Assembly (NCBI GenBank): GCA_964016885.1
Contig: OZ024740.1
Span: forward strand, 260,462,001 to 260,526,000
Length of the DNA: 64,000 nucleotides
DNA from: Eledone cirrhosa
Lineage: Eukaryota
Reading direction: 5' to 3'
The notes beneath the pieces are model-generated. The model had not been told where the DNA came from. It did not search any database and saw nothing but the letters and a program-made list of their open reading frames with translations. Both the position numbers and the translations under genes were made by a program. How positions within the stretch are numbered: position 1 is the stretch's first letter; every line of letters begins with the position of its first letter. Positions 1 to 64,000 of the stretch are shown in pieces.

Positions 1-1050
1 CACAGCAGATGTACAAGTTCGTAAATTCCAATGCAGATAGAAATCTATTTTTGCTCACCCAGACATTGACGGAGGATCCAATATTCCTAGTTCAATATGT
101 GTGTGGTGTTATTTTGGTCGCACAAATCAATCACTTGGTTCAATATTATGGAGTATGGTTTTCTGGTCTTCGTAACAGTGTCAGTGGTTGTATATCTCGA
201 AATCACAAGGATCACAGTACTCCGGTTTGGTGTGATTATCGGTCATCCAACTATGTTGTCGGTGGTTGGATTCAATTCTATTGCCCCGAACGTAGAACTT
301 TGGTGTCGATAGAACATTAACGAGGCGGAGTGAGATCGCATCTGTGGTACAAAACGGTACGCAAGGAAATTCTTCGTCTTCGTTTCATCCGGGTCCAGCA
401 GTCACGTGCAAGAACCGCTACGTAGTAATTGTGGGGTTAATCGGTCAAGATAGTAACTGACCGAAAATTCTCTTAGGAATTCAGACAGGCATGACAGGTA
501 CATTTAGGTCAGCAGTTTCCTTATGTGTACGTGTGTCCGATACACACAGACACATATTTATATGTATTTCAACTCAAAAAATTCAATTGATTCGCCTATT
601 GACATTATATCTGTGTTGCTCCGATGTGCATGTTGTGGTGTTCTGATCGTGTATAGCATTCACTGTGTTTTGCTATTACCTTGGAATGTGATGTTATGGT
701 CATCAATAGTCCGGCAAGCGCATTCCTCTCTTATATTGCGGAGAATGGTGTTCTGGTCCTCAGTAAACATTTGGGTCAGCAGGAGGGGTGGTGGTTCTCA
801 GTTTCAACTTCGACAATACATATGTGTTACTCTACATATCGTGCTCCTCTCAAAGAAGAGTATTATAGGAGGAATTCATGCCAAACACCACATATAGAGA
901 AGATTTCTACAGAAAAAATATACATACATATACACATATATACACACATCATACACACACACATACACATACACACACATACGCATACATACATATATAC
1001 ACATACATATCACATATACACATACACACAATATAATACACATGCATACA

Positions 1051-1097
<47 letters not shown>

Positions 1098-1357
1098 ATA
1101 TACATGTATACAATGCACGCACACATGCATGCATGCATGCATGCACACACGTACGCACACACATATACATATGTCTGTGTGTGTGTGAGAGAGAGAAAAG
1201 GAGAATACACACACACACATACACACACATACACACACACGCAAAAACACCAACCTTGTAGGGGACTGTTCCACCCTTAGGGTACCTATCTATCTGGGTT
1301 ACGGGTTTGGGGGGGGGGGCTATAGTCTAGGTGTGGATTGCGTGATATATGTTACGT

Positions 1358-3190
1358 CTATGTGCTAGGTTTAAAATAGAAGAAGGAACTCAGGGTTTTG
1401 TGCTGGCAAGAGGAGAAAATTTCCGATTTCCTGTTAAGCAGGTTCAGTTTAGAGTGTATTATGGCATGGCATTCCAGTAAACACAGGTCACAACTACCGC
1501 TCTGCGGTCGGTATGGCGTGGATCTAGTAAGCTTCCTCCAAAAAAGTTTGTATGGGGTACTATTATTTTTTAAAAAGGAGATGTATACCGCCAGTGAGGT
1601 GGCATTCTTATGTCTATCGTGTCTAAATGTGTACATATGCGCGTTAAATCTAGTTTTAAATATATTGGACGTTGCTCCTATATATGTTTTGGTAGAGTTG
1701 TGTGTGGTTACGTCACATGCATATACGATGTTTTTCATGAGGCAATCCCCCCTTAGGGGACAATTACTACTCCGCCTACAATTGCAACTGCAGGTTCGAT
1801 TAGTTAGCGTACCTCCCGAACTTTGGTTACTAGCATTATCACTAGGTGCCTCTATATCATTAGATGGCTCATTGATGCTATTATGTTGCCCATTTTCCAG
1901 TGTAGTCGGTTGCTGGTGGTTAACTGCCATTTTAATTGCTTCGAAACCTGCCCTAGTTTTCCTAATGTTCGTGCGTGCTAGGTGTGATGCGAGGTTAGGT
2001 GTGGTCGAATAGGATAATTTAATTACGTTTTTGTTAATTATGTTGCGATATCTATTGCCTGGTGGGAAGTTTTTTTCTAATAATGAGAAGAATACTCTGG
2101 GGAGGTTAGTGAGGACCTCAGAGTTAAAAGGTGGGTTAAAATACATGTTTTTCCTTCTTCTATTTTTCTTATCTGTGGGGTGAGTCTCGCTACTGTGCGT
2201 ACTATTTTGTAGGGTTCCGTTATTAACGTTAGTGGCGTTGTCTGTTTTGCTTAAGCCCGGATGGTTTATATTCATGGCGTGATCATTTGCTGTTTTAGAG
2301 TTGTGGTGAGGGACTCTAGTATTGTCTTTACGTGGTTTACATTGAGCTGGGTTACCGCCATTAGGGTTCTTACTATTATTCTTGCCTCTAAGTTGGTTAG
2401 GCTTTGTGGCCATACTATGTGTGATTATGTTGGTAGGTTTCACACTCATGGTTTGGGAGTCCTTATGTATATATGATAATCTACTCCCGTAACCAGATTC
2501 TGCTAGGGCCTTGTCATAATACTCTGCACTGGAGTTGAAGATACTCTCATTACAGGACAGTCTGCTATTATATTAGAGACCCCCTTGGGAATAGCGTTTA
2601 GGACTGATTTGGGGTGGTTGGAGCTGGCGTTTACATATGTTAGTCTATCGTTAGGTTTATGGTAGGGTGCAAATGTTTTAGTTTCTAGGTCAAGGGTGGC
2701 GTCTAGGAAGTTTACTGTTTTGTCATTTGCATCTATGGTAATACTTAGATTAAAGTTTTTAAAGAACCTACGTAACTGTTTCCTAGTTCTTTCTATATTG
2801 CACTTTTTATACTCGAGAGTGAGGAGGGCGTCATCACGGTATAAGCCGCCCTTCAAGTGCGGTAATGTCTCATGTAACCCCTTTAAGAGGTACAATCCTA
2901 CCAGGTCCGTTACTTGTGCAGAGTCACTAGATCCCATTGTGATGTCGAAGTTATTGGGCGTATTCTTGCGGGTCCACAATTCATCCTCAAGTGTGTTTAT
3001 CGTTTTACGGGCCGCAAGAATGACATCAATTTGAGACCTAGTGAGGTCACTTTTCTGCATGGCCATGATTAGGGCTTTATTATGGAGTATGGGGGAGATT
3101 GAGGTGTAGTACGCATCGATGTCGAATTGTATAAATTTAAGGGATTTATGGTTGCTAAGGCTTGAGAACCATTTCAAAACCTCTTCCGTA
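1358..3190 (-). mobile_element. Penelope-like element, Naiad-like; 5'-truncated RT + GIY-YIG endonuclease with one frameshift
   Basis: ORF 2503-3177 has [23 protein letters not shown] and GGLYRDD. After a frameshift near 2560, ORF 1358-2449 has FNPPFN, CNCRRSSNCPLRGDC, IVY...YIG and CDLC. The 5' end abuts (TA)n at 3191. Confidence 0.9.
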
Positions 3191-3351
<161 letters not shown>

Positions 3352-3487
3352 AGTGTAATTTTCTACACAAAACGAAGGTTATAGAGAAAATTGAGGTTGG
3401 TAATGGCACATGGAATATATAAGAGACAGAATACTTTTTTGTGAAAAAACATAATTTTATAAGGTAAGGAAATAATAAAGGGTATAA

Positions 3488-3535
3488 AAAATGACCGGTT
3501 TCGATGGGTCTGCAAAAGCCATCTTTTCAAATGTT
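3488..3535 (-). ncRNA. Hammerhead-like ribozyme, U3-A8 core variant (left arm)
   Basis: Reverse complement reads TTGAAAA-GATGG..CCATC-GAA-ACCGGT-C: 5-bp stem II, palindromic stem III, GUC triplet. Confidence 0.65.
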
Positions 3536-3987
3536 GATTAATATTAAGAAAAGTTAATAATACGAAGAGTTAAAATTTGAGACTTGAAAATTCAAGTATA
3601 AAATTCATTGTGGGATTTCATAGCAGTTTTCATCTAGGTAGCAACAACAGGTTGACTGCTGTGTCCCTTTCTGGTAGTGAATGAGAAGTTATTTGGGGTG
3701 TGGGTTATTTTATAAAGGTCAGATTTAGCAATCACCAACTGGCCATCTGCTGGTCAGTGAGGGGGTGGAAGCAATATACATACACATATCTTCCTGTGAT
3801 GGGTAGGAGAGTGGAGCGTGATAGAAAGGGATTTAGTGCACTTACACCTATATATACACACATACCTTCATCCACACATACATACATATACATATACATA
3901 TATATATATATATACATATATACACACATACATACACACACACATACATATACATACACACATACACACACCCACATATATACACAT

Positions 3988-4054
<67 letters not shown>

Positions 4055-4119
4055 TATATATACATACACATACATCCAGATACACACATACATACACACA
4101 CACACACATATATATATAT

Positions 4120-4167
<48 letters not shown>

Positions 4168-4649
4168 CCCCCACACATACATACACACACACACACATAT
4201 ATATATATACATACACACATACAAACATACACACACATATATATACACACATACACATACACACACATATATATACACACACACACACATATACACATAC
4301 ATACACCCACACACAGAGAAATGGCCTTCAAATATATATATATATATATACATACAGACACATATATTTTTTCCATAATATAAGAAGTTGGGGCAGTGAA
4401 ATTAAAATACAAGTCATTCTGATCACATTGAGTTCTTCATGTAGATTGGGCCCCGCAACCGACAGTGGTGAATTCTGTGTGCGCATATATATATAGATAT
4501 ATGTGTGTGCACGTGCAGGGTTTAACATGGATGTGTTGGTCACACAAAGGCATGGTCTGTCAATGAATAAACCTGATTCTACAGAATTGGTCTCTGGTCT
4601 TTAATAGTAGTGATTCCGTGCGTATGTGTGTTTATATTTTATGACAATT

Positions 4650-6914
4650 CTATTGGGGTGATAACCCGTTTAGTTTTGGTTTAAATTTGTTAAGGAATAG
4701 ATTTTCTTTGTTTATTCTTTGTTGTTGTGTGAACGAATCTGAGCACTTGTAGAAGGGGAAGATTTTAAAGTTGGGTAGTGTCATTCCTGCGCAGTTCGCA
4801 ATATGGCTGCTCAAGGGCATTTTTCTTGTGTTAGCGTCCCGGATTTGTTGGCGGTGGATGGTCATTCTTTTGCGTAATGAGGTGCCCGTCTGTCCTATGT
4901 AGTTGTGTTTGCACCCACCGCAAGTTATTGCGTAAATCAAGTTCTCCGAGTTGCAGGTGAAATTGTTTTTTACTGTAAATGTTTGGCCATCTTTGAATGT
5001 AAATGTTTGTCCTTCAGTGAGTTAGAGGCACGTTCCACAGTTTGTTCTACCACATTTGGTAACTGTAGGGTTGAGGATTGGTTTGGGTATATTTGGTCCA
5101 GTGAGAATGCGTTTAAGTGATTTGGGTTGTCTTTTACTTTTAAGGATCTTGTGTGTTTCAAGAATAGACTTCATTTTTACATCTTTAAGTAGGATGGGGA
5201 GGTTTTTGTGTAGGTGATCAAACATTTCGGTATTTCTGGGGTTGAAAGTGGATACATATGGCAGGGTGTTGAGTGTGGTTTTCTGTTTTGGATTGTTAAG
5301 TTGATGGGGATTTAGGTGTTTTGCCCTGTCTATTCCATTGTTGATTATTTCAAGTGGAAAGGCTCTTAAGATAAGGGTGTCTTTTAGTTCCTTTAGTCTT
5401 TGCTCCCGTTTAGGTGGATCTGATACTATGGTACATATACGTTTGGCCAAATTGTAAGGAATGTTAAGTTTTGTATGTTTTGGGTGACTTGATGTGAAAA
5501 AGAGGTATTGCTTGGAATCTGTGGGTTTATAGAATATATCTGTATCTAATTTCCCGTCTATTACAGAGATGAGAATATCCAAGAAGGCTAATTCCTTAGG
5601 ATTGGATTCCATTGTGAATTGTATGTTATTATCTATGTTGTTTATCATGTTTTTAAACGTAGTAAGTGAGTTCAATTCTTCTTGCCATAGGATAAAGCAG
5701 TCGTCTAGATATCTTTTCCAATTGGCTTTGAGGTGTGTGTGGAAAGAGTCTCCAAATAAGAGAAGGGACTGACTGTATATTTGTTGTTCATGGAATCCCA
5801 TGACTAGGTTGGCATATGTGGGTGCTACTTTCGTGCCCATTGCCGTACCTGATACTTGTCTGTATGTTGAACCATTGAATGTGAAGTAGTTATTTTGTAG
5901 GATAAAGCGGAGTCCGTCAGTGATAAAATCTGTGTTGATGCGTGTCGGTATTTCTGATGGGTGTGTGTTAAGCCAATATTGGACTGCTGTTATTCCATAG
6001 TTGTGAGGTATGTTTGTGTAGAGGTTTATTACGTCAAAGGAGACAAGAATTGTATTTGCACTTACTGTTTTAGGGAGGTGTTTCAGCATGTTAAGGTCAT
6101 CTCGTATGTAGCTCTGTATATGTTGTAGAAAGGGTTTCAGTAGGATGTCCAGAAAGTTGCTAAGTCTGTGGGTTTCACATGTAGGGCCTGCTATAATTGG
6201 CCTGAGTTTTAGGTCTTCTGGTGGTGTTAGTTCAATGTAATTGTTGGTTGAGGTGTCACATGCATCGTTTATGGGTTTACATTTGTGAAGTTTCGGTAAG
6301 CCGTAAAAAGAGCTTGTATTGCATTTGAAGTGGCTTATATAGTTAAACTCTTTTGTGGTTAAGCTGTTGCGGTATTTATTCAGTAAGGTAGAAAGGTTCC
6401 CCATTGTTTTGGTGTGTTTGTAGTTTTCTGTTTTTTCATAGTATGTGTTGTTTTCTAAAATGTTAAGTGCGAGGGTCCTATAGTAGTCCGTATTCATAAT
6501 GACAACAGTACTGCCTTTATCGGCTTCTTTGATAGTTATCTCAGGGTTGTTTCTAAGTGTGAATAATTCTTCCCATTCGTGTGTAGATAGGTTTGATTTC
6601 GTGTGTTTATTTGTAATTTTTTCATAGGGAAAGTTGGTGATGTGTTCGCAGTACGTGTCCAGTGCTTTATTTCTTCCCTTTTGTGGGCAGAAATTGCTTT
6701 TATTTCTAACCAGTGATTCGTCTTCAGTGTTGGTGTCGTTGTGGAAGAATTCCGTTAGTCGCAGCTTTCGGCAGTATTCCATGATGTCATCCTTCATTTC
6801 GGGGAAGTTTGGTTTACGTGGTGTAGGTGTAAATTTCAGGCCCTTACTTAAAATGTTGATTTGTGTGTTGGTTAGAGGTGTCTTTGAGAGGTTGATTATT
6901 TTTGGTTTCTCCTG
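4650..6914 (-). pseudogene. PLE polyprotein (RT + Cys knuckle + GIY-YIG) interrupted by a single in-frame TAA at 5022-5024
   Basis: Motifs IINLSK..LSKGLKFTPTP, ADKG, YGLPKLHK, RPIIAG, SFDVINLYTNIP, GTAMGT, RYLDD, CGRTNCGTC, then LIYAITC..YIGQT. ORFs 5022-6797 and 4650-4940 are in the same frame. Confidence 0.9.
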
Positions 6915-7619
6915 AGGGGGGGGGGGGGGGGCATCGAGTATCCTGGTATTTCAGGCTTTTCCCTAAAAAAGCAATGTAGTTTTGTGTGTGATTATACTTT
7001 GTTGGTCTGTTGCTTGTGGGTCTGTAGCTTGTTGTTTCATGAGGGTGAATGTGATGGTGGGGGTGGTATGTGTTGTGGTTGTTGATGAGCAAGGGTTCTG
7101 TTGTTGGTCCATGTGGTCTGGGTGCGTTATTTCTGTGGTACAGAGTGTTGAGGCTGGGGGGTTGTCTTTTGTTGGATTGAGGGTGATGTCTGGTGTGGTT
7201 GTATATAGAATCAGGTTTATTCATTGACAGACCATGCCTTTGTGTGACCAACACATCCATGTTAAACCCTGCACGTGCGCACACATATATCTATATATAT
7301 ATGCGCACACAGAATTCACCACTGTCGGTTGCGGGGCCCAATCTACATGAAGAACTCAATGTGATCAGAATGACTTGTATTTTAATTTCACTGCCCCAAC
7401 TTCTTATATTATGGAAAAAATATATGTGTCTGTATGTATATATATATATATATATTTGAAGGCCATTTCTCTGTGTGTGGGTGTATGTATGTGTATATGT
7501 GTGTGTGTGTGTATATATATGTGTGTGTATGTGTATGTGTGTATATATATGTGTGTGTGTGTGTATGTTTGTATGTGTGTATGTATATATATATGTGTGT
7601 GTGTGTATGTATGTGTGGG

Positions 7620-7657
<38 letters not shown>

Positions 7658-7664
7658 GTGTGTG

Positions 7665-7707
<43 letters not shown>

Positions 7708-7738
7708 GTGTATCTGGATGTATGTGTATGTATATATA

Positions 7739-7787
<49 letters not shown>

Positions 7788-7852
7788 ATGTGTATATATG
7801 TGGGTGTGTGTATGTGTGTATGTATATGTATGTGTGTGTGTATGTATGTGTG

Positions 7853-7895
<43 letters not shown>

Positions 7896-8251
7896 GTATA
7901 TGTATGTATGTGTGGATGAAGGTATGTGTGTATATATAGGTGTAAGTGCACTAAATCCCTTTCTATCACGCTCCACTCTCCTACCCATCACAGGAAGATA
8001 TGTGTATGTATATTGCTTCCACCCCCTCACTGACCAGCAGCTGGCCAGTTGGTGATTGCTAAATCTGACCTTTATAAAATAACCCACACCCCAAATAACT
8101 TCTCATTCACTACCAGAAAGGGACACAGCAGTCAACCTGTTGTTGCTACCTAGATGAAAACTGCTATGAAATCCCACAATGAATTTTATACTTGAATTTT
8201 CAAGTCTCAAATTTTAACTCTTCGTATTATTAACTTTTCTTAATATTAATC

Positions 8252-8299
8252 AACATTTGAAAAGATGGCTTTTGCAGACCCATCGAAACCGGTCATTTT
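8252..8299 (+). ncRNA. Hammerhead-like ribozyme, U3-A8 core variant (right arm)
   Basis: aacat-TTGAAAA-GATGG cttttgcagac CCATC-GAAACCGGTC-atttt. Confidence 0.65.
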
Positions 8300-8396
8300 T
8301 TATACCCTTTATTATTTCCTTACCTTATAAAATTATGTTTTTTCACAAAAAAGTATTCTGTCTCTTATATATTCCATGTGCCATTACCAACGTCAA

Positions 8397-9526
<1,130 letters not shown>

Positions 9527-10049
9527 ATATGGGTGAGAAGAATACTGCTGGTTGCACATGGATAACATGTTTATAAAATGAGTCCCTCATCAGTGATTTA
9601 CCAAACGATCATGGGTATTTCATCGCATTAAAAATCATATACCTCACGTTGGAGCGATAATAACTAAAATAAGTTATTAGGACAATAGAAACGCGTAAAG
9701 CGAGTGAGACAAGTAAACAACACAGGGGGAAGCTAACCGAAGATGGAAATAAACGCAAGCAACATAGTCATTCTTTCAGCATAAGCTGTGTGAATATATG
9801 AGCGAGTCAGAAAACAGACCTTTCGCTAGTGAATCCGGTGTTAGAAAGAATGAAAACCGTTTTCCCAGCGAACGGGAGGAAGAAAGAAGGGGAGAAACAG
9901 GGACTGAGTGAGTGGGAGTGCGAGAAAGAGGTCAGTAGAGAGAAAGAGTTAACTGACATGGCAGAGGGGACGAAAGAAAGTAAGAGAAATAGAGAGAACG
10001 AGGGAGCAGTAAGAGAGAAATATATATATATATATATTAGTAAAAAGGA

Positions 10050-11388
10050 AAAGAAATGCTGACAAATTTTTCCCAGTGAAAAATAGTTTAATTAGGAATA
10101 AGTATAAATTAGTAATAAGTATTGGTTAGTATTCAGTTTTAGTTTTAGTTTTAAATTTTTACCGGTTGCGCATTCTAATGCTTTTCAAAAATAATTTTGA
10201 GATAGAGCGCTCGTGATGTTTGCTCTAATCTGATCAGTTTTGGAAATTCTTCCTGTTTTATGTGAAAAGGCTGAACACTACGAAAAGGCTGAACACTACA
10301 ATCAACAGAAAATTACGAGAAGCCTAAACACTCTGATCAACCAATACAAAGAAGGACTCACTAACAAGGAATTCAGCTTCATCACAGACTTCACAATTAA
10401 ATCCAGCCTTTTCTACGGTATCCCTAAAGTACATAAAAACGAATTAATAAGTAAGACATGCAAGGAAGCCACAGGCATAGTCATCAATGTCCCCTCACCC
10501 AATGATCTCAAATTAAGACCTATAATAGCAGGCCCCGCTTGCGAAACCCACCGCCTTAGCAACTTCATTGATACCCTTCTCAAGCCTTTTCTCAAACACA
10601 TCAAAAGCTATATAAGGGACGACCTAGATATGCTCTATCACCTCCCTAATATACCCCTTACTGAACAAACCCTACTAGTGACGTTCGATGTAGTCAACCT
10701 ATACTCCAACATCCCCACAACCTAGGAATATAAACTATCCAATTCTGGCTGGATAATTACCACAATGAACTCCCACAACGCATCAAAAAAGAATTCGTGA
10801 TAGAAGGACTCAAATTTATCTTGGAGAACAATTACTTCGTTTTCAATAACAAATCCTACAGGCAGAAATCTGGGATTGCTATGGGAACGAAAACGACCCC
10901 CATTTATGCCAACCTAGTCATGGGATACCTGGAAATCACCCTCTACTAAACAAATTTGGAAACACTCTCAACTTACACATAGAAAAGAACTGGAAGCGAT
11001 ATCTAGATGACTGCTTCATCCTTTGGCACGAAAATATCGAGAAACTTAAAGAATTTCATACCCTTATAAATGGGCTTAACACGAATATTAACTTTACGAT
11101 GGAATACAGCCACCAACAACTCCCCTTCCTCGAGATCCTCATTAAGATTCATAACAAAAAAATAGAAACAGACATATACTACAAGCCCACAGACTCCAAG
11201 CAATATCTTCCTTTCAATTCTTGCCACCCTAGACACGGTAAAATTAATATTCCCTACAACTTAGCCAAGAGAATCTGTACTATAGTCTCCAATAAAAACA
11301 CCTGTTACTTACGGCTACAAGAAATAAAGGACACACTCATAAGCAGGGACTACCCTGCATCACTAATTGACAATGGAATCCAACGATC
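10050..11388 (+). mobile_element. Neptune-like PLE fragment (degenerate RT) preceded by an inverted pLTR-like segment 10050-10265
   Basis: FYGIPKVHK, KLRPIIAGPACETHRLS, TFDVVNLYSNIP, GIAMGT, RYLDD, YKPTDSKQYL. The first ~215 bp match 25200-25420 and carry an antisense HHR. Confidence 0.88.
10156..10192 (-). ncRNA. Hammerhead-like motif, U3-A8 and GCAA variant
   Basis: Reverse complement: ttt-TTGAAAA-GCAT taga ATGC-GCAA-CCGG-TA-aaa. Confidence 0.5.
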
Positions 11389-12675
11389 TTCCGGTCTTTA
11401 CGAAAGCCCGACTTCCACAGCGACCTCAAACTGTGACACGTCGCCCAGGCTTTACTCTTCTCCACTACAGCATCCTCTGTGTTCCGAATCTTTGCTCCAA
11501 GATACAGGAAGTCCTTAACCAGCGCTGGCGGCTTCCCGCCTTCATTCATACTCTTCTCTGGCTCTTTGATGTTCTCTACCAGATAATTTGTCTTACTCTC
11601 ATTCATTCTCAGCCCCACACTCATTGTCGCAGTCTCCACCGCTCGCATCAACTCCTCTGCCTCCTACACTGTGATTATTACCAGAGCTATGTCGTCAGAA
11701 AATTCAGAATCTGATATCTTTAGCTTTAACTCTCCTTCTATGAGCCAATGCTACAGTAAAGCCGAAGTCCTGGTGTTTCTCCAGTGCAAGGCGCATACAA
11801 TAGTCCACTGTGATGATACAAAGGTAGGGAACCAATGTATCGCCCTGGAGCACTCCAGCCAGCATCTAAAAGAACTCTGTCATCCCACCAAGTTTAATGA
11901 CTTGGGCTCTGGTGTTGGTGTAGAGCAGTGATATCAGGTCCACTATCTTCTTGGGGATTCCATATGCCTGTAAGATCTTCATCACACAGTCTGGGTTCAC
12001 AGAACCAAAGACCTTCCTGAAGTCAATGAAAACCATGAGAGCAGGAAGTCTCTTTACTCTGGTTCCCTCTAAAATTCTCCTCGACATCAGGATGTGACTG
12101 GTGGTTGATCTTCCCTCTCTGAAGCCGTTCTGGCTGTCTCTGAGCTTCTTCTCTATCTCGGGCTGGATCCTGTTAAGAAACATCCTTGGTCGCTGCCCAG
12201 TGTACTGAAATAACTGTATTGTTCTGTGTTCAGAACATTATTCCACCACTTTTTCCTCACCAGAATGAAATCAATCTGGGACTTGGTCAGGTGCATATCA
12301 CAGATGTTGGTTCACATCTTCCCCTGATTCTTCCTAGACCTTAGATTGGTTGCCATCAGGTTCGCCTCCAGCAGAGTGTCTCTCAGCAATTTCCCGTTTC
12401 AGTTGGTGTTGTTATGGAAGTACCAGCAATGATTTTCACTGCTCTCCTTACTCAGATGTGCATTGAAGTCACCCAGAGCAAGCACAATGTTGTGAGCTCG
12501 TGTGGTGTTGGTAGCTCTACACACTTCCTCATGGAACTCCTCTGCACATACATCACTGTCCTCCTCAGTTGGACGATAGGCTGAGATGGCTGTCAGCCTT
12601 GGGTTTCCCTCAAATCTCACCGGGAGATCGGTATGATCTACCTCACTAATAGGTTGGATATTGTACTCAAGACAA
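11385..12675 (-). mobile_element. RTE-clade LINE fragment with internal deletions (APE end, RT, RT C-terminus)
   Basis: LGDFNAHL, QNGFREGRSTTSHI, FIDFRK, DFLYLG; same family as 33140-33801. Confidence 0.85.
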
Positions 12676-12715
12676 AACCTACGCTTCCATACATTAACAG
12701 ATATATTATTAATAC

Positions 12716-13343
12716 TTGTGAATGGAGTTCCACTGAAGCAGGTAGAGTTCAAGTATCTCTGGGCCATGTTCATGAGTGCTAGAAGGCAGGAGGCTGAATT
12801 AAGTGCAAAAATTGCTGGAGCTGATGCAGTAATGTGCCAGCTTCAGCATTCGGTAATCAGAAGAAGGGGGGCGGGTAGGTGTAAGAGCCAAGCTCGCTGT
12901 CTTCTTGGTATTCCTGCCCACCCTTACCTAGGGTCATGGATCTTCGGTAATGACCGAAGAAATACGATTGCAAATACAAGCAGCCGAAATAGGGTTCCCC
13001 CGAAAGGTCTTTGGAGTAACGTCACTCGATAAAGTGCAAAGCTAAGAGATCAGAGAGTCACTCCTGGTAGAGCCGCTACTTCTCCGATACTATGGGCATG
13101 TGGTTAGAATGTCTCAGGAAAGAATCGCTGGACAGATTTTTACAGGCAAAACCAACCGGCAAGAGACCCAGAGATAGACCCTGAGCAAGATAGTTGAATA
13201 ACATCCATGAGCTTGGCTGGTCTCACTTTGGGATCCAGCTGGGTCAGTTAGAGATGTTTGCTTCTGACAGACTCGCTGGAAGGAGTGTTTGAGAAGGACT
13301 CTGCCCCCACGTCCCTCTCAGAAATAAGTGCACGAAGAAGAAG
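12716..13343 (+). mobile_element. RTE/BovB-like LINE 3' fragment with (GAA)n tail
   Basis: NGVPLKQVEFKYL; visibly similar to 19820-20360; ends gaagaagaag. Confidence 0.8.
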
Positions 13344-13465
13344 ATATTGTCAATTTACTTTTTGATTTATACACCATATCTATATGCATATATATTTTCG
13401 TATAATACCAATATGCACACTATATATGCTAGCGGAAAACCGTTCGAGGGCAGTTTTTCTGCTAG
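13344..13465 (+). mobile_element. Non-autonomous Helitron-like 3' end
   Basis: Matches the 3' ends of 14298-14788 and 41832-42307; terminal hairpin plus CTAG. Confidence 0.6.
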
Positions 13466-13667
13466 TGTATTTAATAACAATTGAAATATTTTAAATTTTG
13501 ACAAAAAATGTCGTTTCATTGCTATATTTTAATATATAATTTAAAATTGATTAATTTCTCAGTTATATATAATTTAAAATGGGTTAATTTTTCATTTGGC
13601 CATCAAAACAGTTTAAGCTGTATATATAATATATAATTTAATATATATTTAGTAGCTAGAATAAGGA

Positions 13668-14186
13668 TAGGATGGAAGAAATGTAGAGAGCTCCTAGCTC
13701 TGTAAACGACAAAAGTTTCCTCTGTGAATGAAAGGACAGCTGTATGCCGCCTGTGCATGAAGTACAATGCTGCATGGTAATGAAAGATGGGCAGTGACAT
13801 GACAGAGGATATACATAGGCTGGAGAGAAATGGAGCAATGGATATGCTTCAATGGATGTGCAATGTTAATGTGTGAGAATGACAAAGCTTGGATGAACTG
13901 AGGGAGAAACTGGGTATAAGGGGAATCAGTAGTAGTGTGCAAGAAAGAAGACTGGGTGAAGAAGTGTCAGAAAATTTCAGTGGAAGGAAGTTGCGGTGGC
14001 GGAAGATGAAGGGAGACTTAGGAGGAGGTAGTAAGAGATGATCTAAAATTATTGAAACTCACTGAGGAGATGACGAAGGAATGGGGTGAGTGGAGAGATG
14101 CTGTGCTGAAAAGGACCCATCCAACCCAAGCAAACATAGAAAAGCGGATGTAAAAATCATCATCATCATCATCATCATCATTATTA
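13668..14186 (+). mobile_element. Degenerate RTE 3' fragment ending in (CAT)n
   Basis: Remnants resembling an RTE C-terminus (LERNGA..MLQWMCNV..LDELREKLGI); a related piece lies at 45720-45895. Confidence 0.65.
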
Positions 14187-14297
14187 TTAAAAATATAACA
14201 GGGTCCTCATGGACTTTGAGGCTCTGGACTAAAGCCAATATATAAATCCAATACTGAGAACAAGCTATCACTACCATATTGAGAAGTATATTCATAA

Positions 14298-14788
14298 TCT
14301 TAACTATAATAAAGTAAGGAGTGCGGGACTGCGTCCAGAATATATTTTTGTATCCCGTTTGTAAAATAAGTTGGATTACTTTGAATAAATAATGAATGAA
14401 TATTACATAATTTATCTACTAAATTTCGTTATTCGTGATTAAATATAAATAATTTTGTTGCTTATTTTTTAAGATTCACTTCTTTAAAATTTTCAAATGT
14501 CAACACTTCCGGTTAGCGATCGCTTAAATAAACATTCATATATTTCCGTCACTAATTTTCTCCTAATGCAGTTTATATATAATATCGTCTTTTTTTAATG
14601 TGTCATGGATTACGTTACTGATTACATAAGAGAGTGTAACACAGTCTTCGTTCAATTTTAGTGTATATTGTCAATTACGATTTTATTTGATGTCTCATAT
14701 CTACATGTATATATATACCTGCGTATAATATCAATATACACACTACACATGCTAGTAGAGAACCACCCGAAGGTGCTTTTTCTGCTAG
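14298..14788 (+). mobile_element. Non-autonomous Helitron-like element
   Basis: 5' A|TC, 3' hairpin + CTAG|T; second copy at 41832-42307. Confidence 0.7.
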
Positions 14789-14884
14789 TGTATATAATAT
14801 AGGTGACGTATGTCCACCATGGTCTGGAGGTTCTGAAACAATCATAAGACTTCTTTTATTGACTCCATATGGTTTAGAAATGTA

Positions 14885-15250
14885 ATTGCTGCTGTTGTTG
14901 CCGTTGATGATGTTGCTGCTGTTGTTGCCGTTGATGATGTTGCTGCTGTTGTTGCCGTTGATGATGTTGCTGCTGTAGTTGCCGTTGATGATGTTGCTGA
15001 CGTCGTTGCTGCTGTTGCTGCTAACAATGTTGCTGCTAACATTGTTGGTATTACTGCTGATGCTGTTGGTGTCCTTGCTGTTTTTGCTGCTGTCGTTATT
15101 ATTGCTGCTACTGTTGCTGCTGCTGTCGTTGCTGTTGCTACCGCTGTTGTTGAGGCTGCTGTTGTTACTGTCATTGCTACTGTTGCTGTTATTGACATTG
15201 TTGCTATTGCTGATGCTGTTACTGACATTGCTGATGTCGCTGCTGCTGTT
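14885..15250. repeat. (GTT/GCT)n low-complexity tract including ~4 x 27-bp minisatellite
   Basis: Unit gctgctgttgttgccgttgatgatgtt; gives Asn/Ser-, Thr/Ala- or Leu-rich open frames. Confidence 0.9.
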
Positions 15251-16423
15251 CCCTTTTAGACTGGGTTCCGTCAATCAGTCTAGAATTAATAGGGCATTCA
15301 GTTCAGTTCAGACATAAGTCAAAAAACCCCTCAGAGAAGCATGTGTTGTAATAGACTAATTAAGTGAGGGGTTGACAGCTGTCAAATTACAAGGTAATTT
15401 TACAGCCAACCAACTACTGACCCAATTCTGAATTAGATTTACTGTAAATATATATCATCTCAGCTTCTTTTCACCATGAGTATTCCAATTGTTCAACCAA
15501 CAGAACGGCATTATCACTGAACTATATTGTTTCTGAGTATTTCAGAGATATGATACCCTTTTATTGGCATACTCTCGGGTCACAAATAACACCGAGACTT
15601 GGAATAAGCGGGGGTGGGGTTGAAAAATCGAGAATGTTTCTAGATTGTCTCTCTTGGTTAAAAAAACAAAACAAACAGAATTAGTCTTTTAGTTTGCATA
15701 ATGAGACCCCAAACCATCCTATTTATAACGTATGCGATTTCTTGTAATGTTCTATCTTTTGTCATATATAACGTTTTTTAATGTCTAAAAAACTTAATTG
15801 TCGCAGGAGTGCTAACACTTAAAATAAAATAAAATGCGGAGAAGAAAAGAACGTCTTACATTAGAAATTTGGCAATAAAAGGGTTAACAGGGATTCAGGT
15901 GAGACCCTTTGAATTACAAGTACAGGACATTTAATGAGTTTTCACATAGTTTCTGTCTAACCCAATTTCACTGATTAGAATAGTGTTGACCCAAGCCTAT
16001 GGTATAAAATTCTAGTTATTCTTTTACTAGTTTCAATCATTGGCAGTGCATTGGCAAAGTCATTAGAACATTGGATAGAATGCTTTGCTGTATTCGTTCC
16101 GGCTCTCTGCTATATGAGTTCAAATCCTGCCGAGGTCAACTTTGGCTTTCAACCATTCAAGGTCGATAAAAACAAGTACCAGTCTAGTACTCTATATCTC
16201 TTTCTCACTTTCATTCCTTCACTCTCTATCTTTCTCTAGAAGAAAGCTGCTGTATTCAGACATGGAGAGGAGATGGGCTACACCAGGTTTTTAACTCTCT
16301 CGGGATTTACGGGTTCTAAGAAAGAAATTTCAATAATTAGACGGCAGCCATGCTGGGTATTATTTGCAACGTTGATTTCCTATACAACTCTGTAACATTA
16401 TAATATATTATAATAATGTTACA

Positions 16424-16720
16424 GAGGTTGACTTTGCCTTTCATCCTTACGGGGTCGATAAAATAAAGTACCAGTCATGCACTGGGTAATTGCTGGCCTT
16501 GTGCCTAAAGTAGAAACAATTATAATATATTATTGGCGGTGGATTGGCAGTATTGGTAGAGAGTCGGACGCCATGCTTTCCAGCATAGTTACATCCCTTT
16601 ACGATCTGAGTTCAAATCCCGCCGAGGTTGACTTTGCCTTTCATCCTTACGGGGTCGATAAAATAAAGTACCAGTAATGAACTGGGTAATTGCTGGCCTT
16701 GTGCCTAAAGTAGAAACAAT
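16424..16720 (+). mobile_element. Tandem SINEs (5'-truncated copy + full copy at 16535-16720)
   Basis: B-box-like GAGTTCAAATCCC; body gactttgcctttcatccttacggggtcgataaaataaagtacc; many copies in the window. Confidence 0.85.
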
Positions 16721-17620
16721 TATAATATATTATCAAATAAATCTATAGATTTTAGCCAAACGTGTGTGTAAAATAACTGAATATAAACTGATCCAAATAT
16801 AAATAGATCCCCCACCTCCCCTATTTTATGACTGAAATGGGTAAATATCCAACCCTATTTATAGCCCAAATCAACTAATCATCATATTTTTAGATGGTGC
16901 GGTTTTGAAATTTTTTATTTATGAAATTTTAATATTTTAATACTTAAAATGTTTTAAGTGTCGTTTGGAGTGTAGGTTTTGTTTCCCAACTCATTTGTAA
17001 TGATTCTTTACAATTACGTTTATTTTATAAAGTTTCAACAAGTTTCCTGAATGTTTGTTTAATTCTCGCTACTTGGAGGAAATTGAAATTATGTGCAAAG
17101 AGACATAATGAATAGTGAATAGTTGAAAGAAAGATCGACTAGGAGAACATTATATAAGAATTCTGAGTAGACGGGTGAGGGAGAGACAGCAACCAAGAGA
17201 GGGGAGAGGTAGAGGGAGAAAAAGATAGAACGAGAGCAAGAGAAGAGAGAGCAATGAAATACAAGACAAGTAAGATTGAAAGAAAAAGTATAATCATGTC
17301 ACAGAAAATACAATTAGTGTACGTGTGCAAGTATGTATGTGTAGGGGATATTTGTGTATTAAAAAGTTCAAATTATAAAGGTTTGTTGGGAATGTTCTGA
17401 AGGTAATGCATAAATAACATTCATGGCGATGTAGTAAATATAGAAAAACAGTTTTTCATTGTAAAATAATCAACCTAAGTATTTTAGCATTTTATTTACA
17501 TTGTAATTCAAGAGGGTGAAAATCTTCAAAATATTGACATCGAATATAAGCTGACCATGCATTTTAACATCGATTTTTTTGTCACATATTTCTTGGCTTT
17601 TGTCAAAAAGATATAGATTT

Positions 17621-20365
17621 TGGGCTTTAGGTAGTCTCAAGTTGCAGATAACCAGATGGTGATCAGCTGAAAGCTCAGCCCCTCTCTTAAAACGAACATC
17701 CAGCACAGAATCAAAGAGATCAGAGACAATAACAAAAATCAATTATTGAATTCTGTCTCTGATTCCCCTTATACCATGTATATATATATGGATGTCTCTG
17801 TTCTGGAAGGTGTTCATAATAGAGAGTCCATTTCTAAAACAGAAGTCTAGTAAGGCCTCTCCATTCCTATTTAGATCGGGGTCGCCATTCCTTCCAATCA
17901 GTTCTTTCCATGTCAGTGCCAACATATGCATTAATGTCTCCCATCAGGATATATGACTCAGTCATAACTACATCTAATGCTGCAGTGACTCCATCAAGGA
18001 AGGACCTGTTTTCGGGTACCTTGTTTGGTTATAAACTTGCACCACCCACAGAGACCTATCTTTTAGACTAAGCTTCAAGAGACAAATCCTCCCTTCTAAT
18101 GGGATCCAGTCGATAACACATTCTGACAGCTGGGGGATAGTGAGTATCCCCACTCTTGCCTGTACAGTCATTTCTGGCCCCACACCTGAAAAGTGGAGTT
18201 TCTATCCTCCATCCAAATCAGAGCCACGGAACTTTGTTGAGGAAACCCCGACTATATCTAGCCGGTAGCATCTAGCCTCCTCCACTAGTTCTTGCTCTTT
18301 ACCTGTAAGAGTTAAGATGTTCAAAGTTCCAACTGTCAGGATATGCTCCTTTCCGGAATCTCTTTGGGGTCTCGGAATACGCAAAGAAGCCCACAAAACT
18401 GGCAGGTCCAGGGCGACCTACAGGATAAAGTGGGAAGCATTGGTGGATAATGAAGTCAAGACCAGTTATGAAGATATTATTGAATCCAAATTCAGAGAAT
18501 CTCCTGAGCAAACTGACGATGTTGAGACAGAGTGAAGATTGTTCAGCGCAACAGTTTCTCCTTTAGCTGATAAATGCTGCGGGCGAAAGAAGCTTGGTGT
18601 GGCGTGAGATGGCAAGAGGACCCCTTGGTTCAATCAAGAGGTCAAAGATTCCATCCGAGCAAAGAAGGAGGCCTACAAAGCTTGGCTTGGAATTAAATCC
18701 TCCTTCTTGCACATGCAATACAAGCAGGCACGAAGAATCACAGCCGAGACATTAAAGGCGTCGAAAATTAAGACAGGGGGGTTAAGCTGGAATCTGACTT
18801 CAGATCAACAAATAAAGAGTTCTGGCAGACCATGCGCCGCTTTCATAATAAGAATCCCTCCTCCACACCTGCTATTAAGAACGCGTCTGGTGCTCTCCTC
18901 TTTTCAGAGAGGTGGATACTCGCAAGGTGGAGAGAATATTTTGCTGATCTCCTAAACCCGATCACAACAAAATCTTTTGATGTACACGAGGTGTATCTGG
19001 GAGCGGTGACTTATCTCACAGAGGCTGAGGTCACAAGAGCAGTTAAAGAGCTCAAACGTGACAAGGCCACTGCGAGAAATGAAATCCGGCCCGAGATGTT
19101 AAAAGCCTTAAATAGAGATGGTATAATCTGGTTGACTCGTGTGTGCCGGGTGGCCTGGATCTCCGGAAAGGCACGTAAACAATGGCAATCGGGAGTGATA
19201 ATCCCAATTTTCAAAAGGGGAGATACGAGAGGTTGCTTATATTACAGAGGGATCTCCTTATTAAACCTTCCCCGTAAAGTCTATGCTAAGTGTCTGGCAA
19301 ATATTCACACTGCAGCAGGTCTTCGAACAATCATAGGAGTATTGCCAAGAGGTATATTCCTGTTTCGTAGACATTGAAAAAGCATATGACCGCGTTCCTC
19401 GGGACCTGTCGTGGAGGGTTCTGCAGTAGTATGGGATCGATGGGCAATTTCTTGCTGCCCCGATGTCTCTATACGAATGCCCAAGTATTTGTGTTCGGAT
19501 AAATGGTGCTAAATCGAAACCATTTAATGTGAGCACCGGATTCCACCAAGTGTGAGTACTGTCACCTCTTCTGTTCATTTACATGAACAGGATTGACATG
19601 CACAGCCGGGTTAGAAGTGGTATCATGACTGGCGGGTGTAAAATCAGTCGGCTGGAATTTGCAGACGACATGGTATTACTTAACATGGCAGAAGATCATC
19701 TTCGTATTGCACCTGATATGTTTGATGCCAAGTGCTGCATGACTGGAATGAAAATCAGTGCTGCAAAAACTGAGACACTCGTCCCTTCAAGAAAGACTGT
19801 ACAGTGCACTCTACATGGGAATGTAGTTCCATTGAAGCAGGTGAAGAAGTTCAAGTATTTCGGGGCCGTGTTCAAAAGTGATGGCAGGAGAGTGAATTAA
19901 GTGCAAGAATCGCAGGAGCTGGTGCAGTAATGTGCCAGCTTCAACATTTAGTAATCAGAAGAATGGAGGTAGGCGTAAAAGCAAGACTCGTTATCTTCAA
20001 TTCAGTTTTTGTGCCAACCATTACCTATGGTCATAAATCTTGGGTAATGACCGAAAAAAATACGATCGCGAATACAAGCGGCCGAAATGGGGTTCCTTCG
20101 AAGGGTCTTTGGAGTAACGCTACTTGATAGAGTACGTAGCTCGGAGATCTGAGTCACTCTAGGTAGATCCGCTACTTCTCCTAATTGAGGGATCACAGTT
20201 CCGATACAACGGGCATGTGGTTAGAATGTCTCAAGAAAGAATCGCTGGACAGATTTTTAGGGACAAAAGCAACCTACAGGTGACCAAGGGATAGACCCCG
20301 AGCAAGATGGTTGGATAACATACATGAGCTTGGCTTGTCTCACTTGGGGATCCAGCCGGATAAGT
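17621..20365 (+). mobile_element. RTE/BovB-like LINE with inverted 5' (APE) segment 17621-18393
   Basis: Minus strand: VGTLNILTLTGKEQEL, IGRNGDPDLNRNG, LSADHHLV. Plus strand: IIPIFKRGD..YRGISLL, FVDIEKAYD, FADD. Confidence 0.88.
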
Positions 20366-20424
20366 TGGAGACGATGACTTATGACAAGAAGGAATGTGCT
20401 TTATATATATATATATATATATAT

Positions 20425-22407
20425 AGTAATAATAATAAATTTGAAGACTAAAATCCAAAGAGGGCTCGATAAGGATAAATATATATCAAATATATAAGAA
20501 TATATATAAATATATATCAAATATATATCAAATATATAAGAATATATATAAATATATATCAAATATATAAGAAACGTTTCGTTGGGGCTTTCCCGTCTAT
20601 CTACTAACGAGCATATTTTCAACGACCATTCCACTTATTACAATGAAGCTCTTGCTCGGAGTGGATTTGTCGATAAGGTATGATATACAGAGTACTAAAA
20701 TAGACCTAGAAGAAATAGATCCCGTCGCATTTGTTGGTATAACACACCATATAATATAGAGGTGGCCACACCATCAGCTAAGATCTTTCTTTCCTTTATT
20801 ACGAAGCATTTTCCCCCTACACATAAATATAGTAAAATTTTTAATAGAAATACTATTAAAATGTCTTACTCTACGAGTCCTAACCTTGCACATAACATCA
20901 CAGCTTCAAATTTAGCTAAACTACCTAGCCGTAGGAACACGTGCAACCCTGTAGTTAGTACTAACTGTAATTGTAGGAATCGGGTTGATTGCCCCCTATC
21001 CGGGAAATGCCTCTCTAGTAACATTGTCTACAATTGTAAGGTTGAAACACCCACGTCCCGTAGGGCCTACATAGGGTTAACCGCCAATAGTTTCAAGCAG
21101 CGTCTTTACATGCATACCCATTCTTTTCGTTACCCTCTAAGAAGGAATATGACGTCACTTTCAGCTTATATCTGGAGTCTAAAAGACAACCACACCCAAT
21201 ATAAGTTACACTGGGAGATCCTAGCTAGGGCTAGATTGTATAACGGAAATAAAAGACCATGTGACCTCTGCGCCGCTGAGGCCCTGGAAATACTCTACGC
21301 CACAGACCACATCTTAAACAAAAAATCTGAGACAATTTCGGCTTGTAAACATAAATTGCACAAAACTTTCCTCTATTACAGCCCCACGTTATACCCTAAC
21401 GGATAGTACGATCTATACGTGGATATTTTACGTCTTGATGTGGTAGCTAAGTATATGTTTTGTTTATAACATTACTTATTTGCATAGGTAAGTATATATT
21501 ATCCGTATGTTTTGCGAAGGTACGTATACCTTCTCGTACGTATATTTGATTGTATATGTTATGGCGAATAATTTTATATATTCTGGTACATATGGTTTGG
21601 TTATGTGTATACGGGAGTTTTGCGGCTGTGTGAGTATGCAGGTTCGTACGTATGTAGGGTGTGTGTATATGTGTACTTCATGTTTTGGTTGACTTACGTC
21701 TCCGAACATTTGTGTATTTACATGTAGGTATGTGTGTGCGCTTGTTATATACGTATTTATTTATTTATATACGTTTATTTAATTATTTATTTATTTGTAT
21801 TCACGCATACACACACACACATATTTATATGTGCGTGGTTTTGTATACCTATGGTAAGTGTTTTTGCGTATGCTTGTGTATGTACGTATTTGTATGCATG
21901 TATGTATTTATTTAATTTCGATTACCTCTGTATTGTATTTATTTACTTTGTTCTTAACTCTGAAGCGGAGATTTATTCGGTCTCCTAGTTAGAATTTTAG
22001 TCTACGACTTCTGCTATACCATTTACGTGGTTTTGTCTTTGCGTGAAATTGTTCTCCACGCTCCACATATGACGTATTATCTTCGTTTTTTTCGTTCATT
22101 GCCAGAGAACGTCTCTATGAACCACCTAAGAGAACATTAGTCTACGACCTCTTTTATACCATAAACGTGGTTCTGTCTTTGCGCGTAATTGTTTTTCACC
22201 GCTCCTATTAATGACGTATTATATTCATTTTTTCCCGTTCTTTGCCAGGGAACGTTTCCACGAACCAAAGTATCGTCTTCCTGTATTCCTCCGGTTGCAA
22301 CGTTTTTTGAAATATCCACTTCTGCGTTTACAGATTGACTTTGTTAGTTTCAGAAGATCCCGTTAAGGGTGAAAGCAGCGATTCTTTGCTTAAACTTTAT
22401 TCTGTTA

Positions 22408-22413
<6 letters not shown>
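20425..22413 (+). mobile_element. Naiad-like PLE, 5'-truncated (RT thumb remnant, GIY-YIG ORF 20762-21406, 3' UTR)
   Basis: CNCRNRVDCPLSGKC, IVY..AYIG, CDLC, CKHK; flanked by (TA)n on both sides. Confidence 0.88.
22346..22396 (+). ncRNA. Hammerhead-like motif, A4 core variant
   Basis: agttt-CAGAAGA-t CCC gttaa GGG t-GAA-AGCA..TGCT-T-aaact; related copies near 35524 and 35706. Confidence 0.5.
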
Positions 22414-22502
<89 letters not shown>

Positions 22503-22545
22503 CAGTTTAGCGGACGCTTATTATAACGCCGCTTTGTTCGTTTGT

Positions 22546-22588
<43 letters not shown>

Positions 22589-22948
22589 CAACTAGAAATT
22601 GATTAACATATAAATAAACATATGAAACAATCACAGGGGATAATTTTTACAAGTGTGTAAGCACTCATAGCTAGGTAGGTAACTAAATAAAGTTAACTAG
22701 AACTTCAAAAATAGATACCTTATAATATGATTAATCTTCCCTGTATATATTCCATTAAAGAAATATATAAAGGACTTGACTGCTGTTTCTAGTTGTCGAT
22801 AACCCTATTCACGCCACTGGGACGAAGCTGGTATGATGTGTAATTTTTGTAGATACAGCACGTGTTACTGGCCAATCGCTGATTTGAACTTAATGTGGGT
22901 ATGGTGTGACGTGCGGTGGCCGCAGGCGGGGGAGTGCTCGACCGAAAG

Positions 22949-22967
22949 GGCCAGCAGAGGGCGCTCT
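22949..22967 (+). promoter_or_regulatory. CTCF-type motif
   Basis: GGCCAGCAGAGGGCGCTCT matches the CCASYAGRKGGCRS consensus; binding not shown. Confidence 0.45.
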
Positions 22968-22973
22968 CTAGTG

Positions 22974-23075
22974 GTGCCTAGCAACGGGGTGAACGCCAGT
23001 TTGGGCAGTGCCTAGCAACGGGGTGAACGCGAGTTTGGGCAGTACCTAGCAACGGGGTAAACGCCAGTTTGGGCA
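22974..23075. repeat. 3 x 34-bp tandem repeat
   Basis: gtgcctagcaacggggtgaacgccagtttgggca x3, no spacers. Confidence 0.95.
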
Positions 23076-23654
23076 TCTCCCGGTGTTAGGCAGTTGGACG
23101 CAGGCGGGCGAGGAGTAACCAGCAGTGGAGATAGCGGTGCCTATGAAGAGCGAAACGATATGGCACTGTTTGTACCAATGTAGAAACTACCAGTCTTTAA
23201 ACTACCATGAGTGGAGATGGCAGCGCCTATGAAAAGCGGTAAGTGAGATAGCTTTTTCCAAACACACTTAATGCGTAAACACAGATCGCTGGACTTCTTC
23301 CTTGTTGAAAATCCAAGCTTCGGCCTCCGTCGTTTACGATTCGATTAATTGGTGAAATATATTTCTTTAATGGAATATATACAGGGAAGATTAATCATAT
23401 TATAAGGTATCTATTTTTGAAGTTCTAGTTAGCCTTATTTAGTTACCTACCTAGCTGTGTGTGCTGACACACTTGTAAAATGTATCCCCTGTGATTGTTT
23501 CATATGTTTATTTATATGTTAATCAATTTCTAGTTGTTATAAAATGCTCGGACCTATTCATTAGAATCTTGGAGCTTATTTTACGGGTTATATGGCGCAT
23601 GCCTTTCTGGCATGACACCCATAATTTTGATTTAGATTAAATTCATCTTAATTT

Positions 23655-23707
<53 letters not shown>

Positions 23708-24029
23708 AAACGAAAAATCAGTGATGCATCTGAACTCAATTTATTGTGTGTTACAATTGTTTCGCCGGCGGACAGCTCGAGACACGATCATTGTGTGGAT
23801 CTGTCTGACTCTGGAACTGCGGGCTCGTCAGACACTTCCAATGCTTTCGGAGAAAATTCTTTCACTGATTTTTCGTCTCTGCTCTGTAAGAGCATAGAGT
23901 GCTCAACCGGCTAACGGATTGCACCCTGCAGCAACAGGTGCATGGTGCATTTGCAGAAACCCATATTGCGTCTGAGACATATTCTTAGTTTTGAGACTTG
24001 TTCTTAGTGATGAAAATTTAAAGGAATTC

Positions 24030-24496
<467 letters not shown>

Positions 24497-25063
24497 TAGT
24501 GAATGGTAACAGCAAGATAATTGATTGGGAGTGGTGTTGGGTTAGAGTGTTTATTAAAGGGATGTAAAGGTCCCCCCCCCCCTGCTGGTTCCATTTCAAT
24601 AAATGACCTTTGATGAATATAATGGCAGGATGTTTTTCAAATTCGTTTTTTATAGCTGAATCAACTCTCTTAAATTTATAAAGAATACCTTCAACAATTT
24701 TCTATATTAAAGATGAAATTAGGTGCGTGTCTGGTGGTGGTGGTGGGGTTAATGAGGTGTAAGATACATGTCTTTTGGTAAGAATGGGATGACAGCAAAG
24801 AGAAGAATAAGGATAGTTTTGGAATATTTGTCAAAAATGTATGTTGGGGATATTGGTTTGGAAGAGGAAGCGTGTGTGAGTGGGGGGCATGCTAGCTCAC
24901 ATATTAACTTCCCTACATGTAAACCTACTTACATCCCATATACATATATATACAGACACACACACATATATACACACACACACATATATATCTATATACA
25001 CCTACATTCACACACACACATACACATATCTACACAAATATGCATATATGCATATATATACAC

Positions 25064-25150
<87 letters not shown>

Positions 25151-25306
25151 AAAGAATAGAGGTGTAACACACAAGTTATTATATATTGGTAAACGGAATA
25201 GAAAATGCTGACAAATTGTTCACAGTTGAAAAATGGTTTAATTAGGAATAAAAGAGTATTAGTGATTGTATGGGTTAGTATTCAGTTGTGGTTTTAAGTT
25301 TTTAAG

Positions 25307-25344
25307 TTTTTACCGGTTGCGCATTTCTAAATGCTTTTCAAAAA
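25307..25344 (-). ncRNA. Hammerhead-like motif, U3-A8 and GCAA variant (left arm)
   Basis: Reverse complement of 27032-27069. Confidence 0.5.
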
Positions 25345-25663
25345 TAATTTTGAGATAGAGTGTCCGTGCTGTTTGCTCTGATCTGATTAGTTTTGGGAAT
25401 TCTACCTGTTTTTATGTTAAAAAAGTGGCTCCAGCGTTATTTTTGTGTTGCAAAAATGCTTGTGGTCAAAACAATTTTGATTGGTCGGTAGAGGTCATGT
25501 GAATGTAAAAAGTTGATTTTGCGCCAAGACTGTTTTTATGTTAAAAAAGTGGCTCCAGCAAAACTTCTTGGTCAAAACAATTTTGATTGGTCGGTAGAGG
25601 TCATGTGGATAAAAAATTGATTTTGCGCCAAGATTGAGAAATGACTCTTTCACAACAAATGTG

Positions 25664-25714
<51 letters not shown>

Positions 25715-25789
25715 TAGTAGTAGTAGTAAGGTGTTCGATGCTGCGACAATGGCCAGCAGCGATGTGTGTCAAATGGCTATTAAGATAAG

Positions 25790-25883
<94 letters not shown>

Positions 25884-26521
25884 GCAGAGTAATTCGATGG
25901 TCAGTAAGAATGTGTCTGAAAGCAATGGGGGTATTTTAGCATGTCAAAAGATATTTTTCAGCTTTTGTCTTATACGGAGAAGTGCGCGTGTGTGTGTGTG
26001 TGTGTGTGTGTGTATAAGTCTCTTTGTATGTTGATGTACGCGTGTGTATGTGTTTGTGTATATATATGTGTGTGTGGGGGGGTGGACCAGTATTGTTTTC
26101 CCCCTGGTAAAATGGTGTACATTATTCGATTTTTTCAGTAAAATCGGTTCTCTTAATAGAACATCAAAAATCTTAACAATAAAAGGTGTGAAATGATATT
26201 CACTATATATATATATATACACATACATATATTCACTACATATATATATATATATACATATACACATACATATATATGCACATATATGTTTTTGTATTGC
26301 ACCATAGAGCATGTGTGTTTACCAGGGGGAAAAAAATACTGGTTCACCCACACACACACATATATACACAAACACATACACACGCGTACATCAACATACA
26401 AAGAGACTTATACACACACACACTTCTCCGTATAAGACAAAAGGTGAAAAATATCTTTTGACATGCTAAAATACCCCCCATTGCTTTCAGACACATTCTT
26501 ACTGACCATCGAATTACTCTG

Positions 26522-26591
<70 letters not shown>

Positions 26592-27031
26592 ATCTTAATA
26601 GCCATTTGACACACATCGCTGCTGGCCATTGTCGCAGCATCGAACACCTTACTACTACTACTACTACACACACATACACACACACACACATGTACACACA
26701 CACACACACACACATATTTGTTGTGAAAGAGTCATTTCTCAATCTTGGCGCAAAACCAATTTTTTATCCACATGACCTCTACCGACCAATCAAAATTGTT
26801 TTGACCAAGAATTTTTGCTGGAGCTAGTTTTTTAACATAAAAACAGTCTTGGCGCAAAATCAACTTTTTACATTCACATGACCTCTACCGACCAATCAAA
26901 ATTGTTTTGACCACAAGCATTTTTGCAACACAAAAATAACGCTGGAGCCACTTTTTTAACATAAAAACAGGTAGAATTCCCAAAACTAATCAGATCAGAG
27001 CAAACAGCACGGACACTCTATCTCAAAATTA

Positions 27032-27069
27032 TTTTTGAAAAGCATTTAGAAATGCGCAACCGGTAAAAA
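27032..27069 (+). ncRNA. Hammerhead-like motif, U3-A8 and GCAA variant (right arm)
   Basis: ttt-TTGAAAA-GCATT taga AATGC-GCAA-CCGG-TA-aaa. Confidence 0.5.
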
Positions 27070-27186
27070 CTTAAAAACTTAAAACCACAACTGAATACTA
27101 ACCCATACAATCACTAATACTCTTTTATTCCTAATTAAACCATTTTTCAACTGTGAACAATTTGTCAGCATTTTCTATTCCGTTTA

Positions 27187-27231
<45 letters not shown>

Positions 27232-27319
27232 ATATATATGCACATACATACACATATATTCATATATACACACACACATGCACACATACATACACACACA
27301 TATGTATACACATCTACTC

Positions 27320-29160
27320 TAGTATTTAAGTTCACATATACATTGGGGTGGGGAAGGGGGAGTTAATGAAATGTTAGTGTACCTCTGAGGGTTTTTCTTC
27401 TCTTCAACGATCGAATGTTTGAAAGTACACGTGTCATCAACTTCTATTTGGATATTTTCCTCTTTTCAATATGCGATTTTTTAAAGAAAAGAGATGGGTG
27501 GGGGAGAATCCCGTTATTTGAAAATGGAATATCATTTTTTTGTGTTCAGTAGTGGTTTGTACTTTCTAATGAAGAATTCTTCTGTATATTTTCGAAAATG
27601 TTCGTTGTCCGACCATATTTTAAAGAAGGGGAAAATGTTCACTGCTTGTGGTGTTTCTGACAGAGGGGCCTCTAATTTCTTGTTTATGTACTCGAACTCT
27701 GTCATGTAGACCAGTTCCGGTTTCACCAATGTAGTATTCTTTGCATTGTGGGCAGGTTAAGTTTTTGGTTTTGCAACTCATATTTGCATTAACTTTGAAA
27801 ATCTGATTGTTTTTAAAGGAGATTTTCCCACCCTCTTCAATGTGTTTCACAAGTTCCGCATCGAGGTTCCGCGCATTTCTTAACTTGCATTGTTTCATTA
27901 TCAGACATAAATTTTGCCTTGGTAAGCAGTATTTTTTAGGTTGGGTGCTTGGCGTCTACTATATATTATTTGTGAGTCTTTTATGAGTGCATTCATTTTA
28001 AGGGACTGCTGGAGAATCGGGTATATTCTGGGCTTTGGAGATGGCCGTATTGATGAGGTTCACCGGATATTCTTATCTTTTAAGGAACTCTTTTAGTTCA
28101 TATAATCTTTTTTCCTGTAGTGTGGGGTATGTTACTATGGTGCAAATGCGTCTTGCTATGTTAAAAGGAATGTTCCTTTTGGTATGTGAGGGATATGCTG
28201 ATCGGAAATTCAAGTATTGGTGTGTGTCTGTTGGTTTGTAAAGTAGGTCTGTTTTGATATTTTCCCCTTCTTTAATGATAAGGATATCCAGAAACGGTAG
28301 TTTCTTTTTATTACATTCCATGGTAAATTTTGTTGCTTCGTGAAGATTGTTTATGATGGAATGGAATCTTTGCAGGTTTTCTTGGCTTCTATTCCAGAAG
28401 AAGAAGTAGTCGTCTAGGTAGCGTTTCCAGTTGTGATTAATGTAGGTGGCGAAGTCATGACTGAATGTTTCCTGCAATTGGGAATATAATTTTGCCTCTA
28501 GGTGACTCATAACGAGTGTTGCATATGTTGGGACCACTTTGGTGCCCATGGCCGTTTCTTTTATTTGTAAATATAGTTCGTTATCAAAGAGAAAGTGATT
28601 GTTCTCCAAGTCAAAGCTGACTACGATTGTTTCTTGGTGTACTTTCTGGGGGGATATAGTTCAGGAATTCTATATCATCTCTGATGAAGGATGGCACTTT
28701 TTTACATAAGGGTTTCAGTATGATCTCTATTAGGTTTCTTAGACGTTGTGTGCTTGAGGCTGGAACAGCAACAATTGGGCGTAATTTTCAATCTGTCGGT
28801 TTTGGTACTTCAACATATGATGTATTTTTACCTTTCATGTTGTTTTGGATTTCTCTGGATTTGTGAACTTTCGGTAATCCATAAACATTACTAATTTTCA
28901 TTTCGAAGTTGGTTAAGTAATTGATTTCCTTTAGCGTGAGGTTATTTTGGTACTTTGTCATCAGTTTGCCTACTAGAATCAGCGATTTTCTTTCTTTGCT
29001 TTTGGTGATTTTCCTGTAAAATTCTTCGCAAATTCAACTGTTCTAGGACCATTTCCTAGTAGTGGTTTTTGTCCATGATGACGATTGCTCCACCTTTGTC
29101 CGCTTCTTTTATGATTATTGAGGAGTCTTTTTATAGCTTGTTTAATGCTAGCAGTTGGTC
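27320..29160 (-). mobile_element. Degenerate Neptune-like PLE (RT + GIY-YIG)
   Basis: ADKGG, YGLPKVHK, ETAMGTK, RYLDD, YKPTDTHQYL, CPQCKEYYIGETG; several stops, frameshifts and deletions. Confidence 0.87.
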
Positions 29161-29231
29161 TGTATACACACACACATATATATATAAATATAAAATATAT
29201 ATATATGTATATATGTTATATATGTATATAT

Positions 29232-29319
<88 letters not shown>

Positions 29320-29487
29320 GGTAAACAGAAATAACAACACAATCGGTAGAGTATATAGAAGGGATATATTAGATTAACGCTTGATATAGTAGGAAGAGGG
29401 TCTTAACATTGTTTCTGACTCTAGTCCTTCATCATATATATATACATATATATATATAAAGATATAGATATAGATATATATATACAG

Positions 29488-29555
<68 letters not shown>

Positions 29556-30686
29556 CACATCAATGGCCATGGTGTTCTGTATCCTTCGTTTGTATTTTTA
29601 TTTTTTTAAATAATTTTTTACAGTTTTCCCCTCGAAAAATTGTTTTTCATTAGCCTTGTTTCCGTTCGTTGTTTTGTCCTCTGTTCATTTTCTTAAGTTT
29701 ATCCACACTAATGTGACGTACGTATTATCTCTTCCACCACCCCCATTTATTTCAATCGCTCACATTTTTAACACATCTTACTTTCTTCTTCTTGCTTTTT
29801 TTTATTCCTTTCTTTTTTCTTTATTTGTTTCCTTTGTTTTATTCATGACTCCCGTGCTATAAGAGGCACCACTATTTTTCCCTAACGTCACAGAAAATTC
29901 TATATACATTTTTTGTAGCTTAATTACTATAGATTAATGTTTTTACCCTCGTCTCTTGCTCCACTGGACATGGAATTATAAATTTACAAGTGCAAAGCAT
30001 AAGCTTAGGTATGTTTTCAGACATACAAAAAATAAAGATTTATCAGTGTTTTTCCACAAGCATGTTAAAATATGTTAGATCTGTTAATTGTTTACAGCAG
30101 AGGTTGTTAAACAAGTTTTTTTTCTAAGGATATATGGCAATGCATTCCGTTATTTATGATAGAAAGATTTGAAAATATTTAGAAGATTTTTTTAGAAGAT
30201 TTTCGTTATTCAAAGATCTCATGGAAGTGAGATTAATAAAATTAATGCTGTGAAAATTGTTTACAGACATATATATTCTTTAACCCATGCGTACACAGTT
30301 ACCTATTGTTTTTCTAATCAGGTTCTAAAGAAAAAATTAGTTTATAGTGTTGGTGTATTTCAAATATGTTCATCCACGAACATTTCGAAAAATGTTTTTT
30401 TTTATCGTTGTTGGTCTATTTACGGATCCTTATCTAAATGTTTTACGGTGTATCAAGTATTTTCATACACATCAATATATTGTTTTACTTAAAAAAAAAA
30501 ACCTTTACGAAAAACTAGGGTTTGATGTGATTTAGTACATAATTAAGTTAATAATAATTTAGTACATATTATTGTGTCAACATATCGTTATTTACCGGTA
30601 CCAGTTAATTTACGGTTCCTTATTTAAATATCATTACTGTGTATGTCTATTATCCTGAAAAATGTTCATATATTGTTTCATTCTTG

Positions 30687-30870
30687 GGCGGTGAATTGGC
30701 AGTATCGGTAGAGGGTCGGACGCCATGCTTTCCAGCATAGTTACATCCCTTTACGGTTTGAGTTCAAATCCCGTCCAGGTTAACTTTGCTTTTCATCCTT
30801 AAATCGATAAAATAAAGTACCAGTAATGCACTGGATAATTGCTGGCTTTGTGCCAAAAGTAGAAACAATT
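30687..30870 (+). mobile_element. SINE copy
   Basis: Same family as 16535-16720. Confidence 0.85.
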
Positions 30871-31185
30871 ATATTAAGGAATATTTATGAAGGACTAGTG
30901 TTTGTTTTGATGCAATATATATTTAATTAAATTTATATTTATATCAATGCGTCTATAGATGAAATCAGAATAAATACCAAACATTAGAAAAAAACTATAA
31001 TGATTCTTAGTATATCATTGGGGAGTTAGGTTTTCAACTTTCCAAATCTATCCGCGGAAGTATTTGGAACTTTTGGTAGATAAGTATATGTGTACATAAC
31101 CTACATAAATATATATAATATAAAGAATATATATAAAAAAAATACACAAGAGAATATAGACATAAGCGATTCATACACCCACCTC

Positions 31186-31217
<32 letters not shown>

Positions 31218-31407
31218 CATAAAATATCAGTATTGAGATATGCATATATATATATTGTTATGCTTTGGGAGCGTCATGTTGCCAATAAGAAACACACGCA
31301 CCAGTTGATTTCACTCCAATTTATTATAAGTTAAATTTATAAATTTAAGAATTTATAAATTTCCGGTTGGTTAGTTGGTTCCACAACCGGACGGTTGTTC
31401 ATATATT

Positions 31408-31450
31408 GTTAAAGTTCTTTCGTCACACATTCTGTGACCTATTCAGTGAC
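31408..31450 (-). ncRNA. Degenerate hammerhead-like motif
   Basis: Reverse complement: CTGAATA-g GTCAC agaatgt GTGAC-GAAAGAACTT; same stem III as 57748-57787. Confidence 0.4.
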
Positions 31451-31615
31451 TGGGATTCTTTTCTTTGTTTTTGTGACTCTCCTTTGTTCTGTCCTACGCC
31501 ATCTTGCTAAACAAATTCAGAAATATATATATTTGCTCTACGGTTCTTATATATTTGATATATAGTTATCCTTATCGAGCCCTCTTTGGATTTTAGTCTT
31601 CAAATTTATTATTAT

Positions 31616-31663
<48 letters not shown>

Positions 31664-31733
31664 TGTTAGTTACTTGTTATTTTACATTGAGCTGTAATAT
31701 ACTTGTGATTGGATAATATTTAATATTACCCAC

Positions 31734-31769
<36 letters not shown>

Positions 31770-31781
<12 letters not shown>

Positions 31782-32850
31782 ATTCTTTGTCTCTCTGTCT
31801 GTCTGTTCCTATGCATTCTCTAACGGCTGGACCAGATCAAATCAAATTTTACAAGGGAGTGTCAACATGTAATGTTTATTCTCATTTGGATTAAAACAAT
31901 ATAAGATTTTATCTAAGATAATATTTTTATAGTCAACTATACTAAACCATCTCGACGACGACGACTCATCACATTTTGTATATAAGTGTGTGTGTGTCTG
32001 TGAGCGTGTGTGTGCATTCGTTATGTATGTTAGGCCTCAGAAAATTAAACACACACACATCTACACATACATACACATAATGTGTGTGAGTGTATGTGAG
32101 GGTGTAGACGTCACATTTTGTGTGTGTATGCGTCTGTCTTAGTATATGTATGTGAATGTATGTTGGAGTGTATGTGTGAGTCAGTGTATGTGAGAGTGTA
32201 TGAGTGTGTGAGTGTATGTGTGTTGAGTGTATGTGTGTTGACTGACATAACGATATTTTCTTTAGTCAACTATAGTAAATCACTACCACCACCACCACCA
32301 CCACCACCACGACAACGTCACATTTTGTATATGAGTATGCACACAGACAATTAAACACACGCACATCTACACATTCAGATACATATTTGATGACAGACAG
32401 GTGTGCGGGAATGTATGTCTGTGTGTGTCTGTCTTAGTATATGTGTGTGAATGTATGAGAATGTGTGTGAGTGTATGTGTGTGTGTGAGTGTATGTGTGA
32501 TAATTTTTATTTTCATTTAGATTAAAACAATAGGACGTCATATTTTGTATATGAATATATGTGTCTGTGAGTGTGTGTGTGTTTGCGCGTTCATTAGGTA
32601 CATTATTAAATACACACACACACATCTATACAGATGAATTACACAATGAATATTGTTTACCCTAAGGTGCTTCAAGATTGACAGAGTTTCATTTCTAAAT
32701 TTTTATTATCATTACAATTTTGATTTCTTTTTTATAAAATATAGATATTTTGAAATAATTATGAGAAAAAAACAACATATTTTCATATTTATTGTTTACT
32801 AATCTGAATAAGAACAGCAGTAACCCGGGAAACGCTGGGTAATTCAGCTA

Positions 32851-32851
<1 letters not shown>
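31770..32851 (+). mobile_element. Non-autonomous Helitron-like element
   Basis: 5' (TGTC)n motif after a TA run; 3' hairpin acccgggaaacgctgggt then CTAG|T. Confidence 0.65.
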
Positions 32852-32892
<41 letters not shown>

Positions 32893-32897
<5 letters not shown>

Positions 32898-33020
32898 AAC
32901 CAGTAAGACCCCGACAGCTGAGCTCAAGCCGTTTCGACGGCTAATTCTGGACTAAATTTAGTCCAGAATTAGCCGTCGAAACGGCTTGAGCTCAGCTGTC
33001 GGGGTCTTACTGGTTCCTAT
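32893..33020. repeat. Perfect 128-bp palindrome (64-bp arms, no spacer) heading a pLTR-like segment to ~33097
   Basis: Centre at 32956/32957; right half plus tail homologous to 58315-58440. Confidence 0.95.
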
Positions 33021-33096
33021 TACCCACTCTACTACCTCAAGTATTGAGTACTTTGGTGCGTTATGGTCCACCTGGTTCCTTACCACATTTCCTTCG

Positions 33097-33139
<43 letters not shown>

Positions 33140-33143
<4 letters not shown>

Positions 33144-33799
33144 TGAGACTAAAACAAAATATCTGGTAGAGAATGTTGAGGAGCCAGAGGGGATCACTAA
33201 TGTAGGCGGGAAGCCGCTAGAATTGGTTGAGGACTTCCTGTATTTGGAAGCAAAGATTGGGAATACGGAAGATGATGTGGTTGAGAGGAAGAGCAAAGCC
33301 TGAGCGGCGTGCCACAGCTTGAGATCAGTGTGGAAGTCGGACCTTCGTGAGGACCTGAAAATCCGCCTCTTCATTGCTGTAGTGGAGTCTGTGCTGCTGT
33401 ATGGGTCTGAGACTTGGACACTGACCAAGAAACTCACTCAGATAGTGGATGGGTGCTACACGAGAATGCTGAGGATGGCTCTGAACATTAATCAGTATAC
33501 ACTGAGGATGAAAAACTCAGAGCTGTATGGGAGCATCCCAAAAGTCAGCTCAAAAGTGACACAACGGAGACTGAGGTTAGCTGGACATGCTCACCGACAT
33601 CCAGAGCTGACATTGCACTCAGTGCTCCTGTGGGAGCCCCTACATGGACACACTAGAAGAGGAAGACCAAGGTTAACGTATGTTGATGCCCTAAGGACAG
33701 ACACTGGTCTGTTGGAGACGCAGGACATGGCAGCGATAATGAGGGACAGAGACCGCTGGAGAGAACTCGTCCATGGATCTCGGGAATTTTACCCGCCTT

Positions 33800-33801
<2 letters not shown>
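33140..33801 (+). mobile_element. RTE-clade LINE 3' fragment
   Basis: DFLYLE, VESVLLYGSETWTL, RRLRLAGH, RGRPRLTY; (TA)n on both sides. Confidence 0.9.
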
Positions 33802-33833
<32 letters not shown>

Positions 33834-34105
33834 TACATATGTTTTTATATAAAAGTAAGTTTTCACCCCTTTCTTTTTCTTTTTTTTATCTTTATTCTAT
33901 CTCATTACTTTTTCATAGCTAGTTTTTTAAATAATTTTTTAATTATTTTTTGTAACTTATTTCCCACTCTTTCCGTCCCTCCAAATTATATCTTTTCTAC
34001 CTCTCTTCTTAGTCCAGTTCCCTTTTATTCACAGCGGGTAGCAGTAGAAATATCTTCACTGCAAGGTGCGACAAACTTACCTGATACTTTGAAATAGTTT
34101 TGAAA

Positions 34106-34193
34106 TCTTTCTGAAGAAATGCAATATTTAACGTATATTATCATGCAACCAGCATTAAGTAGACTTATATTATATCGAAACATATGTTAAAGA
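34106..34193 (+). ncRNA. Hammerhead ribozyme candidate, canonical core
   Basis: tcttt-CTGAAGA-(long, poorly paired stem II)-GAA-ACATATGT-T-aaaga. Confidence 0.6.
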
Positions 34194-34472
34194 ACGAACT
34201 TTTGATTAAATTCTTCATTTTTTATACTTCACGTCTAGTATTTGTTTTTCCTATATATATTAAGCTCTCAACAGAATGGTTATAAGTTAACAAAAGCTAT
34301 TCATCAGTCAATAGAATCAATTAAAAAAATGAAGAAAATTAACTGGTCAATAGCTAGACTCTGGAGATTAATACAAATATAAATTAGCGAGAATCGTATT
34401 TCGGATATATATATAGGAAAAACAAACACTAGACGTGAAGTATAAAAAATGAAGAATTTAATCAAAAGTTCG

Positions 34473-34509
<37 letters not shown>

Positions 34510-34641
34510 GAAAAAAAATTTTTGAACAGGGACAAAACATAGAGGCAGTACAATAAATGTTTATTAATTTCACGCTCAGGAGAGTGGGGGGTAAGTGATA
34601 TATATATATATACAAGAGAGAAGAGAAGAGAGAGAGAGAGA

Positions 34642-34707
<66 letters not shown>

Positions 34708-34979
34708 GAGAGAGAGAGAGAGAACAAACTGAAATATTTGGACTGCAGCGAACTATCGACCCTTATATCGCCCTCATTTTCGCCATCCCCACTCCACTGA
34801 TGAGTCAACTGTGTCAGGTGTGACTTTCATGGCGCACCCAGCTGCTCTGGTTCTTGGAACATTACGCACATATTTACTCAAGACACATATATGTGCGCGC
34901 ACACACACACATATATGTGCGCGCACACACACATATATGTAGGTATGTATGTATATGTTTGTATATGTTTGTATATGTA

Positions 34980-35770
34980 CAGCCGTTGCGTGGGTTCTGT
35001 ATGTGCGTGCGTTTTTTTTTGTTTTTTTTTATGTGTACGTGCGTGTATTTGTATATCCTAAGGCGAGTGTTTTCGCGTATGCTTGTGTATGTACGTATAT
35101 GGATACGTGTATGTATTTATTTAATTTCATTTACCTCTGTATGTTATCTATATATATATATAAAACAGAGGATGTCTGTGTGTCTGTTTCCCTAAAACTC
35201 GAGAAGTACCCAACCGGTTTTTTTCAAACTTTATACATGTAACTCGTATGACCCCGGAAGTGTTTTGAGCAAAAAATTTTTCAAATTTTCAATGCTCTAA
35301 GGACCGCATTAGGCGATTTAGCGATCTCTTTCTCTTTCTCTTAGTCTTTCTTTTTTTAGATAGATACATAGATATGACGTCGCGCCTTCATAATATCTGT
35401 CTGTATGCCTGACTGTCTGCATTACGTCATTATGACGCGATCAGTGTGTGTATATACTCTTATGCCAGGGAACGTCTTCACGAACCAAAGTATCGTCTTC
35501 CTGTTTTCCAGATTGATTTTTTTAGTTTAAGAAGATCCCGTTAAGGTTGAAAGCAGCGATTGTTTGCTTAAACATTAATATGTTATTTTAATATAGATAT
35601 TCGTGTACAGATATTTTTGCATACACAAAAACAAAATATAAACAAACAAGGCCAAAGATTACATCAATTAGTCTTAGTGTATGTACTTCATACTGCTTTT
35701 AGGTAGAATATCCCGTTAAGGGTGAAAGCAGTGATTCTTTGCTTAAACTTTAGTCTGTTATTTTAATATA
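34980..35770 (+). mobile_element. Pieces of the 20425-22413 family 3' UTR interrupted by a Helitron-like 5' end (~35147-35460)
   Basis: Matches 21840-21935 and 22243-22413; insert begins A|TCTATATATATATAAAAC..tgtctgtgtgtctg. Confidence 0.6.
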
Positions 35771-35814
35771 TATATATATATAATTATATATTTATGGACA
35801 GATATTTTTGCATA

Positions 35815-37646
35815 CACAATCTAAAGCCCACTATTACAATGAAGCGTTAGCTAGAGCAGGATATAGTGATAAAATTATGTACATAGATAATAATAGACAA
35901 ACTAACCAAAATAACAACAATTTTAATTACGGCAACAACTTTAACAACTATAATAGAAAGCATTACAATAATTCCAAAAGCCAAAAAAGAAATAGAACTA
36001 GGAATATAATATGGTTTGCCCCCCCCCCCCCCCTTCTCACTAAATATTAAAACCCACATCGCTAAACTATTTTTTAATGCTCTTGATAATCGCTTCCCTA
36101 GAACACATAGGTATCACTCAATTTTCAATAGACATACTATAAAATTAACCTACTCATCCACCAAAAATTTAGCACAAAATATTAATAGAATAAATAATAG
36201 GAATTTAAAACCTAGCCAAAATACCGATAATAGCATAAATAATATCCAAGTTAACAAATGTAACTGTAGAGATAGATCTAAATGCCCGTTAAATAACAAT
36301 TGCTTAGTTAAAAATATAATATACAACTGTAATGTTAAAACGGACTTAAATTCTTTTAACTATGTTGGTTCCACCTCGACAGAATTTAAACTTCGCTATA
36401 ATAACCACAAGAATTCTTTCACAGATCCAAGCAAAAAATCCTCAACATCACTATCAGGCCTACTCTGGCAACTTAGGCATGATAACGTTGGATATTCAAC
36501 GGCTTGGAATATAGTCTCAAGAGGGATTCCTTTCAATTCATCCTCTGAGACATGTGACCTCTGCGCGGAGGAGATATTCTTTATACTAAAATCTAAAAAT
36601 TCCCTTAATTTACGGACAAATTTATTCAGTTGCTGCAGACATAGATTGAACTCAACTTTTAAATATAAATATAAATTTAAAATGTAGTATATTTAATTTG
36701 ATTTATAATTATTTATGAAACTCGCCGATAAATCTTTCGATTCCTTTTTATTTTAAACATTCTTCATGAATAATTAAACTACCCTAAAAGCTGATGCTCC
36801 AAATATATCGAATACATTTTACACTAGATAAACTTCTATATTAAATATAAGACCAAATGGGTATCCTAAACTTTTGGAATGTTTTCTGCTAGACAGGATT
36901 TGGTAAATAATTTTTGGTTTTGTTTGCTTTTGATTCTGATGCTTATAACGAACTTGGCAATATATTGTCAATTAACTTCGAAGGGTTGATCTCTGTGGTT
37001 GATTTGCGGGGCATTCTATGTTTTATTTTTATTTTAATATTTTTAATATTTTTAATATTTTTAATATTTTTAATATTTTTATTTTTAATATTTTTTTGAT
37101 TTTTTGTTTTTTATTTACTTTTGTTTCTGATATTTTTATTGATATATTGATATCTGTTCTCTATTTATGCTTGAACGATAATCATGTAGAGTAAAGACAT
37201 GAATAGTATTGTTAAAATTAATGTAGACTCTATATATATTTGTGTGTATGTACACATATATGTATACTTAAATTTTTATAGCACAATGAGAATGTTTTCG
37301 TGTGAAATAGGAATTTGCAGAGCTGATCACGTAAATTCACATGGATGTGTATTGTATAAAATCTGGGATAACCTTCTATTTTATCTCAACTCTAATTATA
37401 AACCTAGGAATTTTAGACTAGACATATGATCATTATTTTTCACACATTATTGATACGTGTCTCATTCATGAATACTGATATTTACATTATAATGCCTGGT
37501 TTATACGAATTGATATTTTTTTACATTGATGAAACATAGTGTTTTAAATCTGCCTCGTTTTTGTCTGGATATTTTTCTTTTCTCTCTATGTAACGGCTGT
37601 TTTCTCTCTTAACCACATATATCTATCTCTACATTAATACTAGAGC

Positions 37647-37677
<31 letters not shown>

Positions 37678-38160
37678 ATATATCATTGATACATCATTCA
37701 ACTGGTGCCCAACTACCTAGTTTCTTTCTCTCTATCTCTATCTATATCTATCTCTCTATATTTTCTCTCTCTCCTCTCTTCTCTCTCTCTCTCTCTCTAT
37801 CTATCTCCCTCTGTGTTTTTTCCTCTCTCTATATATCTCTCTCTGTTTCTTTACATGAATTTCTTCTCTCTATCTATCTCTCTATATCTATCTCTTTCTA
37901 TTTAGTTGCATGCATTTCTTCTTTTTCTTCGTTTTTCTTTCTTTCTTTTTATAACTGTCCCTAATATTTTTTCACTACCAAATCAACTTTTCAAATAGAA
38001 GTCGAAGTTGAAAGGTATGTCGAATCTATCTATTTATAAGACTGTTTATATTGTATTTTGTCTGAAGAAGGCATAACATATTTTTAATATGATATCCCTG
38101 AAATATATATAATGAAATAAATATGGTTTTATAAATATAGTTTCCATTTATTTAATATCG
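35815..38160 (+). mobile_element. Naiad-like PLE, 5'-truncated (GIY-YIG ORF ending 36687) with long 3' UTR and terminal HHR
   Basis: YYNEALARAGY, WFAPPF, CNCRDRSKCPLNNNC, YVGST, CDLC; terminus shared with 49384-49494. Confidence 0.87.
38054..38119 (+). ncRNA. Hammerhead ribozyme candidate, canonical core
   Basis: tattttgt-CTGAAGA-agg..cct-GAA-ATATATAT-A-atgaaata. Confidence 0.7.
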
Positions 38161-38225
38161 TATATATATATATATTAACAAAAGATCAGAGGCCATATTC
38201 AGTTGATTCAGGTTTATTTAAAACT

Positions 38226-38283
38226 CCGTTATACATATTTCACGGAGGACTATCAGTTAAAACACCCTGAGCTCTTCAGACGG
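38226..38283 (-). ncRNA. Hammerhead ribozyme candidate, canonical core
   Basis: Reverse complement: ccgt-CTGAAGA-..-GAA-ATATGTAT-A-acgg. Confidence 0.65.
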
Positions 38284-38399
38284 CAAAACCTAAAATAAAC
38301 ATCTCCTGACATAATGTTTGAATTTGGAGGATGTCTTCAATGTCCTTTTCGTCCTCCAGGATGGCTGCTACTAGCCAGAGGATTTTATCTTGGGCGGAA

Positions 38400-38902
38400 C
38401 ATTTTTTATTGTAACTTTTTGTTACGTATTTGCCCATGTATGTTGGTATCAGCAGGAAATTCTCACTCTAAAGGGTTGATAGAGTGAACCTTCGCTTCGA
38501 TTTCCGATGCAAATCTCCCTTCTATCGTCTCGTATTCTCTTCCTCTCAAGACAAAGGTTTTTTTCTCCATACCTCACCTAAGATAGAATAGAGGGTCGTT
38601 CCTGGCGTTTGCTACGGAGATCTGCACATTTATAGATAATTGTACATTTCTGTACATTGGCAATTATCTCCTCCGGCACTGCTAGTTTTACTTTGCTGCT
38701 GTTTCTTTGAATAAGAAGCTTTAGGGAATCCTTCAACGTCTGTAGCTATGTTTTAGTTATTGCTGTTCTTGTTGCTGTCGTCGTTGAGAGTACAGTTATA
38801 AACAGCTTTATTGACAGCTTCTAAAACTGCTGCGTCATCCCCTTTATTCCTTTCAGCAGCTTTTAAAAATGCTGACTCATCGTGTTTGCCAGAACTGGCC
38901 AT
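38400..38902 (-). pseudogene. Decayed ORF, possibly the start of an L1/Tx1-type ORF1
   Basis: ATG at 38902 reads MASSGKHDESAFLKAAERNK...; several stops; family assignment is only a guess. Confidence 0.3.
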
Positions 38903-39133
38903 TTTTTTTTAATTTTGGGGGGAAATGGTAAGAAAATTCCACATTGGAACGGGCTAAAACGGCGGCCGTTCTACGAGGGTTACTAAAAAGATATTTTTCG
39001 GCAGATAGAACACAGCCTTATGTAATCGGTTGTGTCAAAATTTTGTTACGATTGTCGTTAAAGTAGAAACAAAATTTAAAAGACTTACCAGCGGCAAAGA
39101 TAGCATGACATCATCTCTCGTCATGACATTATT

Positions 39134-41811
39134 TAGCGCTGCCGGTGTTCGAACAAAACTGTACGTTTTGCTCAAAAATGTTGATGTGCTGTACGTTCGG
39201 ACGAATTTACTGTACGTTTTAGTGGTCTTGCCATCGGTTTATAAAATTCATGTTTTGACGCATTGATTGAGTGCATTTTCACATACGCGCGTTCCGGAGC
39301 TTCACAAAAATAAAAGCACGTGAGAATGCAGACGAGACTTGTGCATGAAAGCGCGCGTTGACTTATGAGGTCAAGGACGTCTGTTTATTTTGGGGAAGTA
39401 TATGTCCAGTTTACCACGCCATATCTGTCATAACGCAGGAATTTTTCTCACAAACTGGTGTAAAAGGTGCGTGAATTTTTTTTCAAAAGTTTGATAGATT
39501 AGATTTAATTTTATAGAGCTAATTTATACAACCACGCCGTATCAGTCTGAACACAAAAGCAGAATTCTTATAACCTACAGTGTAAACGGTATGTGATGTT
39601 TTTAATAGTTTAATTAATTCAAATAAATCTTATAGAACTAACTTGAACCAGATATGAGTGATAGAACTGTGAAACGAGAACATTCTTCAGATAAGAAGAA
39701 GGCTAGATGGGCATCGTATGAAAGGAAGCTTCCGTCCAAATTGTTGTACGATGAAAAATTTTCTTCTTGGTCGGAAGTGAGCAAGAACGATACAACTAAA
39801 GGCAAATGCATATTTTGCAAATGTGAAATTGCCGGCAGTTTGAGTCAAATTTTACGACATGAGCAGACAGAAAAGCACCGCAAGAATGCAAAAGAAGCGA
39901 ACAAAGCAACGAAATTGACAAATTTTATCCAAGCCTCTTCGTTTTCTTCACACTCCAGGAAAGTAGTATCTGCTGAGTTAAAGTACTGTGCATTTGTTGC
40001 TGAGCATAATCTACCCATCTCTATTTTGGACCACTTGCCTGGCCTTGTTGTAAACGCCTGTCCTGATTCTAAAATCGCCCAGGATGTGAAGTGTGCCAGA
40101 ACAAAAGGCACATCCATCTTTTCCGACGTCATCGGCCCCTATGGCTTCAACACTTTATTAAAGAAGCTTCATTCGACAAAATTCTCCCCCATCATCGATG
40201 AAACAACTGATGTTTCAACACTTAAACAACTCGTCCTTGTATCCAGATATTACGACGTTGAAATTCAAAAGACTGTCGACAATTTTCTAACGCTTATAGA
40301 AATAAATGATTGCAGTGCTGTGGGTATTTACAACTGTCTTCTATCGTTTTTCAACGAACATGCTATTCCTTTGGAAAATTTGATAGGTTTCGCCTGTGAT
40401 AATGTAAGTGTTATGATGGGCAGCAAAGGATGCGTCCACCATTTGTTGAAGCAGACGAGACCAGATCTACTTGTGAAAGCCTGTGTTTGTCATTCATTAC
40501 ACTTATGTTCATCAAAAGCGTGCAATGAATTATCAAATTCCGTGGAAGAATTGACAAGAAGTATTTATGCATACTTTAGTCACAGTCCTAAGCGGATCAA
40601 TGAATACAAAGGTCTGCAGAAAATAGCTTCAATTGATCCTCACAAGATCCTGCATGCAAGCTGCACGAGGTGGCTGTCTCTCAAGCAAGTTGTGGAGCGT
40701 ATTTTTGAGCAGTGACCAGCATTGCTGGCATATTTCACCCAAGCAACATTAGAGGATGGGTGTCCGTCTACGGCTCGAAGAATTCTCACTGAAATGAAGA
40801 ATCCTCTTACAAAGATGTATTTTGCATTTCTATCTTTTATTTTAAACGACGTCAACAAACGTAATCTGGAATTCCAGGCCGAAAGCTATGGGATGCATAA
40901 ACTCAAAAGAGAATCAACGCTGGAATGAAGGGAATTTTGAGCAATTTCATTAAACCTGATTTACTTTCTGTTATCAATGTGTGTCAGATTAATGTCAACG
41001 ATTCAACGGCACACCAACCATTAGATCGTATCTACTTTGGTACTGTAGCTGAGAGCATTTTACACGACAATTTTACCACCATTGCCCTTGATGAATTGCT
41101 GACCTTCCGACAGAATATACTACGATTCCTTGTTTGTCTTTCAAACCAAATGCTAATGCGGTTTTTGTCTTGTAATATGCAGAACAATTTGGAACTACTT
41201 GAGGCGTTAGACCCAACCAACGTGATGGAGGGAAGGCCGAGGTCAATAATTCCACTTGTTATGCGATTTCCAAGTCTTTGTGATGAGAAAGATTACGAAG
41301 AGATAAATCAGGAATTGCGCCACCTGACGATTCAAGGTTCTTCCTTTATCCCGCACAACGATCCAGAAAAATTTGGGTTTGCTGTCTCACAAGAGAAGTG
41401 TGGCGATGAGAACCGTTACCCTCTGCTGTCATCTCTTATGCTTAGTCTTCTTTCTTTACCCCACTCCTCCGCAGCGGCTGAAAGAATTTTCTCTGTTCTC
41501 CACTCTATTAAAACAAAGAATCGAAATTGTTTGAAAACTTCCACTCTTAACGCTCTTGTTAGGTCGAAATATTTGTTACGACATGCCGACTGCACGATGT
41601 GGGAGCCCGATGAACATCTTTGCAAAGGATTATTTGAAAAAAATTGGTACAAATTGGCTCAGGAAGATGACGTTTCTTTTTGATGCCCTGATGTTTAAAT
41701 TGTCAATAAATGTTGTTAACTTCAAAAATATGTATAAAAAGAGTATTTTGATTGTAATTGGGGGATTTAGTAAAATTCTGTACGTTTTGAAAAAAACTTT
41801 CGGCAGCGCTG
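39134..41811 (+). mobile_element. hAT DNA transposon, decayed transposase 39654-41683
   Basis: CIFC..H..H zinc finger, IDETTD, CDN, CVCHSLHL, TRWLS, SSAAAERIFS. 11-bp TIRs (T/C)AGCGCTGCCG and subterminal CTGTACGTT repeats. TGA at 40713 and a frameshift near 40920. Confidence 0.92.
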
Positions 41812-41831
41812 GTCAACAATAATAATAATAC

Positions 41832-42307
41832 TCTTAACTATAATAAAGAAAGGAGTGCGGGACTGCATCCAGAATATAATTTTTTATCCCGTTTAAGTTG
41901 GATTACTTTGAATAAATAATGAATGAATATTACATAATTTTTCTGCTAAATTTCGTAGCTTTTGATTAAATATATTTTATTGCTTATTTAAAGATTCACT
42001 TCTTTAAATTTTTCAAATGTCAACACTTCCGGTTAGCGATCGCTTAAATAAACATTCATATATTTCCGTCACTAATTTTCTCCTAATGCAGTTTATATAT
42101 AATATCGTCTTTTTTTAATGTATCATGGATTACGTTACTGATTACATAAGACAGTGTAACGCAGTCTTCGATCTATTTCTGTGTATATTGTCAATTACGA
42201 TTTTATTTGATGTCTCATATCTACATGCATATATACTTGTGTATAATATCAATATACACACTACACATGCTAGCAGAAAACCACCCGAAGGGTGGTTTTT
42301 CTGCTAG
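41832..42307 (+). mobile_element. Non-autonomous Helitron-like element
   Basis: Copy of 14298-14788; TC start; CTAG end inside a long hairpin. Confidence 0.7.
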
Positions 42308-42365
42308 TTATAATAATTATAATGACAACAATAATAGTGGTTGTAACGCTACTACTACTAATAAT

Positions 42366-42757
42366 AATTGTTTCTACTTATGGCACAAGACCAGCAATTA
42401 CTGGTACTTTATTTTATCGACATTACTGGTACTTTATTTTATCGACCCCGTAAGGATGAAAGGCAAAGTTAACCTCAGCGGGATTGAGCTCAGACTGTAA
42501 AGGGACATAACTATGTTGGAAAGCATGGCGTCCGACTCTCTACTGATACTGCCAATCCACCGTCTACTAAAAATAATTGTTTCTACTTTTGGCACAAGGC
42601 CAGCAATTATCCCAGTACATTACTGGTACTTTATTTTATCGACCCTGTAAGGATGAAAGGCAAAGTTAACCTCGGCGAGATTTGAACTCAGAATGGCAAG
42701 GGCCGTAACTCTATGCGTCAAAGCATGGCGTCCGACCCTCTACCAATACTGCCAATA
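42366..42757 (-). mobile_element. Two tandem SINE copies
   Basis: Reverse complement of the 16535 family, twice. Confidence 0.85.
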
Positions 42758-43097
42758 AACGTTAAAATTGTCATCGTAACTGTAGTAGGTAGAGAATTCC
42801 CTTTAAGGGTTATGATAAGTTGATTGAATTGATTGAATTGTGTGTATACCCATACTAGATGAATGCGACGGTTTATGGGGTCATAAATAAGATAGTCGTT
42901 TAGTGTGGAGACAATTGGCTGGGATGAGAAGGTAACCAGGCTGTTCACGTTATACATAAATTACATGTTTACCCCTCTGTTCACATTACACCCAAATTGG
43001 ATGCATGCATCCATTCGGTCACCCGTCTCAATGTTATACTTAGCCATTTGAATCCACGACCGACCACACTTGCGTAACGCGCGCACGTGTGTGTATA

Positions 43098-43280
43098 TAG
43101 GGTGTGTTAAGAAGAATCCCCCGATTTCAAAAGGATATATATATTTTAAACAAACGACCATATAATCGCGCAGTAACTTCTACAAAACATGTCTGAATAT
43201 AAAGTGTTATTCGTTTTTTATAACTTTTATAAATAGCTTTCAGTCTGCTTCACGGTGATGATTCTTTTTGATGCACCCTT
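43098..43280. mobile_element. Tc1/mariner-like MITE
   Basis: Imperfect ~20-bp TIRs agggtgtgttaagaagaatc / gattctttttgatgcaccct in a TA context. Confidence 0.55.
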
Positions 43281-43307
43281 CATATATATCCTCCTCCTCC
43301 TCCTGCT

Positions 43308-43308
43308 T

Positions 43309-43393
<85 letters not shown>

Positions 43394-43629
43394 CCATCAT
43401 CATCAACGTTTAGTGTCTATTTTCCACGCTAGCATGAGTTAGACGAGCTGTCCCATTGAGAGACAATCCAGACCTAATGTTAGCTTGGTTTCTATACCTG
43501 GATGCCCTTCCTAACACCAACCACATTTACAGTGTGTCCTGGGTGCTTTTTATCGTGGCACCAACACGACCACTTTACAGTGTGGACTGGGCTCTTTTTA
43601 TCGTGACACATACATGACCACTTTACAGT

Positions 43630-43630
<1 letters not shown>
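43308..43630 (-). mobile_element. (CAT)n-tailed RTE-related/SINE fragment
   Basis: (CAT)n tract followed by sequence resembling the 3' end at 14120-14180. Confidence 0.5.
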
Positions 43631-43692
<62 letters not shown>

Positions 43693-44265
43693 GTTAAGCA
43701 ACTTTCCACATTTTTTATTGTATTTTGTTTAATGTACGCTCTAATACCTGTTCTATCTTTCTCTCTTACTCACCTATTGGCCCATACATGTGAAATTGAT
43801 TGGTATTGAGCACGTGGCTGGTTGGAATATTCCAAATTCAAATTCTAACCAGCGCGCTAACTCTGTATCGCTGTCTAATTGTCTGCTGGCATTAAATTTC
43901 GGGAACGGTTTTAGATACTACCATTGTTTACTGTCGCACCGTATTGCCATGGTACTTGGAGACTAGGGCTGAATGCTACCTTTCTATTGTACAGCGATAC
44001 GAGACAGATTTTTCTCTAATCTATTTTTTCACTCACTTGTGTTTGATCTGAGATATGTTGGTTGAGTTTTTATGGAAGGGTCGAAGAATAGAATCTCGAC
44101 TCCCAGCCACGTTAATTTCTGAACCACTATCCAATCGATTGACGGTATTTTGATGACGCGAAAGGATTTCAGTATTGCTGTGTCACCTGTCGCATTTATA
44201 GCCAACACAGACTGTGTTGTATCGAGGCAAATAACTTTGTGTGTACTCTGGGATTTATACATAAC

Positions 44266-44449
44266 TGTTTCTACTATTGGCACAAGGCCAGAAATTACCC
44301 AGTACATTACTGGTACTTTATTTTATCGACCCCGTAAGGATGAAAGGCAAAGTCAACCTCGGCGGGATTTGAACTCAGATCGTAAAGGGACGTAACTATG
44401 CTGGAAAGCATGGCGTACGACCCTCTACCGATACTGCCAATCCACCGCC
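44266..44449 (-). mobile_element. Full SINE with 18-bp target-site duplication
   Basis: TSD ctgggatttatacataac at 44248-44265 and 44450-44467. Confidence 0.92.
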
Positions 44450-44828
44450 CTGGGATTTATACATAACCTCAGCTATTAAGTACGCTGAGATACAACCGGT
44501 ATTAGCAGGGGAAACTTATGCTAGTTCCGTTAGCCTCTTATATATATATAATCACCATCATCATTATCTGAGGGAGAGAGAAGTAGAGCGAGAAAGAGAA
44601 AGAGGGAGGGTGAGAGAAAGGTTAACAAACCTTCAATACAAGCTGGTAGGTATTTTCCACATCTAATTTTAAATCTCGGAAACTTGGAGTTTTAGTTTGA
44701 TCAGGTAGTTTTATATATATATATGTGTGTGTATATATATATCCGTATGTATTTGACGGCTGGGGGGAAAATGTACTTAATACCCAAGTAGAGTTTAAAT
44801 ATTCATTTTATTAGGCGAAATAGTGAAT

Positions 44829-44872
44829 CTTTTTACTCTGGAGTTTCGCCTGTGTATCACAGGCTCATCTTG
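44829..44872 (-). ncRNA. Hammerhead-like motif (A4 variant, stem I lost)
   Basis: Reverse complement: AAGATGA-GCCTGTG ata CACAGGC-GAA-ACTC ca GAGT-A. Confidence 0.5.
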
Positions 44873-46575
44873 TTTGATAATCCTGTGATAAACAGGCGAA
44901 TGAGAAGGGAATTAGAGAGAGGAGGTAGAGAATCGATTTTAGTATTTTACTGGAACTTTATCGACCTCAAAACAATAGTCAAAGTTGACCTCAGCAGGAT
45001 TTGAACACAAAACACATAGAGCTGGAACAAATAGAAGGAAACATTCCATATGACTCTCTAATGAGTGTCACTTTACCTAATTGACACCTAATTAATATAC
45101 ATACAATAAAACAGCAATATGTTAATATGGGGTGTTAAAACTTCAGTATATTTCTGGAATAGATCTACAGGGATATTTTTATATATATAAACAACACAAT
45201 ATATTATAGATGATAGACAGTAATTTTGGTGTCACTTCCCAGAAAGTGTCATTTGATGTGTTCTATACACCAGTACCTCCCCTAGTGACAGTAGGTACAC
45301 ACACATACACACAAAGACACAGAAACACACCCACATTCATACAGATGCATTCACACATACACATATTCACACAGAAGTACTCGCACATACACGCAGACTT
45401 ATTCACATATTCACACAAATTCATTTGCACATGCACACATGTATACTCAAGCATACCCATATACATACACCCAGTCGTGCACACACATACAGAAACATCC
45501 ATACATATTCATAGACACGCATACATACAAGTATTCATATACACGTACACAGTCATAGACACACTCATACATACACATATATACTCAAACATACACACAT
45601 ACTCCTAGACACACTCACATATACATAACACATACAGATTTACTCCTTACATTGTCATTTAGATGTTTTAATATTGGTGTGTTAAGTTAATATTTGTATA
45701 ATTAGTATTTTCTTGCAAGACCGGATGTGTGATGCTTGTGTGCAGTGAATGCAGTGAATGCAGTGAATGCAGACGATAATGAAGACTGGATAGAAATGAA
45801 GGAGCATATCCCGATGGATGTGCAATATTAATATGCATGAATGACAAAGCATGGATGAACTGAGAAAACTGTTCGGTTTAAAGGGAATCAGATATAGGTT
45901 TTCATAAATTATGTCCTTTTATGTAACTCCTAACGGGTGTTGTAGGGGCAGCGTTTCTAGGGCGTTTTTTTAAATATGGTGGAGCCCATCCCTTCTCCAT
46001 CCCTCCCAGAGAAGGACAGAGAATGAGAGAATGGAAGTGAGAAAGAAATATAGAAAATGAATCGACCCCAGTACTGGATTTTTTATCGACCTCGAAAGGA
46101 CGACTTCTGCTGGATTTGAACTCAGAGAACAGAGTCGGAACAAATACCGCAAAGCATTCTATCAGACGTTCCAACGACTCTGCGAACGTCCCTTCGCACA
46201 AAAAAAATGGATGTCACGTGATTTAATATTTAAAACAAAATATAATTAAGATGGCGAAATAAATTAACACGTTAAAAAATGACTACTTTAGTTGTTTAAA
46301 ACAATAATATAACATGGTGGCAGCGAGACAGCAATATGCCAATTACATTTAAAGATGAAAATAGAATTAAATGTCAAATAATTGCAAAGGTGATAACAAT
46401 ATATTAAAGAAGTGATTTTTCTTTTCTCTTTACGAACGTGTCCAAGTGAGCGGAATCGAATAGCGAATGTCAAAGATAGCAGGTCAACAACCCCATTATG
46501 AAAATAAGTGCGAAGTTTATATCGAATGGGTCTATTTTATAAGTTCTTATTTCAATCATCTGGCAGGAAGGTATA

Positions 46576-46616
46576 CGTTGCTGACGATAGCTAATAAGCT
46601 TGAAACTAGTACAGCG
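46576..46616 (+). ncRNA. Minimal type-I hammerhead ribozyme, fully canonical
   Basis: cgttg-CTGACGA-t AGCT aata AGCT t-GAA-ACTAGT-A-cagcg: stem I 5 bp, stem II 4 bp, palindromic stem III, GUA site. Confidence 0.8.
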
Positions 46617-46947
46617 TTCCTTTGTCAGTGTTGAACAAATGAGCAACGATGGTTATTAGACACTGTACGGCTTAATTCGGGATGTTTGTTTACAAACACA
46701 GCGAGCATTATAATAAATGTTCGGTGAATCCATACGTACATATATATATGTGTGCATGTATGTATATATATATATACATACTACTGTACATCTGTATACA
46801 TATATGTATGTACGTATACATACTTATATTTAAGTAACAGCCGTACTAAGAGTGAGAAATGAAATTTCGTTTCATTTTTTCCGTTTATATATATATATAT
46901 ATATACAATATATTAACAAATGGAAACTATATTTATAAAACCATATT

Positions 46948-47013
46948 TATTTCATTATACATATTTCAAGGGCCACCAAGGCAGATTATGGTGCGCTTTC
47001 ATCAGATAAAATA
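46948..47013 (-). ncRNA. Hammerhead ribozyme candidate (left arm)
   Basis: Reverse complement: tattttat-CTGATGA-aag..ctt-GAA-ATATGTAT-A-atgaaata. Confidence 0.7.
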
Positions 47014-49383
47014 TAATATAGATTAGTTTTATAAATAAATATTGACATACCCTGAAAAATGCAACCTTCACGGTTGGAGTCTCCAGGATAGTGGAGATAT
47101 TAGATTTATTGTTGGTTTATTATGCAAATTAGTGACGGAAAGGTTTAAATAACAGTATATTTAAATTACGCCGTTGGAAGAGGAAAAAAACGAAATAGAA
47201 AAAGAAAGAGATAATAATGATAATAATTATATGACAACTAACCATAATTTTAACAACTATAATAGGAAACCTTACAATAATTCGAAAAACAAAAAAAGAA
47301 GTAGAACTAGGAATATATTATGGCTCGCTCCCCCTTTCTCATTAAGTATTAAAACTCCTATTGCTAAATTATTCTTTAAAGCTCTAGAACACATAGGTAT
47401 TACTCAATATTTAATAGACATACTATAAACTTATCGCATTCCACCACCAGTAATTTGGCGCAGAATATTAATAGAATTAATAATAGAAACTTAAAACCTA
47501 ATCAGAATACCATTAATAACCCCAGCAATATCCAATTTAATAATACGGCTCCTAGGAACTTAAATTTTGATAAATGTAACTGTAGAAATAAGTCTAACTG
47601 TCCGCTAAATAACAATTGTTTAGTTAACAATATAGTATATAATTGTAACGTAAAAACTAATTTAAATTCATTTAATTATGTAGGCTCTACCTCCACAAAT
47701 TTTAAGTCCCGTTTTAATAACCATAAATGCTCTTTTACGAATATAAATAAAAAATCTTCAACTTCTCTATCTAATTTACTATGGGACCTTAAACCAAAGA
47801 ACACTAACTATTCTTTACTTTGGAATATTATCTCCAAAGCTCCTCCATTCAATGCTTCATCTGAAAATTGTTCTCTTTGTATAGAGGAAATATTCTTTAT
47901 ATTAAAAAGTAAAAATTCTGTTAATTTAAGGAATAATCTTTTCAGTTCTTGTAAACATCGGTTGAACTCAACGTTTAAATATATATATAAAATGTAATAC
48001 ATAACTAATCTTTATTACACCTACCGATAAATCATTAGATTCCTTCATGCGACTGCTTATAACTCTCTTAAAGAAAAAATCTTTTCTTGGAAATTTTTCT
48101 TGATAAACGTACTGAAAGATTAAAAGAAAATTTTTTGAAAATTCCTCTGATGGGTATAAGAAAATTATAATTCATATTTTATACTGTGTATTTTATATTT
48201 CTATATTCTTATATTTTTTTAATTCATTGTAATTCATATTTTATATTGTGTATTTTATATTTCTATATTCTTATATTTTTCAAATGCTTAATATATATAT
48301 ATATCAAAATATTTATTTATATATATATGAGATAAACATAGTGATTTTGATGTATATGGTATAACCTAAAATTTATGCTTTAAATATATTCTATAAATAT
48401 ACTCTTATGAAAGTGTGTATGGTTTATGCTTTGGATATATTCCTATGAACATTTTAAATATTATAATTTCTATGTTATGACGTTATAGCAAGCGAATTTA
48501 TGTTTTAACAGTTATAACTGTATGACAGCTAAAATTGTGAATTTATAAATTTATAACTTACTATAAAATAACATAAGATTCATACTCTAATTACATTATT
48601 AAAGAGGAAAATTTAAATTTTTAACTTTTTAACCTTGTAGCATTTAATCCTTAGAGTTACCTGAATTATTAATAAATCACTAACAATTTTCCTTTACGTT
48701 GTACTGCTATTATAATTATAATACAAATAAGGGATTATTCTTCTGTAAACTCTCTGAATTTCCATGGGTTAAAATTGTTCGGATACAATTTTTTAATAAT
48801 TAATTTTTAATATTTTTTTAATAATTTTTTAATAATTAATGATAATAATATATATCTTATTATAATAATAATAATATATATGGTTTTGTAATAATAGTAT
48901 ATTTTTTAATAGTATATATAAATATAAATAAAAGTTTTTTTTAACATACACATTTAAACTACTGATTGAATTGATAAATTATTAATTAAACATTTAATCA
49001 AATTTATTAATTAAACGCTAGATAAAATTCCTCAACCTATCATTATAATGAATCCGGCTATTATTCATCCACAATATATTCATTTCTTCGCTTCTTCTCT
49101 CATAACGTAAACAATAATTACGCTATTACTGTCCTTATAACTAATATTGTCTCCCACTTAAATATACTCACGTTGTTTCTCTTTCTCTTTCTTTTTCTAT
49201 TTCTTTTTTTTTCCCTCTTCCAACGGCGTAATTTAAATATGCTGTTATTTCAACCTTTCCGACACTAATTTGCATAATAAACCAACAATAAATCTAATAT
49301 CTCCACTATCCTGGAGACTCAAACCATGAAGGTTGCATTTTTCAGGTTATGTCAATATTTATTTATAAAACTATTCTATATTA

Positions 49384-49449
49384 TATTTTATCTGATGAAA
49401 GCGCACCATAATCTGCCTTGGTGGCCCTTGGAATATGTATAATGAAATA
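49384..49449 (+). ncRNA. Hammerhead (right arm), GAAA mutated to GGAA
   Basis: Otherwise identical to the left-arm copy. Confidence 0.6.
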
Positions 49450-49580
49450 AATATGGTTTTATAAATATAGTTTCCATTTGTTAATATATTGTATTTTTAC
49501 TCCAATTAATTTGTTGAGTGCTTTATATCAGTTATAAAAATATTTTGCTTGTTGTATCCCAACAAATTAAATATAACCTC

Positions 49581-49685
<105 letters not shown>

Positions 49686-49974
49686 AAGTCCAAAGAACCA
49701 TTAGATAAAATATATCACTGTTTCCTCTCCTACTCAGTATAAACCAACCACATAAAAATCATTTAAATGAGGCTATAAGTTTAAAATGTACTTATGAAGA
49801 AACAATAGACAAATAATACAGATTATTTTCCGTGATGTCCATATGACACTTATCTAATTATTTCTTTTAGCCTATAGAAATTGACTAGACAAATAGTTAA
49901 CTACACGGAATTAGGTACAAAATAGAAGTTTGAAGAAAAAATGCACCTAAATGTTACCAAAATTCTCTTAGTCT

Positions 49975-50058
49975 CTACCAACCGGTGGTTTCGTTCCGCT
50001 TTTTGGATATACCCGGTCTTGGATAAATCTACGAGGCTTGGAACTCATCAGGAGATAC
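49975..50058 (-). ncRNA. Hammerhead ribozyme candidate, canonical core
   Basis: Reverse complement: CTGATGA-GTTCC..GGAAC-GAA-ACC acc GGT-T; stem I weak. Confidence 0.6.
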
Positions 50059-50792
50059 CCCAGACTGGACTAAGTTTCTTCTACCATGATCCTCGCCAGA
50101 AATGAATTCAAAATGACTAAGAACTATCACGTGGCCAGCGTCAAGGCAGAAAGTTCGTGATTGGTGCCTGTCGGCGAGTAGGCTGGTTGCTATAAAGCGC
50201 AGCCGAATACTGCCTAAAGTCTTACTCAACCTTACGGGAGTATATATTAAATTCAAAGGGTATATATATATATACTTAGACATAGTCACAGATGCATATA
50301 TGAGTTTGGCAACCATTCACAGTGTGGTTCAATGAAGAATTAATTAAGCAAATAATTATTAATCAGAGCTATATATAAAAATGTAGGTCCAAAGAACCAT
50401 TAGATGATAAAATATATACAGTGTTTCCTCTCCTAATCAGTATAAATCGACCACATAAAAATTCATTTAAACGAGACTATAAGTTTAAAATGTACTTATG
50501 AACTAATAATAGACAAATGATAAAGACTATTTCCAGCGATTGAGTTCTAGCACGTGGCCTGAATTCCTTTTAGAATTCCTTGTCCTGCGCATGTATTGTT
50601 TTTTTGGCGGTAATCTTCTTCATCATTTTTGAATCAGTTTGAGAATTTCTTTAGAACTGCTAGAAGAACAACCTGGCAGCTACATCAAGCACTGATGTTG
50701 ATTATCGCTAAATACTGATGTTGATTTGATTATCAATATTAGTATTATTGGGCACCCCCTGAAGAATTATAAGAGCCCACTTGAATAAGTAT

Positions 50793-50873
50793 CTGATGAT
50801 CTTATGCAAGCTTCTACATAAATTGGTATAATTTCACCCAAATTGTAGGAATCTTATAATGAAACGAGACGTC
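50793..50873 (+). ncRNA. Hammerhead-like motif, canonical core
   Basis: CTGATGA-(long stem II)-GAA-ACG aga CGT-C; stem I not evident. Confidence 0.45.
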
Positions 50874-51051
50874 CGTCTGGGAAGAGATATATTCGATATA
50901 TTTCATATAAAATAATACAGCCAATTTTCCACACAATACAATTAGTTAGCACCCCGAACTTTTAATTAGGAATATATTCACTTATTTCCTAATGTTTGTT
51001 GAGTGAGTTGGGATTTGGCCGGAGTATCGCTATTAGCGTTCTCCGCTAATG

Positions 51052-51114
<63 letters not shown>

Positions 51115-51156
51115 CTTCAAAATATTAATAAATATAGACATTCATGTGATCAAATA

Positions 51157-51222
51157 TATTTTATTATACATATTTCAGAGATACTGAGCTATTACAACAG
51201 TACGTCCTCATCAGATAAAATA
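51157..51222 (-). ncRNA. Hammerhead ribozyme candidate (left arm)
   Basis: Reverse complement of 56585-56650 with one loop difference. Confidence 0.72.
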
Positions 51223-52947
51223 AGTTGATTCCTGACATACCTTGACTATGTTCATGGTTATAATTTAGTCATGGCAGTGATTAGTTATGACAAAACTCGA
51301 TATTTATATACCTTAAGTTGAAACATGAAAAATTACATATAATACAGAGGGTGCGTATGAGAATGTGTAAAATGGTATATAAATAATTAATAATATATAA
51401 TACATAAATTTATATAACTGTTAAAAATTTAAATAATAATAATTTATTCATACCTCATTATTGTTGATAGTCGAAGTGATAGATCGAGATAGCAAATCAC
51501 GAGGAAAGAGAGAGAAAAGAAGGAGATTTGATCGTAGGAACAAGAGAAGGGAGAAATGATCAAATGATAGAGAGAGGAAAATAAGTTAAATCGTATAATC
51601 AAAGGGAAGGAGATATGTAATGTAACATGTAAGTAGCGTATAATTAAATAGGGGGAAAGAATAATGCGTGACCGTTTATTTTCAAATTTTAAGTTAATTA
51701 AAAATAGTCAATTAATCAAATGACATTAGATTTTAGACTATAAAATTTTAAAGGATTTATATTATTGTATTATATCTGAGTTCAAGCAAATGTAACGTGA
51801 AAGAGATAAATTTATGTGTATCATAATTCCAAATGTATTCACAAGTGTATTTAAAAGTATATTAAAATCAAGAATATAATCAATATATTAGTAAAAAAAC
51901 ATTAAAATTAAAATGTTATTAATAAGTCATAAAGCATTATAAATGTATTTAATAAGATATTATTAAACCAGATTTATCTAGATATACACATTTGTATAAT
52001 TTATATATAGACTATAAATTTTAAGGTTTAAGACGATATTAGTCACTTATATGTAGTATAATTACTATTAAGAGTGTTATAAATTTAATTCAACTAGATT
52101 TTACCGTATTTAAAATTTTACATAAATTTGCCGGTTAGACTGATAGCTCCCTCTAAGTCGGACATTGGAGTAATCAGTAAAAATATTATTGATAGAATTT
52201 TACCAACATTGAAATTGAAGTCAAAGCTGAGCTTATGGAAGGACACTAGTGAAGTAATTGACTGGTTTAAAAATATAGAAAATAAGAAAAATCTCAAATT
52301 TATTCAAATGGACATAGCAAGTTACTACTCATCTATTACACCTAACCTCTTGAATAAGGCTTTGCCTTACGCTTATAAACATACAGATCTAACTAGCGAG
52401 GAGATTCATATGATATTAACGGCTAATTAATTTTAATAATGAGTTTTGGACCCGATCGGATAGGAATAGACATTTTGACATTACCATGGGGTCATCTGAC
52501 TCTGCACAAATTACCGATCTTCTAGGAATTTTTATCCCCAATATGGTAAATAAAAAATTGCCGGAGATTACCGGTGGTTTATATAGGGATGATATTTTAT
52601 TTACTGTAGTTAAACATAGCAATACAGAACTAAATAGGGTTAAGAAAACAATAATAGAATTTTTTAAAAATGAGGACCTCAAATTAGAAGCTGAAAGTAG
52701 CACTAAGGTAGTTAACTTCCTTGATGTTACCCTTAATTTAAATTCAGGACTATATTACCCCTTCCATAAGCCTAATGAAAACCTAAATTATGTTAACTAT
52801 TACTCAAATCACCCTAAATCCGTGAAAAATGCAATAGTCAATAGTGTTCAAAAATGCTTAACTAGATTATCCGCTAACAAATCCATTTTTGATGAAAAAG
52901 CTGGATATTATAATGAGGCATTACATAAGGCAGGGTATAAAAATAAT

Positions 52948-53118
52948 TGTTTCTACTTTAGGCACAAGGCCAGCAATTACCCAGTGCATTACTGGTACTT
53001 TATTTTATCGACCCCGTAAGGATGAAAGGCAAAGTCAACCTCGGCGGGATTTGAACTCAGATCGTAAAGGGACGTAACTATGCGTCCGAGCCTCTACCGA
53101 TACTGCCAATCTACCGCC
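52948..53118 (-). mobile_element. SINE inserted in the PLE RT region
   Basis: Family match; TSD-like ggcag..tataaaaataat on both sides. Confidence 0.88.
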
Positions 53119-56100
53119 CGGCAGTATATAAAAATAATATCCCGGCAGGATATAAAAATAATATCCCGGCAGGATATAAAAATAATATTGAATATCTAGA
53201 TAATACTAATTCGAATTATAAATTAGGTAAAAATACGAATAACATAAATAAAGCGGACTCTAAAAATTATTTAAATATAAATAAAAATGATAATGTCGTG
53301 AATAAATCTCGGAAAAAAATCAGAACCAAAGCAGTGATTTGGTATGCACCTCCCGCATCTTTAGCTATCAAAACACCCCCTGGCAAATTTATTCTTTAAG
53401 ACTTTAGATAAATGCTTTCCCAGTACACATAAACACCATTCTATATTCAATAGACATACAATTAAGCGATCTTACTCTACAACTATGAATATGGCACAGA
53501 ACATTGCAAAAATAAATAGTAGAATTCTTAATCATAACCAACAAACAATTAGGGATAATGGCAATATTAACATTAGCAATAATATTGATACTGTGAATAA
53601 CAATAACATTAACTTAAGCACTCACAACAGAACACCTCCAACTATTAACAATGATAACGTGTACAGTTTAAATTATAATAATAACAGTAAATCGAAATGT
53701 AACTGTAGAAATAGATCGAATTGCCCTCTGCAAAATAATTGTCTTGACAAGAACCTAGTTTATAAATGTACTGTTAAAGCAACTAACATCACCTACAACT
53801 ATATAGGAGCAACCTCATCGAGCTTTAAATTAATATATTCGAATCACAAACACTCTTTTTCGAATCCAGATAAGATATTCTCCACCTCTTTATCACAACT
53901 CATAAGGTCCTTAAAAGACAAAAATTTAGAGTACTCAATATTTTGGTCAAAACTTTGTAATAGCCAAGTCTACATTAATTCCTCCGTATCACCTAACTGC
54001 AATCTTTGCGATATGGAGACCCTATTAATAATTACTAATTATGATAAGTTAATTAACAAAAAAAGTGAATTATTCTCAAATTGCTTGCACAAAGCTACAT
54101 CTACATTCCAAGCTTCACAAAAAAATCAGGAAAAAACATTGAATAAATGTGAAATGATTTAGACGTTTATTAATAACTCTGAGTGTGAAACAATATTGGC
54201 TCAGATTAAAAATTCTTGTAATGCTTTTATTATTTATACTATTATTAATATTAGATTAAGGGTTTCTACCTTAACATTGAAATTGTTAACCTGATCTCTT
54301 GTTGAGTACGTATGACCTTTAGATTGTTTAAATACCTTTAATTTTGGTTTTCGTATTTTCGAAATCTTATATCTTATATATTTCATACCTTTAATGTATT
54401 CAGGCTTGTAAACCGTTTAATTACTTTGAAAGGTTATTTACGATTCACGAGGATATGATTATACATTTATAGTATTTATCTCCTTAGATCCAAGTTGATA
54501 AATTTTTTTTGTATACTTAAATTGATGTAAAATTTTAAATACAGTAAAATCTAGTTGAATTAAATTTATAACACTCTTAACAGTAATTATACTACATATA
54601 AGTGACTAATATCGTCTTAAACCTTAAAGTTTATAGTCTATATATAAATTATACAAATGTGTATATCTAGATAAATCTGGTTTAATAATATCTTATTAAA
54701 TACATTTATAATGCTTTATGACTTATTAATAACATTTTAATTTTAATGTTTTTTTACTAATATATTGATTATATTCTTGATTTTAATATACTTGTGAATA
54801 CCTTTGGAGTTATGATAAACTTAAATTTATCTCTTTCACGTTACATTTGCTTGAACTAAGATATAATACAATAAAAAGATTTTAAAGGATTTAAACACTA
54901 TTGACTATTGCATTTTTCACGGATTTAGGGTGATTTGAGTGAGTAATAGTTAACATAATTTAGGTTTTCATTGGGCTTATGGAAGGGGTAATATAGTCCT
55001 GAATTTAAATTAAGGGTGACATCAAGGAAGTTAACTACCTTAGTGCTACTTTCAGCTTCTAATTTGAGGTCATCATTTTTAAAGAATTCTATTATTGTTT
55101 TCTTAACCCTATTTAGTTCTGTATTGCTATGCTTAATTACAGTAAATAAAATATCATCCCTGTATAAACTACCGGTAATCTCCGGCAATTTTCTATTTAC
55201 CATATTGAGGATAAAAATTCCTAGAAGATCGGTAATTTGTACAGAGTCAGATGACCCCATGGTAATGTCAAAATTTCTATTCCTATCCGATCGGGTCCAA
55301 AACTCATTATTAAAATTAATTAGCCGTTAATATGATATTAATCTCCTCGCTAGTTAGATCTGTATGTTTGTAAGCGTAAGACAAAGCCTTATTCAAGAGG
55401 TTAGGTGTAATAGATGAGTAGTAACTTGCTATGTCCATTTGAATAAATTTGAGATTTTTCTTATTTTCTATATTTTTAAACCAGTCAATTACTTCACTAG
55501 TGTCCTTCCATAAGCTCAGCTTTGACTTCAATTTCAATGTTGGTAAAATTCTATCAATAATATTTTTACTGATTACTCCAATGTCCGACTTAGAGGGAGC
55601 TATCAGTCTAACCGGCAAATTTATGTAAAATTTTAAATACGGTAAAATCTAGTTGAATTAAATTTATAACACTCTTAACAGTAATTATACTACATATAAG
55701 TGACTAATATCGTCTTAAACCTTAAAATTTATAGTCTATATATAAATTATACAAATGTGTATATCTAGATAAATCTGGTTTAATAATATCTTATTAAATA
55801 CATTTATAATGCTTTATGACTTATTAATAACATTTTAATTTTAATGTTTTTTTACTAATATATTGATTATATTCTTGATTTTAATATACTTTTAAATATA
55901 CTTGTGAATACCTTTGGAGTTATGATAAACTTAGATTTATCTCTTTCACGTTACATTTGCTTGAACTAAGATATAATACAATAATAAGATTTTAAAGGAT
56001 TTAAATTTTAAAGGATTTAAATTTTAAAGGATTTAAATTTTAAAGGATTTAAATCCTTTAAAATTTTATAGTCTAAAATCTTCTGTCATTTGATTAATTG

Positions 56101-56584
56101 ACTATTTTTAATTAACTTAAAATTTGAAAATAAACGGTCACGCATTATTCTTTCCCCCTATTTAATTATACGCTACTTACATGTTACATTACATATCTCC
56201 TTCCCTTTGATTATACGATTTAACTTATTTTCCTCTCTCTATCATTTGATCATTTCTCCCTTCTCTTGTTCCTACGATCAAATCTCCTTTTTTTATCTCT
56301 TTCCTCGTGATTTGCTATCTCGATCTATCACTTCCACTATCAACAATAATGAGGTATGAATATATTATTATTATTTAAATTTTTAACAGATATATAAGTT
56401 CATGTATTATATATTATTAGTTATTTATATACCATTTTACACATTCTCATACGCACCCTCTATATTATATGTAATTTTTCATGTTTCAACTTAAGGTATA
56501 TAAATATCGAATTTTGTCATAACTAATCACTGCCATGACTAAATTATAACCATGAACATAGTCAAGGTATGTCAGGAATCAACT

Positions 56585-56650
56585 TATTTTATCTGATGAG
56601 GACGTACTGTTGAAATAGCTCAGTATCTCTGAAATATGTATAATAAAATA
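56585..56650 (+). ncRNA. Hammerhead ribozyme candidate (right arm)
   Basis: tattttat-CTGATGA-gga c gtactg..cagtat c tct-GAA-ATATGTAT-A-ataaaata; perfect 8-bp stem I. Confidence 0.72.
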
Positions 56651-56787
56651 TATTTGACCACATGAATGTCTATATTTATTAATATTTTGAAGTAATATTA
56701 ATAACTCCAGAAAACCTCACTGTAGAGTGCTTATAATCTATTGTGAAACTTTATTCATTGATGAATTCATTGAACCTTGTTAAACAG

Positions 56788-56850
<63 letters not shown>

Positions 56851-56851
<1 letters not shown>

Positions 56852-57020
56852 CTGTTTCTACTTTTGGCACAAGGCCAGCAATTATCTTAGTGCATTACTG
56901 TTACTGGTACTTTATTTTATCGAACCCGTAAGGATGAAAGGCAAAGTTAACCTCGGCGGGATTTGAACGCAATCCGTAAAGGGGCGTAACTGTGCTGCAA
57001 AGTATGGCGTCCGACCTTCA
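56851..57020 (-). mobile_element. SINE copy, 5'-truncated
   Basis: Family match. Confidence 0.8.
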
Positions 57021-57025
57021 ACTAA

Positions 57026-57078
<53 letters not shown>

Positions 57079-57123
57079 CGTAAAATAAGAAAATTATAAA
57101 ATTAACTTACTTACTTAAATTTC

Positions 57124-57205
57124 ACTCCCAACTAATTAGTTTCTGAAAGGGATTAAACGTACTATCCGAAGAGAGCACGGAGAAGCCTTTCGTCATCTGG
57201 GAAGT
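57124..57205 (-). ncRNA. Hammerhead-like ribozyme, A4 core variant
   Basis: Reverse complement: acttcc-CAGATGA-c GAAAGG..CCTTTC a-GAA-ACTAATTAGT-T-gggagt; all three stems pair. Confidence 0.65.
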
Positions 57206-57747
57206 CTATTCTCAGCTAAGTTTCCAGGCAATACGTGGACACAGGGAACTTATACAAAAATAATTCAGTGGATGGAAAAAGCAAAGCGAGGACTAATTCC
57301 AAGCCATTGATAAAATCACTGCCTACTGCATCGGTGGCAAATTCAAAAGAATCAATCACGTGACATCGAGGTCAATCAGTGGATAGTGGTTTGTTAGTAA
57401 GACAGCAGCCGTACTGTTACTATAGCACCAGTTTTGGCCATTTTTGCTCGACAAATAATTTTGGAGATAATTATAAAGAATTAGTATATCTAGTAACATA
57501 TATATACACAGATGCATACTTATGTTAGCAAATATATAGGTTTTGTCTTAGTAACTATGTGGTTCAATGCATGGGGTAGCAGAACAATAATATGAGAGAC
57601 GTAAAATAAGAAAATATATATATATATATAACGGCGATGAATTAGTTTTGCGGTGTTTTTGATATGAAATCGTGTGACGAAACAAATATTGTTATACTTG
57701 AAAAGATGGCGTAGGCCTACAATACATCAGGAGGAAACATAATAGTA

Positions 57748-57787
57748 CCAGTGACGATGTTGCAGATGTGCAACGAAAGAACTTTGT
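57748..57787 (+). ncRNA. Degenerate hammerhead-like motif
   Basis: GTGACGA-t GTTGCA gatg TGCAAC-GAAAGAACTT. Confidence 0.45.
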
Positions 57788-58437
57788 TAGACTATATATA
57801 TGTGTTTGTGTCTATATTATATCTGTATTTTTGACCGTTGGTCAGTCAATGGTAACATTGAGGACCGAATAAATTAAATTAACCGATATAAAAGACACAG
57901 AAGCGAAAACCAACCAAACAGCGAGTGTGTTCTGTTATTAATTCTGGCAATATTATTACACAAATATGACCCTCCCCAAGTATAACAATATATATATATT
58001 TATATATATATAGATATATATAGCTATGTGTGATTACACACTTTACAAATTATCCCCTGTGATTGTTTCATGTGTTTATTTCAAATATATATATATGTCA
58101 ATCAATTTCTAGTTGATATATATATATATATATATATATATATTACATCGCGGGAAATAGTCTGTATCATTTGTCTATTATTACTTCATAAATACATTTT
58201 AAACTTATAGCCTCGTTTAAATGATTTTTTATGTGGTTGATTTATACTGATTAGGAGAGGAAATACTGTATATATTTTAACTAATGGTTCTTTGGACTTA
58301 CATTTCGACGACTATTTCGAAACGGCTTGAGCTCTGCCGTCGGAATTAAAAATGTTCATATTACCCACTCTACTACCCTAAGTATGAAGTACTCTGGTGC
58401 GTTATGGTCCACCTGGCTCCTTACCACACCTCCTTAG

Positions 58438-58556
<119 letters not shown>

Positions 58557-58671
58557 TGTATGTGTGTGTGTAGCAATAACCGTGGGTGGAGAAAAGTAAA
58601 AAGTAAAACAGCTTAATCGGGGAGAGAGCAGAAATATATTGTTTATTAATAATACAGAGAACAAAAGAGCG

Positions 58672-58827
58672 ACCTAAGGTTTCAAGGCCCAGTATTGACC
58701 ATATCTACAGAAATGTAAGAGCGATCGAAATTGTGACCTATCTTCATATAGGTGCCTGAAGATCACCATTTTGATTCCTCTTACATTTCTGCAGATATGG
58801 TCAATATTGGGACTTGAAACCTTAGGT
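58672..58827. repeat. 156-bp imperfect palindrome with degenerate outward-facing HHR-like motifs
   Basis: Outer 50-bp arms are nearly perfect; each reads CTG(T/C)AGA..GAA-ACC tta GGT(C). Confidence 0.8.
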
Positions 58828-59147
58828 TTCTACTTTTGGCACACGGCCAGCAATTACCCAGTATATTACTGGTACTTTACTTTATCGACCCCATAAGGAT
58901 GAAAGGCAAAGTTAACCTCGGCGGGATTTGAACTCAGAACGTAAAGGGACGTAACTATGCTGGAAAGCATGGCGTCCGACTCTCTACCGATACTGCCAAT
59001 CCACTGCCAACAAATAATTATTTCTAGTATAGGCACAAGACCAGTAATTTGGGGAGAGGGGGAAGTCGATTAAATCGACCCCAGTACGTTAGTGGTGCTT
59101 TATTTTATCGACCCCGTAAGGATGAAAGGCAAAGTTAACCTCGGCGG
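58826..59147 (-). mobile_element. Two SINE copies
   Basis: Family match (58826-59008 full; 59019-59147 partial, longer subtype). Confidence 0.85.
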
Positions 59148-59162
59148 ATAACAATAATAATA

Positions 59163-59712
59163 AACCGAAGTGGGTGAAAGACCATATTGACAAGGAGGAG
59201 GCTAGCTCACTTTGTAGGATCATAGAAGTAGTATAGGCATAAGCTAGAGTCGATGATAGAAAACGATTAAGTGAAGGTGCTATAGGATTTCAGGATACAG
59301 AGGGACAAGAAATTAGAACACAATAGGCCCGACCTGGTGGTTTTTGACAAGCAAAAAAGATTGTTCCTGATTATAGATGTAGCCTGTCTATTTGGCACGA
59401 GAATGCAAGAAAAGGGGAAGGAACATTTTAACCGATATCAGGATTTAAAGTGGGAGTTAAAAAGGATTTGGGACTGTCATGAGATCAAGGTCGTCCCGAT
59501 TATCATAGGAGCACTAGGTACTATCTCAAATAGTTTTCAAGGATGGTTAAAGAACATTAGTCCAGCCCTTTTTTTGGAACACTTCAAAAGGTATGCTTGC
59601 TGGGAATAGTAAGAACCCTGCGATACGTCCTGAATATCTGAGGCTGCAAGTAGCGGCTTGATATTCATTTCAACAAACTTTCAAGTTAAATAACATCAAT
59701 GATTGAGACTTA
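59163..59712 (+). mobile_element. Dong/R4-clade non-LTR retrotransposon 3' fragment (RLE domain)
   Basis: HNRPDLVVFDK..IIDVAC..RYQDLKWELKRIW..VVPIIIGALG; (TAA)n at both ends. Confidence 0.85.
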
Positions 59713-59748
<36 letters not shown>

Positions 59749-59750
<2 letters not shown>

Positions 59751-62700
59751 TTTCTTTATTAACCACAAGGGTTTACATAAAGTAGACATTAAGGACAGTG
59801 CAGGACAATACAGGACGGTACAAATGGGCATTTCTGCGTGTAAAAAACAAAAACAGAGGATGTAACAAAAAATAACAATGAAAAATTCCCCAATAGGGGG
59901 GGAGACTTCGGAGGGACATTTGTGGAGAAAGCCCAGTAAAAGGCCACAATGACCCTGACCACCAAGGCAAGTGCCCTCTCCCAGTTTTCCACCTTTAATT
60001 TACAGATATATACTCAGAGTAGGCCCATTCACTCGGGCCATTCTTGCTTCTCTCACCCATCTTTCAACAAAATGCTGGGAAGAGAGCACTTCCCTCTCTA
60101 CTCTGATTTTCCTTTTCAAATGAAATTTTAAAAAGTCAATCAGAGCATCACCGAAGAGGAAAGTGCTCGTCTTCAGCCCTATCAAACGTGTCCACCATAC
60201 TATCTCTTTCGCCATGGCCACCAGACAGATAAAAACTGCCTGCCCTTCCCGGCTAAAGGAGGAGGGCGGGGCAATCCTCACGATGGACTCAGATGATAGC
60301 CGGATCCGTCCTAAACGCGACAGCAGGTGTTCGACATAAACCCACAAGTCAGCAATTTTCGGACACTGGACGAGTGCGTGCAGGACGGTTTCGTCGCCCT
60401 GCGCGCATCTCGGACATGCCCGGCTGACGGCACCTCCATGCCTGTAGAGTTTATCCCGAACTGGCAAGGCTCCTCGGTAGCACTGCCAGGCCAGAGATTT
60501 CTGGAAGTTGTCCATAAGCCCTGGCCCGAAAGTTCTTCCGAAGAGATTGGCTAGTTGATTTTCGTCGACGCCTAGAGTTTCCCCAAGTACGTCGTCGCTC
60601 TTCCCCTCCACTAATCCTCTATAGAACGCCGAGGTGGAGTTTCCACCGATCACATTGCCCGATTGGTCGAGGGCTGTGAGCGCCTGAAGACATTCCAGTC
60701 TCCAGGCGCTCCCTCTCGGTCTTCGCTTGACCCAGGACTGCAGCTCCGTCAAGGAAACGAGCTGGGGAAATACGTGTCTAGCAAACGGCGACCACACCTG
60801 ATCACCGTCGAGGAAGAGGTGGAGATGTCGTAGCCTGAGCGCGTGCCTGCGCATCATCAGCCACGGCATGCCCAGCCCTCCACGTAGCGGGTGTTGACAA
60901 CAGATGGACCGCCTGACCATCGGAGCGCGTCCCTTCCACAAAAAGCGAAAGAGCAAACGCTCCAGCGCAGTCAGGCGAGGCTTAGGACAAGGTACGACGG
61001 TCAGGCGGAAGCAGATGACAGACGCGATGTACGCGTTAGCCACCTCCGCTCGACCTTTCAAGGAAAGCTTCCTCTCCGCCCATTTCTGGGTGAGAGAAGC
61101 CACCCTGCTCGTCACCTCGTCCCAGTTTTTGTCCGTCTGGAGGTCCGGACCGAACCAGACCCCTAGCAATTTAACCGGTCCGTCTGTCCAGCGTCCGACG
61201 ACGCTGTTGGACGGCATGGACCTGCCTCTCCAGGTGCCGAGCTGCAGGCCCACTGACTTCTCCTGGTTGATCATTGCTCCTGTCACCGCTTCGTATTCTC
61301 TTAGTGTAGTGCCGATCGCCTCGATGTGTTTGGCGTTCGACACCACTACGGTGACATCGTCCGCATATGCTGACACGGATCTTCCGCATCCTAGTTCGCG
61401 CGGGATGCCCCTCAACGTCTCCAGTTTGTGCAGTAATGGCTCGAGAGTCAATACGTACAAGAGGGACGAGAGGGGACATCCTTGGCGGACCGAGCGCATG
61501 ATGTTGAACGGTTCCGACAGGTGACCGTTCACTCTCACCACAGAGCAGATGTCGCTGTGCATGGCAGCGATCCAGCCTCTGAAGACGGGCCCAAAGCCAG
61601 CCGCCCTCAGGACTGCCGCTAGGTAACGATGGTCGACCCTATCGAAAGCTTTCGACTGATCTAAATTGATCAAGGACCCACCCGTGCCAGGTTCCCTAGC
61701 TACCCTCTCTACGATGTATCGCATGAGGTGGAGGTTGTCGTGGATGGATCTGTCGGGAATGGCGCATGTCTGCGCCTCTCCCACCAGACCACCAACGACA
61801 AGCGCCAACCTCTTTGCTAGCACCTTGGCCAAAATCTTGAACTCTGTGTTTAGCAGAGTTATGGGCCGGAAATTATCTATGTTATCCCCCTTGTTCGGAT
61901 CCTTTCTCAGCAGTGCCACCGCTCCTCGGCTCACAGAACTGGGAATTCTCCCGTTCTGTTGCCAGTTGCAGTAGACTTCCGCCAAGAGGCCTCCGAACAA
62001 GTCTGGCATCTGTACGTAAAGTTCATAGGGCAGACCATCCAAACCAGGCGATTTGCCCCTTGTGCAGCCAGTCATTGCCTCCCTTACTTCAGCGGCTGTT
62101 ATCGGCTTTTCGCAACACTTCGCCTCAGTGGCCGAGAGCCGCGGCAGTCCGTCGAGGTAGACACTAAAGTCCATCCTTCGACCCGGCCCACCGCTGCCCC
62201 GAACAGCTGAGCGAAGTGTCGCTGAAAAGCTTCATGCATTTGCCCGGGATCGAGTAACATGCGCCTGTCGTGGTCCACCAAAGACCGGATCGTGGCTTTA
62301 TTGCCACGACGCGCCTCCGCCACTCGGGCCCATTGAACGGTTTTCGTCCCCTCGTGTCTGAGAGCACGCATCCTAGCTCTGACAACGCAGCCTTCGTGCT
62401 TTGCATTGAAGAATTGGTCAAGGGCCAATTTCGCCGCAAGCACGTCGGTCGCAATGCCTTTGCTAAGCGCCTCGTCTAATTTTCTAACTAATTCTCCCTC
62501 TGCTCTATTTTTCTCTCTTGCTAAAGCCTTACTAAACCTAATCGATTCTATTCTAATCGCTCAGAGCAAACCACCACTTGTTGTTGACGATGGCCCCCGT
62601 CAACGCCCGCTAAACTAGTTCGCTAATCCGGTCTCTGTAGGCCTTGCGCGCTGGTAAGGACGCGTTTAGCTTCCAGTAGCCGGGTCCTCGTCTCTGAAGC

Positions 62701-64000
62701 ATATCTAAGTCAAGCACACAGATCACGAATTTGTGGTCCGTGTAGCTGACTATCTTGAATTGTGGACAGCCTATGCTAGACCTATCTATTTCCCTACAAA
62801 ATACTCTATCTAGATATGATCTGGATGACCCTATGCGATTTGTCCAAGTCTACATTGGCGCATTCGGGAAATCCAATCGGTACCTGTCAGACAGTTCAAA
62901 ACGCCTGAGCAGGTTGGTGAGGCTCTTGCACCCTCCACCCCTATCCGCTAATCCCACACAGTCCCAGCGTGCATCTAAGATTCGTTCCAGTCGCCCACTA
63001 ACACTAAAGAGCGGGACGTTCCAAGAAAGGTCTCCAGACGCCGGAAGAAATCAGGCCGCCCTGCTCCTGTCGAGGCATAGACGGCCACTAGCCTGAAAGC
63101 TTGCCCGTTTCCGCTGGTCACATCCAGCACCACCAACTTACCCTCTGGGTCCAGGAAGATGGCCCGTATGGCGAGATCCAAACCTCTCCGAAAAAGCATA
63201 GCAACTCCTCCCCCCGATCCAGGACGGCTGGGAGATGCGTACACATCGTAGCCGCCGAAAATCGGTGCGAATGCCCGTGCTTCGGAGATTCTGGTCTCGC
63301 TGATGGCCACTACATCTATGTTTAGTGACCTGAGGTCGTTGAGCAGGTGACCCTGCTTCTATGACGACCCCAAGCCACGCGCATTTATGCTGCCTATTCT
63401 GAGTGAGGTCATGTTTAAAATAGAGTGGAAAAGATGGGAAAGACCACTTACCGTACTTTTCGTAGAGGAGGGATGGTTTTTCCATCCCTTTTCACTTGAT
63501 CGTCTGGTGAAGGGACCGTTGAATCGTCCCTTCGGCTGGTCATCGGCTCTTCTATGAGTATGTCCGAATATACTCTTCGGTCGATAGTTCCTCCTAGGTC
63601 TCTGAAATCACCAACTGCGTTGGGGAATTTCGTTTTAATGTTTGTGTATTGTTTCTGTGCTATTTTTAGGAGTCTTATGTTAGTTGGCGTTTGATTGGTG
63701 CTGGTATTATGTAGTCGTGTTGTGAAATATCTGTGTGTTCAATCATGTAAGTCATTAGTTTCTTGTTGTGTGTATTTATTGCCGTGCATTTGTTTTTCTG
63801 GGGGTGGGGTGTGGTTCTGCTATTTTCTTGTCGTTTTTGCTGGGTGTGTGTGTTTTGTTGTAGTGTTTGCGATGTTGGTGCTTGTGGTGGTGGTGTTAAG
63901 GTGTTGTTGTTGTTGGCGGTGGGGTTGTCGCCGGTGGTGATGGTGGTGCTAGTGTGGGTGGTGATGGTGTTGGTGGTGTTGCTGCTGTGAGTCTCTTTGC
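59749..64000 (-). mobile_element. L1/Tx1-clade LINE: ORF2 (APE + RT + Cys-knuckle, 63412 to 60000) and putative ORF1 tail
   Basis: SINARGL, AISETR, GDWN, KSPGLDGL, FRPITLLN, LDQSKAFDRV, RQGCPLS, YADD, CPRC..ETVLHALVQC; stop and frameshifts in the APE/linker; runs off the window. Confidence 0.93.
60000..62174 (-). CDS. Open 724-aa RT/C-terminal portion of L1/Tx1 ORF2
   Basis: Uninterrupted RT motifs, but cut off from the APE part by a frameshift, so probably non-functional. Confidence 0.8.
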   Translation of the reverse strand: MDFSVYLDGLPRLSATEAKCCEKPITAAEVREAMTGCTRGKSPGLDGLPYELYVQMPDLFGGLLAEVYCNWQQNGRIPSSVSRGAVALLRKDPNKGDNIDNFRPITLLNTEFKILAKVLAKRLALVVGGLVGEAQTCAIPDRSIHDNLHLMRYIVERVAREPGTGGSLINLDQSKAFDRVDHRYLAAVLRAAGFGPVFRGWIAAMHSDICSVVRVNGHLSEPFNIMRSVRQGCPLSSLLYVLTLEPLLHKLETLRGIPRELGCGRSVSAYADDVTVVVSNAKHIEAIGTTLREYEAVTGAMINQEKSVGLQLGTWRGRSMPSNSVVGRWTDGPVKLLGVWFGPDLQTDKNWDEVTSRVASLTQKWAERKLSLKGRAEVANAYIASVICFRLTVVPCPKPRLTALERLLFRFLWKGRAPMVRRSICCQHPLRGGLGMPWLMMRRHALRLRHLHLFLDGDQVWSPFARHVFPQLVSLTELQSWVKRRPRGSAWRLECLQALTALDQSGNVIGGNSTSAFYRGLVEGKSDDVLGETLGVDENQLANLFGRTFGPGLMDNFQKSLAWQCYRGALPVRDKLYRHGGAVSRACPRCAQGDETVLHALVQCPKIADLWVYVEHLLSRLGRIRLSSESIVRIAPPSSFSREGQAVFICLVAMAKEIVWWTRLIGLKTSTFLFGDALIDFLKFHLKRKIRVEREVLSSQHFVERWVREARMARVNGPTLSIYL

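Follow-up and report, generated by a model that had tools for sequence, protein, structure and literature searches.

A twice-folded, dead Hydra-type Penelope-like element in Eledone cirrhosa, with a tentative case for a local origin of its second fold

Within the 64,000-nucleotide stretch of the Eledone cirrhosa genome analysed here (the window), positions 51109 to ~56788 are a dead Hydra-type Penelope-like element (PLE) of ~5.7 kb that is folded twice. Its layout is A' R (SINE) E u a / R1' A, where A is the 3' terminal UTR with a candidate hammerhead motif (HHR), R the RT and E the GIY-YIG part, a prime marks inversion and the slash the central joint. The second fold was, in our modestly confident reading, made locally, by a break at a palindrome in the UTR and repair that copied the left arm; the family is abundant, and a single locus of it is not enough to decide how the fold arose. 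The features, in order along the window, are as follows.

3189-8613: neighbouring PLE, orientable
46903-49583: sister element, an orientable neighbour
51056..51111, no strand: left (TA)n target microsatellite (TA run)
51109..52129, minus strand: A', inverted 3' terminal UTR copy, tail-less (self-BLAST, alignments, contigs)
51157..51222, minus strand: minimal type I hammerhead motif of the left arm (our motif scan)
52112..52142, plus strand: junction J (inverted UTR to mid-RT), left copy (exact match)
52125..52948, plus strand: R, 5'-truncated Hydra-type RT, R1 up to 52852 and then R2, with a frameshift at ~52424
52949..53186, plus strand: holds a SINE-like insertion at ~52949-53120 with a target duplication of ~18 bp
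53187..54162, plus strand: linker and C-terminal GIY-YIG-type endonuclease region with the CxCx5C motif and a frameshift near 53390
54163..54518, plus strand: u, proximal 3' UTR, single-copy (self-BLAST)
54519..54895, plus strand: a, middle copy, the start of A in its native context
54894..55621, minus strand: R1', inverted copy of RT 52125-52852 with the same frameshift as R
55604..55634, minus strand: junction J, right copy (exact match)
55617..56698, plus strand: A, direct 3' terminal UTR copy (self-BLAST)
55990..56066, plus strand: four tandem 16-mers (first arm of the palindrome plus loop), ending in the intact palindrome
56585..56650, plus strand: minimal type I hammerhead motif of the right arm (our motif scan)
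56699..56788, plus strand: PLE tail of ~90 bp, right end only
56789..56850, no strand: right (TA)n target microsatellite (TA run)

Self-BLAST of the window places the inverted arms at 51109-52852 and 54890-56698 (1.74 kb) and shows the start of the UTR once more at 54519-54895, in the same orientation as its copy at 55617-56005 and opposite to that at 51762-52129, which bears out the arrangement put forward in the original prediction. The extent proposed there, 51109..56698, is correct on the left and too short on the right, since the element reaches ~56788 through a PLE tail of ~90 bp. In run X2, 13 contigs continue past 51109 as a loose end, and with an agreement of 1.0 this end gives the 19 bases that open what had been taken for the right flank; this much of the tail is known from family copies, and the remainder is deduced from the (TA)n boundary and from an 89-bp extension in a neighbour, to which its similarity is not significant (shuffle p 0.07). 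Both outer ends abut TA runs (51056-51111 and 56789-56850) and are true PLE 3' ends within (TA)n. The inverted duplication of the arms does not extend into the flanks, a continuation that had been named beforehand as evidence against the predicted history. We rejected a flank inversion (50379-50540 and 58147-58305, 92% identical) as a duplication of the locus; it has a third copy at ~49700 and is not contiguous with the arms, and is therefore a dispersed repeat. The tail, the SINE and the position of the central joint at a palindrome tip are all features that the original prediction does not contain.

In tblastn comparisons, three homologs cover the RT at 52119-52956 and then the endonuclease at 53304-54108, in that order. 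Pfam support is weak, with RVT_1 at E 0.018, below the cut-off, and no match to the endonuclease in the element. In an 8-row alignment, C112, C114 and C120 are invariant and form the CxCx5C linker motif, and C212/C215, E218, N231 and C240/H242 are likewise invariant, placing CxxC and CxH around E and N; these motifs are defined as in section 11 of PMC8557442. On inspection of the alignment the endonuclease lacks a CCHH motif, one Cys lying between both half-motifs, and an Arg that all 7 other sequences of the alignment have is replaced by Ile in the present copy. Truncation at the 5' end has removed the RWK and DKT motifs of the N terminus, which the aligned homologs have in full or nearly so, and the SINE, together with two further tandem units of ~24 bp that follow it up to 53186, interrupts the ORF at ~52949-53186. 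Judged from motifs and homologs rather than from a tree, the element probably belongs to the Hydra clade. Like the members of that clade, as the cited part of Craig et al. 2021 (PMC8557442) describes them, it has an RT with a C-terminal GIY-YIG-type domain and a CxCx5C linker, no CxxC between the half-motifs, a candidate hammerhead motif near the 3' end and an insertion in (TA)n. Unlike them, the present copy lacks its 5' part, has two frameshifts and a SINE within it and is doubly inverted, and its UTR is long, at ~1.5 kb plus tail.

The 31-nt J occurs exactly twice in the window, at 52112-52142 (+) and 55604-55634 (-), and none of 100 shuffles reaches two occurrences; the prediction of an identical junction in both arms is thus confirmed. 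The native UTR context said to survive at ~54520 is also there, and differs from J upstream of the a segment. As had further been claimed, the reading frame is lost at one and the same place in the two RT copies (52420-52430 and 55316-55326), a lesion that, relative to homolog P0001, consists of ~3 missing residues and a change of frame. One X2 contig aligns over 154 of 190 letters and stops at 52423, as would be expected if family copies differ at this lesion. These shared features support the descent of both arms from a single template in which J and the frameshift were already present, and this part of the original prediction stands; against its other part, that the template was the antisense RNA of a parent elsewhere, lean the tail on the right arm, the star of UTR copies and the common palindrome tip described below. 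A near-identical tract of 517 bp with a single mismatch runs across J (p 0.0008; 0.002 composition-adjusted) and suggests later conversion between the arms, which weakens all arguments about dating. Two further looks at J are uninformative: none of the 24 listed read-contig pieces spans it, out of a set with 5694 more and from a sample that lacks this locus, and its pattern gave no match in metagenome contigs, a collection unlikely to include the host.

The central joint between a and R1' sits at the tip of the longest perfect palindrome in the element, which is intact at 56035-56066; the next longest is 12 bp. The joint has about 2 nt of microhomology, and the middle copy is cut 1-3 nt beyond the palindrome axis, a distance of 3 nt or less that a random break in A would achieve about 0.7% of the time. 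The end of the middle copy and the ends of the 16-mer units in the right arm fall within about 2 nt of the same palindrome point, coinciding as two sides of one break would. The left arm has a private deletion of ~15 bp at the palindrome (~51760), with five left-only substitutions within ~60 bp of this deletion at the axis (two left-only substitutions appear in the read table, both private to the left arm). All three UTR copies are thus rearranged at the same palindrome tip, and the deletion and private substitutions in the left arm suggest that it is fragile at the DNA level, although stalling of the RT at the same hairpin in RNA could be an alternative cause of the break position.

We infer the following order of events, and the enzymes involved, for a local origin. 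The element would have entered (TA)n with the plain layout A' R E u A tail, like other inverted-arm copies. PLE RT/EN acting in trans would have primed cDNA at both target ends from the family 3' end, including the tail in one case and leaving it out in the other, and the union of the two cDNAs would have created J. During integration or soon afterwards, the 3' A copy would have broken or stalled at the tip of the AT-rich palindrome, and its right-hand end would have annealed to the inverted arm, homologous to it and 4 kb distant. After several restarts, left as the four 16-mers, a, J and 730 bp of RT would have been copied, and the copied strand rejoined to the stub of a via the ~2 nt microhomology. 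Such steps would give the observed layout, but the frameshift and the shared substitutions would then have to come from a dead source copy or from RT error, which counts against this account. The outer ends match those of ordinary first-generation copies, and in both orientable neighbours, a control of two elements only, (TA)n borders the inverted arm immediately and is separated from the direct arm by an extension; the tail may, however, sit at either end of a PLE according to part of PMC8557442. Template switching between inverted repeats followed by a microhomology join has been described for DUP-TRP/INV-DUP (in part of PMC4888836), and template switching with self-annealing for the ends of L1 retrotransposition (in part of PMC11702581).

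The arms differ at 38 of 1719 positions (2.2%), 23 of the substitutions being transitions, and their divergence is equal in the RT (16/706) and the distal UTR (14/648; Fisher p = 1.0), so that all copies look the same age; for a local origin this means repair at or soon after insertion. The divergence comparison proposed in the original prediction went against an aged parent, since the middle UTR copy is not more distant than the arms: middle and right differ by 4/371 (1.1%) and left and right by 8/364 (2.2%). Over 352 columns, left and middle differ by 9 and middle and right by 4, with six changes private to the left, three to the middle and one to the right copy. The three copies form a star with no sign of an aged parent, subject to the conversion noted above. 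A mosaic right arm, proximally left and distally middle, was considered and discarded, as at 51827 and 51834, the two such sites visible, the letter of family contigs is that of the right and middle copies.

A second account, to which we give distinctly less credence, has a parent A' R E u A elsewhere transcribed from the opposite strand and this RNA copied in trans by reverse transcription primed at both target ends; a long cDNA on the left and a short one on the right would have been joined between a and R1'. Such an event would require only the usual two-ended PLE insertion acting on another RNA, it reproduces the layout exactly, and both ends are PLE ends in (TA)n. The arms also share J, the frameshift and at least 8 letters for which all contig depth of runs X1 to X3 has another letter (site comparisons from 40 of 219 table rows), and PMC3846280 covers trans mobilisation of pLTR-framed DNA and hypothesises antisense templates. 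The middle copy, on the other hand, is not extra-aged, with three private changes against about four expected per lineage, so that the parent would not be much older than the insertion unless conversion hid its age. The parent would also need a tailed inverted arm, which is tail-less in 2/2 neighbours; the coincidence of the middle break with the tandem in the right arm would be two independent events; and self-pairing over 0.37-1 kb would be expected of an RNA that contains both UTR copies. siRNA arises from inverted Penelope copies (part of PMC3681739). Set beside the local origin, which remains our preference, no sequence feature cleanly separates the two.

Both type I hammerhead motifs have an 8-bp stem I, with core and stems matched by the scan, and their folding energies are no better than those of shuffles (z -0.4 and -1.1). 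An Rfam search returned no hammerhead at E<=1 and only chance matches on TA runs, and both remain candidates by motif and stem pattern. PLE insertion in vitro is independent of hammerhead cleavage in the part of PMC11167929 consulted, so an intact-looking motif says little about use.

A single integration with polymerase fold-back, which we regard as improbable, differs from the local origin only in having no separate break. The top strand would have made A', jumped at J to the first cDNA and copied R E u a, a similarly improbable path; an equally doubtful continuation has it fold onto its own RT, copy R1', J and a, and return to the first cDNA for A and the tail. One such event would account for the equal ages of the copies and the tailed right arm, and has precedents in the self-priming proposed for PLEs (part of PMC3846280) and in a PLE protein that cuts and extends both strands in vitro (part of PMC11167929). 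A pause would, by our reasoning, be expected at the base of the template hairpin, not just past its tip; otherwise the sequence does not separate fold-back from early repair. Among 79 related metagenome loci, 7 have an inverted match of at least 35 bp and 38 a direct match; the five of the seven that were inspected have no orientable tail and no doubled junction, short-read contigs being a poor test.

How inverted and tandem PLE structures form, and whether antisense templates are used, are questions taken up in PMC3846280, PMC8557442 and PMC11167929. Inverted-pLTR PLE insertions (PMC8557442, Fig. 2 legend; PMC3846280; Penelope of D. virilis, PMC2377424), as far as these excerpts describe them, share an inverted, 5'-truncated 5' arm, a tail at one end and complex inverted structures with the present element, which has an inverted 3'-end copy at its 5' side and a tail at one end. 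It differs in that the non-native junction is itself duplicated in inverted form, the central joint connects two internal points, neither a native 3' end, and the tail is ~90 bp rather than 30-40 bp. With DUP-TRP/INV-DUP it shares a silent switch between inverted repeats (the A'/A arms), one microhomology junction (about 2 nt) and an inserted inverted copy of a nearby segment, as in one-sided invasion plus end joining. Here, unlike in that class, the scale is that of 1.1 kb of transposon sequence, and instead of a duplication-triplication-duplication pattern there is just one extra copy each of R1 and a; the element works like this class and is not filed as a member. L1 twin priming, in the portion of PMC11702581 cited, likewise has both target ends primed, secondary template switches and microhomology joins, but in L1 the second end is primed at an internal position of the same RNA, whereas the present element has its own 3' terminus at each outer end.

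That a dead inverted-arm PLE could be read from the opposite strand and its RNA retrotransposed in trans from the inverted end would be a new route of spread, one that we consider less likely than not. If true, a second lineage of reverse orientation could arise from each inverted insertion, successive generations of PLE palindromes would be nested in one another, and this locus would be evidence from a genome that mobilisation needs no signal other than the pLTR end, whichever way it points. Re-mobilisation of inverted PLEs from antisense RNA was not found described in the literature searched, which excluded most subscription papers, and the parts seen of PMC13282606 and bioRxiv 2026.07.22.740005 add nothing on structure. 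The duplicated non-native junction is a usable marker for the order of events: J at a second locus would indicate re-mobilisation of a dead inverted copy, and J unique to this locus would mean that PLE arms with an AT-rich palindrome rearrange themselves, in which case the relevance is mostly to repeat annotation and to caution in reading such structures.

We consider it very unlikely that the structure is an assembly or chimeric-read artefact. Long inverted repeats trouble assemblers (part of PMC8557442), the 517-bp tract could reflect polishing, and the read sets examined (four of seven listed runs, aligned to 51099-52962; best share of words 0.34; no RNA run among those listed) give no confirmation of the locus, contig runs X1-X3 lacking its private letters at six sites. 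The arms, however, differ by the substitutions counted above, the right arm has the family majority letter at 11 of the 12 listed arm differences in all three runs while breaking otherwise conserved residues of its own, and the two arms have separate ends and separate flanks. The SINE-like insertion seems to be absent from family contigs, and in three X3 contigs the loose end behind 52947 is similar to the window from ~53187. In one X1 contig, 51308 is linked to 52129 with a change of strand, possibly with letters between.

The locus carries the layout A' R E u a / R1' A, in which A is the terminal UTR, R the reverse transcriptase (RT), E the endonuclease, u the single-copy proximal 3' UTR and a a middle copy of the start of A; primes mark inversion and the slash the central joint. 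Self-BLAST recovered inverted arms at 51109-52852 and 54890-56698, with 38 differences (23 of them transitions) in 1719 aligned columns. The opening ~380 bp of the terminal UTR occur a third time, at 54519-54895. J, the non-native junction of inverted UTR to mid-RT, is common to both arms; its 31-nt sequence occurs exactly twice within the window, once in each arm (52112-52142 and 55604-55634). The context upstream of the middle copy is native, unlike J. The reading frame shifts at the identical point in the two RT copies, and about three residues are absent there in the alignment to the homologous protein P0001. All four features had been noted in the original prediction, and that observation is confirmed and extended here. 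The alignment of one family contig ends at 52423, with 36 letters remaining. A motif scan found a type I hammerhead motif in each arm; neither motif received an Rfam score, and their folding energy is unremarkable.

Searched against 348 candidate proteins, the RT fragment matched 12 at 34-44% identity, and the RT and endonuclease parts of the homologs map onto the locus in order. CxCx5C, CxxC and CxH motifs are present and CCHH is absent; these features and the (TA)n target match the Hydra clade of Penelope-like elements (PLEs) as defined in section 11 of PMC8557442, a placement by motifs rather than by a tree. The candidate hammerhead motif would also fit that clade. The element is a dead copy: it is 5'-truncated, has two frameshifts and a SINE-like insertion (~52949-53120), and its endonuclease has Ile where Arg is otherwise invariant.

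The right end was originally placed at 56698. However, in 13 contigs of one run (X2) the sequence beyond 51109 matches 56699-56717 in reverse complement (agreement 1.0), so the sequence from 56699 onward is the element's own tail, not right flank, and probably extends up to the (TA)n that starts at 56789. The whole unit thus lies between two TA runs, with an inverted, tail-less left end and a direct, tailed right end. The same tail arrangement is repeated in both orientable neighbours:

46903-49583, sister Hydra-type element: inverted 310-bp arm at (TA)n, endonuclease fragment, UTR, direct arm, ~89-bp extension, (TA)n
3189-8613, on the minus strand, long PLE of a different type: 1.4-kb inverted arms, DKG motif, pairs of Cys ahead of the endonuclease

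In the sister element the hammerhead core is intact in the inverted arm and mutated in the direct arm. The long PLE has a ~35-bp extension on its direct arm and adjoins a 5'-truncated Hydra-type element (1379-3192).

It had been proposed that antisense RNA of a dead, inverted parent elsewhere was retrotransposed in trans. Ordinary two-ended insertion of such a reverse RNA would reproduce the layout. There is some precedent in PMC3846280, which shows that pLTR-framed DNA can be mobilised in trans and puts forward antisense RNAs as templates. This origin would need a tail on the parent's inverted arm, whereas the two neighbours have it on the direct arm; a passage in PMC8557442 states that PLE tails may be at either end. 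With an aged parent, the middle copy should also have additional changes relative to each arm; the UTR copies show none (left-middle 9/352, left-right 8/364, middle-right 4/352; private changes 6 left, 3 middle, 1 right). Divergence between the arms is the same in the RT (16/706) as in the distal UTR (14/648). The hammerhead motif is no sign of use, since insertion in vitro does not require cleavage, according to part of PMC11167929. We regard an antisense parent as possible but not favoured, and rather unlikely.

A 517-bp tract across J (52068-52364 / 55382-55898) has one mismatch, against 2.2% over the whole arms (p 0.0008; 0.002 after composition adjustment). This points to later conversion between the inverted arms, or possibly to a polishing effect, and dating arguments are weakened in both directions because of it.

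The central joint has ~2 nt of microhomology and lies 1-3 nt beyond the axis of the element's longest perfect palindrome (56035-56066); the second longest is 12 bp. Four tandem 16-mers in the right arm end at nearly the same base as the joint, and a deletion lies at the palindrome axis in the left arm. This private deletion and an adjacent substitution cluster suggest that the palindrome is fragile in DNA. On balance, we lean towards a second fold made locally, by break and copy repair of an A' R E u A tail element. A would have broken at the palindrome tip; the right-hand end would have invaded the inverted arm, copied a, J and R1, and rejoined the stub by microhomology, giving a / R1' A tail. 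The two sides of the break would fall at one base, with the restart slipping at the site of the 16-mers. Comparable two-step events at inverted repeats and events at L1 ends are described in parts of PMC4888836 and PMC11702581, respectively. Against local repair, the equal ages of the copies would place it close to insertion, and an RT held up at that hairpin could look like a break. A mosaic right arm, considered as support for local repair, failed against the letters of the family contigs. Polymerase fold-back in one single event seems improbable. The flanks show no contiguous inverted duplication beyond the element; the presence of such a duplication had been named in advance as counting against retrotransposition of an antisense RNA.

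Four of seven sequencing runs (best share 0.34) were compared over 51099-52962; the results come from 40 listed difference rows out of 219 and from 24 listed pieces out of 5718. Right-private changes are not visible in this comparison. At least 12 of the 38 arm differences are among the rows listed; the right-arm letter is dominant at 11 of these 12 in all three contig runs (X1-X3), and at the other in one of two covering runs. Some otherwise conserved residues are broken in the right arm alone; the arms therefore decayed independently, and an assembly artefact is very improbable. At six or more sites among the rows listed the left-arm letter has zero depth in X1-X3, which indicates a sample without the locus. 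At eight or more listed sites the two arms share a letter that differs from all of the contig depth; their common template was therefore already distinct from the sample's copies, a difference that may reflect a source copy that was dead, a separate subfamily or another species. Summed depth, which is not copy number, reaches ~3-4 x 10^5 over the end with the hammerhead (51099-51224) and does not exceed ~10^3 in the interior. There seem to be very many short copies of the 3' end only, from the same or related families.

PLE insertions with inverted 5'-truncated arms, with a tail on one side, and with complex tandem or inverted structures have been described (parts of PMC8557442, PMC3846280 and PMC2377424). 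No description of a duplicated non-native junction was found in the PLE literature searched, with Hydra supplements and most subscription papers outside it, nor any report that an inverted PLE was mobilised again from its antisense RNA, again with most subscription papers outside the search. An inverted match occurs in 7 of 79 related metagenome loci, and the five inspected hold no comparable structure.

Other repeats in the window are as follows:

25148-27196 and 22584-23658, two (TA)n-flanked elements: long inverted arms, one-sided extension (~33 bp and ~117 bp)
20570-21373 and 35976-38165, 5'-truncated Hydra-type endonuclease fragments
16424-16726, 30686-30876, 42359-42756, 44261-44450, 56850-57026 and 58826-59146, examples of a SINE-like repeat
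60000-62231, minus strand, 743-codon open frame

The two (TA)n-flanked elements have no match to the Hydra-type protein homologs and are not orientable; the core of that at 22584-23658 is GC-rich and contains three tandem units. In the fragment at 35976-38165, a ~1.5-kb UTR ends in a hammerhead motif (38054-38119), followed by (TA)n without a tail. The SINE-like repeat (~190 bp) is abundant, at 52949-53120 and at least eight other places, often beside TA runs. The open frame resembles, by inspection, a non-LTR retrotransposon RT.
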